Of a stretch of 64,000 nucleotides of DNA, positions 1 through 64,000 are shown piece by piece. The translations under genes and the position numbers were made by a program. The stretch is from IMG/VR virus record IMGVR_UViG_3300025902_000021; one strand, 5' to 3'. The notes beneath the pieces were generated by a model. It searched no databases, was not told the DNA's origin, and worked only from the letters and a program-made list of their open reading frames with translations. How positions within the stretch are numbered: the first letter of the stretch is position 1; every line of letters begins with the position of its first letter. The stretch is from an uncultured virus (IMG/VR IMGVR_UViG_3300025902_000021). Taxonomy: Duplodnaviria > Heunggongvirae > Uroviricota > Caudoviricetes.

Positions 1-78
1 GCCGAAGTCCAGATTCTGGCTTGGGCTGGCAACATGGCGATGTCCAATGCCTCGTTGCAAGGCAAGATGGTCGAGTAG
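1..78 (+). CDS. 3' end of a major capsid protein gene (variant differing from the 37493-38473 copy)
   Basis: Frame 1 reads AEVQILAWAGNMAMSNASLQGKMVE*, homologous to AEVQILAWAGNLTSSGLQFQGRMND* ending at 38473. Confidence 0.9.
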   Translation, partial: AEVQILAWAGNMAMSNASLQGKMVE

Positions 79-154
79 TAAAGGTTTGCGGTCCCTGCCA
101 CGGTTCTTCGGATGTGGTGGGGGCTGCTTCTCAATCCTTTCAAAGGAGAGAATC

Positions 155-598
155 ATGGCAGTAGCAGGTGCAAACATCGCCAACGCAGCGGGTCGTCCCG
201 ACAGTGCTGGCAACCCTTGGACCGCTCGGGTCATCCAAGACCCGATTGGTGCCTATGTCGAAGCCCCGACCGAAACCCGGTTTGCGGCAGCGACCAACTA
301 TATCGGCTTCCAGAACAAGCGGGCGTACAGGACCAACGTCTTGGCACAGGGCAGCATCATTAGTACCACCACGCCCCCGCAACCTGATTGGCAGGTGCCA
401 ACCAACGACAACGATGCCCTCGGCACCGCTGCCCAAGGCGCGCAGTGGGTTCGTGCGGCAGGCACCATTGCCGAAAACGGAACTTGCACGGTAACGGCAG
501 GCGCGGCAACCGCAGGCGCAGGCACGTTCGAATGCAACGTCACAGGCGGCGTCGTCGCTGGCGACTTCTTCTGGGCCAACGTAGTGGCAGAGAGCTAA
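155..598 (+). CDS. Virion structural protein following the capsid gene (possible decoration protein)
   Basis: AAGGAG RBS before ATG 155; Ala/Gly/Thr-rich 147 aa; same protein as 38526-38969. Confidence 0.75.
   Translation: MAVAGANIANAAGRPDSAGNPWTARVIQDPIGAYVEAPTETRFAAATNYIGFQNKRAYRTNVLAQGSIISTTTPPQPDWQVPTNDNDALGTAAQGAQWVRAAGTIAENGTCTVTAGAATAGAGTFECNVTGGVVAGDFFWANVVAES
191..582 (+). repeat. Apparently identical direct repeat, copy 1 (copy 2 at 38562-38953)
   Basis: Direct comparison by eye; overlapping ORF translations in other frames also match; synonymous differences only at the edges. Confidence 0.92.
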
Positions 599-599
599 T

Positions 600-1595
600 A
601 TGCTGCCCGGTCGCCGCACGGCTGACGGCGCATTGTTCGTCACCCAAGGCCCACCTCCTGCCGGCACACCGCTGGTGGGGGGCATTGCTGTCCGTGCGGA
701 CGGCACTATCTACGTGTCGCAGGCGTTCACGCCACCGTTCGACCCGTCCGACCTATTCGCCTCCGGCGAGCAAGGCGCATGGTACGACCCGTCTGACTTC
801 AGCACCATGTTTCAGGATTCCGCAGGCACGACGCCAGTTACTGCGGTGGGTCAGCCTGTCGGGTTGATTCTGGACAAGTCGCAGGGACTGTTGATTGGAC
901 CGGAGTTGGTGACGAATGGTACTTTTAATACTGACACAGCAGGGTGGTCAATCGCCAACACGGTTACGCTGACGATTGATGCAAATCGCGCTAAATATCA
1001 AGGAATATCTGGAAATAACGATATTGTGTATCAAAATGTCCCTACAACCGCCGGAAAGTGGTATCAGGTCAAATGGAAAGCAGAAGCGGGAACAGTTAAC
1101 CCCCGTTTTTTTGTTGGAACCTCGGTTGCTAATGCAGCCCTGTTACCGCTTCAACAAACCGCTGGCGACTTTACCGGCATGTTCTTAGCAACAGGAAGTG
1201 TTGCTGTTGTTCAGTTTTCATCCGCGTATAGCCTATCTCCAAATACTGCGTTTTATGACAACATCTCCGTCAAAGAAATCGCCGGCAACCACGCCTCTCA
1301 AGCCACTGCCGCCGCGCGCCCGGTGCTCACAAACAGCGCGCAAGCGAAGCCGTACCGTAACTTCGATGCTGTTGATGACAACATGACGACAATCTTCCTG
1401 TCGTCGCTTGGTTCAAGTTGTACCGTTGCGCGCTCTGACCCGATCACTGGTGCAGTAATTTTGACAGGGCAGACAATCGGAACAAGTTATTCCGCATCAG
1501 CGGATGACTGTACATTGATTATTGTCGATCGCGATTTAACGAGTCAGGAAACAACCGACCTGACTGCGTGGTTGAATGAAAAGGCAGGTGTCTGA
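600..1595 (+). CDS. Virion surface protein with inserted carbohydrate-binding-like domain
   Basis: GAWYDPSD..TMFQD.AGTTPVT N-terminus shared with 38971-39855; lower-GC beta-rich insert (ELVTNGTF...YDNISVKE). Confidence 0.65.
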   Translation: MLPGRRTADGALFVTQGPPPAGTPLVGGIAVRADGTIYVSQAFTPPFDPSDLFASGEQGAWYDPSDFSTMFQDSAGTTPVTAVGQPVGLILDKSQGLLIGPELVTNGTFNTDTAGWSIANTVTLTIDANRAKYQGISGNNDIVYQNVPTTAGKWYQVKWKAEAGTVNPRFFVGTSVANAALLPLQQTAGDFTGMFLATGSVAVVQFSSAYSLSPNTAFYDNISVKEIAGNHASQATAAARPVLTNSAQAKPYRNFDAVDDNMTTIFLSSLGSSCTVARSDPITGAVILTGQTIGTSYSASADDCTLIIVDRDLTSQETTDLTAWLNEKAGV

Positions 1596-2191
1596 TGGCC
1601 AACTTTTCCGCCTCGATACCCGTCGCTGACATGCAGTCGGCCAATGCCGCGCTCGAACTGGACGGCTTCGGCCCCAACAACTTCAGTGTGCCGGCCTATG
1701 CTGGCCCGTCACCTTCCTTTGGCCTACTTCATTCATGGAGTGATCCAGAATTCGAGGCGGCGGTTGCTGCAATTCCGGGCGTGGTTATCCAGCAAGGGCT
1801 GGCCGATCCGATTGTGACCACCTCGACGCTGGCGAACACGGTAGGCTCTGACTGGGCATCCGATGCAAAGCCGCTGACCGGAAACGTCACGCCGGGGCTG
1901 TACCGCGACGCCGAGAACGTGCTGTGGTGGGTTATTCAAGGATACAACACGGTGACGTATCCAGACCCCGAGGTCATCCCCGCGCTGATCCGCGTGGCGA
2001 AGATTCCCGGCGAGGCTTTGCCATGGCAGCAGCCGCTTGACCAGTACGACGCTTACAAGTTGGTGAACCCCTTCACGGGAGAAGGCGACTACTGCACCCA
2101 CAAGGGCAGCACATGGAAGGTGACTCAGGCGGACGGTGCCGGCAACAATGTCTGGGAGCCGGGTGTATTCGGCTGGACGGTAGTTCCATGA
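1595..2191 (+). CDS. Virion protein with C-terminal CBM5/12-like Trp-rich motif
   Basis: TGATG coupling; THKGSTWKV...NNVWEPGVFGW; homologue at 39852. Confidence 0.6.
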   Translation: MANFSASIPVADMQSANAALELDGFGPNNFSVPAYAGPSPSFGLLHSWSDPEFEAAVAAIPGVVIQQGLADPIVTTSTLANTVGSDWASDAKPLTGNVTPGLYRDAENVLWWVIQGYNTVTYPDPEVIPALIRVAKIPGEALPWQQPLDQYDAYKLVNPFTGEGDYCTHKGSTWKVTQADGAGNNVWEPGVFGWTVVP

Positions 2192-2967
2192 AATACGCGA
2201 ACGGGTTCAAAGTTGATAACGACGGCACATTGCAAGTTGGCCCACCGCCGATCACTCACTATGCGATGGGCCTGCCGTTCAACGTCGATGATGGTCTGGT
2301 GCTTCAGGTCAATGTCCCACCTGCCACGGGCGATGCCTATGTGGGTGGTACGCGTGTCGGCCCGCTGGGTGGGGTGTATGCCGTGGATACCACGCCCGTA
2401 ACAGGCGATGCGCCGGTCAATACCGTTCGCCCAGACACCACGGGCGATGCGAAGATCGGCTCGGTACTGACGACTACCCAAGGCACGTGGACCGGCACCG
2501 CGCCGATCACCTATACCTACCAGTGGTTCAGCGGCATCAACATCATTGTCGGTGCGACGACCAACGCCTACACGGTGCAGGCGAGCGACCTCGGGAATGC
2601 GGTACTCTGTCGGGTGACCGCCACGAACGCCATCGGTGGCTCAACGGTGACCGGCCCCGGCATCCGCATCGTGTCTGCCCGCTACAACTACCTGACCAAC
2701 GCAGGTGTCCCAGCAGAAGGCTTAATCAGCGCAGGAAGCGTCAGCGCACCGAATCAGGTTCGCATCAACGAGGTCGATAAGGACGGCGTGAATCACGCCG
2801 GCCCATTCTCCAGACTACGTATTGGCGACAGCATTTTCGTCGGATCGCAGGAAGGCATCATTCAGTTGGAACCGATTGACGCTGGCGGCTACTACATCTT
2901 CGACATGGTGTCGTGGCCCGCGCTTGCTGATGGCCCCTACGACGTCACGCTTGGCTTTAACCCGTAG
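2188..2967 (+). CDS. Ig-like domain virion protein
   Basis: PVNTVRP..TG.AKIGSVLTTTQGTWTG..PITYTYQW...VLCRVTATN; ATGA overlap; homologue at 40601. Confidence 0.7.
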   Translation: MKYANGFKVDNDGTLQVGPPPITHYAMGLPFNVDDGLVLQVNVPPATGDAYVGGTRVGPLGGVYAVDTTPVTGDAPVNTVRPDTTGDAKIGSVLTTTQGTWTGTAPITYTYQWFSGINIIVGATTNAYTVQASDLGNAVLCRVTATNAIGGSTVTGPGIRIVSARYNYLTNAGVPAEGLISAGSVSAPNQVRINEVDKDGVNHAGPFSRLRIGDSIFVGSQEGIIQLEPIDAGGYYIFDMVSWPALADGPYDVTLGFNP

Positions 2968-3021
2968 CAACGTGTTGGAGTGCCACGTTTCCCAAGCATC
3001 CCACTTACAAGGAAAATCCAA

Positions 3022-3603
3022 ATGAACGCTGAGCTATCGACTTATGACGACGCCTCTCAACTAGCAAATCAAGCTCGGTTTGCTATGGACAGCAAGCTGT
3101 ACGTCACCTTCTACGTCCGGCCCATCATGAACTCTTTCAAGTCGTCTGAGGCAGGGCGCCCCATTTATGAGGAAAAAGAGTACATCCGCATTATCGTTCC
3201 TGGCGACTCCAAGACCACCGTTGATTGTCCGGTAGATAACACCTTCCGTCAGCGTTTTGAGAAGCAGTACAACAAGTTCAAGCAGGGGATCGCGCAAGCC
3301 CTTGAGGGCACCCCTCTCGAAATGTGGCCTCAGATGTCAGTTGGCCTCTGTGCGGAACTCAAGGCGATGAACATCAGTACGGTCGAACAACTGGCCGGTC
3401 TGGATGATGGAAAAGCTCAGCGTATCATGGGATCCCACGATCTGCGCCGTAAGGCCCAAATGTTCCTCGACGCCGCCAAGGGCGAGGCCGAAAACAACAA
3501 AATCGTGAAAGAGCTTGAGAAGCGTGATGATGAGATCGCCCTCCTCAAGACCCAAATGCAGCAACTTCTGGATGCTCAGAAGCCCAAGGCAAAGGCGGCG
3601 TAA
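3022..3603 (+). CDS. Conserved phage protein with coiled-coil C-terminus (morphogenesis region)
   Basis: AAGGA RBS; homologue 41432-42025. Confidence 0.7.
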   Translation: MNAELSTYDDASQLANQARFAMDSKLYVTFYVRPIMNSFKSSEAGRPIYEEKEYIRIIVPGDSKTTVDCPVDNTFRQRFEKQYNKFKQGIAQALEGTPLEMWPQMSVGLCAELKAMNISTVEQLAGLDDGKAQRIMGSHDLRRKAQMFLDAAKGEAENNKIVKELEKRDDEIALLKTQMQQLLDAQKPKAKAA

Positions 3604-3947
3604 TGTCAGACATCTCTGCGATTACAGATCTGGTATTTAAGGACGCAGATGCGGCCCACAAGGCTCATTTGTACTCGCAGAGTTACGCCGAACATATGGC
3701 CCTCGGGGAGTTCTATGAGGGCGCTCGGGACGCTATTGACGAGCTCACTGAGGCTATGATCGGCCTCGGTGACCAGGTTCCCCCCTCCCCGATGGCCACC
3801 CCCGCCAAGGCGCTTGAAGAGTGCTACGTCGAGTTGATGCGGATGCGCAACAAGACCTGCAACGGTGACCCCACCCTGGAAAACCTGTACGACGGCCTCA
3901 CCTCTGTGTACGTGAAAGCCATCTACAAACTGTCGAGGCTCAAATAA
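3603..3947 (+). CDS. Small ferritin/Dps-like four-helix protein (DUF5856-like)
   Basis: AHKAHL..SYAEHMALGEFYE...DELTE motif; TAATG coupling on both sides. Confidence 0.65.
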   Translation: MSDISAITDLVFKDADAAHKAHLYSQSYAEHMALGEFYEGARDAIDELTEAMIGLGDQVPPSPMATPAKALEECYVELMRMRNKTCNGDPTLENLYDGLTSVYVKAIYKLSRLK

Positions 3948-4672
3948 TGGAAGGTACAGCACTTCAGGTAGCACGCCAAGCGGCGATGGAGTTGGGCCTC
4001 CAAGCACCGAACGAGCTTGTTACCTCTCAAGAAGCAACGAACATTCAACTGCTTGGCCTCCTGCAAGCAGCCGGTAATGAGCTGGTCATGGTGTTCGACT
4101 GGGAGTTCCTCACCCGCACCCACGTTATCACTTCCGTGGCTGGTCAAGGGCAGTATCCCGCCCCCACGGACTTCGGGCGGATGCTGAATCAGACCCTGTG
4201 GGACTATGGCAACCGCCGCCCTGCCTATGGCCCGGTATCCCCCCAAGGCTGGCAAGTTCTCACCAACGCGCTGATCTCGGTCGGCCCATTTGCTCGCTAC
4301 CGCGTCGCTCGTGGCAAGACTGAATTCCTCCCCGTCCCAGGCCAAGATGGTCACGTCTTCGACTATCAATATATCTCGGATGGTTGGGTTCAAGACTGGC
4401 AAAATCCAACCGTGTACAAGAACTTTATCACCAACGACTCTGATGTAATCACTTTTGACTTCTGGCTCATGGTGAAGTTCCTCAAGCTCAAGATGTGGCA
4501 GGCGAAGGGGTTGGATATCACCGCTAACCTCAGTGACTTCACTCGCGTGCTCGATGCGATTACTGGGCAAGACCATGGCGGGCCGGTGCTTGGCCTAGCT
4601 AACAGCTTCAAGACTCCGTGGCTTACAATGTACAACGTACCTGATGGCAATTGGAATACTGGGACTCCGTAA
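3947..4672 (+). CDS. Head-tail adaptor / tail tubular protein A-like
   Basis: Position before nozzle gene; DWEFL, GQGQYPAPTDF, GPVSPQGW motifs; homologue 42257. Confidence 0.75.
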   Translation: MEGTALQVARQAAMELGLQAPNELVTSQEATNIQLLGLLQAAGNELVMVFDWEFLTRTHVITSVAGQGQYPAPTDFGRMLNQTLWDYGNRRPAYGPVSPQGWQVLTNALISVGPFARYRVARGKTEFLPVPGQDGHVFDYQYISDGWVQDWQNPTVYKNFITNDSDVITFDFWLMVKFLKLKMWQAKGLDITANLSDFTRVLDAITGQDHGGPVLGLANSFKTPWLTMYNVPDGNWNTGTP

Positions 4673-6243
4673 TGGCCCAAAATAACATCAGCCTCTCCAC
4701 CACCGTACCCGCCCCGACTGGCGGGTTGAACGCATTCAATCCGATTTCGAATATGCCGGAGCAGGATGCGATCATCATGCGTAACTTCTTCCCCGAGCCA
4801 TTTGGTTGTCGGGTTCGGAAGGGGTACAAGGAGCATGCGACGGGGTTGGACGGTGAGGTTAATAGCTTCATGACGTTTGTCTCTTCCGACGGGACTAGCA
4901 AGTTGTTTGCTGTTGATCAATCTCAGGTGATGGACATTACTGCCCCTGGAGACTACTCCGCAGGAACGCCTGAGTGCGCCTCTACAAACTCGTATTGGCA
5001 GCATACGAACTTCGCCAACGTGGCGGGGACGCATATGATTGCGTTTAACGGCGTAGATGACGGCATTCTTTATTCCGATGACGGACTCCACCGCCTAGTA
5101 GCTGGTGACGGTACGACCCCCTACACGTGGGCTGGGGTCGATCCCGCCGACCTCGTTGTACCGTGCATCCACCAGCATCGCGTTTGGGCCGTCGAGAAGA
5201 ACAGCACCAAGGGCTGGTATCTCCCGCCTGAGCAAGTATGGGGGGTGGCTACCTACTTCGACTTTGGCGGTAATTTCGCACGTGGCGGATACCTCCAAAC
5301 GTTGGTTGTGTATACTCAAGACTCTGGCTATGGGCCGGATGACTATTTGGTAGCAATCTCCTCCGCAGGTGACATGTGCATCTACAAAGGGATTGACCCC
5401 TCCGCCTTGGAGACTTGGTCCTTGGTCGGTACGTTCTACACCGGCGCCACCTTCACCCGCCGCTGTACTGCACGTTTCGGTGGGGACATCGCCATCCTTA
5501 CCCGCTACGGTATGATTACAGTTGGCTCCTTGGCCAAGCCGGATAACATCTCCGTCCTCGACAACGCCCTGTCTCAGAGGATTCAGAACCTCATCAGTGA
5601 AGTTATTGGTGAGGGCAGCTATCGCTACGGGTGGGCAATTCTGCTCTACCCCGCCGCGAACATGATGATTATCAACGTCCCTGGCGTCGTGCCGGAGCAG
5701 ACGTTCCAGTTGGTCTACAATACGATCACGAAGGCGTGGTCCATGTTTACAGGGATGCACGCTAACTGCTGGTGGCCGATCTTCGACTCCATTGTATATG
5801 GTGAGAATGGGGTTGTCTACCGCGCTTGGGAGGGGTATCTTGACGGCGTTAAGCTTGACGGTACTGGCGGCGAAATGATCACCGCGGAGTGTCAGCAAGC
5901 CTTCTCGTACTTCAAGCTCCCAGGTCAGAACAAGCACTTCAAGATGTTCCGCCCGACCTTCCTGTTCGCTGGGGAGTTCAAGTACCGCGCCGGGGCGAAC
6001 ATGGACTTTGACTTTGCTACCCAGCCGCCTCCTGCAGCATTCAACTCTGCGTCGTATGGCGTGTGGAATCAATCCCTGTGGAGCACCAACGACGTGTGGG
6101 CTGGGGGGTCACAATCTAGCAAATACTGGGCATCCATTGTAGGGATTGGCTACGCTGCTGCGATTCGCCTCTCCGTCACCACCCCCGCTGAGGTGGTATG
6201 GGTCTCCACGGATTGGCTTTATGAGAGGGGTGGCGTGATATGA
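4672..6243 (+). CDS. Tail nozzle / tubular protein B-like (packaged-DNA stabilisation protein)
   Basis: PAPTGGLN...NFFP....RVRKGY N-terminus; ~523 aa beta-rich; homologue 42976. Confidence 0.8.
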   Translation: MAQNNISLSTTVPAPTGGLNAFNPISNMPEQDAIIMRNFFPEPFGCRVRKGYKEHATGLDGEVNSFMTFVSSDGTSKLFAVDQSQVMDITAPGDYSAGTPECASTNSYWQHTNFANVAGTHMIAFNGVDDGILYSDDGLHRLVAGDGTTPYTWAGVDPADLVVPCIHQHRVWAVEKNSTKGWYLPPEQVWGVATYFDFGGNFARGGYLQTLVVYTQDSGYGPDDYLVAISSAGDMCIYKGIDPSALETWSLVGTFYTGATFTRRCTARFGGDIAILTRYGMITVGSLAKPDNISVLDNALSQRIQNLISEVIGEGSYRYGWAILLYPAANMMIINVPGVVPEQTFQLVYNTITKAWSMFTGMHANCWWPIFDSIVYGENGVVYRAWEGYLDGVKLDGTGGEMITAECQQAFSYFKLPGQNKHFKMFRPTFLFAGEFKYRAGANMDFDFATQPPPAAFNSASYGVWNQSLWSTNDVWAGGSQSSKYWASIVGIGYAAAIRLSVTTPAEVVWVSTDWLYERGGVI

Positions 6244-6725
6244 ACGACATCACCTCTTTCGTCAAGCTGCTTCCGGCAATCCCCGAGGGGGTCAAGCTTG
6301 CTTCCCGCGAGGGCATCCTTGCGATGGAGGCTGCTCTGTGTTCCGTATTCCCCGTTGGGGAGAGTGAGGACATCTTCCCTCTCACCCATCGGTTTGCCGA
6401 TAACGTCTATGCGCGTGAGATCCTTCTTCCCGCAGGAACCATCGTAATTGGAAAGATTCACCGTCATGGTCACCTGAACATAATCACGAAGGGGCATGTA
6501 TCGGTGCTGACTGAGGATGGCGTTGAAGAGTTTCGTGCCCCTCTGACCTTTATTAGCAAGCCTGGTACCAAGCGGGTTGTATACGCCCACGAGGACACGG
6601 TGTGGACTACCATTCACGGCATCAATCCGGCTGAGGCTGGGGATGTTGATATGATCGAAGATCGGATAATCTGCAAGACGTATGCTGAGTACGACCGCTT
6701 GCTGCAACTTGAGGAGAAACCATAA
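6240..6725 (+). CDS. Cupin-fold phage protein
   Basis: HRFADNVYAREILLPAGTIVIGKIHRHGHLN motif. Confidence 0.7.
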   Translation: MNDITSFVKLLPAIPEGVKLASREGILAMEAALCSVFPVGESEDIFPLTHRFADNVYAREILLPAGTIVIGKIHRHGHLNIITKGHVSVLTEDGVEEFRAPLTFISKPGTKRVVYAHEDTVWTTIHGINPAEAGDVDMIEDRIICKTYAEYDRLLQLEEKP

Positions 6726-7732
6726 TGGCATGGGTAGCAGTTGGTGGGGCAGTAGTCGGCGCGGCAACAAGCGCATATGGAAGTTCGCAAGCGTCTAAGA
6801 CATCCAAGAAGGCACAGCAGAGTGCCAATGATGCTCAGAACGAGGCACGGATATATAACACCCTGTTCAACCGTCAGAATGCTGACATGTCTCAGGACAT
6901 GACGCGGGAGAACATGGATTGGGCCAATGCGACGAACCGTGAGAATCAACTGTGGGGACAAGACCTTAATAAGCAAGCGTTGGCTGATCAGCTCTCCAAC
7001 AATCGGCTCTCCGGCACGAATGCCATGGGAACCTCCATGGGCTTCGATGCAAATGGGAACTACACCCAGACGCTCGGCGCTGGCGATCAAGCCAATATGG
7101 ATGCTCTCCGTGGAAAGACTGGCGAGATCATGGGGGGCATGGGGCAACAGTTCGGCGTGAACAACGACGTCATGAACGCCCTCCGTGGCCAGCTCCAGCC
7201 TGGCTATGATCAGAATGCTGCAGCCCAACGTGCTCGTGCTGCGGCCATGGGTGGAGGGTTCGGTTCCGGAAATGCCAATGCGATCATGGAAGATCAGTTG
7301 GGTCGGAACTTCAACGACATGAACCAGAAGGCAGTCCTGGGCGGTCAGCAGGCCTGGCTTGAGGGTCAGAACCTCATGAATAACCAACTCGGTGCGTTGA
7401 ATCAAACCCGCACCGGAATCCAGGCTGGGACGGCTCAACCGGATTACTGGAAACAGGGCAACTACGCTGGCGTTCAAGCTCCGACCGCCCAAGGATGGCA
7501 ATCCAACGTGCAAAACGCAGAGGGTGTCAACGGTCTTGCATCGGCCCAAGCTGGCCAAGTTGCTGGCGCAGGTGTTCAACAAGGCTACAACCAACTGGGG
7601 CAGCAACTTGGTGGGATTGCTTCGACCGGCATCGATCAATGGAATAAGGCAGGAAATACTGCAGCCCCAACCTTAGCTCAGCAAGGTGCAGCTGACTTTA
7701 CCAACGGTTGGAATTCGACCAATTACGGGTAA
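6725..7732 (+). CDS. Internal virion/ejection protein 1
   Basis: Gly/Ala hydrophobic N-terminus, Gln/Asn/Gly-rich; position; homologue 45308. Confidence 0.7.
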   Translation: MAWVAVGGAVVGAATSAYGSSQASKTSKKAQQSANDAQNEARIYNTLFNRQNADMSQDMTRENMDWANATNRENQLWGQDLNKQALADQLSNNRLSGTNAMGTSMGFDANGNYTQTLGAGDQANMDALRGKTGEIMGGMGQQFGVNNDVMNALRGQLQPGYDQNAAAQRARAAAMGGGFGSGNANAIMEDQLGRNFNDMNQKAVLGGQQAWLEGQNLMNNQLGALNQTRTGIQAGTAQPDYWKQGNYAGVQAPTAQGWQSNVQNAEGVNGLASAQAGQVAGAGVQQGYNQLGQQLGGIASTGIDQWNKAGNTAAPTLAQQGAADFTNGWNSTNYG

Positions 7733-7737
7733 TCAAT

Positions 7738-9024
7738 ATGCCACTCTCCTATGATCTTCAAGACCCTGACCTGGACTTCGCTGGCCGCGCTGAGATCCTC
7801 TCGCGCAACCTGAAGCAGGCCCAAGCAGACAAGCTTGCCGAGGCGGATGCCCCGCGCATGCTTGGGAACAATGTTCTCAATACCGGCTGGATGGGCGGGG
7901 TTGCCTCAGCCCTCCAACGCGGCCTGGGCACCTACAATACTACTCAGACTGAAGCCGAGCGCGAGGTGCTGAACAAGGAAGAGTTGCGCCGGTACGATGA
8001 CATCACTCGTCGGATGAATGAGCCAGCTACCAAGACCGTTTTGACCAAGGCGTTGAAGCAAGGGCAGGGTGCGTTGGCTGAGCCTGAGATCGAGGAGACT
8101 TCTCAGCAAGTCCCCCTCGACATGAGCAACCCCAACGATCTGTCAGCAGACAATGCTCGTCGTATGGGGCTTGCAGCAGAGATGTACAAGCTCCCCCGCG
8201 CCCAGAAGGTGGCTCAGGAATACCTCTCCAAAGGGGCAAACTTCCCCGAGGCACTGGCCCTCCTCAAGACGAAGCAGATCGAGCAGGCCATGCAGTCTCA
8301 AGCCTCTCGTGCTCAACAGTTGATGGTTCACCGCGAGAACCTTGTCTCTCGTGAGGAACAGGGTGCTGCAAACCGTGCAGTTACTTCGGCAATCGGGCAA
8401 GGCAACCTTGCTGTTGCTGAGGGGCGGCTCCAAGACCAACGTGATCGGGCGCGTGAGAAGGCAGAGGAGGCCCAACGGGTTAAGCAGAACGCTGTCAATG
8501 CTTCCTTGGGCGCTCTGGCCCCCATCGAGACATCCCTTGCGGGGTTGCTTCTCCCGCCCGACAAGACGGGCAAGCGCGCCATCCGCCCCGAGCTTGAGGC
8601 GTACACTGGTAATATTGATCAGTACATGCCTGACTTCGCACTCAAGCAAGGCACCGTGGATGCTGGCAAGAAGCTCAACGCCTTGAAGGATCAGATCACG
8701 ATGATCAACTTGGCTGCTGCAAAGGCGGCGGTCGGCCAATCCTTCGGCTCCATGCAAGTCAAAGAGTGGGACAAGTTTGTAAATACCCTCTCCAGCCTGG
8801 ATCGTGCTCAAGGCAAGGAGCAACTGGCCGAGAGCTTGCAGTATATAGACAACTATGTACGGAACCACAAGGCTGAGTTGCAAGCTGCTCTGGTCGGTGG
8901 CGGGGCTGGTGCTCCTACGGCACCTGCGGCACCTCGCGACGCTCCCAAGCCTGGGGACATCGTTGATGGAATGCGCTTCCTCGGTGGTGATCCTGGACGC
9001 CAAGAAAGTTGGGGTGCTCCATGA
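7738..9024 (+). CDS. Internal virion/ejection protein 2
   Basis: Helical, Ala/Gln-rich; homologue 46291. Confidence 0.7.
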   Translation: MPLSYDLQDPDLDFAGRAEILSRNLKQAQADKLAEADAPRMLGNNVLNTGWMGGVASALQRGLGTYNTTQTEAEREVLNKEELRRYDDITRRMNEPATKTVLTKALKQGQGALAEPEIEETSQQVPLDMSNPNDLSADNARRMGLAAEMYKLPRAQKVAQEYLSKGANFPEALALLKTKQIEQAMQSQASRAQQLMVHRENLVSREEQGAANRAVTSAIGQGNLAVAEGRLQDQRDRAREKAEEAQRVKQNAVNASLGALAPIETSLAGLLLPPDKTGKRAIRPELEAYTGNIDQYMPDFALKQGTVDAGKKLNALKDQITMINLAAAKAAVGQSFGSMQVKEWDKFVNTLSSLDRAQGKEQLAESLQYIDNYVRNHKAELQAALVGGGAGAPTAPAAPRDAPKPGDIVDGMRFLGGDPGRQESWGAP

Positions 9025-10784
9025 AACCTTGGGAACGATTTCAGCCAATTGACGCCCCTGCCGGTGGGACGGGAATTGACGTTCCCGTCCAGACAGGCAT
9101 GCAAGTGTCTCCCGCTGATCAAGCCCTTCGTGATCGTGCTCGGTTGGCTATCTTGGAGCAAGAGGTCTCCGCCAACCCTACTGATGCGGCCTTGGGGCGC
9201 GAGGTGGCTGGAGAGCGTGCGAAGCAAGGTGCTGTTGCCCCCTCTATGAAACCTTGGGAACGGTTCGCAGCAGCTCCTGTTCCCGCAGCCCCCAAAGTCG
9301 TGGCGCGTACCCTCAAGGACGATATGGGGGATCAAGCCAACGAGAGCTGGGGCAAGGCTCTTGAGACCGGCATTGCTACTTCTGGCTCCAAGACGGTTCG
9401 TGCTCTGGGTACAACCCTTCTGCCGAAGTCCATGGAGGAGTGGGCGGAGAAGAAAGGCTGGCTCCCATCGGCCAAGGACATCGAGCTGCTCAAGGCTGGT
9501 ACTGCTGCCTCCCCCGCCGCTGGCGCCACGGAGGTTGTTGGTGACGTCCTCACCGAACTCGCCCCTGCAGCCAAAGTCATGAAGGGTGCCAATACCTTCC
9601 GCAAGTCATTGCCCCGTGCAGCAGCCCTTGGAGCTACAATTGGGGGTATGAGGTCGGAAGCCCCTGACTATGCGGGCCTCGCTACGGACGTAGCAGAGGG
9701 CGGGGTAGGGGGAGCTATAGGGGAGGGCGCTGGAAAGCTCGCTACACGCGTTCTCACGCGTTCTATACCCCGTTCAGAAGCCGCCGAACGCCTTATGGAG
9801 CGGGGTATCTACCCGACCCTTGGGGACGCTGCGGATCAATCGACGGTTCGTGGTAAGGTAGTCAAGTTCCTTGAGGGCCAGGTCGAGGCGATGCCGATAA
9901 GCGGTGCACCTCAACGGTTCGCCAAGGAGCGTGTCACTCGTGACCTCTTCAATGAGGCCGCTGATATGAGTGTACCTCCAGGGCGCGTACTGCCTACCGG
10001 CAACCGTGCACAGGTTCTTGATCGCCTCAGCGATATGAACTCTCAGGACTTCGGTGCTGCTCTTGCAGGCACCTCCATGAGGGCGACCCATCAACTCAAG
10101 AATGTCGCGGATAGCGCTATCGACTCAATGAAGGGCCGGTACTATGTATCCGACGATGTGGCGGATGCGATCAAGCAAGAGATGAATCAGAAGATCTGGG
10201 CTGGCATCCGTAGTGGCGAGATTTCCGGCCAAGGTGCCCACAACTTCATCGAGAACATGTTCGAGGGTCTCAACGCCACTCGTGGTAATAACAACGCTCA
10301 GCAGTTGGTTAATGAATTGGCTCTCGGCTTCAAGGCGCGGCTGAATGACACCGCGGTTCGCCAAGGTTTTGACCTCCCAGGAATCCGTCAATCGGCCGCC
10401 AATATTCACGCTCTCCGCAGGGCAGGGGGATCGCGTGAGGGCGTATCGGGTGAACAACTCATGCGTGGGGTGCAGTCGAATAACCGCGCCACGAACTCGC
10501 TGGATGCAACCTATGACCTCCAACGGCTGGCTGAGGAAGCTCAAGGAGTGACCCATGCGCGTAATCCAATGGGCAATCGTAATCCACTCCAGTTCCTCCG
10601 TGATGCGGCTGGGGTTGTTACTGGGGGTGGAATCCCTGCCCTCATGCTCGGTGGGGTGAATAGTAGTCAACATGCCAAGCGGCTCTTGCTTGGTGATCCG
10701 GTGTACCGTAATGCAATGAAGCGCGCACTCTCCGCACCTGCAACTGTTGCAGGGATCAGAAGTGCAAATGAGGAGGAGTACTGA
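9021..10784 (+). CDS. Internal virion/ejection protein 3
   Basis: MKPWERF twice; Gly/Ala membrane-like segments; positional equivalent of 47526. Confidence 0.7.
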   Translation: MKPWERFQPIDAPAGGTGIDVPVQTGMQVSPADQALRDRARLAILEQEVSANPTDAALGREVAGERAKQGAVAPSMKPWERFAAAPVPAAPKVVARTLKDDMGDQANESWGKALETGIATSGSKTVRALGTTLLPKSMEEWAEKKGWLPSAKDIELLKAGTAASPAAGATEVVGDVLTELAPAAKVMKGANTFRKSLPRAAALGATIGGMRSEAPDYAGLATDVAEGGVGGAIGEGAGKLATRVLTRSIPRSEAAERLMERGIYPTLGDAADQSTVRGKVVKFLEGQVEAMPISGAPQRFAKERVTRDLFNEAADMSVPPGRVLPTGNRAQVLDRLSDMNSQDFGAALAGTSMRATHQLKNVADSAIDSMKGRYYVSDDVADAIKQEMNQKIWAGIRSGEISGQGAHNFIENMFEGLNATRGNNNAQQLVNELALGFKARLNDTAVRQGFDLPGIRQSAANIHALRRAGGSREGVSGEQLMRGVQSNNRATNSLDATYDLQRLAEEAQGVTHARNPMGNRNPLQFLRDAAGVVTGGGIPALMLGGVNSSQHAKRLLLGDPVYRNAMKRALSAPATVAGIRSANEEEY

Positions 10785-12844
10785 TGCCACGTAATGCTCA
10801 AGGGGTTTATTCACTCCCCGCTGGAAACCCTGTAGTTCCAGGGACTCTCATCGAGACTACGTGGGCCAATCCCACCATGTCCGATATTGCCGCTGCCCTT
10901 ACTGGCTCTTTGCCTCGTGATGGAAGCGCCCCGATGACGGGCGATCTTCAACTCAGTGGTGCTACCCCCGCCAATGGGCGGAGTGCCGTTAGCAAGGATT
11001 ATGTCACCAGCTTCCTTGCCACGGCGACTGGGATGCCTACCGGCTCAGTAGTTGCCTATGCTGGGAATGTGGCCCCTGCAGGGTTCCTGGAGTGCAACGG
11101 CCAAGCTGTAAGTCGCACCACCTACTCCGATCTGTTTAATGTAGTTAGCACGATCTATGGGGCAGGGAATGGGGTGGATACCTTCAACGTGCCAGATATG
11201 CGCGATGAGTTCATTCGTGGTAAGTCGGCAGCACGGGCAGTCGGTAGCAAGCAAGTTGCGGCATTTGCCAGTCACACTCACGCGACCAGCGATCCAGGCC
11301 ACGTACATCCTTTGATTGATCCTGGCCATGCTCACAGTGCGTCCCAGCCTGCACATACTCACGGGGTGAATGATCCAGGTCATTCTCACGCGGCTGGCTT
11401 CCAGATCGCAGGGGTGGGGGTAAGTGCTGCTACCGCAGGAAGTCCGTGGCAAGCGAATACCGATGCCTCCCTTACTGGCATTAGCATCCAGGCTGGGGGC
11501 GGCGATGCGGTAACGGTCAATCTCAACGGCACTTACGTGTCGGTAGCCAATGCTGTAGCTGGTCTGTCTATCGGCGCGACTGGTGATGGTGAAACCCGTC
11601 CGCAGAACATCGCCCAGATCTACATCATCAAGGCCGTTAGCGATGCAGGGCCAATAACTGGTATTGCGGGGATAACCTCCTCCGACGTCAATATGATCGA
11701 CATCGGGGTTTCCAATCCTGCGATCCCCGAACTTCTTATCAAGAGCAACGTCGCCTTCGGCACAGTAAAGCTCGACGCCAGCGGCAAGGTGCCGATCCTG
11801 CAGATGCCGACTAGCAGTTCTCAGTTCCTTGGCTATTTCGATGCGTCCCCCGGTACTTTGCCTGCTGATCCTGCGACCAGTGGTGACTACTATGCTGTGT
11901 CCGTCCAAGGTACGCTGACGGTCTATGATCCTGTGACGCTGGTTGCATCGCCCACGCTGGTTGTTGTGGGGTCGCAACTGCACTACGTCACTGGTAGCGT
12001 CACCAATCCGACCGGCTGGTACACACTGACCGTATCAGGTGCGACGCTCGCGTCCGACGTGCAGTTCATTCCCACCGGCACGATAAGCAGCGCGAATGTC
12101 CAGTTGGCGATTTCCGAATTGGACAGTGAGACTCAGATTGCTCTAAGCAGCAAGCCTGATCTTAGTAGTGCCTTACCGTTGGCCGATGGGACGGCAAACG
12201 CAGGATCGTCCGTATTTGCTTCGCGTGCGGATCATGTACACCCATCTCCCAACGCACCTACAGCAGCAACTACCAGCTTTACTCCAGCAGGAAATGTTGC
12301 TGCAGCCAACGTTCAACTGGCTATCGAAGAGCTAGATAATGAAAAGTTGGCGTTGACTGGTGGGTTCATGGCCGGAACATTGACCATGAATGCGGGCCAA
12401 AAGTTACAGTTTGGTAGCGCCATAGATCAGTCGAAAACCTTTGTATTATCCGCACCGACGCCGCTTGACGGAACTTTGACCCTTGAACGGACTGATGGCA
12501 CGGACATAATGAAGGTCTTAGTCGATGGTCAGATAAACATGCCGGGAATGCCGTTCTCAAAAAGTAGCAATGGATATGTGACCCTGCCAAACGGGTTAAT
12601 TATTCAGTGGGGATCAGACGCCACTGTAGCATCCGATCTCGCAGTGGCATTTCCAATAATCTTTCCGGTTGCTGTAGCCTCTGTTCAGACTACCATGGTC
12701 ACAGGCGCCACCACAACTCAGTTGTTTTCTACTACTGTCGATGCAATCAGTTCTTCAGGGTTTTCTGTGAGAAAGCGGTTTCAGTCTGGGTCAACCACAA
12801 GCGGAGCAACTGAACCGTTCAACTGGATCGCGATTGGGTATTGA
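10784..12844 (+). CDS. Tail fibre with phage tail-collar domain
   Basis: MPRNAQGVYSLPAGNPV anchor; collar motif P.GFLECNGQAVSRTTYSDLF...TFNVPDMRDEFIRG; HxH repeats; C-terminal GYVTLPNGLIIQWG domain. Confidence 0.9.
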   Translation: MPRNAQGVYSLPAGNPVVPGTLIETTWANPTMSDIAAALTGSLPRDGSAPMTGDLQLSGATPANGRSAVSKDYVTSFLATATGMPTGSVVAYAGNVAPAGFLECNGQAVSRTTYSDLFNVVSTIYGAGNGVDTFNVPDMRDEFIRGKSAARAVGSKQVAAFASHTHATSDPGHVHPLIDPGHAHSASQPAHTHGVNDPGHSHAAGFQIAGVGVSAATAGSPWQANTDASLTGISIQAGGGDAVTVNLNGTYVSVANAVAGLSIGATGDGETRPQNIAQIYIIKAVSDAGPITGIAGITSSDVNMIDIGVSNPAIPELLIKSNVAFGTVKLDASGKVPILQMPTSSSQFLGYFDASPGTLPADPATSGDYYAVSVQGTLTVYDPVTLVASPTLVVVGSQLHYVTGSVTNPTGWYTLTVSGATLASDVQFIPTGTISSANVQLAISELDSETQIALSSKPDLSSALPLADGTANAGSSVFASRADHVHPSPNAPTAATTSFTPAGNVAAANVQLAIEELDNEKLALTGGFMAGTLTMNAGQKLQFGSAIDQSKTFVLSAPTPLDGTLTLERTDGTDIMKVLVDGQINMPGMPFSKSSNGYVTLPNGLIIQWGSDATVASDLAVAFPIIFPVAVASVQTTMVTGATTTQLFSTTVDAISSSGFSVRKRFQSGSTTSGATEPFNWIAIGY

Positions 12845-12990
12845 TGCACTACCTATTTTTACTGCTGTTCCTAACCGGATGCACGACTCCTGCCCAATGG
12901 TGCATTGGGTCGTGCGTCCAAACCAACCCTGTCAAGGAGAAATACCATGAAGCACCTGTTCCTGCTGTTCCTATCCGTCCTGTCCCTTAA
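12844..12990 (+). CDS. Small lipoprotein (48 aa, not in ORF track)
   Basis: MHYLFLLLFLTGC lipobox then QWCIGSCV; TGATG coupling; homologue 51722. Confidence 0.7.
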   Translation: MHYLFLLLFLTGCTTPAQWCIGSCVQTNPVKEKYHEAPVPAVPIRPVP

Positions 12991-13468
12991 CGCGTTCGCC
13001 TTCGATCTTGGCGGCGACAAGACCTACAACACCGCGAACCAGACCAACCTGCAAGCGGTCGGCGTCGATGTGAGCAATCGCATCAGCAACGACACCCGCG
13101 CCACTGCAACCTCGTTCGCTGCCGGTGGTGTCGGCATCGGCCAAGGTGGTGTCGGTCAGGCTGTATCCGGTGGCTCATCCTCGGGAGTCAATTTTGCAAT
13201 CACCTCTCCAAAGAACACACCTTCCGTTTTCAGCGGCAACGTGTATCCCACCGCGCCTTGCATGGGTTCATCCACAATTGGGGGTGCAGGCGTTGGATTT
13301 GGACTCTCGGTCGGTACGTCTTGGACTGACGACGAGTGCGGCATCCGCGAAACCTCCCGCAGCTTCTCCGGCCTCGGTAAAGCCGACGACGCCCTGAAGG
13401 TGCTCTGCACGTCCAAGTACGCCGCTGCGGCCCCCTCCTGCGCTCAGGCAGCAACGACCAAGGAGTAA
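12947..13468 (+). CDS. Secreted Gly/Ser-rich protein with four-Cys C-terminal domain
   Basis: AAGGAG RBS; signal peptide MKHLFLLFLSVLSLNAFA; APCMGS..WTDDECGIRE..LC..C; homologue 52097. Confidence 0.75.
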   Translation: MKHLFLLFLSVLSLNAFAFDLGGDKTYNTANQTNLQAVGVDVSNRISNDTRATATSFAAGGVGIGQGGVGQAVSGGSSSGVNFAITSPKNTPSVFSGNVYPTAPCMGSSTIGGAGVGFGLSVGTSWTDDECGIRETSRSFSGLGKADDALKVLCTSKYAAAAPSCAQAATTKE

Positions 13469-13471
13469 ATC

Positions 13472-13684
13472 ATGGATCAGAACGACCCACGCTTCATCGA
13501 ATTCTTGCTGCAGGCTCTGCGGCAGGGGACGATGCAACCCGACCCGCCGATGCGGAGACAGGCACCTGCTGGCCCTGTCCCCGATCCTGCGGCTATGCTA
13601 CCCCAAGGCGGGATGTTGGGAGGTGCGGGGGCCGCGCTGCAGGGGCGGCAGGCACAGTTGGATGCGATTCTGAATCAACAGTAG
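13472..13684 (+). CDS. Small Gln/Gly-rich protein
   Basis: AAGGAG RBS; near-identical homologue at 52616. Confidence 0.7.
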   Translation: MDQNDPRFIEFLLQALRQGTMQPDPPMRRQAPAGPVPDPAAMLPQGGMLGGAGAALQGRQAQLDAILNQQ

Positions 13685-13784
13685 CGGGGAGGGGACAGAC
13701 GCGGGCAATCCCGTCGTCCCACCCCTGTCCATAAGCGGCCAGCATCAACACGATGCCAAGAACGGCGACGGCGAAGATGTTCAT
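13593..13784 (-). CDS. Small membrane/secreted protein
   Basis: Hydrophobic N-terminus; ATGA overlap with upstream gene; homologue 52731-52922. Confidence 0.5.
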   Translation of the reverse strand: MNIFAVAVLGIVLMLAAYGQGWDDGIARVCPLPATVDSESHPTVPAAPAARPPHLPTSRLGVA

Positions 13785-14086
13785 TTGACCCTCCATTCCC
13801 AACCTGTGTGATGGTTGTACTCCTCGCTGACCGGACGGCGTTCGAGGATGCCCAGTTCGACGTAGCGCACCAACTGTTTGAAAATCGACATGCGGTGCAT
13901 CCCGAGCCGGTCGGCAATCTCGACTGTCCTGCGCCACTCACTGCCGATGGCGTTGCAATACTTCTCGACTGCCTTGGAGTGGCGCGCCTCATGCATCACA
14001 GTCGGGTCGCGCCACTGACTGTTCTTCTCGCGCGGGTGCACCGGCAACGGCTTCACGTCCATCGATAGCATCTGAGCGAAGTTCAT
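13781..14086 (-). CDS. Winged-helix DNA-binding protein
   Basis: TVEIADRLGMHRMSIFKQLVRYVELGILERR; homologue 54148. Confidence 0.7.
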   Translation of the reverse strand: MNFAQMLSMDVKPLPVHPREKNSQWRDPTVMHEARHSKAVEKYCNAIGSEWRRTVEIADRLGMHRMSIFKQLVRYVELGILERRPVSEEYNHHTGWEWRVK

Positions 14087-14457
14087 GTTGGTACCACCGC
14101 AATTTTGTCATACTGTGGCTGGCGAATCCAGTGGGGAAGAACAGACTGGTTTTCGTCGCGCCATATCAGTTCGCCATCAATCAAGAAGCATTCCATCTTG
14201 ACCTCTTTCATCTTCGGCTGGCGCAGGGACATCTCCCGATCAACGGCAGCAGCAACATCGTCACAGGACGCGCTACGATACTGTGGAAGCATCTCCCGCG
14301 TTTTGGCCGCTGACTCTGGAATGTTTGCCATAGCCACACAACCACAGGCCGCGAGTCGCATCCGTTCTGTTTCGAGTTGCTGGCGCAGGGACAATACCTC
14401 GTTTTGGTCACAGGCGTTCGCGTACATCTGATTCCAGTAGTCCTGTTCAGTTGCCAT
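14083..14457 (-). CDS. Accessory hypothetical protein
   Basis: Coupled ORF; ERMRLAACG motif; two SLRQ hinge motifs. Confidence 0.65.
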   Translation of the reverse strand: MATEQDYWNQMYANACDQNEVLSLRQQLETERMRLAACGCVAMANIPESAAKTREMLPQYRSASCDDVAAAVDREMSLRQPKMKEVKMECFLIDGELIWRDENQSVLPHWIRQPQYDKIAVVPT

Positions 14458-14926
14458 GATTCAATCCCTTCGGTGCGTAGAGTGGAATGGTGTAATGCTC
14501 GGTCTTGTCGAGCGGCCTGATTAGGTACCCGGAATTGGCTTTTTGCAGTAGTTCCTTGACGCTGCTGGTTATTGCATCGTGCCGCGTTGGGCTGTCGTGC
14601 TTCCAAGCAACAGGCTCTCCTAACCAAGCCTTGAGCGCGGAGTCATCGGGCTGGAGGGCGAGGGCCTGTTGATACTCGCTCATGTAGGGCTTGTCTCCGG
14701 CAATCAGGCGCTCAAGTATCGAGTCCTTCAGCTTGCAAGCCGCCAGTGCTGCGGCGAGTTGCTGGCGCAGGGATTCGTACTTTTCATTCAATGCATGGTT
14801 TTCACGTTCTAATGCGTAGCAGTAATCTTCATGTGGCATTTTATTCTCCTTGGTAAGTTGTTTGTAATTTCCTAGTTCGTATTGCGCTTTGGCTAATACT
14901 TGCTGCATTACTGGGCGTAGGCTCAT
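14447..14926 (-). CDS. Accessory mosaic protein (Eae/Ead-like coiled coil plus EPVAW motif)
   Basis: SLRQQL, EPVAW, IPLY motifs; alternative start at 14839 with AAGGAG RBS. Confidence 0.6.
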   Translation of the reverse strand: MSLRPVMQQVLAKAQYELGNYKQLTKENKMPHEDYCYALERENHALNEKYESLRQQLAAALAACKLKDSILERLIAGDKPYMSEYQQALALQPDDSALKAWLGEPVAWKHDSPTRHDAITSSVKELLQKANSGYLIRPLDKTEHYTIPLYAPKGLNHGN

Positions 14927-15219
14927 ATTGGCTCCTTTCTTATTGACCCCCATGCCTCGGCTTCTTCCTTGGCTCCTGGTTTAAGTTCTTGGTACTCGCT
15001 CAGTGCTTCCATGCCTGAGTCCCACCACTTGCTAACAACTGCATTGTCTTTGGTGTCCAGTAGCAGGCACTCCAATTCAAGCGCCAATCGGTGTGCTTGC
15101 GCCCATGCGGTATCGAGTTGCTGGCGCAGTTCGTCCCATCCGTTATAGCGGAGTTCAATCTCAGCCTTAAGTTCTTCGTCTATAACCATGCCGCGAGTCA
15201 GTTTGTCCGGTGCGACCAT
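14923..15219 (-). CDS. Accessory hypothetical protein
   Basis: TGATG coupling; contains LRQQL hinge. Confidence 0.6.
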   Translation of the reverse strand: MVAPDKLTRGMVIDEELKAEIELRYNGWDELRQQLDTAWAQAHRLALELECLLLDTKDNAVVSKWWDSGMEALSEYQELKPGAKEEAEAWGSIRKEPI

Positions 15220-15458
15220 CACAACACCCCCGTCCACCAAGCAACAAGAACCGCGCCGATCACGAACCACACCGCAGCCTCACGCTTGCTCATCTTCGGG
15301 TAGCTGTTCTCCGGCACCGACAGCGGGATGCGCGGGTTCGGGTCACGATCAACCGTGCGGCTGAAGGGGATCACCGTGCCGACCCCCTTATTGAGCGGGG
15401 TCATTGCGTCCAGCCGACGCTGGCGACGTTGCTCATATGCATAGTCTTCGTCTTTCAT
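15219..15458 (-). CDS. Small protein with C-terminal TM helix
   Basis: AAVWFVIGAVLVAWWTGVL; homologue 53880. Confidence 0.65.
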   Translation of the reverse strand: MKDEDYAYEQRRQRRLDAMTPLNKGVGTVIPFSRTVDRDPNPRIPLSVPENSYPKMSKREAAVWFVIGAVLVAWWTGVL

Positions 15459-15459
15459 G

Positions 15460-15660
15460 TCAGGCCTCGAAGTCAAGTTCGTCAGGTTCATCGGAGTAGT
15501 ACGGGTCATCGATCACTTTCTCAATGTTGAATCCGCACTCGGGGTAGAGGTGGGCGTTCTTCCCAATCCACTCCTCGGCCTCCTCCATGGGGAGCCCATC
15601 CTCAATACAGAATGCCTCACCTGTCTCGGTAACTTGCATGATACGATAGGAATCAGCCAC
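15460..15660 (-). CDS. Small acidic hypothetical protein
   Basis: GTG start after AAGGAG; fills gap in operon. Confidence 0.55.
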   Translation of the reverse strand: MADSYRIMQVTETGEAFCIEDGLPMEEAEEWIGKNAHLYPECGFNIEKVIDDPYYSDEPDELDFEA

Positions 15661-15874
15661 GGCGAATCTCCTTGAGACGCTCAACGGCCTCGGTGGGGGT
15701 GGGGGCATACACGATGCTCAAAAGGATTTCAACGGGGAGGGGCATATCACGCCCTGCCTCGTAACGGGAGCCACAGGCTTGGCTAACACCTAGTTTGCGC
15801 CAGAAGCTATGTTGGGTTTTCCCAAGCCCCCATCTGAGGGCAGTAAGTTGTTCACCAGTCATTTCAATCTCCAT
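15653..15874 (-). CDS. XRE-family HTH regulator
   Basis: LGKTQHSFWRKLGVSQACGSRYEAGRDMP. Confidence 0.85.
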   Translation of the reverse strand: MEIEMTGEQLTALRWGLGKTQHSFWRKLGVSQACGSRYEAGRDMPLPVEILLSIVYAPTPTEAVERLKEIRRG

Positions 15875-15894
15875 AGTGGTACATCGAGCCTTAA

Positions 15895-15923
15895 ATATAC
15901 CCTAGTATTAAAGGCAAGTAAAT
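15895..15923 (-). promoter_or_regulatory. Putative sigma70-like promoter for the HTH/accessory operon
   Basis: Minus strand TTTACT-N17-TATATT. Confidence 0.5.
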
Positions 15924-16426
15924 ACATTAGCGAGTCTATCAATAACTACAGCGGGGATTGTATGGCACCCCAACTCATACCTTGCTCCTGTACCTTGCTG
16001 AATCCCCAATTTTCCCCAAAATTTCGTTTGTGAAAGCCCCATATCAAGCCTTAGTTGCTTTACCTTACCCCCAATAGCTAAGTCTGATGTTCTATCCTTT
16101 TTTGGATTAGGATTTTCAATCTCCTTTCTACCTGTAAAGTTTCCTAACAATCCACTACTTATTTTGTAATTTGTAAATAAGAAGTTTTGTCGGGCTTCAA
16201 AAGTATCCAGAGCTAGCGCCCCAAGCAATCCATTACACCTACTACAAGCTGGAACCTTTACAAGAGGAATCCCATGACTGTTAAAGTAAATTGTACCCCT
16301 TGACGCTACGCTGTTTATTGGAGGGATGTGATCCGCTGTAGTAGCTACACCCCCGCAATAAACGCAACAACACCCATCAACGCGTGCGTAGAACTGATTG
16401 TACCGCTTTCTATCAAGTATTGACAT
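15908..16426 (-). CDS. HNH endonuclease fused to XRE HTH
   Basis: CVYCG...TADHIPP...VPACSRCNGL; C-terminal LSQTKFWGKLGIQQGTGARYE; AT-rich relative to flanks. Confidence 0.8.
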   Translation of the reverse strand: MSILDRKRYNQFYARVDGCCCVYCGGVATTADHIPPINSVASRGTIYFNSHGIPLVKVPACSRCNGLLGALALDTFEARQNFLFTNYKISSGLLGNFTGRKEIENPNPKKDRTSDLAIGGKVKQLRLDMGLSQTKFWGKLGIQQGTGARYELGCHTIPAVVIDRLANVFTCL

Positions 16427-16538
16427 AATATGCCCTCATTTACTGCCTATGTGGAGTCGTAGAATCGACGAACGCGAGGCCGGTAGGGTAAAGGGTAAGG
16501 GTACTCGGCGGGATATTACTGAGCACCCTTCCAGACCC

Positions 16539-16814
16539 CTACGCAGCCCTTTCACGGCGGCGCGATATCCCGATTTCGGCCTGGAAACGCTCCTCCTCGG
16601 TCATATCAGCCTGAGCCTTGGCAACCTCGATGTACTTTTCCAGGAAGTGGTGGGCTTTCTCCAAGTCTTGGATACCGTTCTTCTTCTTCCACCGGCTGAC
16701 ATACTTGGTAATCTGGCCTTGGAAGTAGTCCAGGTCGTTGGCTACCACGTAGTCCCAGTGCTGGATGGGGGTCTTATAGTGACCGCCGCCGACTTGGGTG
16801 TTATTTGCACTCAT
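16539..16814 (-). CDS. DUF3310 / T7 gp1.7-like putative nucleotide kinase
   Basis: QVGGGHYK...GQITKYVSRWKKKNGIQDLEKAHHFL. Confidence 0.85.
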   Translation of the reverse strand: MSANNTQVGGGHYKTPIQHWDYVVANDLDYFQGQITKYVSRWKKKNGIQDLEKAHHFLEKYIEVAKAQADMTEEERFQAEIGISRRRERAA

Positions 16815-17349
16815 GACTGATCTCCTTGAGAAGTTGCTTCGTTGCAGGTAGTGGCTCGTTTGTACGCAGGTAGTCGATGCCCCGAGCCAGGATGGGGCGG
16901 AATTGATTGTTGCCCATATTGATCTCCTCCAACGCCTTGAAGCAGAGGTCGAGCATGTCGGCTTGCTTCAGCACCTTGCACTCCCTCGGAGTGAGGGGGG
17001 AGGAGTTGAACCAGTAGCGGTCAAAGCGGCGCTCCATTGCGTCGAGTGCCTCCTTGAGAGGGTCGCTGGCCCACTTGGCCGTGGCCGGAATATCGCCGGT
17101 GAACTGCTCAGCCATATCGTGGGTCAGTGCCGCCATGAGAAGGGCGACGCTCGGCTTGTCCTCGGAAAGGAGCACGCAAAGGATGGCCATATTTGCTGAG
17201 TGATGTCCCACAGTTTCCCCTACCAGGGTGTCCACGGTGTGGAACCGCTTGACCCGATTACCGTTGCGATACCGTTGGATGGTACTTATGGCGGGGTAGG
17301 TGGAGATGACCTCCTCCAGATCTCGCAGCTTGCTAGTGATGGAGCCCAT
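16801..17349 (-). CDS. HD-domain 5'-deoxynucleotidase (YfbR-like)
   Basis: VKRFH...ETVGHHS...ALTHDMAEQFTGDIP...KQADMLD. Confidence 0.88.
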   Translation of the reverse strand: MGSITSKLRDLEEVISTYPAISTIQRYRNGNRVKRFHTVDTLVGETVGHHSANMAILCVLLSEDKPSVALLMAALTHDMAEQFTGDIPATAKWASDPLKEALDAMERRFDRYWFNSSPLTPRECKVLKQADMLDLCFKALEEINMGNNQFRPILARGIDYLRTNEPLPATKQLLKEISHECK

Positions 17350-18311
17350 TATACAGCCCTCCGGTTAATCCACTCCATACACGCCCGTTTCCAGTCGCAG
17401 TCGGGCATTTTGAGCAGATCCTTAATGCCGTTGTCCCGCCCCTCCTTCCGTGAGAACCACGAATCCCACATTGGGATGGCGATCTCATGGAAGAAGGGAT
17501 TTTTGATCTCGGTGTAGTCACCCTCCTCCATGAAGTTTTCGAGGTCATAGAACCAGGTCTTGGGGTCGGCCACGATGGGGTAGGGGCGAACACCGTCAAA
17601 TAGGTAGGGGTCATATGTCTCCGTGGGTACATGAGCCATTAGCTCCCGCCCTTGTCCCATTTCAAGATACAGGTGGGCGTTATTGGAAAACTGACGGTAC
17701 AGCCCGACCCGCAGGTTGAGCATACTGGCTATGACTTCCTGGAGGAAGGACATATGCACAGCGTTGGCGCCGAACATCCCCCAGATAATGTCGTTGGAGC
17801 GGTTACACACCGTCATATTCAACTCCCCATCCACGATGTCGAAGTAGATATGGGTGTTGCACGGCAGGTCGTTCGACTCGGCATCGAGGTCAGCCCTGGG
17901 ATCCCACATGGCTAAGACCGCACGGCGGGTATTGGGCTCATGTTCGAGGAGGTGGATGAGATCCATCAACTGATCCGTCTTGAAGTGGCGGCGCCAGCGG
18001 TGGCCGTATGCTCCATGAAAGTGATGTTCATCGTCGCTGAACTCGCGCATCCGCTTATTGAACGCAGCGATCCACTTCACATCGTTCCGGCCTGCGAGCA
18101 TCCAGAGGCTCTCCATGAGGTGGAAGTACGGGTTGGCATCCCGTTCCGCATTGAACAGCACCCGTTCTTTGGGCTGGACGTAGGTTACCAATACCGGCTC
18201 CATGATGCGGAGGACGTCACCGCCCCGCGAGGTGTAGAGTTGGCCGCTACTCCGCATCTTCCACAACATGTCGTTGAGGCCGGTGTTCACGTTTCTGGTT
18301 GTGAGGTCCAT
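17349..18311 (-). CDS. Thymidylate synthase-fold enzyme, probable dUMP hydroxymethylase
   Basis: GAYG.RW, DQL, TRRAV, DLPCN catalytic Cys, RSND..WG...AN, NAHLY; TAATG coupling gives start 18311. Confidence 0.88.
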   Translation of the reverse strand: MDLTTRNVNTGLNDMLWKMRSSGQLYTSRGGDVLRIMEPVLVTYVQPKERVLFNAERDANPYFHLMESLWMLAGRNDVKWIAAFNKRMREFSDDEHHFHGAYGHRWRRHFKTDQLMDLIHLLEHEPNTRRAVLAMWDPRADLDAESNDLPCNTHIYFDIVDGELNMTVCNRSNDIIWGMFGANAVHMSFLQEVIASMLNLRVGLYRQFSNNAHLYLEMGQGRELMAHVPTETYDPYLFDGVRPYPIVADPKTWFYDLENFMEEGDYTEIKNPFFHEIAIPMWDSWFSRKEGRDNGIKDLLKMPDCDWKRACMEWINRRAV

Positions 18312-19084
18312 TAGTATTTGCTCCTTGCGTATCCACGCTTCCATTTAGAAAATTCGCACAGGCAGTTCTGCATATCCTGGGCGTCCACATCGATCACATC
18401 TGACACTTCCAGCCGAACCTTATTGAGCTCAGCTTGGAACTTCGGCTGGCCCCATTTAGTTCCCTGTGGGAGACCACGGAGGAGGTTCAACCCCCGCACC
18501 GATCCAGGCCCTGGGGCGCAGAAGGTGTCCCCGTCGGGGGCGTCACCAAGAACCCTTGTATGCTTGAGATCGGCCACGATCTGGGCAGCGATAAAGCTAC
18601 CAACGCGGGGGAGGTCTTGGAGGTCATGCCAAGCATTGACGCAACTATCCATATCCCACGAATCGTTTGCTGCATCGAGCGTCCTGGCCACTGACTCATA
18701 CTTGGGGGATCCATCGGATTCGGCGGTGATCATGTAGGCACCTGTCCAGACCTTCCCAGGCCGGTCAGTCAAGTGCTTCATGGTAGCTATGAACGTCGGG
18801 CGCTCTTTGCTCCAGTTGTCGATAAAGCCGATCTTGCCGAGGGTATCCGGCCAGTTGATCAACCTGCACATAATCATGTTGAGGATCATGGACGGGTGTC
18901 CATCGTAGGGGTCACGGAAGTGCTCCTTGATGTAGCGCGTCACCTTGTCATCCTCGCGGTGGACGTTACAGAAGCGGTAGGTGGCGAGCATAGGGTCCTT
19001 TGTCCATGGTCTCGGCAGGCCAGCTTCCTTCTTGACGCGGATCGCCTCACGCTCGGTGATCCAGAATTTTAGATCAGCTAACAT
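18311..19084 (-). CDS. aGPT-Pplase clade-1-like helical protein (thymine hypermodification family)
   Basis: ERE.IR.KKEAG.PRPWT.DP.L..YRFCNV.REDD.VT; GSFIAAQIVADL; PGPGS.RGL; QNCLCEFSK. Confidence 0.82.
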   Translation of the reverse strand: MLADLKFWITEREAIRVKKEAGLPRPWTKDPMLATYRFCNVHREDDKVTRYIKEHFRDPYDGHPSMILNMIMCRLINWPDTLGKIGFIDNWSKERPTFIATMKHLTDRPGKVWTGAYMITAESDGSPKYESVARTLDAANDSWDMDSCVNAWHDLQDLPRVGSFIAAQIVADLKHTRVLGDAPDGDTFCAPGPGSVRGLNLLRGLPQGTKWGQPKFQAELNKVRLEVSDVIDVDAQDMQNCLCEFSKWKRGYARSKY

Positions 19085-19643
19085 CGTGACCCCCCTCGAA
19101 CAGATCTAGCACCTGGCCGGTAGGATCACCATTCCACTCCAAGGTGACTACGTTCCGGCCCGACCAAATGAGCTTCTTCTTGAGTGCCTCTATTGGTACG
19201 ATCCGCTTGCGCGTGTTACGCTCGTTGAGGGGGGTGAGGACACCGCGCTCCTTGCGGCGCTGGATAACCCGCTCAATACAAACCTCGATGGGGGTGTTGA
19301 GGAAGGCGAAGATATGGGAGTTGCCCCACTTCTCCGTAATGGCACCCAAGCGCCCGTAGTAGGTTGATAGCAGAAGCCCCTCATAGAGTATATGTCCTTC
19401 CTCGGCGTAGTGTTCGATAAGCTCGATCTGCTTGTCAATAGATTTCACCCCATCCATCCCTCCGCACTTGTTCTCATACGGCCCCAGGATGTACAGGGGA
19501 CGCTTGAGGAACGGGTGCTCCACCTTGTATGCTTCAGGGCGCTTCACCGGCCCGATGGGGAGGATCTGACTTGCCTCATCGAAGATGTTACGCACGATAG
19601 TGGTCTTACCGGAGCCACTGGTTCCGTGGATCTTTACAATCAT
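19074..19643 (-). CDS. P-loop kinase, candidate 5-hmdU DNA kinase
   Basis: Walker A GTSGSGKTT; GPY...CGGMD; YEG; LNTPIEVCIERV..RR; adjacent to modification genes. Confidence 0.75.
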   Translation of the reverse strand: MIVKIHGTSGSGKTTIVRNIFDEASQILPIGPVKRPEAYKVEHPFLKRPLYILGPYENKCGGMDGVKSIDKQIELIEHYAEEGHILYEGLLLSTYYGRLGAITEKWGNSHIFAFLNTPIEVCIERVIQRRKERGVLTPLNERNTRKRIVPIEALKKKLIWSGRNVVTLEWNGDPTGQVLDLFEGGHDVS

Positions 19644-19674
19644 CTTGGTACTCCTACGTTGTTAATAGAGCCTT

Positions 19675-19704
19675 AACTATACCGGAAAACTAGAATCAAG
19701 GGTA
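19675..19704 (-). promoter_or_regulatory. Putative promoter of the modification cassette (motif shared with 25706-25735)
   Basis: Minus strand TTACCCTTGATTCTAGTTTTCCGGTATAGT. Confidence 0.6.
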
Positions 19705-21050
19705 ATATTTTTCTTGTAATCCTCAATAGCCTTGAACAGATCCTCTTGCTCCCGCCCCTTCTCAGCTAGCACCTTCAAGACCTTGGCGTCCATAGTCTTT
19801 TCGCCGATGAGGTAGTGGATTACTACCCGAGCGTTCTTTTGACCTTGGCGATATACCCGAGCGTTGGCTTGGTCGTGAAGGTATAGATCCCACGGCGGGC
19901 ACATCCAGAGGATGTTAGAGCAAGCGCCCTGGAGATTAAGGCCGACCCCAACTGTCTTAGGATGGCCAATCAATACTGGGATTGTACCCTCGTTAAATCT
20001 CTTGATAAGCTCGTCGGGGGGCTTAGTCCGGGTAAGGTTGGGGACGCCCCCTAGCGCCGTTTGTATACGCTCCTCATCGTGGTTAAACTCGTAGAAGATT
20101 AGAAGCGGGGTGCCATTGAGATCTTCCACGATCCCCTTCAGGGCGTTGATCTTTTCATAGTGTATATGCTCTACGCCATCCTCGGTGTACAGGCCTCCAT
20201 TCGATATTTGACGACATCTACCCCCAGCCACGGCCGCGTTTGGGGAGGCTACCTTTTCACCACTCCCAAGGATAGCCAGAAACTCCTTCTCCATTGCCTT
20301 GTATATCTTGAAGGCTGGAGGTGGAAGGATAACGCTTATGGGGTTGATGATAAGGTCGGGCATGTCGATATTGTCCCGCGCCGACATGCGCATTACCAAT
20401 GGGGCGATCCGGCGGAACAGGATGTCCTTGTAGTGGGGGATGACCTTGTAGCTGTAGCCCGACCGATCTGGGACGCAGAACTCGTTGCGGAAGTGGGTTA
20501 TATAATGACCGAGAGACTTTCCTTGGTCAAGGATGTAGATCTGACTCCAGATGTCTTCCAGGCCGTTTGGAGAGGGGGTGCCGGTGAGGATCCACCTGTA
20601 CTTGAATTCGCCTAGCCCTTTCTTTATTGCCTTGAACCGTTGGGAGGCGGGGTTTTTCCACTCCGCCGACTCATCAATTAGCAGGAGGTCATAATCACCC
20701 CCGAAGAACGTACCACGCTTCAACCATGGAAGTGCCGACTCGGGGTTGATAGCGTGGATGAGCGCCCCCTTGACTGATGTTGGCGGTAGTCTGCTCTCAT
20801 GCAGGTTGTGGTAGGTCAATCCTTCAAAGTCACCCCACTTCTCGATCTCATTGGGCCATACAGTGTAGAGTGCGCGGATGGGGGCGATGAGGAGCACTTT
20901 CTTGATGAACCCCGCCTCGGACAACTGTTTTATCGCGAACAGGCTGATGGAGGTCTTCCCCAACCCCATGTCGAGGAACAGACCTGCATAGCGGTTCTTC
21001 AGCAGGAACTCAATTGCTTCCAGTTGGTACTTGTGCGGCGTATAGCGCAT
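19677..21050 (-). CDS. SNF2-family helicase
   Basis: LFLDMGLGKT, IDES, LTGTPSPN, GVGLNLQ, QANARVYRQGQ. Confidence 0.93.
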   Translation of the reverse strand: MRYTPHKYQLEAIEFLLKNRYAGLFLDMGLGKTSISLFAIKQLSEAGFIKKVLLIAPIRALYTVWPNEIEKWGDFEGLTYHNLHESRLPPTSVKGALIHAINPESALPWLKRGTFFGGDYDLLLIDESAEWKNPASQRFKAIKKGLGEFKYRWILTGTPSPNGLEDIWSQIYILDQGKSLGHYITHFRNEFCVPDRSGYSYKVIPHYKDILFRRIAPLVMRMSARDNIDMPDLIINPISVILPPPAFKIYKAMEKEFLAILGSGEKVASPNAAVAGGRCRQISNGGLYTEDGVEHIHYEKINALKGIVEDLNGTPLLIFYEFNHDEERIQTALGGVPNLTRTKPPDELIKRFNEGTIPVLIGHPKTVGVGLNLQGACSNILWMCPPWDLYLHDQANARVYRQGQKNARVVIHYLIGEKTMDAKVLKVLAEKGREQEDLFKAIEDYKKNITLDSSFPV

Positions 21051-21345
21051 CACGTTCCTCCTTGAATTTATCCAGGATATAGCAAGCATCGATCAAATTG
21101 TCCACGACGAAGATGCGAATATGCTGCTTCCTCAATTTCTCGTGGATATGTAGCTGCATCGCCCTGGGCTTTTCCTTCGCAGCTTTGTACTCTACAAAGA
21201 TGGTCTCGCCACGGTAGCAGTACAGCCGATCTGGCCAGCCGATCTGCCCCTTGACGTTGAGCTTCAAGGACAACATGCCCAGCTTGAGTGCGTGAGCAGT
21301 TGCCTTCGTCTCGATGCGACTTTCTAGGTCAGAAGTCCCACTCAC
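21010..21345 (-). CDS. VRR-NUC nuclease
   Basis: LESRIE...GWPDRL...FVEYK....PR..Q; start approximate. Confidence 0.85.
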   Translation of the reverse strand: MSGTSDLESRIETKATAHALKLGMLSLKLNVKGQIGWPDRLYCYRGETIFVEYKAAKEKPRAMQLHIHEKLRKQHIRIFVVDNLIDACYILDKFKEERDALYAAQVPTGSN

Positions 21346-21994
21346 ACTCGCCACCTTTGGACTTCTTGTAGGAGCACCACTTACATGCCTCATTGGACGG
21401 CGTGGCGGGGAACTCTTTTGCTTCATACAGCTTGTCCCACCGACCCTTCCATACTTGTTGGAGGAATGGCTCCAAGGCGCGGGGGTAGGCGGTATGGGCA
21501 CCCTCACCCTCCAAGTAGATGGGGGCCACTACAGCCTCCACCACCTCGGGGTAGCGCATAAGCCCCAAGACCGCATACGCCTCCAGCTGATCATAGTGGG
21601 AATTGCCAGGCCGACCCGTCTTGAGGTCGCGGATATGCAAGATGCCATCTTCGATCCAGTGGATATCCACGATAGCCTTGAAGGTCGTGTCGGGTGTCTC
21701 CTCGTCTTGGAACTCCCAGGTGTCATCGCGGATGAGCCAGATTTCCTCAGCCTTGGCGCCCTTCTCTTTAACCTCTTCCAGGAGTGGCCGGATGCGCATG
21801 AAGTCCACCGACAGCGCCGTGGCCGGAATCTCTCCCTTCAAGAAACGCTCACAGGCCAAGTGGAGGCGTGTACCCTTTGCCGCGGCAGGGCCGGCTGCGT
21901 AGTTGATCTTGTCGATGTAGGAGAGCTTGTACTTCAGAGGGCAGTCCTCAAACTTCGTGAGGGCTGAGTAGCTCGTGCGTGGGATATCAATCAT
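21329..21994 (-). CDS. PD-(D/E)xK Cas4/RecB-like exonuclease
   Basis: SYSAL..FEDCP; GTRLH; IVD...IRDLKTG; QL..Y; CKWCSY.....C. Confidence 0.88.
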   Translation of the reverse strand: MIDIPRTSYSALTKFEDCPLKYKLSYIDKINYAAGPAAAKGTRLHLACERFLKGEIPATALSVDFMRIRPLLEEVKEKGAKAEEIWLIRDDTWEFQDEETPDTTFKAIVDIHWIEDGILHIRDLKTGRPGNSHYDQLEAYAVLGLMRYPEVVEAVVAPIYLEGEGAHTAYPRALEPFLQQVWKGRWDKLYEAKEFPATPSNEACKWCSYKKSKGGECEWDF

Positions 21995-23811
21995 AGTTCC
22001 TCCATTTCGTACCAGTTGGGGCCATATTCGACCGTTGCGCGCATAGGGATATCAAACTCCCCCTTCTCCATTGCAGCTTTCAGAATGGCGACCTCGGACT
22101 TGAGATGCTTCTTCGAAACGCTGATACAGATTTCGTCATGTACCGTAGCCAGGAACCGTCCATGCTTCTTGGTATTATGGTACTCGATGATCGCTTGCTT
22201 CGTCTGATCCGCAGAGCTTCCCTGGATCAAGTAGTTGAGAAGCACGTAGTCCTTGTTCCAGATACGCCCATTCCGCCCCATTTCGGGTGGGGGAGCATAT
22301 AGCAGGCGACCGCCCCATGAGCGCACTGGCTCCTTCTGGGAGGCGCGGAACTCAACTTGATCCATGAACTCCTGGACGCCCGTAAGGGTGCGCATATATG
22401 ACGACCGAATCTTCGCAGCCTCGGAGGTGGAGACCCCCATACGCTCGGCCATCGTCTTGACCCCCGCCCCGTACAGGATGGAGAAGGCCACGACCTTGGT
22501 ATGCTTACGACTTAGGGCCAGCCCCGTATTGTCGGAGATGATGTCAGCTGCTACCTGGTGAATATCCGCAGCCGGATCGTTGTCGTAGATGTACTTGATC
22601 GCCCCCTCAGCGAAGTGGCCAAGCATGCGGATTTCCTGGGAGTGGAAGTCAGCTGACACGAACACCTCGCCTGGGTCGGGGAGTACATATACCCGCATAT
22701 GGGGCAGCTCCGGCAACTCCTCGGGTGCTTTGATCTTGAACTCGGTAGGGATGTTCTGGAAGTTGGGATCAGACGATGACAAGCGACCTGTCAGCGCCCC
22801 ATTCTGGTCACCTTTGACTTGATTCCACCGCGGATGGAGAATGCCGCCGGTTAGCAGGCCTTTCTCATACCAAGGTTTCATGAACGTGCCGAGCAGGGTC
22901 GACAGCGCCCCACGGTAGGCAAGAAGGTGAAACAGCTCGGGGTCGGTGATGACTTTCTCAAGTACATCACGTGCGGTCGATAGCTTGCCTGTTGGCGTTT
23001 TAGGCCAGTCGTCATCATCGACTGTCATGTCCACAGCCTTCGCCGCCATGGCCAGTTGGACGCCAGAGCTGATCTTGAACTCGGGATTATCCTCCTGCTC
23101 CAAGATTACCAGGATGCGGTGCTCGACCTCAGCGAATGCTTCCTCGTAGATGGCGATGTCTTTCTCCAGCCTGGGCATGTCGACGTGGATCCCCTCCAAC
23201 TCACTTTGGGTCAGGATCGGGGCCAGCTGCCGCTCACGGTCATAGGCTTCAACCATCCCGCTGGCCTCGATTTTGGGATAGAGTAGGTCATAGAGTAGTT
23301 TGGTGCGGAGGGTATCACCGCCCGCATAGGTGCCGACTAGGTCACCTGGGGCATCCGCGATATGGGCGCCCCACTTCTTCGTGTTGGAGGGAACTATTCC
23401 ATTGTGTACGAGCCAGTCTCTCACCGCGGTCTGCTCGTCAGGAGGGAGGTCGAGCAACCGATCAGCGCTGGGTTTGAGGCCCAGGGGCGACAGGGGGTCA
23501 TTGAGGAACAGGAGGTACATCGTATCGTGGATGCGATCCCACGACCCCCAGCTAGTCACGACCTCGGGGAACCATTTCATCAGAACCGCCATGTCGAAGC
23601 GGGCGTTCTGGCAGCACAAGGCATGGCCAGAGTCCCACATCCATTTGAGGAAGTAGCTGGCAGCCTCCTTGGTACAATTGTTCTCCGTAGGGTGACCCCA
23701 GGCTAAGTAGCAGGCTGGGAAATCATCGAGTTGAATGGAAACACCCACCGGCTCGGGTGGGTAGTTTGGGTACGGCTCAATGGCCGCAGTTTCAAAGTCA
23801 AAGGTTATCAT
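21991..23811 (-). CDS. DNA polymerase family A with 3'-5' exonuclease
   Basis: DFET exo I; TGRLSSSDPNFQNIP; ADFHSQEIR; RKHTKVVAFSILYG; NYLIQGSSAD; VHDEI. Confidence 0.95.
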   Translation of the reverse strand: MITFDFETAAIEPYPNYPPEPVGVSIQLDDFPACYLAWGHPTENNCTKEAASYFLKWMWDSGHALCCQNARFDMAVLMKWFPEVVTSWGSWDRIHDTMYLLFLNDPLSPLGLKPSADRLLDLPPDEQTAVRDWLVHNGIVPSNTKKWGAHIADAPGDLVGTYAGGDTLRTKLLYDLLYPKIEASGMVEAYDRERQLAPILTQSELEGIHVDMPRLEKDIAIYEEAFAEVEHRILVILEQEDNPEFKISSGVQLAMAAKAVDMTVDDDDWPKTPTGKLSTARDVLEKVITDPELFHLLAYRGALSTLLGTFMKPWYEKGLLTGGILHPRWNQVKGDQNGALTGRLSSSDPNFQNIPTEFKIKAPEELPELPHMRVYVLPDPGEVFVSADFHSQEIRMLGHFAEGAIKYIYDNDPAADIHQVAADIISDNTGLALSRKHTKVVAFSILYGAGVKTMAERMGVSTSEAAKIRSSYMRTLTGVQEFMDQVEFRASQKEPVRSWGGRLLYAPPPEMGRNGRIWNKDYVLLNYLIQGSSADQTKQAIIEYHNTKKHGRFLATVHDEICISVSKKHLKSEVAILKAAMEKGEFDIPMRATVEYGPNWYEMEEL

Positions 23812-23841
23812 CTCTGCCTATGCGTAGTCGTAGGATCGTTT

Positions 23842-23870
23842 GAAAGGGGGAGGGCGAACCCTACCCCCTA
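23842..23870 (-). terminator. Hairpin/terminator between SSB-like gene and polymerase
   Basis: Minus strand GGGGTAGGG-TTCG-CCCTCCCC followed by CTTT. Confidence 0.6.
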
Positions 23871-23879
23871 CCCGAGTTG

Positions 23880-24623
23880 CTAGAACTTACCCTTGCCCTT
23901 CGCAGGGGGTGCTACGGGCGTTTCCTCGGGGGTATTAACCCCGTTATCGAACAGAAGCTCGGTCTGCATACGCTCAACAAGGGGCATGACCGCCTCCAGA
24001 TGCTGGTCGTCCAGCAGGCCGGAGAACTTGAAGTTCACCTTGAACTGAGACACCTTGTCCGGCACTGTGGACATCTCGGTGATGACGCCGAACGGGGGAC
24101 GCTTCACAACGTTGCCGATCTGCTGGACGTATTTGTTCCAGTTCTTCCCAGAAGTGACGGGGATGCGGGCGAACAGGAAGTCAGCCTGGGCCAGCTCCTC
24201 GGGGTCGTTCGGCATGATCACCATACCGAGGCGCATCGTGTTCTTGCACGCCTTGCCCTTGCCGCCCTTCGGGTCAGACTCCCACTCGTTGTTCGGGCAG
24301 GTGGCGCAGCCGCCCTCGTGGAATAGGTGGGTCACCTTCCCAGGGATGGGGGCCATGGAGTCCTCGTTGTAGCCCACAGCCCAGCAGTCGGCCGACACGA
24401 CCTTTTTGGGGTCATAGGCGTTGGGGAACCACTGGTTCTCGTGGGCGAAGCCCAGGACGATCACATTGACCTTGTTACCGGCCGCAGGCTGATCGTTGAA
24501 CGAGAGGACGCCAGACTTGAACGAGATCAGCTTGGCCTCGGTCTTGGTTGCTTCGACTGCCTTCTTAGCAGCGGCTTCCATCAGGGCCTTGAAGTCGATG
24601 GGGGTTGCGATTTCAGTTGTCAT
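23880..24623 (-). CDS. Putative ssDNA-binding/annealing protein
   Basis: Position upstream of polymerase; C..CP.N.W.S...GKGKACKN motif. Confidence 0.6.
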   Translation of the reverse strand: MTTEIATPIDFKALMEAAAKKAVEATKTEAKLISFKSGVLSFNDQPAAGNKVNVIVLGFAHENQWFPNAYDPKKVVSADCWAVGYNEDSMAPIPGKVTHLFHEGGCATCPNNEWESDPKGGKGKACKNTMRLGMVIMPNDPEELAQADFLFARIPVTSGKNWNKYVQQIGNVVKRPPFGVITEMSTVPDKVSQFKVNFKFSGLLDDQHLEAVMPLVERMQTELLFDNGVNTPEETPVAPPAKGKGKF

Positions 24624-24647
24624 GCTTAGTGCTCCGTCAGTTAGTGA

Positions 24648-25019
24648 TTAGGATTTGCCCAGGGTTGCCTTGGTTTCCAGGACGCGGGCCACGCCAGGAA
24701 CCTCATTGCCCTCTTGCCAGCGCTCACGCACCCCAGTCAGGGACACGCGGCGTTGGAGGAGGTCAAATGATCCAGTTTCTTTAATGTATGCATACAGGTC
24801 GGGGTAGCTCGTGACCTCGGCAGATTCGATCATGCCGAGCTTCAGCTTTCCATGATCGCCATGGACTTCTTGCAGCTCCAGCTCCTCCATTTCGGAGGCC
24901 AGAGCAGCCACGAGGCCATCTTCCTTGGCCTTCATCATGTCCACCTTCTTCTGGATGGACAAGCGTTCTTGGCGGAGGTCGAACACTTCGTCGATACGTT
25001 CTTGAAGGGTCAGGTCCAT
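24648..25019 (-). CDS. Conserved phage replication-region protein (coiled coil)
   Basis: DLYAYIKETGSFDLLQRRVS...VPGV motif; GGGGA RBS. Confidence 0.65.
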   Translation of the reverse strand: MDLTLQERIDEVFDLRQERLSIQKKVDMMKAKEDGLVAALASEMEELELQEVHGDHGKLKLGMIESAEVTSYPDLYAYIKETGSFDLLQRRVSLTGVRERWQEGNEVPGVARVLETKATLGKS

Positions 25020-25020
25020 G

Positions 25021-25329
25021 TTATTCCCCATACTTTTGGTAGATGTCGTCGACAGCACTGAGCAAGAGCTTGTAGTGCATATTGTCTTTCTGGGGCAGGA
25101 GGAACAGATTGTGGGGGAAGTCACGGTCATCGGGATACATCGCATTCTCGATGAGCATCTTCCAGTGCTTGTCGAAGTCCTCATCCGGCACGGCGTTTAT
25201 GCGCAGCATAGCCAGATTGGAGGTGAGCCGCCCGTAGTCGTGGGCCGAGGGCTTGTCAGGGAAAATTCCAAGCTCTTTCACGATGTAGATGGCTTGCTCG
25301 ATGATGGAGGGGGGAAGCGGATTACTCAT
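25021..25329 (-). CDS. Hypothetical protein
   Basis: AAGGAG RBS; in operon. Confidence 0.6.
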   Translation of the reverse strand: MSNPLPPSIIEQAIYIVKELGIFPDKPSAHDYGRLTSNLAMLRINAVPDEDFDKHWKMLIENAMYPDDRDFPHNLFLLPQKDNMHYKLLLSAVDDIYQKYGE

Positions 25330-25447
25330 GAAAGAACTCCTTGATTTGGCGGGCTACATCGTTGAAGGCGTCGATGAGGTAGGCACCGACATAGAGAAGG
25401 GCAAGGGCGACGAAGGTCACGACCCATAGGTGGAGGATGAAGCTCAT
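25322..25447 (-). CDS. Small membrane peptide (41 aa, not in ORF track)
   Basis: MSFILHLWVVTFVALALLYVGAYLIDAF..; GGAGG RBS; ATGA overlap. Confidence 0.55.
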   Translation of the reverse strand: MSFILHLWVVTFVALALLYVGAYLIDAFNDVARQIKEFFHE

Positions 25448-25662
25448 ACGATCCTCCGATCAATCAGGCCGAAGTTGCAAAGGGGTTTGCCGTCGTACTG
25501 GATAGAGCTGCCGAGGGGCATGAAGGTCGGCGCGTCGATAGGCATCGGACGCTCATCGTAGTCTGACCACTCCGGTTGGAGGTCTTTGCCCAGAACGGGC
25601 TGGGCGGCGGTACGGGCGAGGGCACCCGAGCACGCTACGTGGCGTTGGTATTCAGATCTCAT
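25444..25662 (-). CDS. Hypothetical early protein
   Basis: First ORF behind the 25706-25735 promoter; GGAG RBS. Confidence 0.55.
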   Translation of the reverse strand: MRSEYQRHVACSGALARTAAQPVLGKDLQPEWSDYDERPMPIDAPTFMPLGSSIQYDGKPLCNFGLIDRRIV

Positions 25663-25705
25663 CTAAGTCACTCCGTGGTATCTGGGACTTACCCCAGGGA
25701 ACCCC

Positions 25706-25735
25706 TATTATACCGGAAATCTACGACCAAGGGTA
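25706..25735 (-). promoter_or_regulatory. Putative leftward promoter
   Basis: Minus strand TTACCCTTGGTCGTAGATTTCCGGTATAAT; 25/30 identical to 19675-19704. Confidence 0.65.
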
Positions 25736-25854
25736 ACTAAATTTCGACTTAGGCACTCTCGATGTCCTAGCCTTTGGCTAGCGGCACTCTCGCGCGCGCG
25801 CGCGTATACGTAATATAGCACAACTATGCTGAAATACACGAAAAATAGTTAGAA

Positions 25855-25888
25855 AATGCCTTTACTTTTCATCGTGATAGGTTATACT
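25855..25888 (+). promoter_or_regulatory. Putative rightward promoter
   Basis: AATGCC-TTTACT-N16-TATACT; motif recurs near 29762-29796 (-) and 30287 (+). Confidence 0.65.
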
Positions 25889-25939
25889 TGAGCCATAGAT
25901 CGGGGTTGGCCTGGTCTAATTTCCTCCAAGGAGAATTTT

Positions 25940-26329
25940 ATGAGCAAGTTGAATCTGGTTTCCGCCGATGGCAAGCGTATTGGTCTGGTCGAGCACGTGA
26001 TGCGCAAGGTCGGCGACGACATCCAAGTCACCATCGACGGTGTTACCGGCCTGGCCCGCACGAATGCCAAGCGCAACCTGACCTACGTCACGGTTGGAGA
26101 TGTGGCCATGCGTGTACCGACCGTGCTGGAAGACGGCGCGGAATTCACCACCGAAGAGTGGACTCCCAAGACCAAGCCGGTCGAACTGGATGCCGATGGC
26201 AACCCGATCAAGAAGGAACGCAAGCCGCGTGCCCCGAAGGCAGAAGTGGTTGATCCGGAAACCGGCGAAGTGGTCGCCAAGCCGAAGAAGGCCCGCAAGC
26301 CCAAGGTTGAGGAAGCTGAAGCTGCCTAA
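25940..26329 (+). CDS. Small beta-rich protein with Lys/Glu-rich tail (paralogue of 29353-29718)
   Basis: AAGGAG RBS; own promoter and terminator; RKVG..IDGV..N..RNLTY motif. Confidence 0.75.
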   Translation: MSKLNLVSADGKRIGLVEHVMRKVGDDIQVTIDGVTGLARTNAKRNLTYVTVGDVAMRVPTVLEDGAEFTTEEWTPKTKPVELDADGNPIKKERKPRAPKAEVVDPETGEVVAKPKKARKPKVEEAEAA

Positions 26330-26348
26330 CTGACTGTCCAGAAATATA

Positions 26349-26380
26349 AATACCCTCGCAACTCGCGGGGGTATTTTTTT
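26349..26380 (+). terminator. Rho-independent terminator
   Basis: AATACCCTCGC-AACTC-GCGGGGGTATT followed by T run. Confidence 0.8.
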
Positions 26381-26541
26381 GTCAAGAGAACCAGCGTATA
26401 ATAGAGGCTCGTGTCAAAAGAAAGCCCCCCACCGATGGTCAATTCAGTGGGGGGCAAGGCGTCCAAGGAGAGAAGGACTCACACCAGAGTCATAATTCTA
26501 CCTTGGATTTATTGCGAAGTAAAGTCAATTCGAGGTTTATT

Positions 26542-26763
26542 ATGTCAGCAATTGAAGATGCGGTACGCCGCAATAGTCCAATTTCCTCTAATCAACAAAG
26601 AGAGGCAAAATGGGCTGTAGATACAGCTAAGGATATGCAAGATTTCCCTGAAGTTCAATGGGGAAGAGTTACTATGCATTCTGGAAAGAATTTAAGCCGC
26701 AAACAAGTAAGGGCGTTGATCACCCTTGTAAAGAAGTTTGCACTTGATTTGGAGGAGCTATGA
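26542..26763 (+). CDS. Small hypothetical protein
   Basis: GAGG RBS; ATGA overlap with primase. Confidence 0.55.
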   Translation: MSAIEDAVRRNSPISSNQQREAKWAVDTAKDMQDFPEVQWGRVTMHSGKNLSRKQVRALITLVKKFALDLEEL

Positions 26764-28802
26764 GGCCAAAGCTCTCCCCCATAATCTCCCCGATGCAGCT
26801 GTATACCCAATACCTTGAGAAACAGGGGATATCTCAAGAGCTAGCAGCAATTAATGACATCTACCTTGCATCACCCCCAGACAGTCGCAAGATTGGAATG
26901 CATGAGCTGCTTGGTCCAGGGGTAGTGTTTCCCTACCACGCCCCAGATGGGAAGATTGATCCAATCCCTCGGGTGAGGTTGTTAATCCCTCGCCCTGGTA
27001 TGAAGTATTGGCAGAAGCGGGGGTCAGGGGATCGTGGCCCTTACCTGCCTCAAGGCCGCATTAAATGGGTTGATGTACTTGCCGACGCCTCTCAACCTAT
27101 TTGGATTACAGAAGGTGAGGTAAAGGCAATAATAGGTGGGGAGTACATGGCTGGGTTGCCGGTATTAGCACTCCCAGGCGTGTCAAATAAGACCCGCTTG
27201 CTATCAATGGATATCGTTTGGGAAGGGCGTAGTGTTGTAATTTCCTTTGACCACGATGTAGGTCAAACTCCAGGGACGTATGGTGCTGGTGTATTCCTCG
27301 CTATTCGTAAGCTGGCTGGTGCGCTTATCGAGCGTGGGGCCAAGGTTACAGTTTGCAGCATAGGCAAGGCTGGCGCCGCTCAGGGGTTTGAGGGTAAGTT
27401 GGGGTTGGACGATTACTTTCGCGCCGGCGGTACAGTCGAGGAGTTGTTCAAATACCTTGAGGAGCCGCCTGAGGGGTGTGAAATCCTCGCAGAACTGATC
27501 TCCAGATATGTCATCGTCACCCTCCCCAAGCCTGTTGTTTGGGATGCTATTACGGGCCACAGCTACACGTTCCAGAACTTTCGTGACATTACCAGCAATA
27601 AGTGGGAGGAGGTAGACACGAAGTCTGGCGGTCGGATGCGTAAGTACAAAAGCAAGGAGTTCCTTGAGAAGAAAGACAGCCAACGCGCCATCGGCTTCGT
27701 CATGGATCCCAGTCGGTCATATGGGCTTCATGGGGATGTAATAAACACTTGGATTCCATTCAAAGAGTGGGAGGGGATGGAGACTAGCGAACGCTACAAG
27801 GCTGCGTTTCGTAAGCTCATCCATACCATGGCTGGGGAGTTCCCCATCGAGATTGAGAAGTGGATTGCTCACTATGTGCTCCGACCTTGGGAGCGCACGA
27901 CGCAGGCGGTGTTGATAGCTACCAACCTTCAAGGCATCGGTAAGTCGTTGCTTGGTGAGATCGTTGGCTCCATCGTCGGGGTGGACAACTATGCTGAGGT
28001 CGAAGTTGATGGACTTGGTGAGAAGTTTAACTCCCACCTTGAGAGCCGCACATGGATCCTTATCAACGAGCTTAATGCTCGGTTCACCGCCAAGGAAGGG
28101 TGGATGAAGAACCTGGTAACTCGGGAGCATAACCAGATTGAGCATAAGCAAGGGGCTACATATTGGGTGAATAACCTTAGACGCTACATGATGAATAGCA
28201 ATGAGGCCGCTGCCATGAAGTTAGGGGCAGAGAATAGGCGGGTGTGGGTTTGTAGGCCATCCCTTAACACCGTTACTGCTGACGCATGGAAGGCTTGGCT
28301 TCGTGAGGAGGTCATTGAGCCATATGCCCATGGGAAGGGTGAGGTGTTCTTGGCCTCATGTAAGGAGGCGTTGGAGGAGGTTGATTTGAACGGCTTCGAT
28401 CCAATGGCAGAAGTCATAAATGGCGAGGCGGCGCGTGATCTTATTGAGGATAGCATGAGTGCTAACGAGAGCGCCGCCAACGTTATCTTGCGCGAGTGGA
28501 TGGAGAGTGGTAACAAGTATCTTGTGTACTTTCCCAGCACAGAGCAGCAATATAAGCCAGTGTTTACAATACTGAAGGGGCTGATTCGTAGCATGGGGAT
28601 GGATCGGGCGAGTAAGGTGGTGAGGGAGGACAGTAAAGGCACCAGATATACCATGGTTGGGAGGTTTGATGATGGCGAAATGGTGCTCGATACCAAGGGT
28701 ACAAAAACTTACTACGGAAATCTCTCCGTAACTGAGTTGAAGGAGTATTTAAGGGATTCTGACCAGTTTATCATGGATGGGGTGTCACATTTGGAGAAAT
28801 AA
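26760..28802 (+). CDS. Primase-helicase (DUF3854-like Toprim plus SF3/DUF5906-like helicase)
   Basis: IWITEGEVKA; ISFDHD; KLGLDDY; QGIGKSLL Walker A; ILINEL. Confidence 0.85.
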   Translation: MRPKLSPIISPMQLYTQYLEKQGISQELAAINDIYLASPPDSRKIGMHELLGPGVVFPYHAPDGKIDPIPRVRLLIPRPGMKYWQKRGSGDRGPYLPQGRIKWVDVLADASQPIWITEGEVKAIIGGEYMAGLPVLALPGVSNKTRLLSMDIVWEGRSVVISFDHDVGQTPGTYGAGVFLAIRKLAGALIERGAKVTVCSIGKAGAAQGFEGKLGLDDYFRAGGTVEELFKYLEEPPEGCEILAELISRYVIVTLPKPVVWDAITGHSYTFQNFRDITSNKWEEVDTKSGGRMRKYKSKEFLEKKDSQRAIGFVMDPSRSYGLHGDVINTWIPFKEWEGMETSERYKAAFRKLIHTMAGEFPIEIEKWIAHYVLRPWERTTQAVLIATNLQGIGKSLLGEIVGSIVGVDNYAEVEVDGLGEKFNSHLESRTWILINELNARFTAKEGWMKNLVTREHNQIEHKQGATYWVNNLRRYMMNSNEAAAMKLGAENRRVWVCRPSLNTVTADAWKAWLREEVIEPYAHGKGEVFLASCKEALEEVDLNGFDPMAEVINGEAARDLIEDSMSANESAANVILREWMESGNKYLVYFPSTEQQYKPVFTILKGLIRSMGMDRASKVVREDSKGTRYTMVGRFDDGEMVLDTKGTKTYYGNLSVTELKEYLRDSDQFIMDGVSHLEK

Positions 28803-28996
28803 CGGGCTGAATCCGTAACTCCGTAACGGGCCGTAACGGAATCCGTAACTAGGCAAACCCCCTAGGGGCGCGGGATTCGGGCTGGTAGTTACGGAGTTAC
28901 GGGTTTTTTAGGTGGAATATGGTTATAAACGAGATTATAAATTTCGTATACCCCTAAACAAATAAAAGTCGACCCGTAACCCGTAATCCGTTACCG
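28726..28996. repeat. CCGTAAC iteron-like array, candidate replication origin
   Basis: Direct copies at 28726, 28813, 28821, 28831, 28843, 28974; inverted at 28888, 28896; AT-rich core ~28903-28968. Confidence 0.7.
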
Positions 28997-29310
28997 ATTA
29001 TGCCTGCGAGAGCGCCCAATTCCCTACCTGATCGGCCCCCCAACCACCAGAAATCAGCAGCGACCCGTGTCTGTTAATTTACCAAGTATGTTGGTAGCAT
29101 GCTATGCGGTGTTGGTGGTGTGGGGTGGTGTCTTGTACAAGACAACCAGGCCGCCGCCGGAGCGCCCCCGCCCCCTACCCGCGCCCCCTAGAATCCCCTA
29201 CAGGCTATCTGTATCGCTCTGTACGGGGCTTTCAGGGGCTTCCCTATACCCTACCCTACCCCGACCGCTCTGCGTCGATCCTAGTGCCTCGTGTAGGCAA
29301 CTAGTAGATG

Positions 29311-29336
29311 TAAAAAACCCCGCACGCGGCGGGGTT
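29311..29336 (-). terminator. Rho-independent terminator for 29353-29718
   Basis: Minus strand AACCCCGC-CGCGT-GCGGGGTT TTTT. Confidence 0.75.
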
Positions 29337-29352
29337 GGTAGGTCAGGCGGGG

Positions 29353-29718
29353 CTAGGCGGTGGCTTCGAGTGGGAAGCCATACGATTTTTTAGGCTTCCG
29401 CTCCTTTTTGGCGGCCACGGGGGCTTCCACCACCGCGGCAGCAACCTCACGCTTCCCAGCGGGCGGGGCAACCTTCTTTGCCTTCGTCACAGAGCCATAA
29501 TCCTCGCCAGCTACCAACTCTTCGGCAATCCGGCCAGTCACACCGTCCAACACCAGATACGTAAGGTTGCGGCGCTCGTTGTAGATAACGTCCTGGGCAA
29601 CACCGTCGATCTTCAGGGCGCGCACTTCGCCAACCTTACGGATGACGTAGGGGGTAAAGGTCACTTCCTTGGTACCAACAACGATGGCGCGGCGGGGGGC
29701 GATTTGGGTAGCAGTCAT
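29353..29718 (-). CDS. Small beta-rich protein with Lys/Ala-rich tail (paralogue of 25940-26329)
   Basis: GGAG RBS; own promoter and terminator; RKVG..IDGV..NERRNLTY. Confidence 0.75.
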   Translation of the reverse strand: MTATQIAPRRAIVVGTKEVTFTPYVIRKVGEVRALKIDGVAQDVIYNERRNLTYLVLDGVTGRIAEELVAGEDYGSVTKAKKVAPPAGKREVAAAVVEAPVAAKKERKPKKSYGFPLEATA

Positions 29719-29761
29719 GTCAATCTCCAGTTAGCATCGGTCAGAATTAACCGATGAGCCA

Positions 29762-29796
29762 ATTCTACTCTTCCGGTATGAAAAGTAAAGGCATTT
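29762..29796 (-). promoter_or_regulatory. Putative promoter
   Basis: Minus strand AAATGCC-TTTACT-N16-TAGAAT. Confidence 0.65.
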
Positions 29797-29858
29797 CTGG
29801 CTCGTTTCGGTATATTCTTTCTATTGCCGCATAGATTATGCGTATGCCAGGGGCGGGG

Positions 29859-30045
29859 TATGTAGGGCATCCACTACGTAGGGGTTCACTAATATAGCGG
29901 CAGCCTATGGCGGAGGCAGGATCGGGGGCGGGCGGCTATATAAGCACCAGCATACGTAGTGTTCTCACTACGTAGTGCGCCGACTACGTAGTGGTAGTCA
30001 TACGTAGTGGATACACTATATAGTGATTGTACTACGTAGTGGTTC
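29859..30045. repeat. 16-bp-period array of ACTACGTAGT-type palindromes
   Basis: TACGTA/TATATA cores at 29937, 29953, 29969, 29985, 30001, 30017, 30033; a second short run at 29859, 29875. Confidence 0.85.
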
Positions 30046-30119
30046 ACTTATGTTGGTTGGTTGACTGACCCCCCGCACCAGCGGCGGGGTGGCCCCGTCT
30101 GGTATCGTATAGCACCCCA

Positions 30120-30240
30120 TCATGTATTCAGTAATTGTACCTAACATACTCAAAGGATCCATCCAGTCATGTATTCAGTAATTGTACCTAACATACTGAG
30201 GGAATACATGGGGTGTATTCAGTAATTTGAATGAACATAC
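30120..30240 (+). repeat. 31-bp direct repeat x2 plus degenerate third copy
   Basis: TCATGTATTCAGTAATTGTACCTAACATACT at 30120 and 30167; TGTATTCAGTAATT......AACATAC at 30214. Confidence 0.9.
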
Positions 30241-30324
30241 CTAGCGGATAAGTCACTAACACACGTTTACGCGCGCGCGAGTTGCCCCTTTACTTTTCAC
30301 TCCGACAGGAGTACCCTATGTGAT

Positions 30325-30774
30325 ATGAGTGATGCCCTCGAATACTTCCCTGCCGCCAACGATTGCGAGGAGTCTGAAGCGCAGCTCCTCACAGCGAGCG
30401 CATGCGAGCCAGAAGAAGGCCCAGATCTCCTGGCCCAATTTTCTCCTCCAGATCAGCTCTCCCAGGAAGTCATTAACCTGGCTCAATACGCCATTCGCAA
30501 ACGCCAGTCTCGCTCCCCCACCGTCAAGCAGAATATCATTGAGCAGTTCAACTCTACCTTCCACCTCATTGGTGGTGTTCCCCGCCTTGCCCTCTGGGCT
30601 GACAAGAACCCAACGGCATTTTATGCTCTCTACTCCAAGATGATCCCTGCCGCTATCAAGATTGACTCAACATCTCTTGATCCGAATGCCCTCCATGAGG
30701 AGGACTTGAAGGACATCTCAACGGACAAGCTCCGCCTGATGCTGTACAAGCGAGCGCAAGAACTTGGCAGTTGA
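30325..30774 (+). CDS. terS: Terminase small subunit (putative)
   Basis: Directly upstream of TerL; GGVPRLALWADKNPTAFYALYSKMIP motif. Confidence 0.7.
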   Translation: MSDALEYFPAANDCEESEAQLLTASACEPEEGPDLLAQFSPPDQLSQEVINLAQYAIRKRQSRSPTVKQNIIEQFNSTFHLIGGVPRLALWADKNPTAFYALYSKMIPAAIKIDSTSLDPNALHEEDLKDISTDKLRLMLYKRAQELGS

Positions 30775-32245
30775 TGCCTACCAGCTGCTACAGCAGCTTG
30801 AGACCAGGGACCGAGCCAAAACCCAGTTGGCCGAGTATGCCAACTACATGCTTGAGGTCGTACCGGCCCTGCACCATCACCTCATCTGTGACGCCATTGA
30901 CGAACTACTCGATGACAACTATGATGAGTTGATAATCCTGGCGCCGCCAGGTAGTGCTAAGTCCACATACACCTCCATCGCCCTCCCCTCATATTACATG
31001 GGCAAGTTCCCCAAGGGCCATATCCTCACCGCCTCATACAGCACTGAGCTGGCGGAGAAGTGGGGGCGGCGCGTGCGTAACATTGTCGATACCCCCCGCT
31101 TCAAAGCACTATTCTCGGTCAGCTTGTCCAAGGACGCCACCGCAGCGACCCGCTGGGCTACCAATGAGGGTGGGGAGTTCTATGGTGCAGGCGTAGGCAG
31201 TGGCATATTGGGCTTCCGTGCTGACTTGGCGGTGATTGACGACCCCATCTCTGGCTTCGAGCAGGCCAACTCCATCACGCAGCTACAGAAGGTGCACAAC
31301 TGGTACGAGACAGACTTCATCACCCGCCTGAAGCCGAATGGCAAGGTGGTACTGATCTGTCAGCGGCTGGCCCGGAATGACTTGGCTGGCTACTTGATTG
31401 ACCGGAACATAGCCTCCCCCACCCGCCGCCAACGCATACTCACCCTTCCAATGCTCTCCAAGGGCGAGGGTGACCCACTCAACCGCCCAGAAGGTGAGCG
31501 CCTGTGGCCTGAGTGGTACACGGAGTCCATGGTCGCCGACGCCCAACGGGATGACTACAAATGGCGTACCCTGTACCAGCAGGAGCCGCCAGCTGATGAG
31601 GGCTCATGGGTCTCCACGGATGACATTCAGTTCCGCCCATCCCCAGCCAACCCAGAGGTGAAGTATGCGTGCTCAGACCTGGCTCTGTCGGTCAATTCAG
31701 GGGACTACACAGTACACTTCATTGTGGCAGTTGACAGTCTTGGAGACTGGGATATTATTGACGCTACGCGGGAGCGTGTTGACCCTGAGGCGTCAGCCCA
31801 AAGAGTCATCTCCCTCTGCCAAACCCACTCCCCCCGCGAGTGGCTCATAGATGATGACAACTCATCGAAGGTGTTCATGCCCCTCGTGGCTACCAAGGCG
31901 CGCCAGACAGGTACGCACGTTCCATGGAAGCCCATGCCCCTCCGTGGGCAGGACAAGGAAACACGTGCCGCGCCGCTACGGGGCCAATACAAGCGTCGCA
32001 AGGTGTACATGCCCCATGACGCCCACTTCACCCAATGGCTGACCAAGGAGCTATTGACCTTTCCCAACGCCCTGGGGGATGGGGTGGATGACGGGGTGGA
32101 CGCACTGTCCCTCATGGGTCGTCGCCTGATGGCCATATCCGGCCCCACCCTCGTGGTCGTGCCCAAATCGCTCCCCACCACGGCTGATATGACGCTCGAC
32201 CAGCTGTTCGAGGACATGCCCAAAACAGGAACTGCCCGCATATGA
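30764..32245 (+). CDS. terL: Terminase large subunit
   Basis: APPGSAKST Walker A; G.G.GILGFRAD..VIDDP; LYQQEP; DDGVDA nuclease motif. Confidence 0.95.
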   Translation: MAVDAYQLLQQLETRDRAKTQLAEYANYMLEVVPALHHHLICDAIDELLDDNYDELIILAPPGSAKSTYTSIALPSYYMGKFPKGHILTASYSTELAEKWGRRVRNIVDTPRFKALFSVSLSKDATAATRWATNEGGEFYGAGVGSGILGFRADLAVIDDPISGFEQANSITQLQKVHNWYETDFITRLKPNGKVVLICQRLARNDLAGYLIDRNIASPTRRQRILTLPMLSKGEGDPLNRPEGERLWPEWYTESMVADAQRDDYKWRTLYQQEPPADEGSWVSTDDIQFRPSPANPEVKYACSDLALSVNSGDYTVHFIVAVDSLGDWDIIDATRERVDPEASAQRVISLCQTHSPREWLIDDDNSSKVFMPLVATKARQTGTHVPWKPMPLRGQDKETRAAPLRGQYKRRKVYMPHDAHFTQWLTKELLTFPNALGDGVDDGVDALSLMGRRLMAISGPTLVVVPKSLPTTADMTLDQLFEDMPKTGTARI

Positions 32246-33015
32246 AAACCCTTGATGAAATGATCCAAACGGCGCGGGTGCTACGCAATCCTACGCTCCC
32301 CCGCAACTCAGTCATGACTCAGCTCTCCGCCCCAGCTTGGCAACCTGAGTATGAGAAAGAGCCACCGCTTGAGCAGGTGTCTCCTGAGGACTTCATTCCC
32401 AATCCAAAGTCAGTTGTTGCTGCTTTGAAGGGTGCCCCTGCCATGTTTGGGGTGGGTGCCCTGAAGGATTGGAGTCCCAAGTTTATTGAGAAACTTGGGG
32501 TTAAGGAGGCAGCCACTCCTGGACATTTTGAGGGCACCTTCCCCTCAGGACGGCTGACCCTTCCTGAATCTACAATGGCGCTTCACAATGCTAACTTCTT
32601 GAGAGATGAGAAGCGTGCAGCAAAGAAACTTGTACCCCCTCCTCCAGAAGTTATTGACCGGATAAATGCAGCAGGAAACACTCTTCACGGAGCAGGGGGA
32701 ACATACCTCCCCTACAAAGCTGAGGGGGCCGATTACAAAGAAGTGCCGCTATCAACCTTCCTTACAAAGCACGTTGGGAAGGCAAATCTAAAACAGATGA
32801 TGCAGCCAGATACTGGATCAGCCACCCATGCTATTGGAATTCAAGGGATTGCCCATGGCGTTCGTGAAGATGGAACCCCCATCGCCGTGGATGATTTCAG
32901 GGAGCTGCTCAATGGCCCCTCCTATGTAGCAGCATATACAGACTCCCCAAACCAAACAATTTGGAAGATAACTCCAGACATAATGTCGCTTGAAGACCTT
33001 TGGAGAAAGAAGTAA
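32242..33015 (+). CDS. Leader-bearing protein 1, unknown C-terminal domain
   Basis: ATGA coupling to TerL; N-terminal W.PEYEKEPPLEQVSPEDFIPNPK shared with next gene. Confidence 0.7.
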   Translation: MKTLDEMIQTARVLRNPTLPRNSVMTQLSAPAWQPEYEKEPPLEQVSPEDFIPNPKSVVAALKGAPAMFGVGALKDWSPKFIEKLGVKEAATPGHFEGTFPSGRLTLPESTMALHNANFLRDEKRAAKKLVPPPPEVIDRINAAGNTLHGAGGTYLPYKAEGADYKEVPLSTFLTKHVGKANLKQMMQPDTGSATHAIGIQGIAHGVREDGTPIAVDDFRELLNGPSYVAAYTDSPNQTIWKITPDIMSLEDLWRKK

Positions 33016-33863
33016 TGGAAACGCTTGAGTCCATGCTCCTGCGCCGCCCGCGCCCTGGTCCACTGAACCAATCAGGATCGGTGATGACCCAAGCACCTCA
33101 AGAGGGGTGGAAACCTGAGTATGAGAAGGAGCCACCGCTTGAGCAGGTATCACCTGAAGACTTCATCCCCAACCCCAAGACGGCAATTGCTGCCTTGAAA
33201 GGGATGCCTCTTGTCGCTGGTACGTTCCTTGGCAAGAACTCCCCATTGTGGGATCCCAACCGTGCAGCGGCTGCTGAATTGCGTCTTGCAGGTGGAGAGG
33301 CGCCAGAATCTGTTTGGAGGGCGTTGCGCACGGGTCGGTTGCCTGAGGGTCAGATGACCCAAGAGATTAGCGATGCGGGCACGAAGGTGGATCTTGCAAA
33401 ACTGAACTCCACTCCCGCCCTCACCTACCACGCTGCTCCTGATGTGATCAAAGGGCCGGTCATGGGGGTACACCCTGACTTCCAGAATTACTTGATCCAG
33501 ATGAACCCCAATATGAAGGGTGTAGGGGGGCGGCATTGGGCAACTAAGAAGTTGATCGAACTCAACCCGAAAATGGTCACCGATCCCGACACTGCGACAT
33601 CGGTGATTCTTCACGAGCTTGGGGGACATGCTACCCAAAATCGGATGGGCTACCACGGCGGTGGGGTTCCAAAATTTGGGGTAAATATTGACCCTAAGCA
33701 AGCATTCAAAAACTACCGTGACATCTATGGGGAGGCCATGGCTCGGTTGATCCAAGGGCGGCACAACCTCTCCAGATCCCAAATTTCCGAGCAGTACCCC
33801 TTTGATCCTGACTACTTCAAGCAAGTGACGGGATCTGCCATCAATGAGTTGAGGAGGCCGTAA
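33015..33863 (+). CDS. Leader-bearing protein 2: LPD23-like domain plus zincin-like metallopeptidase motif
   Basis: TFLG...G...E.VW..L..G....G....EISD; ILHELGGHATQ...Y....GEAMAR..Q.R. Confidence 0.65.
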   Translation: METLESMLLRRPRPGPLNQSGSVMTQAPQEGWKPEYEKEPPLEQVSPEDFIPNPKTAIAALKGMPLVAGTFLGKNSPLWDPNRAAAAELRLAGGEAPESVWRALRTGRLPEGQMTQEISDAGTKVDLAKLNSTPALTYHAAPDVIKGPVMGVHPDFQNYLIQMNPNMKGVGGRHWATKKLIELNPKMVTDPDTATSVILHELGGHATQNRMGYHGGGVPKFGVNIDPKQAFKNYRDIYGEAMARLIQGRHNLSRSQISEQYPFDPDYFKQVTGSAINELRRP

Positions 33864-35896
33864 TGTCAACAGAAGCATACACCACCGCTGGGCGGATCAA
33901 GTCGGTCGAGGAAACGGAAAAGACATCAGCATCACGCTATCGTCGTTGGTATGATGAGATCACGATGGCGGAGAAGGAGTTTGATAACTTCCGCAAGCAA
34001 GGGCGCACTACCGTGCGACGCTTCAAGGATGAGCGTGACTCCGTGGATGGAGATCAACGCAAGTTCAATATCTTCACCGCCAATGTGGGCATCCTGCAGT
34101 CGTCCCTCTACGCCAAGCTGCCGAAGATTTCGGTCAGTCGCCGCTTTGGTCAGATGAATGACGATCCCGCACGCGTAGCGTCCTTGATGCTACAGAATGC
34201 GATTATGCAGGACATTGACGAGCCGGAGTGTGACTTTGACCAGGTCATGCGGGATGCTGTGGAGGATAGGTTGGTCCCAGGGATGGGGTGTGCATGGCTT
34301 CGCCTTGAGGTGGACACTGAGGAGAATGTCCTGGAGGCTCAGACCGACCCGATGACTGGGGAGGTGATACAACCGGAATCAACCTATGAGGCGATCAGCC
34401 GCCAAGAGGTGATTATCGAGCACGTGTTCTGGGAGGATTTCCTGTACTCCCCATGCCGCACTTGGAAGGAGCGCCGCTGGGTCGGGCGGAAGGTGTACAT
34501 GGACCAGGATGCCCTCGTTGAGCGCTTCGGTGAGGACGTTGGCAAGCAGATCCCATTGGACTACAACCCGAGGGGCACCCAGGGCCAATCCAACGAACCG
34601 AAGAATGACGTGCTTCAGAAGGCGGTCATCTATGAAATCTGGGATCGCCAGACCCGCAAGGTCTTGTGGCTCTCTAAGGGCCACGATACCCTTCTGGATG
34701 AGGTCGATGACCCCCTCGGCCTTGAAGACTTCGAGCCGTGCCCCAAACCCCTCTTCGCCCTCACCACCACCTCCAACTGCATTGCCGTCAATGACTTCGT
34801 GATCTGTCAAGATCAATACAACGAACTCGACCTTGTGAACAACCGTATCTCCCTGCTCATTCAAGCATGTAAGGTCGTGGGTGTGTATGACGTATCCGCT
34901 ACCGGCATTCAGCGTATGCTCCAGCAGGGTAGCGAGAACACGATGATCCCCGTTGACAACTGGGCGATGTTCTCTGAGAAGGGTGGGGTCAAGGGCGCGG
35001 TCGATTGGCTCCCCCTGGAGGTGGTCATTCAAGCCTTGGAGAAGTTGCGCCAAGCTCGGGATGATATCAAGGGTCAAATCTATGAGCTGACTGGTATTGC
35101 CGACATCGTTCGTGGCGACACCAAGGCCAGCGAGACTCTGGGCGCTCAGAAGATCAAGGCTGCGTTCGCCTCGGTGCGCATACAGAAGCTGCAGGACGAG
35201 GTGGCCCGGTTCGCTCAGGACATCCTGCGCCTCAAGGGTGAGATCATCTGCCGCCACGTTGTGCCCGAGCAGATCATCAAGATGTCGAACTTTGAGTACT
35301 ACAACGATGCTCAGAACGCCACGCTGATCCAGGAAGCCATAGCCCTCCTCAAAGGCGAGCACGAACTGTTCGAGTGGCGCGTCAAGGTTCAGGCCGATTC
35401 GCTCGCGCAGGCTGACTACCAGATGCAGAAGCAGGAGAAGATTGAATTCACCAACGCTGTGGCTACCTTCCTCCAGTCGGCGGCGACCACGATGAAGGCT
35501 ATGCCCGATACCGCCCCGATCATCTTTGAGACCCTCAAGTTTGCCATCAGTGGCTTCAAGGGTGCCTCGGAGCTGGAGGGCGTGATCGATCAGAACCTCC
35601 AAGTCATCATGCAGAAGATTCAGAACCCGCCCCCGCCCCCGCCCGACCCAGCAGTGGTCAAGGCCCAGGCCGAACTCAAGATGAAGGGCGAAGAGCACCA
35701 AATGGACATGCAAGCTGATCAGCAAGATATGGCTAATAAGCAACAAGAGCACCAGATGGACATGCAGTTCTCGGCTCAGGAACATCAGCAGAAGATTGCA
35801 CAGGATCAGGAGAAGTTCTACCAAACCTTGGCACAGAATGAAGCCAAGGCCCGTCAGCAAATGGTGGAGAATGCGAGGAAAGATAATGGCTCGTAA
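33863..35896 (+). CDS. Portal protein
   Basis: 677 aa after terminase; FNIF.ANV; FEPCPKPL; IYELTGIADIVRG....ETLGAQ; Gln-rich C-terminal barrel. Confidence 0.9.
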   Translation: MSTEAYTTAGRIKSVEETEKTSASRYRRWYDEITMAEKEFDNFRKQGRTTVRRFKDERDSVDGDQRKFNIFTANVGILQSSLYAKLPKISVSRRFGQMNDDPARVASLMLQNAIMQDIDEPECDFDQVMRDAVEDRLVPGMGCAWLRLEVDTEENVLEAQTDPMTGEVIQPESTYEAISRQEVIIEHVFWEDFLYSPCRTWKERRWVGRKVYMDQDALVERFGEDVGKQIPLDYNPRGTQGQSNEPKNDVLQKAVIYEIWDRQTRKVLWLSKGHDTLLDEVDDPLGLEDFEPCPKPLFALTTTSNCIAVNDFVICQDQYNELDLVNNRISLLIQACKVVGVYDVSATGIQRMLQQGSENTMIPVDNWAMFSEKGGVKGAVDWLPLEVVIQALEKLRQARDDIKGQIYELTGIADIVRGDTKASETLGAQKIKAAFASVRIQKLQDEVARFAQDILRLKGEIICRHVVPEQIIKMSNFEYYNDAQNATLIQEAIALLKGEHELFEWRVKVQADSLAQADYQMQKQEKIEFTNAVATFLQSAATTMKAMPDTAPIIFETLKFAISGFKGASELEGVIDQNLQVIMQKIQNPPPPPPDPAVVKAQAELKMKGEEHQMDMQADQQDMANKQQEHQMDMQFSAQEHQQKIAQDQEKFYQTLAQNEAKARQQMVENARKDNGS

Positions 35897-36179
35897 ATCA
35901 TACATACAAATTGGAGGAAAGCTCTATGACAAAGATGGACCGCTTCCTGAACTGGATGGATCGGGTTACAGATCGCCAACCATTATGGGTGATCTACCTG
36001 ATTTTATTAGTCCTATCGACGGCACTGTGGTACGGGGCCGTGCAGGTATGCGCGAGCATTGTAAGAAGCATGATGTAGTCCCCACCGCTGATTTGAAGGG
36101 GTTGCCGGTTGGCCGCCCCTCGTATGAACCTGACCGCGGTGCGATCAGGGAGTCGTTGAAGCGCCAACTCTACAAATAA
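35886..36179 (+). CDS. Small conserved head-region protein
   Basis: DFISPIDGTVVRGRAGMREHCKKH motif. Confidence 0.7.
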   Translation: MARKSYIQIGGKLYDKDGPLPELDGSGYRSPTIMGDLPDFISPIDGTVVRGRAGMREHCKKHDVVPTADLKGLPVGRPSYEPDRGAIRESLKRQLYK

Positions 36180-36191
36180 AGGAAAAATCCC

Positions 36192-37298
36192 ATGTCCGAT
36201 GATCTGCGTTCCGTATTGGAGTCAGCCGTTGAAGAACACTCTGAGCCCGTTCAAGTCGAGTCCTCCCCCACTCCTGCGCCGTCCGAAGCGGCTGCGCCCG
36301 TACAATCGTCGGATGCGCCGGAGCAATCCAATGCTACGCCTTCGGATCAGCCTGTCGAGAAGTCAGCACCTGAACTTCCTAGCATCGAGGAGGTTGCTAG
36401 CAAAGATGGCAAGCCGGTGGAGGACAAAGCTGAGACTCCAACGGATCGTCAGCGGGTTGATCTAGCCCCCCAATCATGGAAAGGTGAGTCCAAGAAGGTC
36501 TGGACCGAGCTTCCTCTCAACGTTCGTCAGGAAGTCATACGGCGCGAACGTGAGATCACGAAGGGGTTGAGCGAAGCGGCTCAGGCTCGTCAGCAAGTCG
36601 GTCAGATTCAAGAAGTCCTCCAGCCTCACATGGATCGCATCAATACGATCTATGGCGGCAATTCGATCCAGGCTATCACTAACTTGATGGGCATCGAGCG
36701 CACCCTGGCCAGCGGCGATCCCGTCTCCAAGGCTCAGCTGGTAGCGAAGATGATCAACCACTTCAAGGTGGATCTTGTAACTTTGGATAAGTTGCTTGTA
36801 GGCGAAGCCCCCACCCCCGAGGCTCAGCAGCAAACCAACATCGAGAAGTTGCTTGAGCAGAAGCTGGCGCCCTTCCAGCAATTCATCTCTATCCAACAGC
36901 AACGTGAGCAGGAGAAGGCCCGCCAAGTTGAGCAAGAGACGATCCATACAATCGAGTCAATGGCGGTTGATCCCAAGTTTCCGTACTTCAATGAGGTGCG
37001 GAATGATATGGCGGATCTCATCGACATCGCCGCGAAAAAAGGGCTTTACTTATCATTAGAGCAGGCGTATACTAAAGCTGTCCGTATGAATGATGGTACT
37101 TTTGAAGCCTCAACCGTAAGAGACACCACTCAAGCTGCTACCCAAGCAGCGCTGCAAGCTCACCAAGCGGCCCAAAAGGCCAAAGGAGCTGCGGTTAGTG
37201 TAGGTGGCTCCCCTACTGGTATTGGCGGGAATGCCGGAAACTCAGCGGATTTGCGCGGAACCATTCTCGCAGCTTTGGGTGATGCAGGACGGCTATGA
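36192..37298 (+). CDS. Scaffolding protein
   Basis: Acidic Pro-rich N-terminus; APQSWK...W.ELP; coiled coil; precedes capsid gene. Confidence 0.8.
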   Translation: MSDDLRSVLESAVEEHSEPVQVESSPTPAPSEAAAPVQSSDAPEQSNATPSDQPVEKSAPELPSIEEVASKDGKPVEDKAETPTDRQRVDLAPQSWKGESKKVWTELPLNVRQEVIRREREITKGLSEAAQARQQVGQIQEVLQPHMDRINTIYGGNSIQAITNLMGIERTLASGDPVSKAQLVAKMINHFKVDLVTLDKLLVGEAPTPEAQQQTNIEKLLEQKLAPFQQFISIQQQREQEKARQVEQETIHTIESMAVDPKFPYFNEVRNDMADLIDIAAKKGLYLSLEQAYTKAVRMNDGTFEASTVRDTTQAATQAALQAHQAAQKAKGAAVSVGGSPTGIGGNAGNSADLRGTILAALGDAGRL

Positions 37299-37483
37299 CA
37301 GGCTTTACTGATTTCTTGGTGAAGGAGATCATCGGCCCTGGTAACAGGATCGAAGGTGCCAACCCTACCCCCATCGTGTTCCGAGGAACTCCCGTTGTAG
37401 TTGGAGGTGTCCAGCGGACGACACCTGCCGGAGCCGAAGTGCCCACCGGAAGTCCCGTCAGCACAACCCACCAACCTCGATAG
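37295..37483 (+). CDS. Small hypothetical protein
   Basis: ATGA overlap; fills scaffold-capsid gap. Confidence 0.45.
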   Translation: MTGFTDFLVKEIIGPGNRIEGANPTPIVFRGTPVVVGGVQRTTPAGAEVPTGSPVSTTHQPR

Positions 37484-37492
37484 GAGCCCAAA

Positions 37493-38473
37493 ATGGCTTT
37501 TGCAAATCCCTCGATCAGTGATGTCATTGCGACCACGATCCAAAATCGCTCTGCGATCATCGCCGACAACGTCACCAAGAACAATGCCCTTCTCGCTCGC
37601 TTGAAGCAGCGCGGGAACGTGAAGAAGTTCTCCGGTGGTAACGTCATCCTGCAAGAACTCTCTTTCGCCGAAAACGCCAATGCCGGTTACTACAGCGGCT
37701 ATGAAACTCTGCCGGTCGCCGCGCAGGACGTGATCTCCGCAGCCCAGTATGACATCAAGCAAGCGGCCTGTCCGGTCACTATCTCCGGCTTGGAACAATT
37801 GCAAAACGCCGGCAAGGAGCAGATCATCGACCTGCTCGAAGGCCGCATCGCTGTCGCTGAATCCACCATGGCCAACCTGATTGCCGGCGGCTTGTACTCC
37901 GATGGTACGGGCTATGGCGGCAAGGAAATCTCCGGCCTGAACCTCCAGGTGCCGATCAACCCGGCAACTGGCTCCCCCGGTGGCATCGACCGTGCTACGT
38001 GGAATTTCTGGCGCTCCCAAGCTTTCGACTTCACTACCAACGGCGGTGCGGCTGTTACCGCTGCGAACATCCAGACCTACATGAACAAACTCTGGGGCTC
38101 CCTGGTTCGCGGAAATGACCGTCCCGACCTCGTGATTGTGGACAGCGTCCTTTGGGGCCTGTACATGAACAGCTTGCAGGCGATCCAGCGCTTCACGTCC
38201 AGCGACTCGGCCAACCTCGGTTTCGTCACTACGAAGTTCATGGATGCCGACGTGGTGCTCGATGGCGGTATCGGCGGCTTCTGTCCGGCTTCGACGGGCT
38301 TCATGCTCAATACCAAGTACCTGTTCTATCGTCCGCATGCCCAACGTGATATGGTCGCTTTGTCTCCGGGCAAACGCTACTCTGTCAACCAGGATGCGGA
38401 AGTTCAGATTCTGGCTTGGGCCGGCAACCTGACCTCCTCTGGTCTGCAGTTCCAGGGCCGCATGAACGACTAA
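37493..38473 (+). CDS. Major capsid protein
   Basis: IADNVTKNNALL.RL; SGG..I; YSGY; LYSDGT; GGIDR.TW.FWR; position. Confidence 0.92.
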   Translation: MAFANPSISDVIATTIQNRSAIIADNVTKNNALLARLKQRGNVKKFSGGNVILQELSFAENANAGYYSGYETLPVAAQDVISAAQYDIKQAACPVTISGLEQLQNAGKEQIIDLLEGRIAVAESTMANLIAGGLYSDGTGYGGKEISGLNLQVPINPATGSPGGIDRATWNFWRSQAFDFTTNGGAAVTAANIQTYMNKLWGSLVRGNDRPDLVIVDSVLWGLYMNSLQAIQRFTSSDSANLGFVTTKFMDADVVLDGGIGGFCPASTGFMLNTKYLFYRPHAQRDMVALSPGKRYSVNQDAEVQILAWAGNLTSSGLQFQGRMND

Positions 38474-38479
38474 CTTGGC

Positions 38480-38510
38480 GGGGGCGCAGGACTGGCCCCC
38501 GGTTTTCTCT
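38480..38510 (+). terminator. Hairpin/weak terminator after capsid gene
   Basis: GGGGGC...GCCCCC followed by GGTTTTCTCTT. Confidence 0.5.
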
Positions 38511-38525
38511 TGAAAGGAGAAAATC

Positions 38526-38969
38526 ATGGCAGTAGCAGGTGCAAACATCGCCAACGCCGCAGGTCGTCCCGACAGTGCTGGCAACCCTTGGACCGCTCGG
38601 GTCATCCAAGACCCGATTGGTGCCTATGTCGAAGCCCCGACCGAAACCCGGTTTGCGGCAGCGACCAACTATATCGGCTTCCAGAACAAGCGGGCGTACA
38701 GGACCAACGTCTTGGCACAGGGCAGCATCATTAGTACCACCACGCCCCCGCAACCTGATTGGCAGGTGCCAACCAACGACAACGATGCCCTCGGCACCGC
38801 TGCCCAAGGCGCGCAGTGGGTTCGTGCGGCAGGCACCATTGCCGAAAACGGAACTTGCACGGTAACGGCAGGCGCGGCAACCGCAGGCGCAGGCACGTTC
38901 GAATGCAACGTCACAGGCGGCGTCGTCGCTGGCGACTTCTTCTGGGCCAACGTCGTAGCAGAGTCGTAA
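38526..38969 (+). CDS. Virion structural protein, same protein as 155-598
   Basis: Identical translation; AAGGAG RBS. Confidence 0.75.
   Translation: MAVAGANIANAAGRPDSAGNPWTARVIQDPIGAYVEAPTETRFAAATNYIGFQNKRAYRTNVLAQGSIISTTTPPQPDWQVPTNDNDALGTAAQGAQWVRAAGTIAENGTCTVTAGAATAGAGTFECNVTGGVVAGDFFWANVVAES
38562..38953 (+). repeat. Apparently identical direct repeat, copy 2
   Basis: Matches 191-582. Confidence 0.92.
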
Positions 38970-38970
38970 G

Positions 38971-39855
38971 ATGCTACCGGGCGCGCGTACTGACAACGGG
39001 GCGATTTACGTCACCCAAGGGCCACCTCCTGCTGGCACTCCGCTGGTAGGGGGCATTGCTGTCAGCCCTCTGGGCGTGATCTACGCCTCGCAGTCCGTCG
39101 CGCCCGTGTTCGACCCAGAGGACTTGTTCCAGAACAGCGAGCAAGGCGCATGGTACGACCCGTCCGACCTCTCCACGATGTTCCAAGACGCCGCAGGCAC
39201 TACGCCGGTCACTGCGGATGGTCAGCCGGTCGGGTTGATCCGCGATAAGTCAGGACGCAACAACCACGCCTCGCAAGCCACCGCCGCCAAGCGTCCGCTG
39301 TACAAGACCGATGGCACGCTGCACTGGTTGCAGTTCGATGGAGTGAATAGTGCGCTGGCGACTGCGAGTATTGACTTCACCGTTACTGGCAATGTCACTG
39401 TATTTATCGGCATTGATAAATTATCGGATGCTACTGTAGGCACGGTTTTTGGCATTGGTGATGTGAATGTCAATAATAGGTGTTTATATATCAGAGCGCC
39501 GGGGGATATTGGAACCCCAACCTATCGCATAGGAATGAAAGGCCCAGCATGGGCAGAAGCAAATGGTGGAATAGCAACTGCCCCAGTCACTAACGTAATA
39601 ACTGACATTGCTCAGTGTGCAGCACCAAGGCAGGAACTTAGGATAAATGCAGTATCTTCTGTGGTCAATACCGATAATCCAGCTATGCCGACGTTTGGAA
39701 ATCTTCCAATTTACATAGCGGAAACTGGGTCAGGAATGCAGTATAGTAATTCTCATATCTACTCCCTGATTGCCCTCGGTCGCCTCGCCACCACACAGGA
39801 AATCACTGACACTGAAACATGGGTCGCAAATAAGACAGGAATTTCGCTTCCATGA
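38971..39855 (+). CDS. Virion surface protein, ConA/LamG-like
   Basis: Shared N-terminus with 600-1595; WLQFDG; lower-GC beta-rich variable part. Confidence 0.65.
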   Translation: MLPGARTDNGAIYVTQGPPPAGTPLVGGIAVSPLGVIYASQSVAPVFDPEDLFQNSEQGAWYDPSDLSTMFQDAAGTTPVTADGQPVGLIRDKSGRNNHASQATAAKRPLYKTDGTLHWLQFDGVNSALATASIDFTVTGNVTVFIGIDKLSDATVGTVFGIGDVNVNNRCLYIRAPGDIGTPTYRIGMKGPAWAEANGGIATAPVTNVITDIAQCAAPRQELRINAVSSVVNTDNPAMPTFGNLPIYIAETGSGMQYSNSHIYSLIALGRLATTQEITDTETWVANKTGISLP

Positions 39856-40598
39856 GCAATTTCTCAGCATCCATCCCCGTTGCCGATATGGCTGCGGCCA
39901 ACGCCACACTGGAACTGGATGGCTATGGCCCGGACAACTTCAGCGTGCCGGCCTACGCCGGACCCACAGCCTCTGTTGCACTGCTCCATGCATGGGGCGA
40001 CCCGGACTTCGAGGCGGCAGTGGCAGCGATTCCCGGTGTGACCATCGTCCAAGGCGATGAACCAACGATGACCACCACGGCAGCAGCAACGGCCAAGGGT
40101 TCAACATGGGGAACTGATGCGCAACCGCTAACCGGCACAGTGTCTCCGGGACTCTACGTGGACGCTGACGGGGTGCTGTGGTGGGTTATCCAGTCCTACA
40201 ACACCGCGGCTTATCCAGATCCAACGATCATCCCAGCACTGATCCGTCAAGCAAAGATTCCCGGCGAGGCATTGCCATGGGTCCAGCCAATCGACCAGTA
40301 CGATGCCTACAAGTTGGTCAATCCATTCACGGGCGAGGGCGACTATTGCACCCACAAGGGTAGCAAGTGGCAGGTCACGCAGGCGGATGGCGCTGGCAAC
40401 AATGTCTGGGAGCCGGGCGTGTTCGGCTGGAACAACATCGGCCCTGACCTGAACATCACCACCGACCTCGATGGTGACGGCTTCCTCGATGTGGTGCGGT
40501 TTGACAATGGCACCCTCAAGATTACCGAGGACGCAGACTCCATCGACATCGACCTGAACGGCGATGGCATTTCCGACATTCACATTCCGAAGCCCTGA
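39852..40598 (+). CDS. Virion protein with CBM5/12-like motif plus DxDGDG calcium-binding-like extension
   Basis: Homologue of 1595-2191; extra DLDGDGFLD and DLNGDGISD. Confidence 0.65.
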   Translation: MSNFSASIPVADMAAANATLELDGYGPDNFSVPAYAGPTASVALLHAWGDPDFEAAVAAIPGVTIVQGDEPTMTTTAAATAKGSTWGTDAQPLTGTVSPGLYVDADGVLWWVIQSYNTAAYPDPTIIPALIRQAKIPGEALPWVQPIDQYDAYKLVNPFTGEGDYCTHKGSKWQVTQADGAGNNVWEPGVFGWNNIGPDLNITTDLDGDGFLDVVRFDNGTLKITEDADSIDIDLNGDGISDIHIPKP

Positions 40599-40600
40599 CC

Positions 40601-41377
40601 ATGAACTACGTAAACGGGTTCAAAGTTGATAACGACGGCACGCTGCAAGTCGGCCCGCCACCCATCACGCACTACGCGATGGGCTTGCCGTTCAACGCTG
40701 CGGATGGTCTGGTCATCCAATTGAATCAGCCCGAGTCGCCCGGTGATGCCTACGTGGGTGGCATCCGTGTCGGTCCTTTGGGTGGCGTCTATGCGGTGGA
40801 TGAAACGCCCTCCACCGCTGTTCCGCCCGTCAATACCGTCCTCCCCGACACCACAGGTGACGCGAAGGTTGGGTCGGTGCTGACGACCACTCAGGGTACG
40901 TGGACCGGCACTGCGCCGATCACCTACGCCTACCAGTGGTACAGCGGCATCAACGTCATTACCGGCGCGACGGCCAACACCTACACGGTACAGGTCAGCG
41001 ACCTTGGGAATGCGGTTCTCTGCCAAGTGACCGCGACCAACGCTGCCGGGGGTGCTTCGGCAACTGGCCCCGGCGTCCGCATCGTATCTGCCCGCTACAA
41101 CTACCTGACCAATGCGGGTGTTCCTGCGACGGGATATGTCAGTGCGGGAAGTGTCAGCGCGCCGAATCAGGTTCGCATCAACGAAGTCGACAAGGATGGC
41201 TTCGACCACAATGGGCCGTTCTCCCGTATGCGGATTGGCGACAGTATTTTCGTCGGCACCCAAGAGGGCATCATCGCGCAGGAACCCATCGATGCGGGGG
41301 GCTACTACATCTTCGAGATGGTGTCGTGGCCTGCGTTGGCTGACGGCGCCTACGACGTAACACTTAGCTTCAACTAA
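40601..41377 (+). CDS. Ig-like domain virion protein
   Basis: Close homologue of 2188-2967. Confidence 0.7.
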   Translation: MNYVNGFKVDNDGTLQVGPPPITHYAMGLPFNAADGLVIQLNQPESPGDAYVGGIRVGPLGGVYAVDETPSTAVPPVNTVLPDTTGDAKVGSVLTTTQGTWTGTAPITYAYQWYSGINVITGATANTYTVQVSDLGNAVLCQVTATNAAGGASATGPGVRIVSARYNYLTNAGVPATGYVSAGSVSAPNQVRINEVDKDGFDHNGPFSRMRIGDSIFVGTQEGIIAQEPIDAGGYYIFEMVSWPALADGAYDVTLSFN

Positions 41378-41431
41378 CAGCGGGTAGTCATGCCCCGTTT
41401 CCCAAGCATCGACACAAAAAGGAGAATCCAA

Positions 41432-42025
41432 ATGCAAGCAACTCTGCCGTCGTATGACGAATCAGCGGTGATGGACAACAGTCAAATCGCCCGCTACGCA
41501 ATGGACAAGAAGCTGGTCGTGAATTTCTACGTCCGCGCTGTTCAGAACACCTTCAAAACCGCACAGGAAGGTCGCCCGATCTTCGATGAGTCGGAGTTCG
41601 TTCGCATCATCATCCCGGGCGACACCAAGACCATCATCGACACCAAGGTCACTGCCGAGTACCGCCACCGCTTCCAGGACAAGTACGAACGGTTCCAGAA
41701 GGGGATGGCGCAGGCACAGTCGGGAACGCCGCTGGAAGTGTGGCCGCAGATGACTGTTGGTCAGGTTGCCGAACTCAAGGCCACCGGCATCACGACTGTC
41801 GAGCAACTGGCCGAACTGTCCGACACCAACGCCCAGAAGTTCATGGGTTCGTTCCAGCTTCGCCAGAAGGCACAGGCGTTCCTCGAAGCCGCTGCCGGTG
41901 ATGCCGCCAACAGCAAGCTGGCCGCTGAACTGGAGAAGCGCGACGTGGAAATCGCCGCGCTGAAGGCCCAGATGGAGCAGATCCTCAAGGTCAAGGCCAA
42001 ACCCGATTCACCCAAGGCCGCATAA
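41432..42025 (+). CDS. Conserved phage protein
   Basis: AAGGAG RBS; homologue of 3022-3603. Confidence 0.7.
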   Translation: MQATLPSYDESAVMDNSQIARYAMDKKLVVNFYVRAVQNTFKTAQEGRPIFDESEFVRIIIPGDTKTIIDTKVTAEYRHRFQDKYERFQKGMAQAQSGTPLEVWPQMTVGQVAELKATGITTVEQLAELSDTNAQKFMGSFQLRQKAQAFLEAAAGDAANSKLAAELEKRDVEIAALKAQMEQILKVKAKPDSPKAA

Positions 42026-42034
42026 GGAACCACC

Positions 42035-42253
42035 ATGAAAAATGATCCGTGGGTACATCGTAGCGATAACATGAAGTGCAAATCTTGCATGTGGTTTGTG
42101 CCGAAGGTTGCACAAGAACCTGTATTACCAGAGGTCTATGACTTGGGTCGCTGCCGTCGTCATTGCCCGACAATGGGCGGCTTCCCCGTCGTGTTTGTCA
42201 ATGATTGGTGTGGCGACCATCGTCTTGATGAAAACAAGCTGTTCAAGGGGTAA
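42035..42253 (+). CDS. Small Cys-rich metal-binding protein
   Basis: CKSCMWF...GRCRRHCP...DWCGDH. Confidence 0.65.
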   Translation: MKNDPWVHRSDNMKCKSCMWFVPKVAQEPVLPEVYDLGRCRRHCPTMGGFPVVFVNDWCGDHRLDENKLFKG

Positions 42254-42256
42254 CTT

Positions 42257-42976
42257 ATGCTCGGAACTGCCATTCAGTGCATCAAGCAAGCATCTGCCGA
42301 ACTGGGCTTGCCCATTCCGGTCGAGGTTGCCGCGTCTAACAACGCGCAGGCGCAGCAGATGCTCGCGCTGCTCAACGCCTGCGGCAACGAGTTGGTGCGT
42401 TCGTTCGAGTGGCAGTTCCTTCGCAAAACGGCGTCCATTTCACTCATCGCTGGACAGTCGGAGTACGCGCTGCCCTCTGACTTCTCCAAGCTGATGAATC
42501 AGACGCTTTGGGAAGAGGGTAACATCTACTCGGTCATCGGCCCCGTATCGGGCCGCGCGTGGGCGTACCTGAAGAATAGCGTCACGCTGGCCCCGCAATA
42601 CTGCTTCATCATCAAGGACCGCAAGTTCCAGTTCGCCCCCACACCCGGAACAGACGGGCAGGGAACCGGCGACATCAACTTCGATTACTTCGCCGAGGGG
42701 TGGGTACAGGACGGCAGCAACCCGAATGTCTATCGCGCCCTCACCCTCGCTGACAATGACATCCTCCAGTTCGACTTCTGGCTGATCGTCAAGTTCCTCA
42801 AGCTGAAGACGTGGGAGGCCAAGGGTCTGGACACGACCGCGCTGCGCGACGACTTCATGCGTACCTTCTCCGACGTGACGGGTCAAGACAAGGGCGCGCC
42901 CGTGCTCGGGCTGGTCAGACGGTGGGACTCCCTGCCGACGCCTGTTGCACCTGAAACCGGCTTCGGGTTCATCTGA
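42257..42976 (+). CDS. Head-tail adaptor / tail tubular protein A-like
   Basis: Homologue of 3947-4672. Confidence 0.75.
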   Translation: MLGTAIQCIKQASAELGLPIPVEVAASNNAQAQQMLALLNACGNELVRSFEWQFLRKTASISLIAGQSEYALPSDFSKLMNQTLWEEGNIYSVIGPVSGRAWAYLKNSVTLAPQYCFIIKDRKFQFAPTPGTDGQGTGDINFDYFAEGWVQDGSNPNVYRALTLADNDILQFDFWLIVKFLKLKTWEAKGLDTTALRDDFMRTFSDVTGQDKGAPVLGLVRRWDSLPTPVAPETGFGFI

Positions 42977-44559
42977 TGCCGGTCACGCACAAGCCCCGTC
43001 AGTCCGTCGCTGCAGGGAAGTCTATCCCCGCGCCGGTTGGTGGACTGAACGCATACAACGGTCTGCCCGCCATGCCGGAGGGGGACGCGATTATCATGCG
43101 CAACTTCCTGCCTGCGCCTTATGGTTGTCCGGTGCGGAAGGGCTACCAACTGTTCGCCGATGGCTTCTCCGAGGGTGTCGGCACAGTCATGGCATGGCGC
43201 AGTGACGACGGCAGCAGCAAGCTGTTCGCTGTCGATGCTGACACCATCTACGACGCGACCGATGGCGGCACGATGACCATCGCGGAAGCAGTGGTTGGCT
43301 CCACGAACCCGTGGTGGCAATCCACTTCGTTCGCCAATGCTGCCGGTGTCCATCTGATCGCCTTCAACGGTATTGACGACGGCTTCTGGTACGGCCCTGC
43401 CGGTTACGCGCCGCTGATTGCCGGTGACGGAACAGCCAGCGGTACATGGTCGGGCATCGACCCGAAGAAACTGGTGAATGTGGTCGTCCACCAGAAGCGT
43501 ATCTGGGCTGTCGAGAAGGATAGCAACCTTGCATGGTATCTCCCACCGGAGCAGGTCTATGGCGTGGCAAAGTCGTTCGATTTTGGTGGGTGCTTTAGCA
43601 AGGGCGGGTTCCTCCAGGCTCTGGCGACTTGGACAACTGACTCGGGAACAGGCATCGATGACAAGTTGCTCGCCATCTCCAGTCAGGGAGAAGTCGCCAT
43701 CTACACCGGCTACGACCCTGAAGACCCCACCATCTGGAAGCTCGAAGGAGTCTACAACGCCGGAGAAACCTTCAGCCGTCGCTGCTGGACCAAGTATGGC
43801 GGCGACTGTGCCATCCTGACCCAGTACGGGGTCATCACCATGTCCTCCCTGCTGTCGGCAGAGGAGTCGGTGTCGGCCAACAGTCTGTCGCTCAAGGTGC
43901 AGAAGATTTTCAGCGACCTTGCTGCTGAGGGCGAATATCGCGCAGGCTGGCAAATCATCAACTACCCGAACGACGACTTGTTGCTGGTCAATATTCCTGG
44001 TCTGTCCATCTCGTCCAACTTCCAGTTAGCGATGAACACCATCACGAAGGGCTGGACGGAGTTCGTCGGGTTCAACGCGCAGTGCTGGACGCGCTACGGG
44101 TCGAACCTCGTCTATGGCGGATTTCAGGCACTCTACATCGGGCTGACCGGACGCACCGACAATGCCGACATGAACGGCGAGAACGGTGTCGCCATCCGCG
44201 CCGAGGTGCAACAGGCGTTCAGCTACTTCGGCACACAGGGTCAGAACAAGCACTTCAAGATGTTCCGCCCCACGTTCGTCTATGGTGGCGACTTCAACAT
44301 CCGCGCGCAGGCGAACATGGACTTCGACTTCGGCGGCACCCCGCCTGCTGCCTCTCCCCCGTACTATAAGTACGGCATCTGGGACGAGGATGTCTGGGAC
44401 GGCGGCGCGGTCTGGTCGGGCGGACTGTTGTCGGCGAAACAGTGGGTGTTCGTCAGCGGCATCGGCTACGCGGCGTCCATCCGGATGCAGGTCGAGACTG
44501 CTGCCGAGGTGACGTGGGTCAGCACTGACTGGGCAATGGAGAACGGGGGCATCGTATGA
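42976..44559 (+). CDS. Tail nozzle / tubular protein B-like
   Basis: Homologue of 4672-6243. Confidence 0.8.
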   Translation: MPVTHKPRQSVAAGKSIPAPVGGLNAYNGLPAMPEGDAIIMRNFLPAPYGCPVRKGYQLFADGFSEGVGTVMAWRSDDGSSKLFAVDADTIYDATDGGTMTIAEAVVGSTNPWWQSTSFANAAGVHLIAFNGIDDGFWYGPAGYAPLIAGDGTASGTWSGIDPKKLVNVVVHQKRIWAVEKDSNLAWYLPPEQVYGVAKSFDFGGCFSKGGFLQALATWTTDSGTGIDDKLLAISSQGEVAIYTGYDPEDPTIWKLEGVYNAGETFSRRCWTKYGGDCAILTQYGVITMSSLLSAEESVSANSLSLKVQKIFSDLAAEGEYRAGWQIINYPNDDLLLVNIPGLSISSNFQLAMNTITKGWTEFVGFNAQCWTRYGSNLVYGGFQALYIGLTGRTDNADMNGENGVAIRAEVQQAFSYFGTQGQNKHFKMFRPTFVYGGDFNIRAQANMDFDFGGTPPAASPPYYKYGIWDEDVWDGGAVWSGGLLSAKQWVFVSGIGYAASIRMQVETAAEVTWVSTDWAMENGGIV

Positions 44560-45311
44560 ACGACCTCGCGCTCCAGACCATCGGCAAACAGTTTTACGAA
44601 CAGTCAGAGGTGGTCATCCAGACCATGCTTCACGAAGAGCAGGTGCCTTGTCCACTTATCCACAGGTTCGGTCCGGGCATGTACATCCGTGAAGCGCACT
44701 ACGCGGCTGGCTCGCTCATCGTCGGACATCTGCACAAGCTCCCACATTTGAACAACTTCATTAAGGGTCGGCTGAAGATGCTGAACCCTGACGGCACAGT
44801 TACCGAGATGGTTGCCCCCGTGTCGTTCATGGGCAGCCCTGGTCGCAAGATTGCCTACATGGTCGAGGACGTGATCTGGCAGAACGTGTGGGCGACCGAC
44901 AAGACCGACATCGATGAGGTGGAGGCCGACTGTTACGATATTCCACAGTTCTGGTTCGACCGGCTGGTTGCCGACATGCCCAAGGCACTTCCCTCTCCGC
45001 AACCCATTGTTCCGGACGTGGTGACGATTCCCATGCCAGCCATGTGGAATAGCGCGATTGACCGCAAGACGCCTGATGGTTCGCGGGGGTTCTTCGCCAC
45101 CATGCCGGTCGCTGCCGGAAAGCCGATTGCCCCGCTGCTGATCGACGGGAAGCACACCCCCGCCCGTCACGCCCGCTGCTCTGAAACCCCGAACGCCAAG
45201 GCACTTGTTGCCGATGACGGGGTGACGTATCTTGTAGCCATTCAACCGCTGGCTGGCTGCGTTGGCGGCGACCTCGGAACTGAAGTATTGATCGAAGGAG
45301 AGAACAAATGA
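44556..45311 (+). CDS. Cupin-fold protein with degenerate SET-like C-terminus
   Basis: HRFGPGMYIRE..GHLHK..H; RGFFAT...ARCSETPNA...LVAIQP...GTEV. Confidence 0.6.
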   Translation: MNDLALQTIGKQFYEQSEVVIQTMLHEEQVPCPLIHRFGPGMYIREAHYAAGSLIVGHLHKLPHLNNFIKGRLKMLNPDGTVTEMVAPVSFMGSPGRKIAYMVEDVIWQNVWATDKTDIDEVEADCYDIPQFWFDRLVADMPKALPSPQPIVPDVVTIPMPAMWNSAIDRKTPDGSRGFFATMPVAAGKPIAPLLIDGKHTPARHARCSETPNAKALVADDGVTYLVAIQPLAGCVGGDLGTEVLIEGENK

Positions 45312-46291
45312 GCGCAGCAATCGCAGGATTGGTAATTACTGCTGGATCGAAGATTTATGATGCCAGTCAGCAGAGGAAGGCGGCAAAAGATGCCGCTAAC
45401 CAGCCGTCTGCAGGGTCTGGTGCAGAAGCAGCCAATCAACAGTCGTGGTCGGATATTGATCGGGTCAATCAGCTAAACCGCGAGAACCAACTGTGGGCGC
45501 AGCAGCAGAATGTTCAGGCCAATCAGGACGCACTGGCGCAGAACCGTGTCAATCAGTCCTCCGACTTCGGCAACCTGACGTGGAGCCAAGACCCAACGAC
45601 CGGCGCGTGGAGCCAGAGCAGCACGCTGGCTCCCGACATGCAGGCGAACCTCGACGCGCTGCGTCAGCAACAGGGTAGCGCAATCGGTGGTCTGGAGTCC
45701 GGATTCAACGTCAATAACGACGTGATGAATGCTTACAAGGCACTCAACGATCCCATGATGCAACAGTCGCGGGATCGGGAAAACGCGCGCCTTGCCGCTA
45801 TGGGGCTGAACGCCGGTAGCGGGCAGGCATGGCTGAACTCGCAGCAGGGCATCAACGACGCCCAGACCCGTAACGACCAAAACGCGATCCTGCAGGGGTT
45901 CAACGCATGGAAGGATGTCCAGTCGAACAACCGTTCCAACCTCGGGCAACTTACCACGACCGAGAGCGCATGGAAGAACAACATGGGGATGCCGAGCTAT
46001 GCGCAGATCGCTGCGCCGCAGGTGTCCGCATCGACTGTTGCACAACCCGAGAACCGTACCTACGAAGCCGCGCATGAGGACTACTTGCGCAATCAAGCCA
46101 ACTCTGTGAATCAGGCGAATGCCGCAAGTGGATGGGGCAATCTGGGAGCAAGCCTTGGACAAGCACTTCCAGGCGTAGTTAAGGCTGGTCAGCAGAATGG
46201 TTGGTGGGGTGGTGACAGCGGAAGCACCGGCAGCAACGCCACCATCGACAGTTCGGCGTTCAGCAAAGACTACGGCTACGGAGGCTGGTAA
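45308..46291 (+). CDS. Internal virion/ejection protein 1
   Basis: Homologue of 6725 (NRENQLW, VNNDVMNA). Confidence 0.7.
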   Translation: MSAAIAGLVITAGSKIYDASQQRKAAKDAANQPSAGSGAEAANQQSWSDIDRVNQLNRENQLWAQQQNVQANQDALAQNRVNQSSDFGNLTWSQDPTTGAWSQSSTLAPDMQANLDALRQQQGSAIGGLESGFNVNNDVMNAYKALNDPMMQQSRDRENARLAAMGLNAGSGQAWLNSQQGINDAQTRNDQNAILQGFNAWKDVQSNNRSNLGQLTTTESAWKNNMGMPSYAQIAAPQVSASTVAQPENRTYEAAHEDYLRNQANSVNQANAASGWGNLGASLGQALPGVVKAGQQNGWWGGDSGSTGSNATIDSSAFSKDYGYGGW

Positions 46292-47529
46292 TGGACTACT
46301 CCAACCCTACTCTCGACTTCGACCTCGAAACAGCCACGCTCATCAAGGCGTTGAAGCAGGCTGAAGGTATGCGTGACGCTCGTATGACACCGCAAGCGAC
46401 TATTGTGGGTGGTCGTGCAATGTTCGGTGGTGGACCGGGACAAACTCTTGCGTCGGGTGTGGATAACATTTCCGGCATGATCCGTGCGCCGCAGATCGAA
46501 CAGCAGCAGCGCGACCTGTCGGCGGAACAGCAACGCCGCTTTGCCGACCTGCAGCAACATTTGGTTGCGCCGGTCCCCGAAACCCGCACGGTGCTCAAGC
46601 AGGCACTGCGTCAGGGCGAGGGGCCGCTGCTCCAGCCGAACGTCGACCAGGTCGAGACTCAGGTGCCGCTGACCGAGGAAGAACGGGCGATGGCACAGCA
46701 CGCGCAGCGCATGTCGGTCGGCTCGAAGATGTTGGGTCTGCCGATGGCGCGCGGCATGGGCGAGAAGCTGATTGCCAAGGGCGTCGACTTCCCCGAGCAG
46801 ATGCAACAGTTGAAGATGAAGCAAATCGAGGCGGGCAACCTGGCAGCGCAGCGCGCACAGGACAAGGCGCGTTCCGATGCTGACCGTAACCTGCTGCTTA
46901 TGGCGATTGCCGGTGGCAAGCAGGACATTGCGCAGGCCGGACTCGATATGAAGCGCGAGGGTGTGGAAGAGAAGCAGGATGCCACGCGCCAGAAGGCAAT
47001 CGATGCCGAAAGCGGCTATCTCAAGGCAGCCGGTCATCTGGAAGGCATCATCAACGAGTTGCAGGGGACGCCGAACCTGAATGCGGCTACTGGCGCAATC
47101 GGCGGACGGTCGCCGTTCTTCTTTAGCCTGACCCCGAACGACAAGTCCACGGCACAGTCGCGCATCAAAAACCTTCAGGAATTCCTGCAAACCAAGGGTC
47201 TTGAAGACCTTCGTCGCGCGGGTGTCGCGCCTGGCTCCGTGACCGAACGGGAATGGGCGAAGTTCGCTGCCCGTGCAGGCAACATCGACCCGAACCTGGA
47301 TGACGCTTCATTCAACAAGGAAGTCGCCAAGTTGCTCGTTGATGTGAAACAGTCGATGACCGACGCACAATCACGTTTGGAAGCCCTGCCGAAACCCGGT
47401 GTCAGGGGACAATCGGGCGGCGTGGCACCGACCGGCGCACCGGCTGGCGGGCAAGGGAACATGGTGCATGACCCCGTGAGCAACAAGACCTATGTCAAGG
47501 ACGCCAACGGAAGGTGGTGGATGCAATGA
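46291..47529 (+). CDS. Internal virion/ejection protein 2
   Basis: Homologue of 7738 (P.LDF, ALRQG.G, KG..FPE). Confidence 0.7.
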   Translation: MDYSNPTLDFDLETATLIKALKQAEGMRDARMTPQATIVGGRAMFGGGPGQTLASGVDNISGMIRAPQIEQQQRDLSAEQQRRFADLQQHLVAPVPETRTVLKQALRQGEGPLLQPNVDQVETQVPLTEEERAMAQHAQRMSVGSKMLGLPMARGMGEKLIAKGVDFPEQMQQLKMKQIEAGNLAAQRAQDKARSDADRNLLLMAIAGGKQDIAQAGLDMKREGVEEKQDATRQKAIDAESGYLKAAGHLEGIINELQGTPNLNAATGAIGGRSPFFFSLTPNDKSTAQSRIKNLQEFLQTKGLEDLRRAGVAPGSVTEREWAKFAARAGNIDPNLDDASFNKEVAKLLVDVKQSMTDAQSRLEALPKPGVRGQSGGVAPTGAPAGGQGNMVHDPVSNKTYVKDANGRWWMQ

Positions 47530-49763
47530 GAGAAGTCACCGATCCTGGACTGATTGCCCGTCTTGAATCGGGCGAACTGCCGCAACATCCGATGGCGGCA
47601 TACGGTCCCGCTGTCCGTCACGTCGAGAGCCGTGGCAACCCGAATGCTGTCTCCCCTGCCGGTGCTATCGGCGCGGACCAGTTCATGCCTGCAACAGCCG
47701 CTGCGATGGGGCTGGCCGACCCGCGCGACCCCGTAATGTCGGCTGTCGCCCGTGACCTGCTGCTCGCCGAGAACTATGGTCGGTTCAAAGACCCCACCAA
47801 GGCACTACAGGCATACAACGCCGGTCCGGGTGCTGTCTCCAGTGGTCGCCCGTTGCCGAAGGAAACACAGGACTATGTGCCGAAAGTGATGGCGGCAATG
47901 GGACAACAGTCGAACCGGACGGAAGTCACCGACCCTGAAGTGATTGCCCGCCTGGAAGCGATGGGCGCACCAAAGCCGAAGGAACAGCCGAAACAGTCGC
48001 TCCCGCAAGCGAAGGCGGCAGCCACCGGCAAGTCGCTTTCCCGTCAGGCAGCGGAAGCCACGTTGAAAGACATGGGGCTGTTTGAAACGGGTGTTGTCGG
48101 CTTCGGCAAGGCAATCGCCGACCTTGGTCGCACCTTCGGTGTGTTGCCGGAAGGTGACAAGGATGCCGATGCCGCCCTGCTCGACACAGGCGCGGGTATG
48201 ACCGGCAACATCCTTGGTGAAATCGGGATAACAGCCGTCCCCGGAACAGCCGCGTTCAAGGCTGCCACCACCGCTGCGCGTCTGAACAAAGCCGTGAAGC
48301 TGGCACCCCGCATCACCAAGAACGTGGTCGGCGGCGCGGCTGCCGGTGCCACGTCCGAAGCGATGATGAACCGCGACCCTGTGACCGGCGCGACCTACGG
48401 GGCAGCCCTCGGTCCCGTGTTCATGGCAGCGGGCAAGGCGGGCAACGAACTGGTAAAGGAAGTCCAGCGCATCAGGGGCGGCGCAACAGGTCGTGCCGCC
48501 GAAGACATGCAGAAGGTGTTCGGCAACCGCACGCAGGCCGCCATCGACGCGCTTCGCAATACGCGCCCGATTGTTCCTGGTGAGCAGGTCACTGCCGGAC
48601 AGGCAGCGTCGTCGGCCCTGCCTGAACTGTCGGTACTGGAAGCCGGTGCGCGCAGCCGTCCCGACGCTCACCTCTTCACCAACGCCGACGAGGCAACAGC
48701 CAGAGCACGGACCGCTGTCCTCGACGCCATCGAAACGCCTGCTGGTGTCCGTGGCACCGACCCGAACACCGGACGCGCCTTGCCCTCCGGCTTCGAGAAT
48801 GCCCGCGCCCAGACGACTGGTCCCTACTACGACAGTGCAATGCCGGACCTGGTGACGATTCCGCGCGACTTGCAGAACGCCTTCCAGGGGTCGGGAACAG
48901 TCGGAACAGTCGTCAATAACGCGAACCGCGATTTCATCGAAGCTGTCCGGCTGGCGCGCGCCGAAGGTCGTCCGCCCCCTCCGGGTGGCCGGGCAATGCC
49001 TGGTGCGCCTTACCATCAGATGTCTGTCGATCAGCTTCAGCGGGTGTTGCGCGAGTTGGACTCGATTCCGTTCGCGCAGCGGGACTACAACGTGACCAAT
49101 GCCCGTCGTCAGATTTCACAGTTGATGCGGCGCGAGTCGCCGGACTACGCCACAGGCACCGACCTGTTCCGTGAAATGTCGATGCCGCAGAACCGTGCTG
49201 ACGTTGCCGCCGTGCTGCGCAACACGATGAACGCGCCGTCCAACGAACTCAACCAGCGTGCCGGTCTGTTCAGCGCGGCATTGCGCAACGCGCCGACGAC
49301 CATCAAGAAGACCGGCATCTCGCAGCCGTTCCAGAAAATTGAGGAGGTGTTCGCACCGACCATGATGGAGCCGACTGTCGGACCGCAACAGTTGCAGAGC
49401 ATCCGCAACCTGGAACAGTCGCTGCAGCGCGAGTCCCGTGTCGCCGGATTGCCGAAGGAGAAAGGGGTCATTCCCCAGTATCTCAGTGCCTTCGACCTCG
49501 CCGCCCAGAACACGCCGAACTTCATGGTTCGTTGGGCCACGGCAGCCAAGAGCATTGCGAAGACAGCCGGAAAGCGCACCGATGAGGATGTGCAGAAGGT
49601 CATCGACCGCGCGATGGCTGACCCGCAGGCGATGGCGAACCTGCTCGACCAGTTGCCGCCCACGGAACGGAACGCTTTCATCAATGCATTGAGGCAACAG
49701 TCAGGTGAAATTACTGGCAGAATAACCGCACCGGCAACCGGAATTCTTGAGAAAACGGAGTAA
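47526..49763 (+). CDS. Ejection protein 3 with N-terminal lytic transglycosylase (SLT) domain
   Basis: VESRGNPNAVSPAGAIG..QFMPATA; AYNAGPG; ETQDYVPKV. Confidence 0.85.
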   Translation: MREVTDPGLIARLESGELPQHPMAAYGPAVRHVESRGNPNAVSPAGAIGADQFMPATAAAMGLADPRDPVMSAVARDLLLAENYGRFKDPTKALQAYNAGPGAVSSGRPLPKETQDYVPKVMAAMGQQSNRTEVTDPEVIARLEAMGAPKPKEQPKQSLPQAKAAATGKSLSRQAAEATLKDMGLFETGVVGFGKAIADLGRTFGVLPEGDKDADAALLDTGAGMTGNILGEIGITAVPGTAAFKAATTAARLNKAVKLAPRITKNVVGGAAAGATSEAMMNRDPVTGATYGAALGPVFMAAGKAGNELVKEVQRIRGGATGRAAEDMQKVFGNRTQAAIDALRNTRPIVPGEQVTAGQAASSALPELSVLEAGARSRPDAHLFTNADEATARARTAVLDAIETPAGVRGTDPNTGRALPSGFENARAQTTGPYYDSAMPDLVTIPRDLQNAFQGSGTVGTVVNNANRDFIEAVRLARAEGRPPPPGGRAMPGAPYHQMSVDQLQRVLRELDSIPFAQRDYNVTNARRQISQLMRRESPDYATGTDLFREMSMPQNRADVAAVLRNTMNAPSNELNQRAGLFSAALRNAPTTIKKTGISQPFQKIEEVFAPTMMEPTVGPQQLQSIRNLEQSLQRESRVAGLPKEKGVIPQYLSAFDLAAQNTPNFMVRWATAAKSIAKTAGKRTDEDVQKVIDRAMADPQAMANLLDQLPPTERNAFINALRQQSGEITGRITAPATGILEKTE

Positions 49764-49766
49764 GCA

Positions 49767-51725
49767 ATGCCACGTAACGCACAAGGACTCTACACCCTTC
49801 CGGCAGGGAACCCTGTCACCCCAGGCACCATCATCGAATCGGTCTGGGCGAACGACACGATGAGCGACCTTGCGGATGCGATGACCGGCTCGCTCCCCCG
49901 CAACGGTTCCGCGCCCATGACCGGCCCGCTGACCCTGAACGGTGCTGCGCCGACCAACGCCCGCCACGCTGTCGATAAATCCTACGTGGACAAGTTCATG
50001 GCATACTCGTCGGGGATGCCTGTCGGGTCGGTCAGTGCCTTCGGTGGAACAGTCGCTCCTGCGGGATGGTTGAAGTGTGATGGGCAGGCAGTCAGCCGTG
50101 CGCTTTATCCCGATCTCTTCACCCTGATCGGCACGACCTACGGCTCCGGCGACGGCAGTACGACCTTCAACGTGCCTGACCTCCGCGACGAGTTCATCCG
50201 TGGTCGTGCCGACTCTCGGGCGATCGGTAGCAAGCAAGCAGGCTCGTTTGCTACCCACACCCATCCGGTAAATGATCCGGGTCACACGCACACCCAGTCT
50301 GCCCACAGTCACACGATTACCACCGGAAGCCACGGGCACACCGTCAATGACCCTGGTCACACGCATTCTCAAAACGTATCCGGAAATACCGGCGAGGGGT
50401 TCGCCTGGGGGATCGGTAATCTCGCAAACGGGAACACCGGGTCTTCCGGTACAGGAATCAGCATCAATGGCGCAGGAAATCTCGGTGGCAGCGCAGACAG
50501 CCAACAGCCGGCAATCGCTTCGGCTGTTACCGGAGAAACGATCGGTGCGACAGGTGGCGCGGAAACTGTTCCACAGAACATGGCATTGGACTACTATATC
50601 AAGGCAGTCCATGACTCGGGAGGTATTGCGCCCGTCACCGGCATCGACACGTCCGACACCAACATGATTGCGATCGACAACACCAACCCGGTCGTGCCGT
50701 TGCTGGACATCAAGAGTAATGTTGCCTTCGGTGTGGTGAAACTGGACAGTTCTGGTCAGATTCCCGTCAATCTGATGCCGACCACAGGTGTCACGTATCA
50801 GGGGCAGTTTGACGCTTCCAGCGGGAACCTGCCGGTAGGTCCGTTCGTCACGGGCGACTTCTACAACATCGCTGTCGGCGGCACCCTCTCGCTTCGCACG
50901 TCGGCTGGCGGGCCTGTCCCTACCATTGTGGTAGCTGGCGACCAGATCATCTACGACGAAACGATTTCTGGTTGGTGGTACAACGCGGCCTCTGCTGTGG
51001 CGTCGATGCCTGCCGCCGCCGTCACGTTTGTGCCGCACGGCACCATCGCTGCAACCAACGCCCAAGCGGCAATCGAGGAACTGGACAGTGAGACTCAAAC
51101 GGCTTTGTCGGGGAAAGCGCCGACCAGTGCTGGAACTGCAGTCGGCACATCGTTCAACCCAACTGGGACTATCTCGTCAACAGATGTACAGTTTGCGATT
51201 GCAGAACTGGACAGTGAAACGCAAACTGCGTTGTCCGGCAAAGCGCCGACCAGTGCCGGAACTGCTACAGGGACCAGTTTCACCCCGACAGGTGGGATTG
51301 CTGCGTCCGATGTGCAAGCGGCGATTGCAGAGGTCGATACAGAGAAAGCTCCCAAAGCATCCCCTACGTTCACTGGAAATGCTGCGGTATTTTCCGCCGG
51401 TATTTTCGGATTTTCCTATGGCTCTGGTTCATCCGGTTGGTATATTAAGTTCCCATCATGGTTGGGTGGATACTGCGTCCAAGGTGGTGAAGTTGTTTTG
51501 ACCAGCAATGCAAGCGGAGATAGCAATTTTAGTCTTCCGACCGCAATGTCAGCCTCCTCATTTTCCATCGTGTTGACAAATGGGGATGCCGCGCAAGGAT
51601 CGGACATTTTGCTGTCTATAATCAGTAAAACAACGACTGTTATCAATGTGCGTTCTCGCCAGAATGGTGTGGCGTATGTTGGCGCTTTCCGCTGCAACTA
51701 TTTCGTTTTCGGACCCGCAGCATGA
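49767..51725 (+). CDS. Tail fibre with tail-collar domain
   Basis: Homologue of 10784; collar motif; HxH repeats; ~42-aa internal repeats. Confidence 0.9.
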   Translation: MPRNAQGLYTLPAGNPVTPGTIIESVWANDTMSDLADAMTGSLPRNGSAPMTGPLTLNGAAPTNARHAVDKSYVDKFMAYSSGMPVGSVSAFGGTVAPAGWLKCDGQAVSRALYPDLFTLIGTTYGSGDGSTTFNVPDLRDEFIRGRADSRAIGSKQAGSFATHTHPVNDPGHTHTQSAHSHTITTGSHGHTVNDPGHTHSQNVSGNTGEGFAWGIGNLANGNTGSSGTGISINGAGNLGGSADSQQPAIASAVTGETIGATGGAETVPQNMALDYYIKAVHDSGGIAPVTGIDTSDTNMIAIDNTNPVVPLLDIKSNVAFGVVKLDSSGQIPVNLMPTTGVTYQGQFDASSGNLPVGPFVTGDFYNIAVGGTLSLRTSAGGPVPTIVVAGDQIIYDETISGWWYNAASAVASMPAAAVTFVPHGTIAATNAQAAIEELDSETQTALSGKAPTSAGTAVGTSFNPTGTISSTDVQFAIAELDSETQTALSGKAPTSAGTATGTSFTPTGGIAASDVQAAIAEVDTEKAPKASPTFTGNAAVFSAGIFGFSYGSGSSGWYIKFPSWLGGYCVQGGEVVLTSNASGDSNFSLPTAMSASSFSIVLTNGDAAQGSDILLSIISKTTTVINVRSRQNGVAYVGAFRCNYFVFGPAA

Positions 51726-51907
51726 TCCGCTACCTACTTCCACTCATCCTCGCCGGCTGCTCCACTCCCAGTGCAAGTCAGTGGTGTATCGGTTCATGTG
51801 TTTTAACCCACCCTCTAAAGGAGAATCAAGATGAAGTTCCTCGTCCTGATCGCAGCGCTGATCGCCCTGCCAGCAATGGCGCAGACCAAACCCGCAACCC
51901 ATCCTGA
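51722..51907 (+). CDS. Small lipoprotein
   Basis: LILAGC lipobox; QWCIGSCV. Confidence 0.7.
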   Translation: MIRYLLPLILAGCSTPSASQWCIGSCVLTHPLKENQDEVPRPDRSADRPASNGADQTRNPS

Positions 51908-52100
51908 AGCAGCCAACACTGTCTCTGCTCTTGCCCTCGGATGGTTCGTCCTCCCCGCAGCAATCCTCACCGGCAAGCGTGAAGGCCTGTGCAAGCTGAT
52001 GGGCGGCAAGTTCGACCTCTCTGCTCCTGACCAGTGTGCTGGCGGTCAGTGGCTCAACGTAGCACTCTTCCTCAAATCCAATCAGGAGCAACCCAAGTGA
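51831..52100 (+). CDS. Small secreted/membrane protein
   Basis: AAGGAG RBS; signal peptide ending AMA; two Cys; absent from unit A. Confidence 0.65.
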   Translation: MKFLVLIAALIALPAMAQTKPATHPEAANTVSALALGWFVLPAAILTGKREGLCKLMGGKFDLSAPDQCAGGQWLNVALFLKSNQEQPK

Positions 52101-52612
52101 AAGTCCTCTTCCTCATCCTCGCCCTGTTCGCCAGCAACGCCTTCGCCCTCGGGTGGGGTAACGACAATCCATCGGGCGGCAACGCCAGCGCCAACGCGTT
52201 CCAGGCGACCAGTGTCGATGTGTCCAACCGGATCAGCAACGACACCCGCGCTGCGGCTACCTCGTTCGCTGCCGGTGGCATCGGCGTGAGTCAAGGCGGC
52301 GCTGCATCTTCTGGAGGATCCACCAGCAATGTCGACTTTAACATCACGTCCCCCAAGAACACGCCGTCAGTCTTCACCGGCAACGTCTACCCTACCGCCC
52401 CATGCATGGGTTCTTCCACCGTGGGGGGTGCAGGCGTTGGCTTTGGCCTATCGGTCGGCACATCGTGGACTGACGACGAGTGCGGCATCCGCGAAACCAG
52501 CCGCAGCTTCTCCGGCCTCGGCAAAGCCGACGACGCCCTGAAGGTGCTCTGCACCAGCAAGTACGCCGCTGCCGCGCCGAGTTGCGTTCAGGCAGCAACC
52601 ACCAAGGAGTAA
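52097..52612 (+). CDS. Secreted four-Cys protein
   Basis: GTG start; homologue of 12947-13468. Confidence 0.75.
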   Translation: MKVLFLILALFASNAFALGWGNDNPSGGNASANAFQATSVDVSNRISNDTRAAATSFAAGGIGVSQGGAASSGGSTSNVDFNITSPKNTPSVFTGNVYPTAPCMGSSTVGGAGVGFGLSVGTSWTDDECGIRETSRSFSGLGKADDALKVLCTSKYAAAAPSCVQAATTKE

Positions 52613-52615
52613 ACC

Positions 52616-52822
52616 ATGGACCAGAACGACCCGCGCTTCATCGAATTCCTGCTGCAAGCTCTGCGGCAGGGGACGATGCAACCCGACCCGCCGATGCGTC
52701 GGCAGGATGGGACCGGCCCGAATGGTCAGACTATGCTACCCCAAGGCGGGATGTTGGGAGGTGCGGGGGCCGCGCTGCAGGGGCGTCAGGCACAACTGGA
52801 CGCGCTTCTGAATCAACAGTAG
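52616..52822 (+). CDS. Small Gln/Gly-rich protein
   Basis: Homologue of 13472. Confidence 0.7.
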   Translation: MDQNDPRFIEFLLQALRQGTMQPDPPMRRQDGTGPNGQTMLPQGGMLGGAGAALQGRQAQLDALLNQQ

Positions 52823-52922
52823 CCGGGAGGGGACAGACGCGGGCAATCCCGTCGTCCCACCCCTGTCCGTAGCTGGCGAACATGGCGACGAGCACCAGCG
52901 CGGATAGGGCGAAGACGTTCAT
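52731..52922 (-). CDS. Small membrane/secreted protein
   Basis: Homologue of 13593-13784. Confidence 0.5.
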   Translation of the reverse strand: MNVFALSALVLVAMFASYGQGWDDGIARVCPLPATVDSEARPVVPDAPAARPPHLPTSRLGVA

Positions 52923-53383
52923 TTCGGCTCCCATGCGCGGTAGAGTGGTGTTGTCAAGAAGTTCCATACTTTTGACTTGGAAACAATAAGTTCTCCGACG
53001 CCACTTGTTCCGCACCACCCGACAGGCTCCGCATGGCACAGGATCACGTCCTTCAGGTCATCGGTGGCGGCGAGTGCCGTCTCTTTGAGAATCCACGCAT
53101 CGTCGTTATCTGTACCTTGCTCGGCAAGTGCTTCCCGTAGCATCACAACTTGCTTCTTGCTGTCGGCAAGTTGTTCTGATAATTCATCCGCCGTGTCCCA
53201 ACCATTAGAGCAGTGATCATTTAGCCAGTCTATGTGAGATGTTTTATCGGCAACGCTGGCCAGTGCTCCGGAGAGTTGCTGGCGCAGGGATTCGATTAGT
53301 ATCCCGGCAGAGGCAAGGTCTGAATCATATCCATCAAACGAAGCATTTGGCCCGTAGTGGTTCTGGCTATGATCGCGGCTCAT
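52919..53383 (-). CDS. Accessory mosaic protein
   Basis: SLRQQL, EPVGW, TPLY motifs. Confidence 0.6.
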   Translation of the reverse strand: MSRDHSQNHYGPNASFDGYDSDLASAGILIESLRQQLSGALASVADKTSHIDWLNDHCSNGWDTADELSEQLADSKKQVVMLREALAEQGTDNDDAWILKETALAATDDLKDVILCHAEPVGWCGTSGVGELIVSKSKVWNFLTTPLYRAWEPK

Positions 53384-53880
53384 TCTACTTTCTCCTTTAA
53401 CTCTGTAGATAACATCCTCCGTGCGTCCTCCGCATGTCGCTCAAAATCCGAATGTCGTGTCGAGTACAGGGCGTCTTTCTTTTTTGCAAATGCCTCGTGA
53501 ATCGAACCACACACCTCCCACGCAATCGCTGCCTCTTTCCACCCAGATTGCTCGCTCTCACGCAACTTCATTAAATCCTCAGCGCAGCATTTGTGCTCTT
53601 CTGTTTTAATGCGTAGCGCAATTTCCAACCTCATAATTTCAACGGCGAGTTTCTGGCGCAGGGATTCGACCGGTTCGTCACACGCCTCCAACCCCGTTAC
53701 TAGGTCGTCGTTCCGCTTTCGCAGGGTTTCGACGAGATCGGCGCGGATGTAAGCCACGTCGTTCTCGTTGATCTGATCCTTGCACCAAGTGCAGTCGTCT
53801 TCCAAGTCGTACTGCTCGGGGTCACAGCTTTCCCCGTCAGGATCGACTTGGAGATAAATTTTCTCATGTGCCTTGTGCAT
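53380..53880 (-). CDS. Accessory mosaic protein
   Basis: KIYLQ..TWC.D.I...DV.YIRADL module, then SLRQKL hinge; TGATG coupling. Confidence 0.6.
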   Translation of the reverse strand: MHKAHEKIYLQVDPDGESCDPEQYDLEDDCTWCKDQINENDVAYIRADLVETLRKRNDDLVTGLEACDEPVESLRQKLAVEIMRLEIALRIKTEEHKCCAEDLMKLRESEQSGWKEAAIAWEVCGSIHEAFAKKKDALYSTRHSDFERHAEDARRMLSTELKEKVE

Positions 53881-54158
53881 CACAGCACCCCCGTCCACCA
53901 AGCAACAAGAGCCGCGCCGATCACGAACCACACCGCAGCTTCCTTCTTGCTCATCTTCGGGTAGCTGTTCTCCGGCACCGACAGCGGAATGCGCGGGTTC
54001 GGATCGCGATCCACCGTGCGGCTGAAGGGGATCACCGTGCCGACCTTCTGGTGGATTTGCGGGGTCAGGCGCGACGGCATGTTGCCCCAGTCGCGTTCGA
54101 TCTTGGCTTTCCGCCATTCACCATAGGCTTGATCTTCGTCTTTCATTTCACTCTCCAT
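53880..54158 (-). CDS. Small protein with C-terminal TM helix
   Basis: Homologue of 15219-15458. Confidence 0.65.
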   Translation of the reverse strand: MESEMKDEDQAYGEWRKAKIERDWGNMPSRLTPQIHQKVGTVIPFSRTVDRDPNPRIPLSVPENSYPKMSKKEAAVWFVIGAALVAWWTGVL

Positions 54159-54468
54159 CGACGCTTACGCGCCATTCCCAACCTGTGTGATGGTTGTAGG
54201 GTTTGCCGCCGAGTGGGCGACGTTCAAGGATGCCAAGTTGCAGGTAGCGCACCAACTGTTTGAAAATCGACATGCGGTGCATCCCGAGCCGGTCGGCAAT
54301 CTCGACGGTCTTGCGCCACTCGCTGCCGATGGCGTTGCAGTATTTGGCGACCGCTTTCGAGTGGCGCGCCTCATGCATCGGGGTCGGGTCGCGCCACTGA
54401 CTGTTCTTCTCGCGCGGGTGCACCGGCAACGGCTTCACGTCCATCGCAAGCATTGCTGCGAAGTTCAT
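54148..54468 (-). CDS. Winged-helix DNA-binding protein
   Basis: Close homologue of 13781-14086. Confidence 0.7.
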   Translation of the reverse strand: MNFAAMLAMDVKPLPVHPREKNSQWRDPTPMHEARHSKAVAKYCNAIGSEWRKTVEIADRLGMHRMSIFKQLVRYLQLGILERRPLGGKPYNHHTGWEWRVSVDGE

Positions 54469-54764
54469 CAGTGCACCCTTGCCTTATCGACTGTTTCGGC
54501 GGGAGCCTCTTCCTTCTCCGTCCGCTTCGTCATCGCTTGCAGGGCGATCATCGCGGCCATTTCGGCCATTTCGGCGACCAACATAACCGGATCGTCGGGG
54601 AGGGAATCACCCTTCAGGTCGCCATGCTTCATGCGGATCATGTTCGCCGCCAGCGAGATCATCGTGCTGATCGCGATTTCCTGCGGCATCGCGATCAGCA
54701 TTTCGGCTGCGTCTTTACTGATTCCAATCTTTCCTACTTCTCTGGTAATCATTTCGGCCTCCAA
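54468..54764 (-). CDS. Hypothetical protein
   Basis: Coupled ORF in operon. Confidence 0.55.
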   Translation of the reverse strand: MEAEMITREVGKIGISKDAAEMLIAMPQEIAISTMISLAANMIRMKHGDLKGDSLPDDPVMLVAEMAEMAAMIALQAMTKRTEKEEAPAETVDKARVH

Positions 54765-54931
54765 CCATATTTGACCTCAAGCAGCATCAGTACCGGCTTC
54801 GGCATGGCGCGGCCATTCTCGTAGCGGCTGCCACCCGACTGCGTGGTGCCGAGGGACGACCAGAACTCGGTCTGGTTCAGCTTGAGCGACTTGCGAAACT
54901 CCAGGACTGTTTTCGGCTTGCTCATTTTCAT
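54749..54931 (-). CDS. XRE-family HTH regulator
   Basis: LKLNQTEFWSSLGTTQSGGSRYENGRAMPKPV. Confidence 0.85.
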   Translation of the reverse strand: MKMSKPKTVLEFRKSLKLNQTEFWSSLGTTQSGGSRYENGRAMPKPVLMLLEVKYGWRPK

Positions 54932-55134
54932 ACTCCTTTTGACCAGCGTTTAAGAATGCTTCGGTTGTTCTTCCCTGCGTGCTGGCTGTCGCTGGCCGAC
55001 ACCGACACGACGAGAATCTTCTTGCCAGCCGGTGTGTCGAGGAACAGCTTGTAGTGCTTCACCTTCTCGACACGTTCCAGCTTGATGTTCGGGAAGGACG
55101 CAACCAGCTTGAGCATTTCACGTTCGATTTTCAC
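54928..55134 (-). CDS. Small basic protein (HicA-like fold possible)
   Basis: KHYKL....G..ILVVS.SASD motif. Confidence 0.5.
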   Translation of the reverse strand: MKIEREMLKLVASFPNIKLERVEKVKHYKLFLDTPAGKKILVVSVSASDSQHAGKNNRSILKRWSKGV

Positions 55135-55331
55135 AGCAAGGCTCCCCCTTCAATCAACAGTTGGCGTTCGCGCTTCGCCCGCAGCTTGGTGTAACGCTGG
55201 TGCAGGCGACCAATGACGTTCTTGCGCTTGTAGGTGCTGACCTCGAAGTTGATGCTTTCACGAAGGCTTTCTTCGTCCATTTCACCGACCTGCGCAATGA
55301 GTTGCTTCCAGCTTTCAAATACGACAATCAT
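55131..55331 (-). CDS. Small helical hypothetical protein
   Basis: AGGAG RBS; IGRLHQRY.KLR..RER. Confidence 0.6.
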   Translation of the reverse strand: MIVVFESWKQLIAQVGEMDEESLRESINFEVSTYKRKNVIGRLHQRYTKLRAKRERQLLIEGGALL

Positions 55332-55364
55332 GGTTTCTCCTATTTGTATGGGGTACGTGTCTGT

Positions 55365-55393
55365 ACTATACCCCACGAATATTCAGAACGCAA
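55365..55393 (-). promoter_or_regulatory. Putative sigma70 promoter after helicase
   Basis: Minus strand TTGCGT-N17-TATAGT. Confidence 0.6.
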
Positions 55394-55398
55394 CACTT

Positions 55399-56802
55399 TT
55401 AGTGACGATGCTCACGATATTTTTTGATTGCGTTCCGCAACCCCTTCTGGGTGTCGTCTTTCGACGCCAGCGTGAGGCTCTGCACCTGGTCCAGCGTGTC
55501 GGTACAGAGGATGCGATGGCAGATGACCGGCGCGCCCTGCCCCTGCCGACGGATACGGGCGTTGAACTGGTCGTAGAGGTCGAGCGACCAGTTCAGGCCG
55601 AACCAGACAAGGATGTGTCCGGCCTTCTGCAGCCCGTCGACGCCGTGACCCATCGATGCCGGATGACCGATCATCAGGGCGCAGTCGCCGGATGCCCACC
55701 GACGCATGGCCTCGTTGAGCGACCGTTCCGACTTGCAATCGGTCAGGTTGATCGGGCGCAGCTTGTGGAATTTCGCCATGATCCGTTCGGCATCGCTGCG
55801 ATAAGCGTAGCTACACAGCACCTGCTGCCCGTTTGCCTCTTCGATGATCTCTTCCAGCGCATCCAGCTTCAGGTCGTGGATCGGCTCCCACATGGGCATC
55901 CCTGCCAGCGGATACATCGCCCCGTTGGAGAACTGGAGACACTTGTTCATCAGGGATGCCTGGTTGAACAGTTCGACTTCCGCGCCGCTGTCGAGGCGGA
56001 TGAAGAACTCTTTCTCCATCCGGTCGTACATCTCGCGCAGGTCGGGCGACAGTTCAACAGTCACGTCGTTGATGAGGATGTCGGGCAGCGGGTTGTAGTC
56101 CTCGGCACTCATTTCCAGGGTCATGTCGCCGATGAGGTTCTTCATGGCCTCCTCGGTGTCCTTGTACGGCACCTTCTTGAAGCCACCTCCCGACTTGTAC
56201 CAGCGACCCTCGAACTGTGTTTTCGACGTGCCCAGGCGCGCTCCGTCGTCGAGGACGAGGTACTGGCCGTGCAAGTCCTTGTAACCGTTGCTGGCGGGGG
56301 TCCCCGTCAATCCTGTACGCCACCGGAAGAAGGGCAGCACCTTGCGCAACGCCTTCACCCGATGCGTCGAACTGTTCTTGCATTTGGTGATCTCGTCGAA
56401 CACGATCCCGTCGAACGGCAGCGGCAGCCCTTTCGATAGGTAGTAGGTGTGCAGTGTCTCGGCCAACCACTCCAGATTCTCGTAGTTGATCAGGAACACA
56501 TCTGCCTGTTTCGTCAGGCTGCGAGTGCGCTGATCACGATCGCCGACAAGCATCGAGAACTTGAGGTACTGTGTGTGCATCCACTTCACAGCTTCCTGTC
56601 GCCATACCAACCGGCAGACCCGGATCGGCGCGACGACCAGCACGGCTTTCAGGTAGCCACATTTGATGAGGTATTCGGCACTGGTCAGCGTGACAGCGGT
56701 CTTCCCCAGGCCCATGTCCATCCACAACGCGGAGGCAGGGCGACTGCACTGAAACTCGACGGCTTTGTGTTGGTAGGGGAACAGTTGGTTAAGCGATAGC
56801 AT
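55399..56802 (-). CDS. SNF2-family helicase
   Basis: MDMGLGKT; FDEIT; LTGTPA; HPASMGHG; QFNARIRRQGQ. Confidence 0.93.
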   Translation of the reverse strand: MLSLNQLFPYQHKAVEFQCSRPASALWMDMGLGKTAVTLTSAEYLIKCGYLKAVLVVAPIRVCRLVWRQEAVKWMHTQYLKFSMLVGDRDQRTRSLTKQADVFLINYENLEWLAETLHTYYLSKGLPLPFDGIVFDEITKCKNSSTHRVKALRKVLPFFRWRTGLTGTPASNGYKDLHGQYLVLDDGARLGTSKTQFEGRWYKSGGGFKKVPYKDTEEAMKNLIGDMTLEMSAEDYNPLPDILINDVTVELSPDLREMYDRMEKEFFIRLDSGAEVELFNQASLMNKCLQFSNGAMYPLAGMPMWEPIHDLKLDALEEIIEEANGQQVLCSYAYRSDAERIMAKFHKLRPINLTDCKSERSLNEAMRRWASGDCALMIGHPASMGHGVDGLQKAGHILVWFGLNWSLDLYDQFNARIRRQGQGAPVICHRILCTDTLDQVQSLTLASKDDTQKGLRNAIKKYREHRH

Positions 56803-57064
56803 CGACCATCGCCTTCCCTTTTTCCACGTTGTCGATCACGAACACATAGACGTTCTGCATCAGCAGCCGGTGATGCTCACGCAATTGCGGCGGCGTCGGC
56901 TTCTGGCCTTCCCGCTTGAACTCGACGAAGAAGACGAAGCCCTTCGGGCTGATGTAGAGGCGGTCTGGCACCGCACGGCGGGCGGGACTGGTGAACTTGT
57001 AGGTAAGGAAACCCTTTGATTGTGCGTAGGCATTAACCTTTGCTTCGACGACTTTCTCAAGCAT
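56789..57064 (-). CDS. VRR-NUC nuclease
   Basis: KFTSP.RR.VPDRL...FVEFK..G.KP. Confidence 0.9.
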   Translation of the reverse strand: MLEKVVEAKVNAYAQSKGFLTYKFTSPARRAVPDRLYISPKGFVFFVEFKREGQKPTPPQLREHHRLLMQNVYVFVIDNVEKGKAMVDAIA

Positions 57065-58895
57065 TGAAAACCTCCGTGAGCTTCTTCACTTCGTTGATGT
57101 AGTAGTCGTAATTGACCGGCAACACAACGTCCTTCAGGTTGTTGCAGGGACAGACTGTCCAGCCCTTGCAGATGCCGATTTCGCGCCAGTGGTCGGGCTT
57201 CTTTGCCAGCGGCGGCATGACCTTGACCAGTTCGCCGCCACCCACGGACACGTAGTAACGCTGCGTGTTCTCCATCGGCACGTCGAACCCAGGATAACGG
57301 AGCAACAGGTGGCTGGTGCGCGGCACCTTGGCGCGCATGTAGAAGTCGTCCCAGTCACACCATTCGGTGACTGTTTGACGAACGTCTGCACCCTCCAGCA
57401 GCACCTTCTCGGCGACCTTCGGGACGACCAGGGCGGAAGCGTTCTGGTGCCAGCCAATGTCGTACTCGTAGCGACCCTTGCGCTTGACTGTGCCATCCGT
57501 CTTCTCTGCTACGTAGGAATTCACGTCGGCGATCCACATCCGTTTGTATTCGACCTTCTCCAGCGACAGGTGTGAATCGAACTCCCACCCGTTGCAAGCC
57601 CTGTCGACCTCATCCCTGCGACTTCTCTCGACGAACATCGTGATGCCGTCCGTGTTGGCTTGAATGATCTTCAGCCCGCTGACGAACCGCAACCGATCGA
57701 TCATGTCGGCAATCCACATCTGGCCGGAGATAGTCACCTTCATGGTATAAAGCGGGTCAAAGAACACGCTGAACTTGTCGTTGGTTGCGCCATAGACACC
57801 GTTCAAGGCCAGCTTGAGCATGTCGTTCTCAGGGGTTCCCTTCTTATGCAACAGCCGCTGCGACCGCAGGTTGCGATAGACCTCGACGAATTTCGGCCCA
57901 AGATGTTCGGGATAGAACCCGTTCTCGATTGCCAGCGACGGGTAGAGGGAAGTCACGTCGACGTCGTAGATCATCCAGTCGCTGCTGGCCTCATAGAACT
58001 TGTTCTCGACGCTGGCATGGATGCCGCCCGTGCCGAACTTGTATTCCAGCCCATCGACTGTTGCCGTCAGGTCTTTGAACGCGCCCTTCGTTTTGGTGAT
58101 GGTCGTGTTCAGGAAGTGCTGCCGGATTTCCTCAAAGGCATCACTGAAGAACCAGTCAATATCACTCGGCACACAGTCGGCAAGGTTGATGCTGGCACGC
58201 TGGGTCTGGATCGGTGTCCGGCCTTCGTCGGGATGGTAGTTGTAGCAGGACACCCCTTCCTTCTCCAGCGCGATCTCGAAAATCTTCTTGCCGATCTTCA
58301 CGTCGTTGAAGTTGGTGAAGTCCTGCCCGTACCGCAGACTCAGTGTGTCGCGGAATTCAATCTGCTTCTGTGACTTCTCCAGAAACTGTTCGGTCGCCTC
58401 CACGTCGTTCCAGCAGTAGGTAGTCAGCACCGTCATCTGCTCGGGGGAGAGGAACGTCCCGACAGGGAAGGGCATGTCGCTGATGTTGTCCATCCGCATG
58501 TTGAACTCCAACGCCTTGAGGCTGGTCATCCGCGCCACGTTGTCGAAGTGGTGAATCTTGAACAGGTCGATCTGCTGTACCCAACAGTTCGACGGCTTGA
58601 CCAGATGGGCGAACTTGTTCTCGCTGGCGATGATTGACATGGCGAAGTCGTAGATTACCTTCGGGTCGCCGATCTTGCCGTTGAGGATGAAGTGCAGCAC
58701 CGGATAGTCGAATCCGACGTTGTTGAAGCCGACCATGCGCTGATTCATTGAGCGCAGACCCATCATCCATGAGGTCAAGATTGCCACGTCGTTCGTGCGC
58801 GACGAGATTTCGAACTTGGCCCAGTTCTTCGTTACCGTGTCCCGCGCGCAGAGGATGAAACAGTTCGGAAAAACTTCTGTGTCATATACAATCAC
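57057..58895 (-). CDS. DNA polymerase, family-B type, with 3'-5' exonuclease
   Basis: YDTEVF; GFN...FD; DVTSLYPS; KLALNGVYG; NTDG; GTG start inferred. Confidence 0.9.
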   Translation of the reverse strand: MIVYDTEVFPNCFILCARDTVTKNWAKFEISSRTNDVAILTSWMMGLRSMNQRMVGFNNVGFDYPVLHFILNGKIGDPKVIYDFAMSIIASENKFAHLVKPSNCWVQQIDLFKIHHFDNVARMTSLKALEFNMRMDNISDMPFPVGTFLSPEQMTVLTTYCWNDVEATEQFLEKSQKQIEFRDTLSLRYGQDFTNFNDVKIGKKIFEIALEKEGVSCYNYHPDEGRTPIQTQRASINLADCVPSDIDWFFSDAFEEIRQHFLNTTITKTKGAFKDLTATVDGLEYKFGTGGIHASVENKFYEASSDWMIYDVDVTSLYPSLAIENGFYPEHLGPKFVEVYRNLRSQRLLHKKGTPENDMLKLALNGVYGATNDKFSVFFDPLYTMKVTISGQMWIADMIDRLRFVSGLKIIQANTDGITMFVERSRRDEVDRACNGWEFDSHLSLEKVEYKRMWIADVNSYVAEKTDGTVKRKGRYEYDIGWHQNASALVVPKVAEKVLLEGADVRQTVTEWCDWDDFYMRAKVPRTSHLLLRYPGFDVPMENTQRYYVSVGGGELVKVMPPLAKKPDHWREIGICKGWTVCPCNNLKDVVLPVNYDYYINEVKKLTEVFNA

Positions 58896-59044
58896 TTCTT
58901 CGGCTCCCATTCGCCACGGTTGTAACGACCGTGCCATCCGTGAATTGAGAAAACAGCCGTGGTTCCGTCGCCGCGCAGACGCAGCTTCGAACCGTTCCAC
59001 GGACCGCCGACACAGCGATAATATTTCTTCAGTTTAATGAACAT
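58892..59044 (-). CDS. Small protein (50 aa, not in ORF track)
   Basis: GGAGG RBS; MFIKLKKYYRCVGGPWNG..; GTGA overlap with polymerase. Confidence 0.5.
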   Translation of the reverse strand: MFIKLKKYYRCVGGPWNGSKLRLRGDGTTAVFSIHGWHGRYNRGEWEPKK

Positions 59045-59059
59045 GCCATACCTCCAAGG

Positions 59060-59090
59060 AAAAAAGAGGGGAAGGGCGAACCTTCCCCTT
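59060..59090 (-). terminator. Terminator after SSB gene
   Basis: Minus strand AGGGGAAGG-TTCGC-CCTTCCCCT-CTTTTTT. Confidence 0.75.
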
Positions 59091-59100
59091 GGTCAGACTG

Positions 59101-59745
59101 TTACTGTTCCCACGGCATTTTGGGAAGACCAGGGAACGACGGTGCAGCAGCACCAGCCGGTTGCTGAACCTGACCGAACATGCCGGTCACGTCGGGCGGG
59201 GCTTCGCCGAACGGTTCCCCATCCTTGGCGAACTGGACAGCAATCAGTTCGCAGCGGACGCCACGACCGAACTGGTTTTCCTGAATCCACAGGCGGACAG
59301 CCGTGTTCACGTAGCACCCACCGTACAACTTGCGCGCGGCGGCGTTGCGCGCCATCGTGTTCGCGTTGTCGATGGGGTTGCCAGCGGCATCCACGATGAT
59401 CGGGGGACGGTCTTCGTTGGAAGAAGTCGAGAGATAGACATGACCTTCGTAGCCCTCATAAGGCTTCATGGTCTTCTTGTCCAGCTTCTCGCTGCCGCTG
59501 CCGTAACAGCGCAGACGGCGGTCGCCCTGAATCATCTGAAGGATGGGCGTTGCCTGTTCCTTCCACTTGGCCGTGGCGAGGTTGCCGACTTCGGCCATGA
59601 CCTTCGCGTAGTCGTTCGACTGCGGGTCGAGAATCAGATCAGCGGCGAACTTCTTCGGGGAGTTGGGGAAATCCTTGTTCTGAACGGCTTCGATCAGCTT
59701 CGGGAAGGACAGGCGGGACATCGTGAGTTGCAGAGTTTCAGACAT
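59101..59745 (-). CDS. ssDNA-binding protein (DUF2815 / gp2.5-like)
   Basis: RLSFP.L; YGGCYVN; N..GRGV...L.AVQFAKDGEPFG. Confidence 0.88.
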   Translation of the reverse strand: MSETLQLTMSRLSFPKLIEAVQNKDFPNSPKKFAADLILDPQSNDYAKVMAEVGNLATAKWKEQATPILQMIQGDRRLRCYGSGSEKLDKKTMKPYEGYEGHVYLSTSSNEDRPPIIVDAAGNPIDNANTMARNAAARKLYGGCYVNTAVRLWIQENQFGRGVRCELIAVQFAKDGEPFGEAPPDVTGMFGQVQQPAGAAAPSFPGLPKMPWEQ

Positions 59746-59769
59746 TTGTGAGGCTCCAGAAGTTAAAAG

Positions 59770-61041
59770 TTACGATAACCAAGAAGGTTCGTCGGATGGT
59801 ACGGGTACAGCTTGGAACATCTTCTCGACGTTGCCGAAATCAACGGCAGCGCGGCGATCAGATTCGGGGACAACAGTCAGCTTTCCTTCCGCTTTCTTAA
59901 TCAGGTCGGACTCGACTTTCGCCAGTTGCTTCGGTGACAGTTGCAGGGTCGTACCGTCGCGCTTCGCCCACACCGCTTTACCGATCTGGGCGGCAGAGAT
60001 CAACGAAGTCTGCCAGATTACGTCCTTCGGCACACGGAGTTTTTTCAATTCCGCTTCAATATTTTCATCCGGCAATCCCCACTGGCGACGACCGCTGCCG
60101 CGCACCACTTTCAGACCGGCAACAGGCTTGCCCGACTGGATGCGATGCAGTGCTTCTTCCTCGGCAGCTTCGACCATCTTGCGGATCAGCGGACCGGCTT
60201 CGACCAGTTCGCGCAACTGTTCGTCGGTCATGCCGGTCGGTTCGGACTTGGCCGCGTCCTGGATGAAGTTCATGTTCTCGAACTTGATGCCAGCACTCTC
60301 CAGCGTCCAACTGTTGAACGCCGAACAGTTACCCTTGTTGGCGCAGTAGGTGCATTGCTTCGTTCCAGGAACGAACGGTGCGTTCGGGTCATCCGTGGCC
60401 GCAGCCTCGGCGATGATCTTCTCCAGCCTTTCGCCCAACAGTTCGGTCACTTCCACCGTATGCGAAGAGATCGGGTTGCCGCCCTTCAGCGCGATCTTCG
60501 GCTGAATGATGGTCATCGTCAGCTTGGAGAACATGCGCGGCGGAGACTCGGACAGGTAGCCAGCGAGGATGCCGTAGGCGTACTGCTCCAACTGTTGATT
60601 GTCCTTCGCCTCGACGGGGTTCATGCCGTCCTTGTAGTCGATGATTTCGATGTGGTCGCCGCTGATGATCTGCACGTCGACGGTGCCGCTCATGTCGTTC
60701 CGGCCAACCAGCGCGTCAGGGAAAACCCGCTGCTCCGCGATGAGCAGCACCCCGTCGCCGACCTTGGTGTTGATGTAGTCGGTGGCGATGCGGACACGGC
60801 TGATGCGGTCGCTGTCGACGCCGAACATGCCCTCATGGTCCTGCAGCAACAGGCCAATGTAGGACTCCGGCGAACGGTTGTTCTTGATGCAATGCTCCAG
60901 CAGCGTGTGACTGTGTGTGCCGTCGATGGCAGCGGGAGAGTTCTTCCCGCTACCCTCGTACTTGACACACGCATTCACGCTGGCCGGACACGCCGCCCAC
61001 CGATAACGGGCGGACGGCGACAGGCGCGCGTGGGTGTTCAT
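59770..61041 (-). CDS. DUF2800-family PD-(D/E)xK nuclease
   Basis: HARLSPSA..RW..CP; GTVD; IDYKDG; N.QL..YA; TIIQP; CTYC; GLKVV.G...R.W. Confidence 0.88.
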   Translation of the reverse strand: MNTHARLSPSARYRWAACPASVNACVKYEGSGKNSPAAIDGTHSHTLLEHCIKNNRSPESYIGLLLQDHEGMFGVDSDRISRVRIATDYINTKVGDGVLLIAEQRVFPDALVGRNDMSGTVDVQIISGDHIEIIDYKDGMNPVEAKDNQQLEQYAYGILAGYLSESPPRMFSKLTMTIIQPKIALKGGNPISSHTVEVTELLGERLEKIIAEAAATDDPNAPFVPGTKQCTYCANKGNCSAFNSWTLESAGIKFENMNFIQDAAKSEPTGMTDEQLRELVEAGPLIRKMVEAAEEEALHRIQSGKPVAGLKVVRGSGRRQWGLPDENIEAELKKLRVPKDVIWQTSLISAAQIGKAVWAKRDGTTLQLSPKQLAKVESDLIKKAEGKLTVVPESDRRAAVDFGNVEKMFQAVPVPSDEPSWLS

Positions 61042-61403
61042 TAAAGTGCCTCGACTTTCAGGTAGAAGGCGGCATACTGGTCAATCGGCAGTGCGCTGAC
61101 ATGGCTGATGCCGAATTCGGACAACACGCCCTGAATCAACCCGCCCTTGGCGGGGCCGAGTTCCTTGTACTTGGTCATCACGTAGGTCATCAACGACAGT
61201 TGGTCATGGAACGGCAGCGGCGCGGCGGGTGCTGCGGCGGGAGCCGGAACAGGCGACGGCATTACCGGCGCGGGTGGCGTGAATACGGGATTGACGGGAG
61301 CCGGTGCGGGTTCGGGGTTCGACTCGATAGTCGTTTTGCTCAGAAGGGCGGCGATGGTGGCGAGGGAAGTTGCGATGCTGGCGAGGTTCGATTCAATGGA
61401 CAT
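61041..61403 (-). CDS. Hypothetical protein with Pro/Ala linker
   Basis: Typical position upstream of DUF2800; L..FG...VS.L....Y C-terminus. Confidence 0.7.
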   Translation of the reverse strand: MSIESNLASIATSLATIAALLSKTTIESNPEPAPAPVNPVFTPPAPVMPSPVPAPAAAPAAPLPFHDQLSLMTYVMTKYKELGPAKGGLIQGVLSEFGISHVSALPIDQYAAFYLKVEAL

Positions 61404-61554
61404 TTTTCAAGCCTTTCAGGAGGTAAGTTTGGATAAGTTGGCGAAGCACAGAGGACATGTCTTGGTCACGTTCGGAAATTGTTTTGGCCTTGAACGCCTC
61501 GAACATTTCCTTGGTGACACGGACACTGACAAAGTGGGTGTGTGGTGTTTTCAT
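61393..61554 (-). CDS. Ribbon-helix-helix regulator
   Basis: FVSVRVTKEMFEAF....DMSSVLRQLI. Confidence 0.7.
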   Translation of the reverse strand: MKTPHTHFVSVRVTKEMFEAFKAKTISERDQDMSSVLRQLIQTYLLKGLKNVH

Positions 61555-61563
61555 AGTACCACG

Positions 61564-61592
61564 ACTGTAGAACAACCGTGGCACATTGTCAA
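61564..61592 (-). promoter_or_regulatory. Putative sigma70 promoter
   Basis: Minus strand TTGACA-N17-TACAGT. Confidence 0.65.
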
Positions 61593-62395
61593 ATACTGCA
61601 ATATCCGCATTCACCTTCCGCTTCCGGTAGGTTATCGGCGTTACCATCAAGGAATTTCCGCACGTCCCATGCGCGATGCACCTTGATGAACTTGCGTGGG
61701 TTGCCTTCGGCCTTCCACTTGTCCTCAAGATCGATCAGGCGCTGGATATTCTGCTTCCCCACACAGTCCTGACCGGCAGCTTGCCACTCAGCCTTGCGGG
61801 CCAGCAGGCACGGGTAACAACCGACACGATGATGACCTTTCGCATACAGATCGTTGAGCGGCGCACCCTCGGCGGCAATGTGGGCGAACACCTCTTCGGT
61901 CGTCCACATCACGATGGGGAGGCGGCACGGGATCGCACCGAGTTTCTTGATCTTGCCCTTGCTGTAGAAGGCGGCAACATCGCCCAAGGTGAAGAGGTCT
62001 TCGGGGGTGATCTCACCGTACTTCTCGCCGCGCCGCGCACTCTCGTCCGAACGCATCCCGAACCAGATTTCACAGTTGTCGGCGTTGTATCCCTTGTCCA
62101 TCAGCCATTTGGCAAAAGGTTCCTGCTTCAGCCGTTGGGTGCAACCACGTGCCGCAGTGTTGGGGAAGTAGCCCGACGATTCGAGGAACGGGAACATGCC
62201 GCCATGTTTGCTGTGGGTGTGTTCGATGATCACCCCGTAGAACAACTCCATGTTCGCGATCTGCTCATACGTGAGGGGGTGGTCATAGCCGGTGTTCTGA
62301 TGGACACACACGGGCTTGTGACCGGCTTTTAGCGCAAGGGAAAGGACAACCTGACTGTCTTTCCCACCGCTGACAGGGACGATGATAGTTTTCAA
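61589..62395 (-). CDS. PAPS reductase-family PP-loop protein (DndC/CysH-like)
   Basis: SGGKDS; NTG; CT..LK; GMRSDES.RR; PI..W; RVGCYPC; terminal CGYC. Confidence 0.9.
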   Translation of the reverse strand: MKTIIVPVSGGKDSQVVLSLALKAGHKPVCVHQNTGYDHPLTYEQIANMELFYGVIIEHTHSKHGGMFPFLESSGYFPNTAARGCTQRLKQEPFAKWLMDKGYNADNCEIWFGMRSDESARRGEKYGEITPEDLFTLGDVAAFYSKGKIKKLGAIPCRLPIVMWTTEEVFAHIAAEGAPLNDLYAKGHHRVGCYPCLLARKAEWQAAGQDCVGKQNIQRLIDLEDKWKAEGNPRKFIKVHRAWDVRKFLDGNADNLPEAEGECGYCSI

Positions 62396-62399
62396 GTGA

Positions 62400-63152
62400 T
62401 TACTCCGGGATGTTGAACACGTATTCCTCGGGGACGTACAGCTTGGTCAGCTTTTCGTCCTTGGCAACAGCCAGGATTACACGCATTGCCATCTTGAACA
62501 CATCTGCGCGATCCGTCTGTGAAGAAAACGGTGTGTTTTGCATCTTATCCCTGAACCGGATGATTGTCTCGTCGCTGGGGCGCGACGTGATGCCACTGCT
62601 GAGAATGTTTACGAAATGGGCAATGACCGACTCGGGAATACCATCCTCCAATGCTGCGAACATTGCCGCAGCAATAGGGGAAGGCTTGAGGCGGGAATGA
62701 CCCTTCGTGAAGGCAATCGCCTTCTGGATGTTGGTATGGTGACGCATCAGATACTCACCAGCTTCAAACACGCCAAGTTTGGGATAGCCTTTGATGCAGG
62801 TAATCAGGGCGATGTGTTGCTTTGTCACCCCGTCCATTCCGGCAAAGGTGAGACAGTCCTTGATGCTACGCTGCAGTCCGCGATCCATAATCGGTGTCTG
62901 AGGAACACCGTGGAAGACCCAAAAATCCTGAGAACGTCCGCTCATGCAGATTGCTGTCAAGCGATGTTGTCCGTCAACCAAGTTTCCTTCCTTATCGAAG
63001 GCGATCCCTTGATGGGTGAGTCTCCAGCGATCGTTCGCCATATCGTTGACGTAACCCGCCAACGTGCTCTTGTTAATGGGGCGATTGGAACGGTTGCGGC
63101 GCAAAAAAGCCTCGGCCATTTTCGGTGTGATCGTCGTTATCGAAGATTTCAT
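62400..63152 (-). CDS. ParB-like / DGQHR-domain protein
   Basis: ITP..A..L..N..NRP; GIAFD..G.LVDGQHRL.AI. Confidence 0.82.
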   Translation of the reverse strand: MKSSITTITPKMAEAFLRRNRSNRPINKSTLAGYVNDMANDRWRLTHQGIAFDKEGNLVDGQHRLTAICMSGRSQDFWVFHGVPQTPIMDRGLQRSIKDCLTFAGMDGVTKQHIALITCIKGYPKLGVFEAGEYLMRHHTNIQKAIAFTKGHSRLKPSPIAAAMFAALEDGIPESVIAHFVNILSSGITSRPSDETIIRFRDKMQNTPFSSQTDRADVFKMAMRVILAVAKDEKLTKLYVPEEYVFNIPE

Positions 63153-63190
63153 TCAAGTTCTCCAAGTAGTTAAGTTGTGCAACGCTTCCC

Positions 63191-63252
63191 ACTCTACACC
63201 ATAAAATATCATTGTCAAGCACCTTGCAAAAATATTTTTTACTTGCTACATT
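63191..63252. promoter_or_regulatory. Back-to-back divergent sigma70 promoters
   Basis: Minus TTGACA(63213-63218)-N16-TAGAGT; plus TTGCAA(63224-63229)-N17-TACATT. Confidence 0.7.
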
Positions 63253-63285
63253 GCCGACTCCAATCAACCCACAAGGAGAATCATC

Positions 63286-63453
63286 ATGGAACAACGCCCG
63301 AACGTGCAGATCACGACAAGGATTGAACCCGAACTGGCCGACCGGCTGATGGCAATCGCTGACGCCGAACGGCGCAGTCTGAGCAACCTGCTGGTGCTCG
63401 CCGTTGAGAACTACGTCAAGGATTACGAAGCCCGTCTGACCAACGGAGGCTGA
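63286..63453 (+). CDS. Ribbon-helix-helix (Arc/CopG-like) regulator, 55 aa, not in ORF track
   Basis: AAGGAG RBS; QITTRIEPELADRLMAIADAERRSLSNLL. Confidence 0.8.
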   Translation: MEQRPNVQITTRIEPELADRLMAIADAERRSLSNLLVLAVENYVKDYEARLTNGG

Positions 63454-63454
63454 A

Positions 63455-64000
63455 ATGATCGCCTCTTACATCCAGCATGGCTGGAAGCTGTGTCATGTAC
63501 CCGAAGGAACCAAGGGGCCACAACAGGCAGGATGGAACAAACCCGAGAACGCACTGACCGAAGCCCCGCAACATGGTGGTGTCGGCCTGATGCACAGTTA
63601 TTCCGGCACCTGTGCGCTCGATATTGACGACTATGATGCGGCGACCGTCTGGTTGAAGGAACGCGGCATCAACCTTCATGCGTTGTTCGCCGCCGCTGAT
63701 GCCGTCGCTATCGATTCCGGCAATCCTGGGCATGGCAAACTGTTGTTCCTGTCGCCCGTGCCGCTACCGACCAAGAAGATCGTCGTCGACGGCAAAAACA
63801 TTCTTGAGTTCCGCTGTGCCAGTGTGTCGGGATCATCAATGCAGGATGTCCTGCCGCCATCCAGGCATCCCTCCGGCACCACCTACCAATGGACAGGTGC
63901 AGGCAACTGGCAACAGTTACCCGAGTTGCCCAACGAACTCCTTCTCGTCTGGAATGATCTGCTCGCCAAGGACGCCGAGCGCAACATCAAGACCGAGGCG
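63455..64000 (+). CDS. Bifunctional primase-polymerase (Prim-Pol) N-terminus, truncated by window end
   Basis: GWKLCHVPEGTKGP..GW; GLMH..SGTCALDID; QDVLPPSRHPSG. Confidence 0.85.
   Translation, partial: MIASYIQHGWKLCHVPEGTKGPQQAGWNKPENALTEAPQHGGVGLMHSYSGTCALDIDDYDAATVWLKERGINLHALFAAADAVAIDSGNPGHGKLLFLSPVPLPTKKIVVDGKNILEFRCASVSGSSMQDVLPPSRHPSGTTYQWTGAGNWQQLPELPNELLLVWNDLLAKDAERNIKTEA

Follow-up and report, generated by a model that had tools for sequence, protein, structure and literature searches.

In the M6/YuA cluster, the genes of phage M6 include the clade-2 transferase ADDT (gp51), a PLP enzyme (gp52), a radical-SAM enzyme (gp53), the 5-hmdU DNA kinase 5-HMUDK (gp54) and a clade-1 protein (gp55), together with Nmad5 (gp56), a hydroxymethylase (gp58), an HD protein (gp59) and a DUF3310 protein (gp61). 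The label of gp58 and its homologues comes from context, and no direct assay was found in the literature. Acting alone, gp54 forms 5-phosphomethyl-uracil (5-PmdU) on DNA and this phosphorylation blocks NcoI; according to the same available sections of PMC8989533, the known kinases add a single phosphate and not a pyrophosphate, so that the pyrophosphorylation assumed for this type of kinase in an earlier note, made from the DNA sequence alone, is not upheld. The five-gene cassette described here, in a phage genome that we call unit A, is collinear with gp54-55-58-59-61 and likewise lies beside the DNA polymerase region, but the phage lacks ADDT, PLP, radical-SAM and Nmad5 genes, its genome is 38 kb and of podophage type whereas M6 is a 59-kb siphophage, and its kinase has diverged so far that it misses the Pfam cut-off.

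Several other phages are comparable in part. Bacillus phage SP10 also has the kinase and PF18723 (clade 1) with no PF18724 (ADDT) anywhere in its genome, but it is a 144-kb phage whose base is known, alpha-glutamylthymine, and its gp186 fuses the 5-HMUDK and clade-1 domains in a 653-aa frame, while in unit A these are separate genes; gp186 lies beside a radical-SAM gene in the available tabulation of PMC5889632. The cultured Microbacterium phage BouleyBill and its relatives (~39 kb) have adjacent P-loop kinase and PF18723 genes and a synthase-fold gene, again without PF18724, but with the kinase in Pfam Ploopntkinase3 and with a different gene order and host; no DNA chemistry for these phages was found in the literature. 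The cultured Rhodoferax phage P26218 (36 kb) and 27 uncultured relatives share genome type and slot with unit A, as well as helicase, kinase, synthase-fold and HD genes, but they possess ADDT (gp14 in P26218), and P26218 lacks PF18723. HTVC023P-type pelagiphages, of another host and lineage, are podophages with a "TS + aG/PT-PPlase1" pair near Pol A, for which the available text of PMC9599517 reports no clade-2 enzyme and mentions no kinase. The closest fold to the clade-1 protein is that of PaMx11 gp46 (PUGT; PDB 8Z2M, 8Z2N), a glycine:5-PmdU DNA transferase of another Pfam family, whose metal-binding E243 and T244 correspond to Q and N in the clade-1 protein. A layout without transferase is not unique to unit A, being found also in SP10, BouleyBill and a second near-complete genome (G003, 99%) that has the kinase and clade-1 genes and no ADDT.

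The cassette and its genome

The window is the whole 64,000-nucleotide stretch of uncultured-virus DNA that was analyzed. Unit A (window 456-38688) lies whole within it as a 38,233-bp phage genome, 100% identical to record G001 and 98% complete by CheckV, in agreement with its earlier description as complete. The relevant features, including the matching region of the second unit, B, are as follows.

16539-19643, minus strand: the five-gene cassette
19677-21089, minus strand: SNF2-family helicase, directly upstream of the cassette (PF00176 2.9e-16, phrog_62 2.1e-126)
19074-19643, minus strand: P-loop kinase, 189 aa, divergent homologue of M6 gp54 (5-HMUDK) by BLASTP and phrog_800
18311-19084, minus strand: PF18723 protein (HMUDK_hel, formerly aGPT-Pplase clade 1), 257 aa (PF18723 1.5e-34)
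17349-18344, minus strand: thymidylate-synthase-fold enzyme, 331 aa, probable dUMP hydroxymethylase (PF00303 1.7e-22, phrog_5131 5.7e-111)
16801-17349, minus strand: HD-domain, YfbR-like 5'-deoxynucleotidase homologue, 182 aa (PF12917 3.1e-16)
16539-16814, minus strand: DUF3310 protein, 91 aa (PF11753 2e-07, 31.4 bits against a cut-off of 24)
15908-16426, minus strand: HTH_92 (RsaL-like, XRE-type) protein, the downstream cassette boundary (PF22495 1.5e-10)
54749-56802, minus strand: matching slot of unit B, with helicase, two small ORFs and HTH_92 gene and without the cassette

From kinase to DUF3310 the ORFs overlap by 11, 34, 1 and 14 nt, and the genes form a single block coupled in translation, as the earlier note had proposed; its five family calls are likewise confirmed by Pfam and phrog matches, with the AAA_33/dNK match of the kinase being weak. 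With Met12 as the synthase start, the arrangement of the related locus L007, the 34-nt overlap between the PF18723 and synthase genes shrinks to 1 nt, and Met12, at 18311, is probably the true start. The 11-nt overlap of the kinase and PF18723 genes, together with the gp186 fusion of SP10, fits a hand-over of substrate from kinase to PF18723 at least as well as it fits a terminal 5-PmdU. Cassette and upstream helicase probably share a leftward transcription unit. The 33-nt gap between the helicase stop and the kinase holds only an AGGAG ribosome site, and between 13500 and 26500 there were 8 sigma-70-like sites against 7.4 +/- 2.8 expected, which is no promoter signal above chance and gives no support to the single promoter-like motif previously placed ahead of the genes. 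The five-gene order after the helicase is common to L001, L003, L004, L005, L007 and L009 at 39-100% identity, and dN/dS of 0.09-0.34 across all five genes within the ADDT-less clade indicates purifying selection.

In unit B, the helicase (55399-56802) and the HTH_92 gene (54749-54931) are separated by just two small ORFs, of 81 and 68 aa. The cassette is indeed absent there, but to speak of the same slot, as was done earlier, is loose, with the two helicases 36% identical and the polymerases unrelated. The related idea of a portable anti-restriction module holds in part: the cassette moves together with a single kind of replication module (606-aa Pol A, p247, SNF2), but unit B carries a different replication module and does not represent a clean deletion.

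The five proteins and the search for a transferase

Four of the cassette proteins match gp54, gp55, gp58 and gp59 of M6, and the fifth has the DUF3310 domain in common with gp61. The synthase is 47% identical to gp58 over its whole length, including the C-terminal extension (E 2e-100), and its sequence, with Cys162, Arg182-Ser183-Asp185 and Asn194, points to a probable dUMP hydroxymethylase. Its best PDB sequence match is the CMP hydroxymethylase MilA, whose Asp, in a cytosine-specific enzyme, is aligned with Asn194, so the Asn noticed earlier at the dUMP-specificity position is real. Assignment as a canonical ThyA was rejected, the best score being 87.9 bits against 174.55 and below every NCBIfam equivalog cut-off. 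The HD protein reaches 60 bits for PF12917 (cut-off 25.9) and 36.8 against 122 for the NCBIfam YfbR equivalog, is 33% identical to gp59 (E 1e-14), and would act in removal of dTMP or dTTP. The 91-aa DUF3310 protein possesses the domain found at residues 122-184 (E 4.5e-23) of T7 gp1.7, an annotated nucleotide kinase of 196 aa in which it is preceded by the N-terminal two thirds; the DUF3310 match of M6 gp61 (1.9e-4) is below cut-off.

The kinase is 25% identical to gp54 over its full length by BLASTP (E 4e-14) and matches phrog_800 at 1.4e-16, with Walker A residues G7, G10, G12 and K13 invariant in alignment A3. It scores 12.4 bits for PF18748 against a Pfam cut-off of 27, a value exceeded by its homologues P0346 (70.1), P0247 (52.7) and P0317 (40 bits). 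Because of this failed cut-off and the 25% identity, a nucleotide substrate is possible. By position, the cassette kinase is orthologous to the kinase found together with ADDT (27 of 27 loci), and with dN/dS of 0.34 against L003 and 0.11 against L005 it remains under purifying selection in the absence of ADDT.

The clade-1 protein scores 120.1 bits for PF18723 (gathering score 25) and contains every signature motif of the family: R-F-C-N-x-x-R-E-D-D, G-P-G-S and Q-N-C-L-C-E-x-x-K. It has a PUGT-like fold with PUGT as best structural neighbour (6% identity in the structural alignment), and in the alignment the cysteine of its C-terminal L-C motif stands opposite Cys247, the catalytic residue of PUGT. 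Likewise, Q239-N240-x-L-C243-E244 aligns with the ADDT motif E-T-x-L-C, in which the Cys is catalytic and E and T bind metal (available text of PMC11472151 and PMC13458397). There was no PF18724 match at E<=0.01, the hhalign comparison was not significant (E 0.23), and membership in PF18724 was rejected, with the Cys alone retained and invariant Q and N at the E and T positions. No experimentally shown function of any PF18723 protein was found in the literature.

Searches for ADDT itself were negative. A six-frame search of the entire 38,233-bp record with PF18724 gave nothing at E<=1, the A2 profile had no match in unit A, and a lineage-specific profile from 34 podophage ADDTs reached a best E of 0.4 there; the positive controls M6 and P26218 gave 2.3e-48 and 4.8e-50. 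Among 49 window ORFs, of which unit A contributes 33, Pfam at E<=0.001 identified no ADDT, PLP, radical-SAM, glycosyltransferase or dCMP deaminase, and at relaxed thresholds the same classes were absent among 7 more ORFs (E<=0.01) and 15 partly overlapping ORFs (E<=0.1). Tailoring enzymes (PLP decarboxylase, radical-SAM isomerase, FAD oxidase, acetyltransferase) were not found at E<=0.001 in a Pfam scan that covered only part of the ORFs below ~70 aa and of the alternative frames. The absence from unit A of a recognizable clade-2 transferase, PLP, radical-SAM, glycosyltransferase or dCMP deaminase enzyme, first remarked in the earlier note, therefore stands, and none of the three ADDT searches uncovered the hidden transferase for which a screen had been suggested.

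Distribution among related loci

Related phage loci numbering 82 were scanned, and 44 could be classified for kinase and ADDT: 27 had both, 8 the kinase without ADDT, 9 neither, and none ADDT without kinase. Since ADDT never occurs alone, the kinase family is the one on which ADDT depends. ADDT adjoins the helicase (just upstream in relatives) in 27 of the 44. The 8 kinase-only loci comprise the unit A lineage and two independent lineages, with L029 and L009 as separate ADDT-less lineages, and the unit A clade (support 100/100) falls within a group of relatives that bear ADDT, so that its lack of ADDT is most simply explained through loss. The constant core is the clade-1 gene plus the synthase gene. 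In the kinase-less relatives L090 and L094, a TET-associated glycosyltransferase occupies the kinase slot.

C243-E244 is present in 80 of the 82 loci, the remaining 2 being truncated, and the PF18723 signature residues are identical across all three locus layouts. Fusions to replication domains occur in 31 of 41 long homologues (AAA_25 helicase 24, Pol A 8, Prim-Pol/PriCT 7, DUF5906 2) and a fusion to an MmeI-like restriction-modification enzyme in one, and 40 of the 41 retain C243-E244. Such frequent fusion to primase-helicase or polymerase suggests that the enzyme works at the replication fork. The kinase profile matched 5/5 controls and 0/5 kinase-less genomes carrying PF18723, of which 4 reach 98% completeness or more; because PF18723 persists in complete genomes without the kinase, its reaction need not use 5-PmdU.

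Possible fates of a proposed phosphorylated base

These patterns support a cassette of the thymidine-hypermodification type, with a conserved M6/YuA core and without clade-2 transferase or tailoring enzymes. Homology and synteny show its components to be homologues of a dUMP-type hydroxymethylase, of a 5-hmdU DNA kinase and of an HD nucleotidase, together with a DUF3310 protein and a PF18723 cysteine enzyme. The synthase would convert dUMP to 5-hmdUMP, the HD enzyme would deplete thymidine nucleotides, the DUF3310 protein and host kinases would raise 5-hmdUTP, and phage Pol A would synthesize hmU-DNA, part of whose hmU the kinase would phosphorylate on the polymer to 5-PmdU; PF18723 may do a kinase-independent, replication-linked job on the hmU-DNA. 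Because no transferase is present and PF18723 is equally conserved without the kinase, terminal 5-PmdU is judged likeliest, and an M6/YuA-type core without ADDT, in DNA keeping this base, is our tentative best explanation. The chances are put at about even for the reading in which 5-PmdU is the finished base and PF18723 a separate fork enzyme; an alternative is that PF18723 leads on to thymine or a new adduct. As to the end state, a terminal, restriction-blocking 5-PmdU beside hmU or T is a reasonable possibility but short of probable; resolution to thymine by PF18723 is unlikely, resolution to a new adduct is rather more unlikely, as is plain hmU-DNA with the kinase acting on nucleotides, and canonical DNA is very improbable. 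Counting against terminal 5-PmdU, no negatively charged base was found reported in the literature as the final base of a phage DNA, and the added negative charge should hamper packaging. The end product can be assigned to no described base. The earlier note had offered a clade-1 transferase or retained phosphorylated hmU, and both are live; clade-1 resolution of 5-PmdU to thymine is a third outcome, one without a new base.

It is conceivable, if somewhat doubtful, that PF18723 consumes the kinase product, its Cys attacking C6 of 5-PmdU and the phosphate leaving, after which the exocyclic methylene would be reduced to thymine, the hmU-to-T step of SP10, PhiW-14, M6 and ViI, or captured by an abundant cellular nucleophile, which would yield an undescribed base. 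The alignment with the ADDT motif and its catalytic Cys is consistent with this, as are the overlap of the two genes in unit A and their fusion in SP10, and the glutamylthymine made by SP10 without PF18724 suggests that a clade-1 domain can consume phosphorylated hmU. In the available sections of PMC8989533, M6 gp55 is dispensable for the hypermodified product in lysates and may serve the other branch, and the available text of PMC5889632 describes the 5-hmdU-to-thymidine conversion as unexplained. Tonitrus and CaiB, both TET/JBP-based with T as the starting base, have ADDT and kinase, with PF18723 in 0/2, and P26218 with ADDT alone and unit A with PF18723 alone share the kinase-synthase-HD set, as if either paralogue could be the finisher. 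However, complete genomes without the kinase, and hence without 5-PmdU, keep PF18723 with identical signature residues, P26218 is hydroxymethylase-based yet lacks PF18723, Q and N invariantly take the place of the metal ligands E and T, the ADDT profile comparison falls short of significance (E 0.23), no reductant-binding domain is evident, and full conversion to T has no obvious benefit.

Another explanation, which we consider unlikely though not strongly so, is that PF18723 is a fork-linked, base-flipping reader or surveillance enzyme for hmU-, U- or T-DNA rather than a post-kinase step. It might then anchor or guide the enzyme that decorates hmU, be it a kinase or a glycosyltransferase, and this would be compatible with terminal 5-PmdU. 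The replication-domain and MmeI-like fusions, the glycosyltransferase in the kinase slot of L090 and L094, the near-universal C243-E244 of the long homologues, and the SP10 kinase domain, active alone in the available sections of PMC8989533, all agree with such a role, but an invariant Cys-Glu at a proven catalytic-cysteine position exceeds the needs of a reader, and some fusions could be gene-calling read-through. Ordinary nucleotide metabolism, with the synthase making dTMP, the P-loop protein a dNMP kinase and the virion DNA canonical, is highly unlikely. The PF00303 match, weak dNK, AAA_33 and uridine-kinase-type matches of the kinase and its score below the PF18748 cut-off would fit, but the synthase is far under all ThyA equivalog cut-offs and close to the M6-type enzyme, the kinase family is the constant companion of ADDT (27/27), and PF18723 has no known role in nucleotide pools.

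The hmU-to-thymine step in SP10, PhiW-14, M6 and ViI was unassigned as of 2018 in the available text of PMC5889632, with no later assignment found, and the unit A lineage, as a natural knock-out of the transferase branch, is a test case for PF18723 function: selection maintains kinase and PF18723 in a genome of 38 kb that offers few other candidates. The distribution of genes points to a hierarchy of pathway assembly, with a synthase-fold and PF18723 core, then the kinase, and ADDT only atop the kinase. If PF18723 acts on phosphorylated hmU, it would be the long-missing enzyme giving thymine or a new adduct. Were 5-PmdU the end state, a phosphorylated nucleobase would join the natural DNA bases as a new kind, and the cassette would provide a simple two-enzyme restriction block in which the kinase outlived the loss of its transferase.

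The cassette of unit A and its surroundings

The cassette is real and conserved. Its five ORFs lie on the minus strand at 16539–19643 and overlap by 11 nt (kinase/PF18723), 34 nt (PF18723/synthase-fold), 1 nt (synthase-fold/HD) and 14 nt (HD/DUF3310), in agreement with the earlier note's description of five overlapping or coupled genes; with a synthase start at Met12, as found in the related locus L007, the 34-nt overlap would shrink to 1 nt. A 33-nt spacer containing AGGAG separates the stop of the SNF2 helicase gene from the kinase, and the cassette is probably read together with that helicase. The single promoter-like motif that the note had placed ahead of the cassette did not hold up, as a scan for sigma-70-like sites returned 8 around the cassette where 7.4 ± 2.8 were expected by chance, and none in the gap between helicase and kinase.

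Gene map of unit A (window coordinates)
456–13468, plus: tail and lysis genes
13781–25662, minus: early/replication block, which includes the next five genes
19074–19643, minus: kinase; weak AAA_33 and dNK matches, phrog_800 at 1.4e-16
18311–19084, minus: PF18723 (HMUDK_hel) gene; 1.5e-34, 120 bits, phrog_2396
17349–18344, minus: synthase-fold gene, third; PF00303 at 1.7e-22, phrog_5131 at 5.7e-111
16801–17349, minus: HD gene, fourth; YfbR-like HD at 3.1e-16
16539–16814, minus: fifth gene; DUF3310 at 2e-07
after the early/replication block, plus: primase-helicase, terminase, portal and capsid

Unit A proved to be complete within the window, as had been claimed, since genome record G001 (38,233 bases, linear, 98% complete by CheckV) matches 456–38688 at 100% identity. 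Positions 1–455 are the tail end of another related phage record, and from 38689 to 64000 the window holds the opening 25 kb of one more related phage, here called unit B; the three records lie end to end, all cut at one identical position just after the capsid gene, and their ends are mutually 83–98% identical. The unit A portal has relatives in Stenotrophomonas phage BUCT555, Mx8 and 38-kb Brucella podophages (31–39% identity), and a near-identity search of cultured phages with 13000–30300 gave zero matches, leaving unit A with no close cultured relative. A 165-aa VRR-NUC-like ORF (21010–21507) shares about 180 nt with the upstream exonuclease gene, and its real start is probably internal because the unit B counterpart has 91 aa. 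Two unannotated ORFs of 257 and 287 aa occupy 32242–33863, between large terminase and portal, the latter with weak SprT/metallopeptidase-like matches (NCBIfam 1.3e-4, Pfam DUF6782 0.048).

The earlier note had also held that unit B lacks the cassette at the same slot. The absence stands, with two small ORFs only between the unit B helicase (55399–56802) and HTH_92 gene (54749–54931), but a clean insertion or deletion does not: the helicases of the two units are 36% identical and their polymerases unrelated, which argues that the units differ in whole replication modules. Beside the recombination genes of unit B, at 61589–63152, a PAPS-reductase-family gene (PF01507, 2.9e-22) adjoins a phrog_5931 gene and may mark some other function in DNA or nucleotide modification, in the phage without the cassette.

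Kinase, transferase and PF18723 in M6 and related phages

The M6 cluster runs gp51 (PF18724, the amino-acid:DNA transferase or ADDT), gp52 (PLP), gp53 (radical SAM), gp54 (kinase), gp55 (PF18723), gp56 (Nmad5), gp58 (synthase fold), gp59 (HD) and gp61 (DUF3310, just under cut-off), followed by the polymerase. Protein-by-protein matches identify the cassette as the right-hand part of this cluster, with the order kept and gp51–53 and gp56 missing.

Matches of cassette proteins to M6
kinase, gp54: 25% identity, E 4e-14, full length
PF18723 protein, gp55: about 32% identity
synthase-fold enzyme, gp58: 47% identity, E 2e-100, C-terminal extension common to both
HD enzyme, gp59: 33% identity, E 1e-14

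Excerpts of the M6 work describe purified gp54 as adding one phosphate to hydroxymethyluracil (hmU) in DNA, giving 5-phosphomethyl-uracil (5-PmdU), where older reports had pyrophosphate, so the pyrophosphorylation of hmU by a P-loop kinase given in the earlier note has to be corrected (PMC8989533). The same excerpts state that this phosphorylation shields DNA from NcoI, that glycine transfer by gp51 comes after gp54, that omission of gp55 left the product unchanged, and that the kinase domain of SP10 gp186 is active by itself (PMC8989533). The route from hmU to thymidine in these phages is stated as unknown in an excerpt of PMC5889632, and the literature searched yielded no later paper assigning that step or a function to clade 1, the former name of PF18723.

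When the ORFs of unit A were screened for a hidden transferase, none was found. A six-frame PF18724 search of G001 had zero matches at E≤1; the positive controls M6 and Rhodoferax phage P26218 scored 2.3e-48 and 4.8e-50. Because the ADDTs of relatives diverge from the Pfam model (only 28–44 bits, the complete genome G008 being missed by the Pfam-based genome search), a lineage profile was built for related podophages from 34 ADDT-like ORFs, each with the E/D-T/S-x-x-C motif, and at full sensitivity its best E among all six-frame ORFs of the window was 0.4. Pfam, PHROGs and NCBIfam detected no PLP, radical-SAM, glycosyltransferase or deaminase gene among the remaining unit A ORFs; with the ADDT profile, these searches uphold the original impression that none of these enzymes, nor a clade-2 transferase, is recognisable there. 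Candidates considered and rejected were p247 (23880–24623), whose likeness to Pam3_Gp34 comes from language-model features only (0.96), and p178 and the 257- and 287-aa ORFs, with weak matches only (Sipho_Gp157 0.053; SprT 1.3e-4). None of the four appears to resemble a transferase. The p247 gene lies ahead of the polymerase in every relative, also where an ADDT is present, and since p178 also occurs in ADDT-bearing relatives, neither is an ADDT substitute.

Related loci numbering 82 were scanned with profiles for kinase, PF18723 and ADDT and with single-sequence searches for other genes. Classification was possible for 44, near-duplicate contigs counted, in which upstream Pol A and SNF2 were both in range; the remaining 38 did not extend far enough and were left out of the count.

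Layouts among the 44 classifiable loci
kinase and ADDT, the ADDT directly upstream of the SNF2 helicase: 27
kinase without ADDT: 8 (L001–L005 and L007, the unit A clade; L009; L029)
neither kinase nor ADDT: 9
ADDT without kinase: 0

The helicase-adjacent ADDTs (27 loci, L023–L091) have an intact E-T-x-x-C motif, for example at L024:7251–8030 and L035:6911–7729. The search was built so that each locus contains PF18723. A synthase-fold match occurs in 73 of 82 loci, and the nine others mostly (L083 excepted) end shortly past the PF18723 gene; this pair is the constant core. PF18724 is absent too from the L029 genome record G003 (41,290 bases, 99% complete). In the PF18723 tree, the unit A clade (100/100) is nested in a group (100/98) rich in ADDT-bearing relatives, with L029 and L009 placed elsewhere. 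The simplest reading of these positions, on an unrooted tree from which direction is inferred, is loss of the ADDT in the unit A lineage and at least three origins of the ADDT-less state. Purifying selection acts on each of the five genes in the ADDT-less clade: dN/dS is 0.09–0.21 for the four non-kinase genes (with dS saturation where the synthase gene is compared with L005), and the kinase has 0.34 in the comparison with L003 and 0.11 in that with L005. The kinase profile was missing from five of five genomes with neither gene, four of which reach 98% completeness or more, and matched all five control genomes at E≤1e-64. The kinase slot of two kinase-less loci holds a TET-associated glycosyltransferase (L090:3839–4636; L094:8206–9006, with 8904–9986 also noted), adjoined in L094 by a radical-SAM/SPASM enzyme.

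Cultured phages form a similar mosaic, so the layout is not unique. SP10 carries PF18723 within its 653-aa gp186 frame and lacks PF18724; in Microbacterium phage BouleyBill (L020) a P-loop kinase gene (Ploopntkinase3) stands next to PF18723, a synthase-fold gene is present and PF18724 is absent; P26218 (L098) combines helicase, ADDT, kinase, synthase and HD genes, with PF18723 missing; and the TET/JBP-based Tonitrus and CaiB systems (n=2) have ADDT and kinase with PF18723 absent. P26218 and BouleyBill may be described as "ADDT only" and "PF18723 only" versions of a kinase-plus-synthase cassette. In one class of SP10 mod mutants, phosphorylated hmU reportedly builds up and neither T nor the hypermodified base is formed. 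SP10 was the only ADDT-less, kinase-bearing phage with DNA chemistry in the literature searched. For pelagiphage podoviruses, TS and PPlase1 have been published as "partner genes", according to an excerpt of PMC9599517.

Properties of the individual enzymes

The synthase-fold enzyme retains the nucleophile Cys162, the phosphate motif R182-S183-x-D185 and Asn194. Its best PDB sequence match is the CMP hydroxymethylase MilA, with Asp opposite Asn194; an Asn/Asp switch separates uracil- from cytosine-specific members of the synthase family, which supports dUMP as the probable substrate and agrees with the earlier reading of an Asn at the dUMP-specificity position. The enzyme falls far under all NCBIfam ThyA equivalog cut-offs (best 87.9 against 174.55), and from M6-group orthology and context we infer a hydroxymethylase rather than a methylase.

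The window kinase scores 12.4 bits against PF18748, the Pfam 5-hmdU DNA kinase model (cut-off 27; M6 gp54 65 bits), and has chance-level matches only in PDB. Among 1512 cluster representatives recovered with it by HMMER at E≤0.001, several close to it exceed the cut-off (70.1, 52.7 and 40 bits). The case for a DNA kinase rests most firmly on position together with phyletic pattern. Further features were seen in this gene pool: one in-frame TGA within the kinase match of the complete relative G011 (locus L091), a DUF5131 fusion to an hmU-kinase-type domain, a kinase with an intein containing an HNH domain (P0301, P0305 and P0296 being proteins noted alongside), and a CotH-type kinase gene adjoining the cassette (L046:8629–9819 noted).

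An alignment of 44 PF18723 homologues has about 30 invariant residues, identical across all three layouts, including C39, D172, K174, D184, G192-P-G-S195, Q239, N240, C243 and E244; C243-E244 occurs in 80 of 82 loci, the other two being truncated. A four-cysteine metal site was considered and rejected, as C189 and C241 are variable, which leaves C39 and C243 as the only invariant cysteines. The protein sequence found nothing in PDB at E≤1, and its profile-profile comparison with the ADDT was not significant (E 0.23, probability <1%), so that the likeness used here is local motif correspondence only, backed by a fold match: G-x-G-S-F...A-D-L with G-F-G-P-W...A-D-M, and Q-D-x-Q-N-C-L-C-E with Q-E-V-E-T-V-L-C-K. 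In PUGT (PaMx11 gp46, a glycine:5-PmdU DNA transferase) and the SH-Ab 15599 enzyme, the motif's E and T bind a metal contacting O4 and the Cys attacks C6, according to excerpts of PMC11472151 and PMC13458397. PF18723 retains the cysteine whereas amides replace the metal ligands, suggesting an enzyme of chemistry related, not identical, to that of the ADDT.

Replication domains were found in 31 of 41 longer homologues (31–48% identity; P0391–P0431). Partners among the 41 were AAA_25 helicase (24), Pol A (8), Prim-Pol or PriCT (7) and DUF5906 (2), and domain orders checked in nine included PF18723 - Prim-Pol - PriCT - AAA_25, Pol A - PF18723 and Pol A - PF18723 - AAA_25. C243-E244 is retained in 40 of the 41. 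Some fusions could be gene-calling read-through; as a set they point to PF18723 acting on DNA at or near the fork. P0431 (1872 aa, 121-kb contig) is an MmeI-like restriction-modification protein whose C-terminal domain is PF18723.

The proposed terminal base of the phage DNA

The observed part of the account comprises gene identities, order, coupling and conservation, ADDT absence and the phyletic hierarchy. On the proposed pathway, dUMP would be converted to 5-hmdUMP, thymidine nucleotides would be removed by the HD enzyme, and 5-hmdUTP would come from the DUF3310 protein (DUF3310 is a domain of the T7 gp1.7 nucleotide kinase) and host kinases. Pol A would then build hmU-DNA, part of which the kinase would convert to 5-PmdU, and 5-PmdU would be the terminal base. 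This outcome is favoured, though tentatively and at less than even probability, because PF18723 is conserved where the kinase is missing and the kinase is under selection where the ADDT is missing. It is possible, if somewhat more doubtful, that PF18723 instead consumes 5-PmdU, giving either thymine or a new adduct. Three points favour this reading and count against a terminal 5-PmdU: the overlap of the kinase and PF18723 genes, their fusion in SP10, and the glutamylthymine that SP10 makes without PF18724; however, PF18723 is equally conserved in genomes without the kinase, so its reaction need not use 5-PmdU. Both of these readings rank above a kinase acting on nucleotides only, which seems unlikely, and above canonical DNA, which would be quite surprising.

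The cassette is a transferase-less, kinase-retaining version of a known kind of system, in a layout that cultured phages also have. Its small, testable gene set isolates two questions, the role of PF18723 and the fate of phosphorylated hmU.

Follow-up and report, generated by a model that had tools for sequence, protein, structure and literature searches.

Two genes of an uncultured tailed virus (IMG/VR record IMGVR_UViG_3300025902_000021) raise the question of why proteins with unrelated bodies should begin with the same peptide. The genes, here called ORF-A and ORF-B, lie in a 64,000-nt stretch of DNA, the whole of which was analysed and is referred to as the window. The first-pass annotation had proposed that the shared leader is a head-packaging or ejection tag carrying exchangeable effectors.

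Two coupled genes with a common start

ORF-A and ORF-B are placed between the large terminase subunit gene (terL) and the portal gene, all four on the + strand (Table 1). Their coupling, claimed from the first reading, is evident at the junctions: the terL stop and the ORF-A start overlap in the sequence ATGA, and the ORF-A/ORF-B and ORF-B/portal junctions are each a TAATG overlap of 1 nt. No terminator-like site was found between these coupled genes, and a promoter and terminator scan returned nothing above chance. The ORF list starts ORF-B at TTG 33000, but ATG 33015 (282 aa) is the likelier start, because a GGAG lies upstream of it and the relative P0005 begins METLE, like ORF-B. In runs X1 and X3, a 2137-nt contig piece spanning 32032-34168 showed zero differences from the window, and the same stretch was likewise fully covered in runs X4 and X5; the gene arrangement is therefore not the artefact of a single assembly. 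Runs X1-X5, in which this phage occurs, come from anaerobic-digester or activated-sludge samples, and no RNA run is listed among those containing it. Stenotrophomonas phage BUCT555 and Myxococcus phage Mx8 are cultured relatives, with portals 35-39% identical to that of the window. In both, terL leads straight into the portal gene, which makes the leader genes accessory insertions.

Table 1. Positions of the genes, leaders and DNA repeat copies in the terL-portal region of the window
Feature	Coordinates	Strand	Remarks
Large terminase subunit gene (terL), 493 aa	30764..32245	+	phrog_38 E 3e-90; Pfam Terminase_6C, Terminase_6N
ORF-A, 257 aa, P0001	32242..33015	+	Leader and uncharacterised payload, invariant GIQGxAHGV motif
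Leader of ORF-A, aa 1-64	32242..32433	+	Leader profile match E 6e-40
DNA repeat copy 1, leader core in ORF-A	32338..32432	+	Repeat family D1, 95 nt
ORF-B, 282 aa, P0007	33015..33863	+	Leader and predicted zincin/SprT-like, LPD23-type payload
Leader of ORF-B, aa 1-63	33015..33203	+	Leader profile match E 3e-36
DNA repeat copy 2, leader core in ORF-B	33108..33202	+	84% identical to copy 1
Portal gene, 677 aa	33863..35896	+	phrog_12082 E 2e-165

Compared by BLASTP, the two proteins align over residues 1-82 only, with 44/82 identities (54%, E 9e-22), and the shared leader occupies approximately the first 64 of these residues; outside the aligned region the only matches had E >= 14. The pattern quoted for the common start, M.TL..M...L.R.P...SVMTQ, was correct, as was the divergence after it, and the C-termini are not homologous. 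The ORF-A leader consists of a basic N-terminal helix-like segment, an SVM motif, an acidic proline-rich core (WQPEYEKEPPLEQVSPEDFIPNPK) and AALKG. When all six frames of the window were searched with the leader profile, the two copies in Table 1 were the only ones found, the next best match having an E of 0.48. The AlphaFold2 model of ORF-B, built on a 4-sequence alignment, has pLDDT <50 across nearly all of residues 1-81 and is uninformative on leader structure.

The DNA repeat beneath the leader core is present, although its length had been slightly overstated; the 95-nt copies are those of Table 1. Differences in the core are mostly synonymous, in agreement with the selection on the peptide proposed earlier. 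The alignment from SVM onward covers 45 codons, of which 20 are unchanged, 14 carry synonymous and 11 non-synonymous differences. The corresponding figures for the 24-codon core (W..PNPK) are 16, 7 and 1, so that seven of the eight differing core codons are synonymous. These counts support the view of the leader as a peptide module conserved by purifying selection.

A rare leader with exchangeable payloads

The leader is not limited to this locus. A profile search among 1,835,955,588 representative proteins gave 36 matches at E<=1e-3, and combining these with a separate 29-protein search set and one locus ORF yielded 48 leader proteins in all, 46 of them besides ORF-A and ORF-B. In 44 of the 48 the leader begins within the first 28 residues; in four multidomain polyvalent proteins (P0024, P0044, P0045 and P0047; 724-900 aa) it is internal. 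Across the family the module has a short basic helix-like start, an invariant S-V-M and an acidic proline-rich core ending VSPED(F/W)IPNPK; the core has a mean net charge of -4.3 and a proline content of 19%.

No Pfam, PHROG, NCBIfam or PDB entry matched the leader. Against PDB sequences the best E was 0.41, and no Pfam model, LPD models included, matched the leader region at E<=0.05-0.1 in ORF-A, ORF-B and 45 further leader proteins. A tblastn search with ORF-A and ORF-B gave 0 matches among 50,697 deposited phage records. One scan of cellular genome contigs yielded no accepted leader and no prophage copy; its only match, 17 residues long and internal to a 1326-aa protein encoded in a metagenome-assembled genome (L013), was doubtful and was left uncounted. 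Among the papers listed by full-text literature searches, none describes the leader. Judged by these searches, the leader is a genuine protein module and a rare one.

Grouping by BLASTP of the 47 leader proteins whose payload has 40 aa or more gave 18 payload clusters. The eight payloads of the ADP-ribosyltransferase type, which does not include the window genes, have R148-G149, S166 and E223 invariant in 8/8 members, and thus the conserved Arg, Ser and catalytic Glu of the R-S-E criterion; two of them exceed the PF03496 cut-off of 23.4 bits (P0016, 30.6; P0020, 27.7). Another eight are ParB-like, with an invariant H..RHR (phrog_26754, E 4.5e-5). Seven carry a PcfJ polyvalent payload, PF14284 being matched in 6/7; P0024 combines GNAT, the leader and PcfJ, and PcfJ is also present in P0044 and P0045. 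The ORF-A and ORF-B types have four members each, and a PBECR5 payload in P0036 was matched below threshold (E 5.8e-5). Payload clusters of two or more members comprise 36 proteins, and for 18 of these the nearest leader is joined to another payload; there are also six protein pairs in which the leaders are at least 75% identical and the payloads unrelated. Payloads have been exchanged behind near-identical leaders, as the effector-swapping part of the original proposal required.

These results bear on the simplest account of the locus, that a chance tandem duplication was followed by divergence and left a shared start that is functionless or acts as an element at the DNA or RNA level. Such an event would produce adjacent genes with a common 95-nt repeat. 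However, the C-termini of ORF-A and ORF-B are unrelated, each with its own relatives on other leaders, the core differences are mostly synonymous, and the leader recurs in 46 further proteins with swapping of payloads; at the RNA level, the repeat folds no better than shuffled sequences (z -0.54). We regard chance duplication as refuted on these grounds and give almost no credence to an origin of this kind. Two outcomes named in the first-pass annotation as refuting its proposal, a leader confined to this locus and homologous C-termini, were not borne out.

The payload of ORF-A was described at first reading as unrecognised, and it is still so after database searches. Only the leader proteins P0019, P0033 and P0034 have a related payload. 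ORF-A matched nothing in Pfam, PHROG or NCBIfam, a word-indexed search with residues 75-257 returned only the query itself, the Atlas gave no usable match for the payload, and a payload profile against the PDB reached an E of 0.36. By these comparisons, the ORF-A payload is without a match outside the leader family.

The ORF-B payload is probably zincin-like and LPD23-like, as had been suggested. The AlphaFold2 model is of low confidence (mean pLDDT 49, pTM 0.38). Structural matches of ORF-B in the Atlas have TM 0.72-0.84 by query and belong to clusters with LPD23 in 94-100% of members; domains resembling this payload are elsewhere fused to MuF_C or ART-PolyVal. In BFVD, searched with this low-confidence model (pLDDT 49), there were seven matches at E<=1e-3, and four of these bear the name large polyvalent protein associated domain. 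The VIA-align list is dominated by zincin-type chains and includes PprI, the DNA-protein crosslink repair protease entry 6mdx and selecase; its top match, to the zincin-like protease 3e11, has Z 5.3 and an rmsd of 3.3 A over 72 residues, and values of Z <8 may be due to chance. At the sequence level, LPD23 (PF18838) had no match in ORF-B and scored 22.1 bits against a cut-off of 27 in the relative P0027, while DUF6782 (E 0.046) and SprT (E 1.2e-4) were sub-threshold matches to ORF-B. All four aligned sequences keep H200, E201, H205 and G239-E240 unchanged. The motif reported for ORF-B needs a qualification: HELGGH has HExxxH spacing, whereas the three relatives P0005, P0027 and P0035 read HExxH. 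Foldseek found no PDB match to the model at E<=0.001, and the best profile match in the PDB, an unrelated toxin at E 0.0085, was judged a chance hit. Separately, HELGGH and GEAQAE motifs were sighted by eye only in a protein of lineage L029. Payload homology between this protein and ORF-B was considered and rejected, since hhalign aligned the leader only.

Genomic position across phage lineages

Leader genes stand among late genes in all 11 lineages with genomic context and within packaging/structural or tail clusters in 10 of them. Eight (the window, L002, L005, L012, L019, L020, L029 and L036) have the gene no more than two genes from terL. It lies 3' of terL and 5' of the portal gene in the window, L002, L019, L020, L029 and L036; other genes intervene before the portal gene in L020 and L036, and L002 has no ORF of at least 70 aa between its ART gene and the portal gene. 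In two lineages (L003 and L006) the leader gene is beside the tail gene phrog_6013, far from terL. In the remaining one, L021, it adjoins lysis genes, not packaging or tail genes.

The placement near terL spans two phage groups without core similarity between their portals, the common part of which is only a proline- and Q/E/M-rich C-terminal tail. Between these groups the leaders are 36-53% identical and the TerL proteins approximately 24%. Within the loci compared, TerL (phrog_38) is the sole other protein detectably common to both. L019 and L036 belong to the second group. The capsid protein (37493-38473) and scaffold-like protein (36192-37298) of the window, which also encodes internal proteins at 45308-49763, had no match in the three complete genomes of the second group, an empty answer that proves little. 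Because the leader is conserved at this level across groups with dissimilar portals and with TerL at only ~24%, simple docking to the portal is argued against. A leader that docked to a fast-evolving structural partner would be expected to diverge along with it, which counts against a head-docking role. This conservation, and the position of the L021 gene beside lysis genes, appear to tell against loading into the head.

The same conservation could point outside the phage. The leader may be a docking motif directed at a conserved host hub, bringing varied enzymes to one target, with any packaging an independent matter. Its conservation far exceeds that of its carriers' structural proteins, as would fit a conserved non-phage partner, and its acidic core (-4.3), with 19% proline and modelled without structure, is what a linear docking motif would look like. 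We nevertheless consider this rather unlikely. Proteins made late affect a host only if they are carried to the next cell, so that the late position of the gene in all 11 lineages, 10 of them in packaging or tail clusters, counts against host docking, and one trafficking step in common explains 18 unrelated payloads more economically than one common host target would.

It could also be that the leader acts through the large terminase, binding TerL or the packaging motor and thereby loading cargo at the portal vertex or modulating packaging. TerL is the one other protein detected in both groups within the loci compared, and the gene keeps within two genes of terL in 8/11 lineages, with other genes before the portal gene in L020 and L036. 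Nevertheless, TerL is itself only ~24% identical between the groups, phrog_38 is so broad a family that sharing it says little, and L003 and L006 keep the gene in a tail cluster, far from terL. We know of no precedent for terminase-dependent protein loading, and a role of this kind seems quite unlikely to us. A possible mimicry of the TerL C-terminus in the window (…MTLDQLFEDMPK) by the leader start was also considered; the resemblance was too weak to use.

Relation to known delivery systems

The leader looks like an address tag, most likely one that loads effector proteins into the virus particle, and we hold this reading with moderate confidence. ORF-A and ORF-B would then be members of a polymorphic family of late phage proteins, a variant of the phage polymorphic and polyvalent effectors. 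Each family protein would combine a conserved N-terminal trafficking module of approximately 60 residues with an exchangeable effector domain. The module would bring the protein to the portal vertex or internal core of the head during assembly, and the effector, carried inside the particle, would pass into the next host together with the DNA. ORF-B would deliver its putative zincin/SprT-like peptidase domain of LPD23 type, which could process co-delivered proteins or host targets, and ORF-A its uncharacterised domain. The explanation draws on the selection acting on the shared leader, its recurrence before exchanged payloads and the late-gene position, and also on the resemblance of the ORF-B payload to domains fused to MuF_C or ART-PolyVal, the lack of an immunity-like ORF after ORF-A or ORF-B, and the negative scan of cellular contigs. 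Incorporation into virions, ejection and the choice of docking partner are its inferred parts.

The proposed arrangement has several parallels. In T4, a common short N-terminal peptide on unrelated proteins, the internal proteins and Alt, directs entry into the prohead; this capsid targeting sequence is approximately 10 residues long and is cut off by the prohead protease. The leader is likewise a short N-terminal peptide common to unrelated proteins, with a prohead role as a candidate function, but it has ~60 residues and no sequence similarity to the T4 peptide. No member of a prohead protease family was found among the window ORFs scanned with PHROGs, a result that does not exclude one. Encapsulin cargo peptides are also short, disordered and conserved on unrelated cargo, and dock inside an HK97-fold shell. 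They usually sit at the C-terminus, and their partner is the shell protein of a compartment that is not viral, whereas the leader is N-terminal; the likeness is one of design, with no homology claimed.

Among phage toxins, a close comparison is with the MuF polymorphic toxins of temperate phages, which have a conserved N-terminus and a variable C-terminal toxin, with genes in the packaging module near the portal and terminase genes (PMC5576092). The same source defines polymorphic toxin families by an N-terminal trafficking region. The leader family has the same plan, with 18 payload clusters, and the two systems share both the position near portal and terminase genes and payloads of ADP-ribosyltransferase and nuclease type. 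However, the leader is not a MuF domain, because it has ~60 aa and no Pfam match; neither PF04233 nor PF06152 was matched in ORF-A, ORF-B and 45 leader proteins at E<=0.05-0.1. MuF genes lie immediately downstream of the portal gene, whereas leader genes are upstream of it. Furthermore, a small immunity ORF follows 89% of MuF toxin genes (PMC5576092), whereas no small immunity-like ORF is present downstream of ORF-A or ORF-B, with ORF-A leading directly to ORF-B and ORF-B to the portal gene, and prophage copies of leader genes were not found.

The polyvalent proteins provide the other comparison. Like the leader proteins, they have a repertoire of ART, ParB-like, zincin/MPTase, PBECR, GNAT, LPD23 and PcfJ-like domains and gene positions beside the portal and terminase genes (here within two genes of terL in 8/11 lineages), with delivery alongside the DNA proposed (PMC5512222). 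In the same source, proteins fused to MuF or portal domains are considered likely to be effectors that are injected, and T4 Alt is a packaged ADP-ribosyltransferase. A polyvalent protein is defined there by two to fifteen distinct conflict-related domains per polypeptide (Iyer et al. 2017, PMC5512222). P0024, P0044, P0045 and P0047 are multidomain proteins with the leader inside. In contrast, ORF-A and ORF-B are short, each with the leader and one payload region, and in the leader family one module, unmatched by any LPD model, recurs as a common N-terminal element.

The missing immunity ORFs suggest another possible role, in which the leader is a cis-acting pro-peptide that holds toxic payloads inactive in the producer as long as it is attached; the zincin domain of ORF-B is one agent that might remove it. 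Payloads of toxin-like type are indeed found without an immunity-like ORF downstream. Zincin-type genes recur near leaders, in ORF-B and in an L012 HExxH ORF (phrog_882), along with HELGGH and HELTH motifs noted by eye only in L029 and L036 proteins, and the polyvalent protein source proposes processing by zincin-like peptidases (PMC5512222). Against this, inhibition of 18 unrelated folds is hardly to be expected of a single disordered peptide of ~60 residues, and in the four polyvalent proteins it is internal and not N-terminal to the enzyme domains. We therefore think a pro-peptide function very unlikely; it could be compatible with the address-tag explanation.

The address tag might further be a portable cargo-loading peptide, independent of portal type and read by a structurally conserved feature of the packaging machinery, be it TerL, the capsid interior or the proline- and Q/E/M-rich portal tail (PPPP/Q-E-M) common to both groups. 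This we offer as a tentative possibility. If it were true, any protein placed behind these ~60 residues would be loaded into the head and injected, which would amount to a general rule for phage effector delivery and provide a ready tool for loading proteins into particles.

Carriage of effectors with phage DNA is known or proposed for T4 Alt and the internal proteins, MuF toxins and polyvalent proteins, and in very few such systems is it understood how cargo is selected for the particle. The leader is a short and sharply defined candidate tag, which in nature already precedes 18 or more unrelated payloads and occurs in phages whose portals are unrelated. Should it suffice for loading, cargo selection would become directly testable by reporter fusion, phage heads would gain a compact handle, and uncharacterised domains such as the ORF-A payload would be flagged as likely early-acting effectors.

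Two coupled genes with a common N-terminal leader

The two window genes that begin with the same leader are tightly coupled to their neighbors: terL and ORF-A overlap by ATGA, and both the ORF-A/ORF-B and the ORF-B/portal overlaps are TAATG. A site scan found no terminator-like site within the junctions of these four genes. ORF-B most likely starts at the ATG rather than at the listed TTG, since that codon is preceded by GGAG and the protein's closest relative, P0005, has the same first residues. By BLASTP, the two proteins share 44 identities over 82 positions (54%, E 9e-22) at the N-terminus only, with no similarity beyond it. Of 45 aligned leader codons, 20 match exactly, 14 show synonymous and 11 non-synonymous differences; in the 24-codon core (W..PNPK) the counts are 16, 7 and 1. 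Because the core differences are mostly synonymous, selection must act on the leader peptide. As RNA, the repeat has no folding advantage over shuffled sequences (z -0.54), and a six-frame profile search found no third leader copy in the window.

A contig piece spanning 32032-34168 with zero differences is present in X1 and X3, two of the sequencing runs that contain the window phage, and this stretch is additionally covered in runs X4 and X5. In X4 and X5, contigs of related phages follow the window as far as 31861 and resume at 33956, skipping 2094 nt; the depth at this joint is 17 and 32, against 175 and 210, and its sides measure just 26 and 21 letters. Several contigs also have loose ends at 33959. 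These are weak hints that close relatives differ in precisely the segment from 3' terL to 5' portal.

The window contains two related yet distinct phage genome segments in series. The phrog_5107 proteins of its two tail modules are only 50% identical. In the virus record G001 these two leader genes also occur, 455 nt closer to the start than in the window, which suggests that the record corresponds, if colinear, to approximately window 456-38688. Given the two tail modules, the two replication modules and the match to G001, the 79-kb contig may unite sequence from two strains or may have been assembled as a chimera.

Coordinates of features in the window and in other leader-bearing loci
Locus	Feature	Coordinates	Strand	Remarks
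Window	Large terminase gene (terL)	30764-32245	+	phrog_38, E 3e-90
Window	ORF-A (P0001), 257 aa	32242-33015	+	between terL and portal
Window	ORF-B (P0007), 282 aa	from 33015 (ATG, most likely start); listed from 33000 (TTG)	+	
Window	Portal gene	33863-35896	+	phrog_12082, E 2e-165
Window	DNA repeat	32338-32432 and 33108-33202		95 nt, 84% identity
Window	HELGGH of ORF-B	33612-33629		residues 200-205
Window	Portal tail	35630-35896		poly-proline stretch, then Q/E/M-rich; low complexity
Window	Two tail modules	2113-13468 and 38971-52612		phrog_20268, phrog_6013, phrog_5107, tail fibre, phrog_20531
Window	Two replication modules	13593-25662 and 52919-64000	-	
Window	DUF5856/phrog_858 ORF	3603-3947		phrog_20268-phrog_6013 slot
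Window	72-aa ORF without match	42035-42253		phrog_20268-phrog_6013 slot
L003	Leader-ParB gene	6001-6528		phrog_20268-phrog_6013 slot
L005	P0030	8358-9215		between terL and portal
L012	95-aa HExxH ORF	630-917		terL-portal slot, ahead of leader gene; phrog_882, E 8.6e-21
L019	Gene with the shared portal tail	10670-13411		poly-proline stretch, then Q/E/M-rich; low complexity
L020	Homing endonuclease	9700-10344		between leader gene and portal; phrog_314, E 5.7e-26
L029	Leader protein with HELGGH	8692-10248		otherwise dissimilar to ORF-B

A recurrent leader and its payloads

A profile built from nine leaders and scored against 1.84 billion representative proteins retrieved 36 proteins at E<=1e-3, and a word-indexed search of a larger collection retrieved 29; with one ORF read from a locus, the leader-bearing proteins total 48. 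In 44 of them the leader begins no later than residue 28, and in four long proteins of 724-900 aa (P0024, P0044, P0045 and P0047) it is internal. It begins with a short, mildly basic segment (M-D-Y-x-x-I-L-x-A-x-L-R or M-K-x-L-D-E-M, mean charge +1.7), continues with an invariant S-V/I-M/F and an acidic, proline-rich core (mean charge -4.3, 19% Pro) that reads WQPEYEKEPPLExVSPED(F/W)IPNPK or the variant ...LEAPMISPDDLIGTGIPTK, and ends in a mildly basic Gly/Ala-rich segment. No match to the leader was found in Pfam, PHROGs or NCBIfam, or among PDB sequences (best E 0.41), and ORF-A and ORF-B gave zero tblastn matches in 50,697 deposited phage genomes. A lone 17-residue match in one scan of 185,579 cellular species genomes was dropped as doubtful.

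In 47 proteins the leader is followed by 40 residues or more, and BLASTP at E<=1e-4 sorts these payloads into 18 clusters. Eight carry ADP-ribosyltransferase-like payloads, with Arg, Ser and Glu motifs invariant in all eight and PF03496 above threshold in P0016 and P0020. Another eight are ParB-like with an invariant H..RHR; for the L006 protein there is a match (E 4.5e-5) to phrog_26754, annotated "ParB-like partition nuclease". Seven are long polyvalent proteins, six of them with a PcfJ-like domain (PF14284); P0024 has a GNAT domain as well, upstream of the leader. The ORF-A type (P0001, P0019, P0033, P0034) and the ORF-B type (P0005, P0007, P0027, P0035) comprise four proteins each, and the remainder form two small families, of three and two members, or stand alone as 11 singletons, among them one with a sub-threshold match to the PBECR5 nuclease. 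A few of these singletons could belong distantly to larger groups, for example P0046, in which a DGHHR motif was seen by eye.

Where a payload relative is present in the set, the nearest leader has a different payload in half of the cases (18 of 36). Six pairs have leaders 79-87% identical and unrelated payloads, while the leaders of ORF-A and P0033 are only 48% identical despite the same payload. Leader similarity that is independent of payload is the signature of payloads exchanged repeatedly while the module ahead of them stayed conserved. Duplication followed by divergence was also considered, and the leader and payload similarities do not match the pattern expected of it. In the six pairs, similarity stops, by eye, just past PNPK(S/T), and therefore the Gly/Ala segment travels with the payload.

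The first-pass annotation had described the ORF-B payload as LPD23-like and zincin-like, and both sequence and structural matches support this, although every sequence match of the family lies below curated thresholds. These sub-threshold matches are DUF6782 "putative metallopeptidase" (E 0.046 for ORF-B, 9.6e-6 for P0027), LPD23 (E 1.4e-4, P0027), SprT (E 1.2e-4) and the 1879-position profile phrog_13543 (P0005 and P0027). An Atlas model of ORF-B (pTM 0.67) matches clusters with LPD23 in 94-100% of members at TM 0.72-0.84 by query; MuF_C occurs in 52% of one of these, and ART-PolyVal in 82-98% of two. Even a poor AlphaFold2 model from four sequences (pLDDT 49) has seven BFVD matches at E<=1e-3, of which four bear the name "large polyvalent protein associated domain". 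VIA-align returned a weak list (top Z 5.3) of mostly zincin-type chains, with the ArdC antirestriction protein at Z 3.8. H200, E201, H205, G239 and E240 are invariant in the family. The payload is thus a predicted zincin-type, LPD23-like domain, and ORF-B itself has one extra residue between the histidines (HELGGH, or HExxxH) compared with the HExxH of its relatives. The same HELGGH string was seen by eye in the L029 leader protein. For the ORF-A payload, in which GIQGxAHGV and a few other residues are invariant, word-indexed, Atlas and PDB searches found no relatives outside the leader family.

Further modules were noted by eye or by search. The long polyvalent proteins P0024, P0044, P0045, P0047 and P0049 (loci L018, L019 and L020) show, by eye, F-A-x-G-G-(S/T)-V ahead of the leader and again ~25 residues from the C-terminus, where a conserved helix-like tail (…L.AII.AIQSG) follows; these repeats may mark sites of processing or be copies of a docking helix. 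The domain behind their leader (GVIKNKGGNWL..GSVEGAL) is matched by 13 further viral contigs (L022-L028, L030-L035) over query residues 59-101 only, the leader part missing, and appears to be a separate, more widespread module. P0030 carries the same payload as the leader proteins P0018, P0022 and P0040; its N-terminal ~85 aa differ and have no leader-profile match, yet begin MGALE like some leaders, and could represent another type of leader.

Genomic position across lineages

Eleven lineages with usable flanks were counted, leaving out L018 (4.2 kb) and L013. In group I the portal is of family phrog_12082 and the genome measures ~38 kb; G001 (38,233 nt, estimated 98% complete), which has both leader genes, belongs here. 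Group II has portal family phrog_1216, with three genomes of 61-64 kb rated 100% complete and carrying one leader gene apiece.

Gene order around leader genes
Lineage	Group	Order
Window	I	terL - A - B - portal
L002 (= L008)	I	terL - ART - portal
L005 (= L004, L009, L010, L011)	I	166-aa ORF - ART - terL - P0030 - portal
L012	I	terL - small HExxH ORF (phrog_882) - leader ORF
L003	I	phrog_20268 - leader-ParB - tail protein phrog_6013
L006	I	tail protein phrog_6013 - leader-ParB - phrog_5107
L019	II	terL - 101-aa ORF - leader polyvalent - portal
L020	II	terL - 86-aa ORF - leader polyvalent - homing endonuclease - portal
L036	II	terL - leader protein - 656-aa ORF - portal
L029	II	terL - leader protein - portal
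L021	II	endolysin - phosphoesterase - 88-aa ORF - 148-aa ORF - leader protein

The leader gene lies at most two genes from terL in 8 of the 11 lineages, in the tail cluster in two and elsewhere in one; close kin are among them (portal identity 91% for L019/L020, 69% for L029/L036 and 77% for window/L002). The cultured phages that come nearest, BUCT555 and Mx8, have portals with 35-39% identity, and in both the portal follows terL directly, so the leader genes are accessory insertions in this slot. Content also varies in the slot that separates the phrog_20268 gene from the tail gene phrog_6013.

A possible route into the head

From the observed modular architecture and genomic context, we lean towards a leader that would direct its protein into the assembling head, for later ejection, much as the first-pass annotation had proposed. 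This reading rests on likeness to effectors known or proposed to travel in the phage head: an enzymatic C-terminus that varies behind an N-terminus that is conserved, a late-operon position beside packaging genes, a repertoire of ART, ParB-like, zincin, PBECR, GNAT and LPD23 domains, the lack of an immunity-like ORF downstream, and absence from cellular genomes in one scan. Comparable systems, in passages of PMC5512222 and PMC5576092, are MuF fusions, portal fusions, polyvalent proteins and T4 Alt. ORF-B would deliver a predicted zincin-type peptidase, and passages of PMC5512222 propose that such enzymes process co-delivered proteins, in the head or after injection.

Leaders are 36-53% identical between groups I and II. 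By the same comparison, similarity between the portals is confined to a C-terminal tail rich in proline and Q/E/M (E 5e-5), TerL is ~24% identical, and the window capsid and scaffold proteins have no match in group II genomes, though by the tool's own account an empty answer proves little. Such conservation across otherwise unrelated portals argues against simple portal docking. The docking partner could instead be very conserved, either a host protein or a feature of structure rather than sequence. TerL is another possible partner, and the leader cassette could also move horizontally. The portal tail is one feature common to both portal families of leader-bearing phages. AlphaFold2 models nearly the whole leader at pLDDT <50 from four sequences, which would fit a linear docking peptide yet is uninformative.

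Full-text literature searches listed no description of the leader. As a kind of system, polymorphic or polyvalent phage effectors that carry a trafficking domain are already known; the putative trafficking element itself is new, a ~60-residue module found with 18 payload clusters in two phage groups with unrelated portals.
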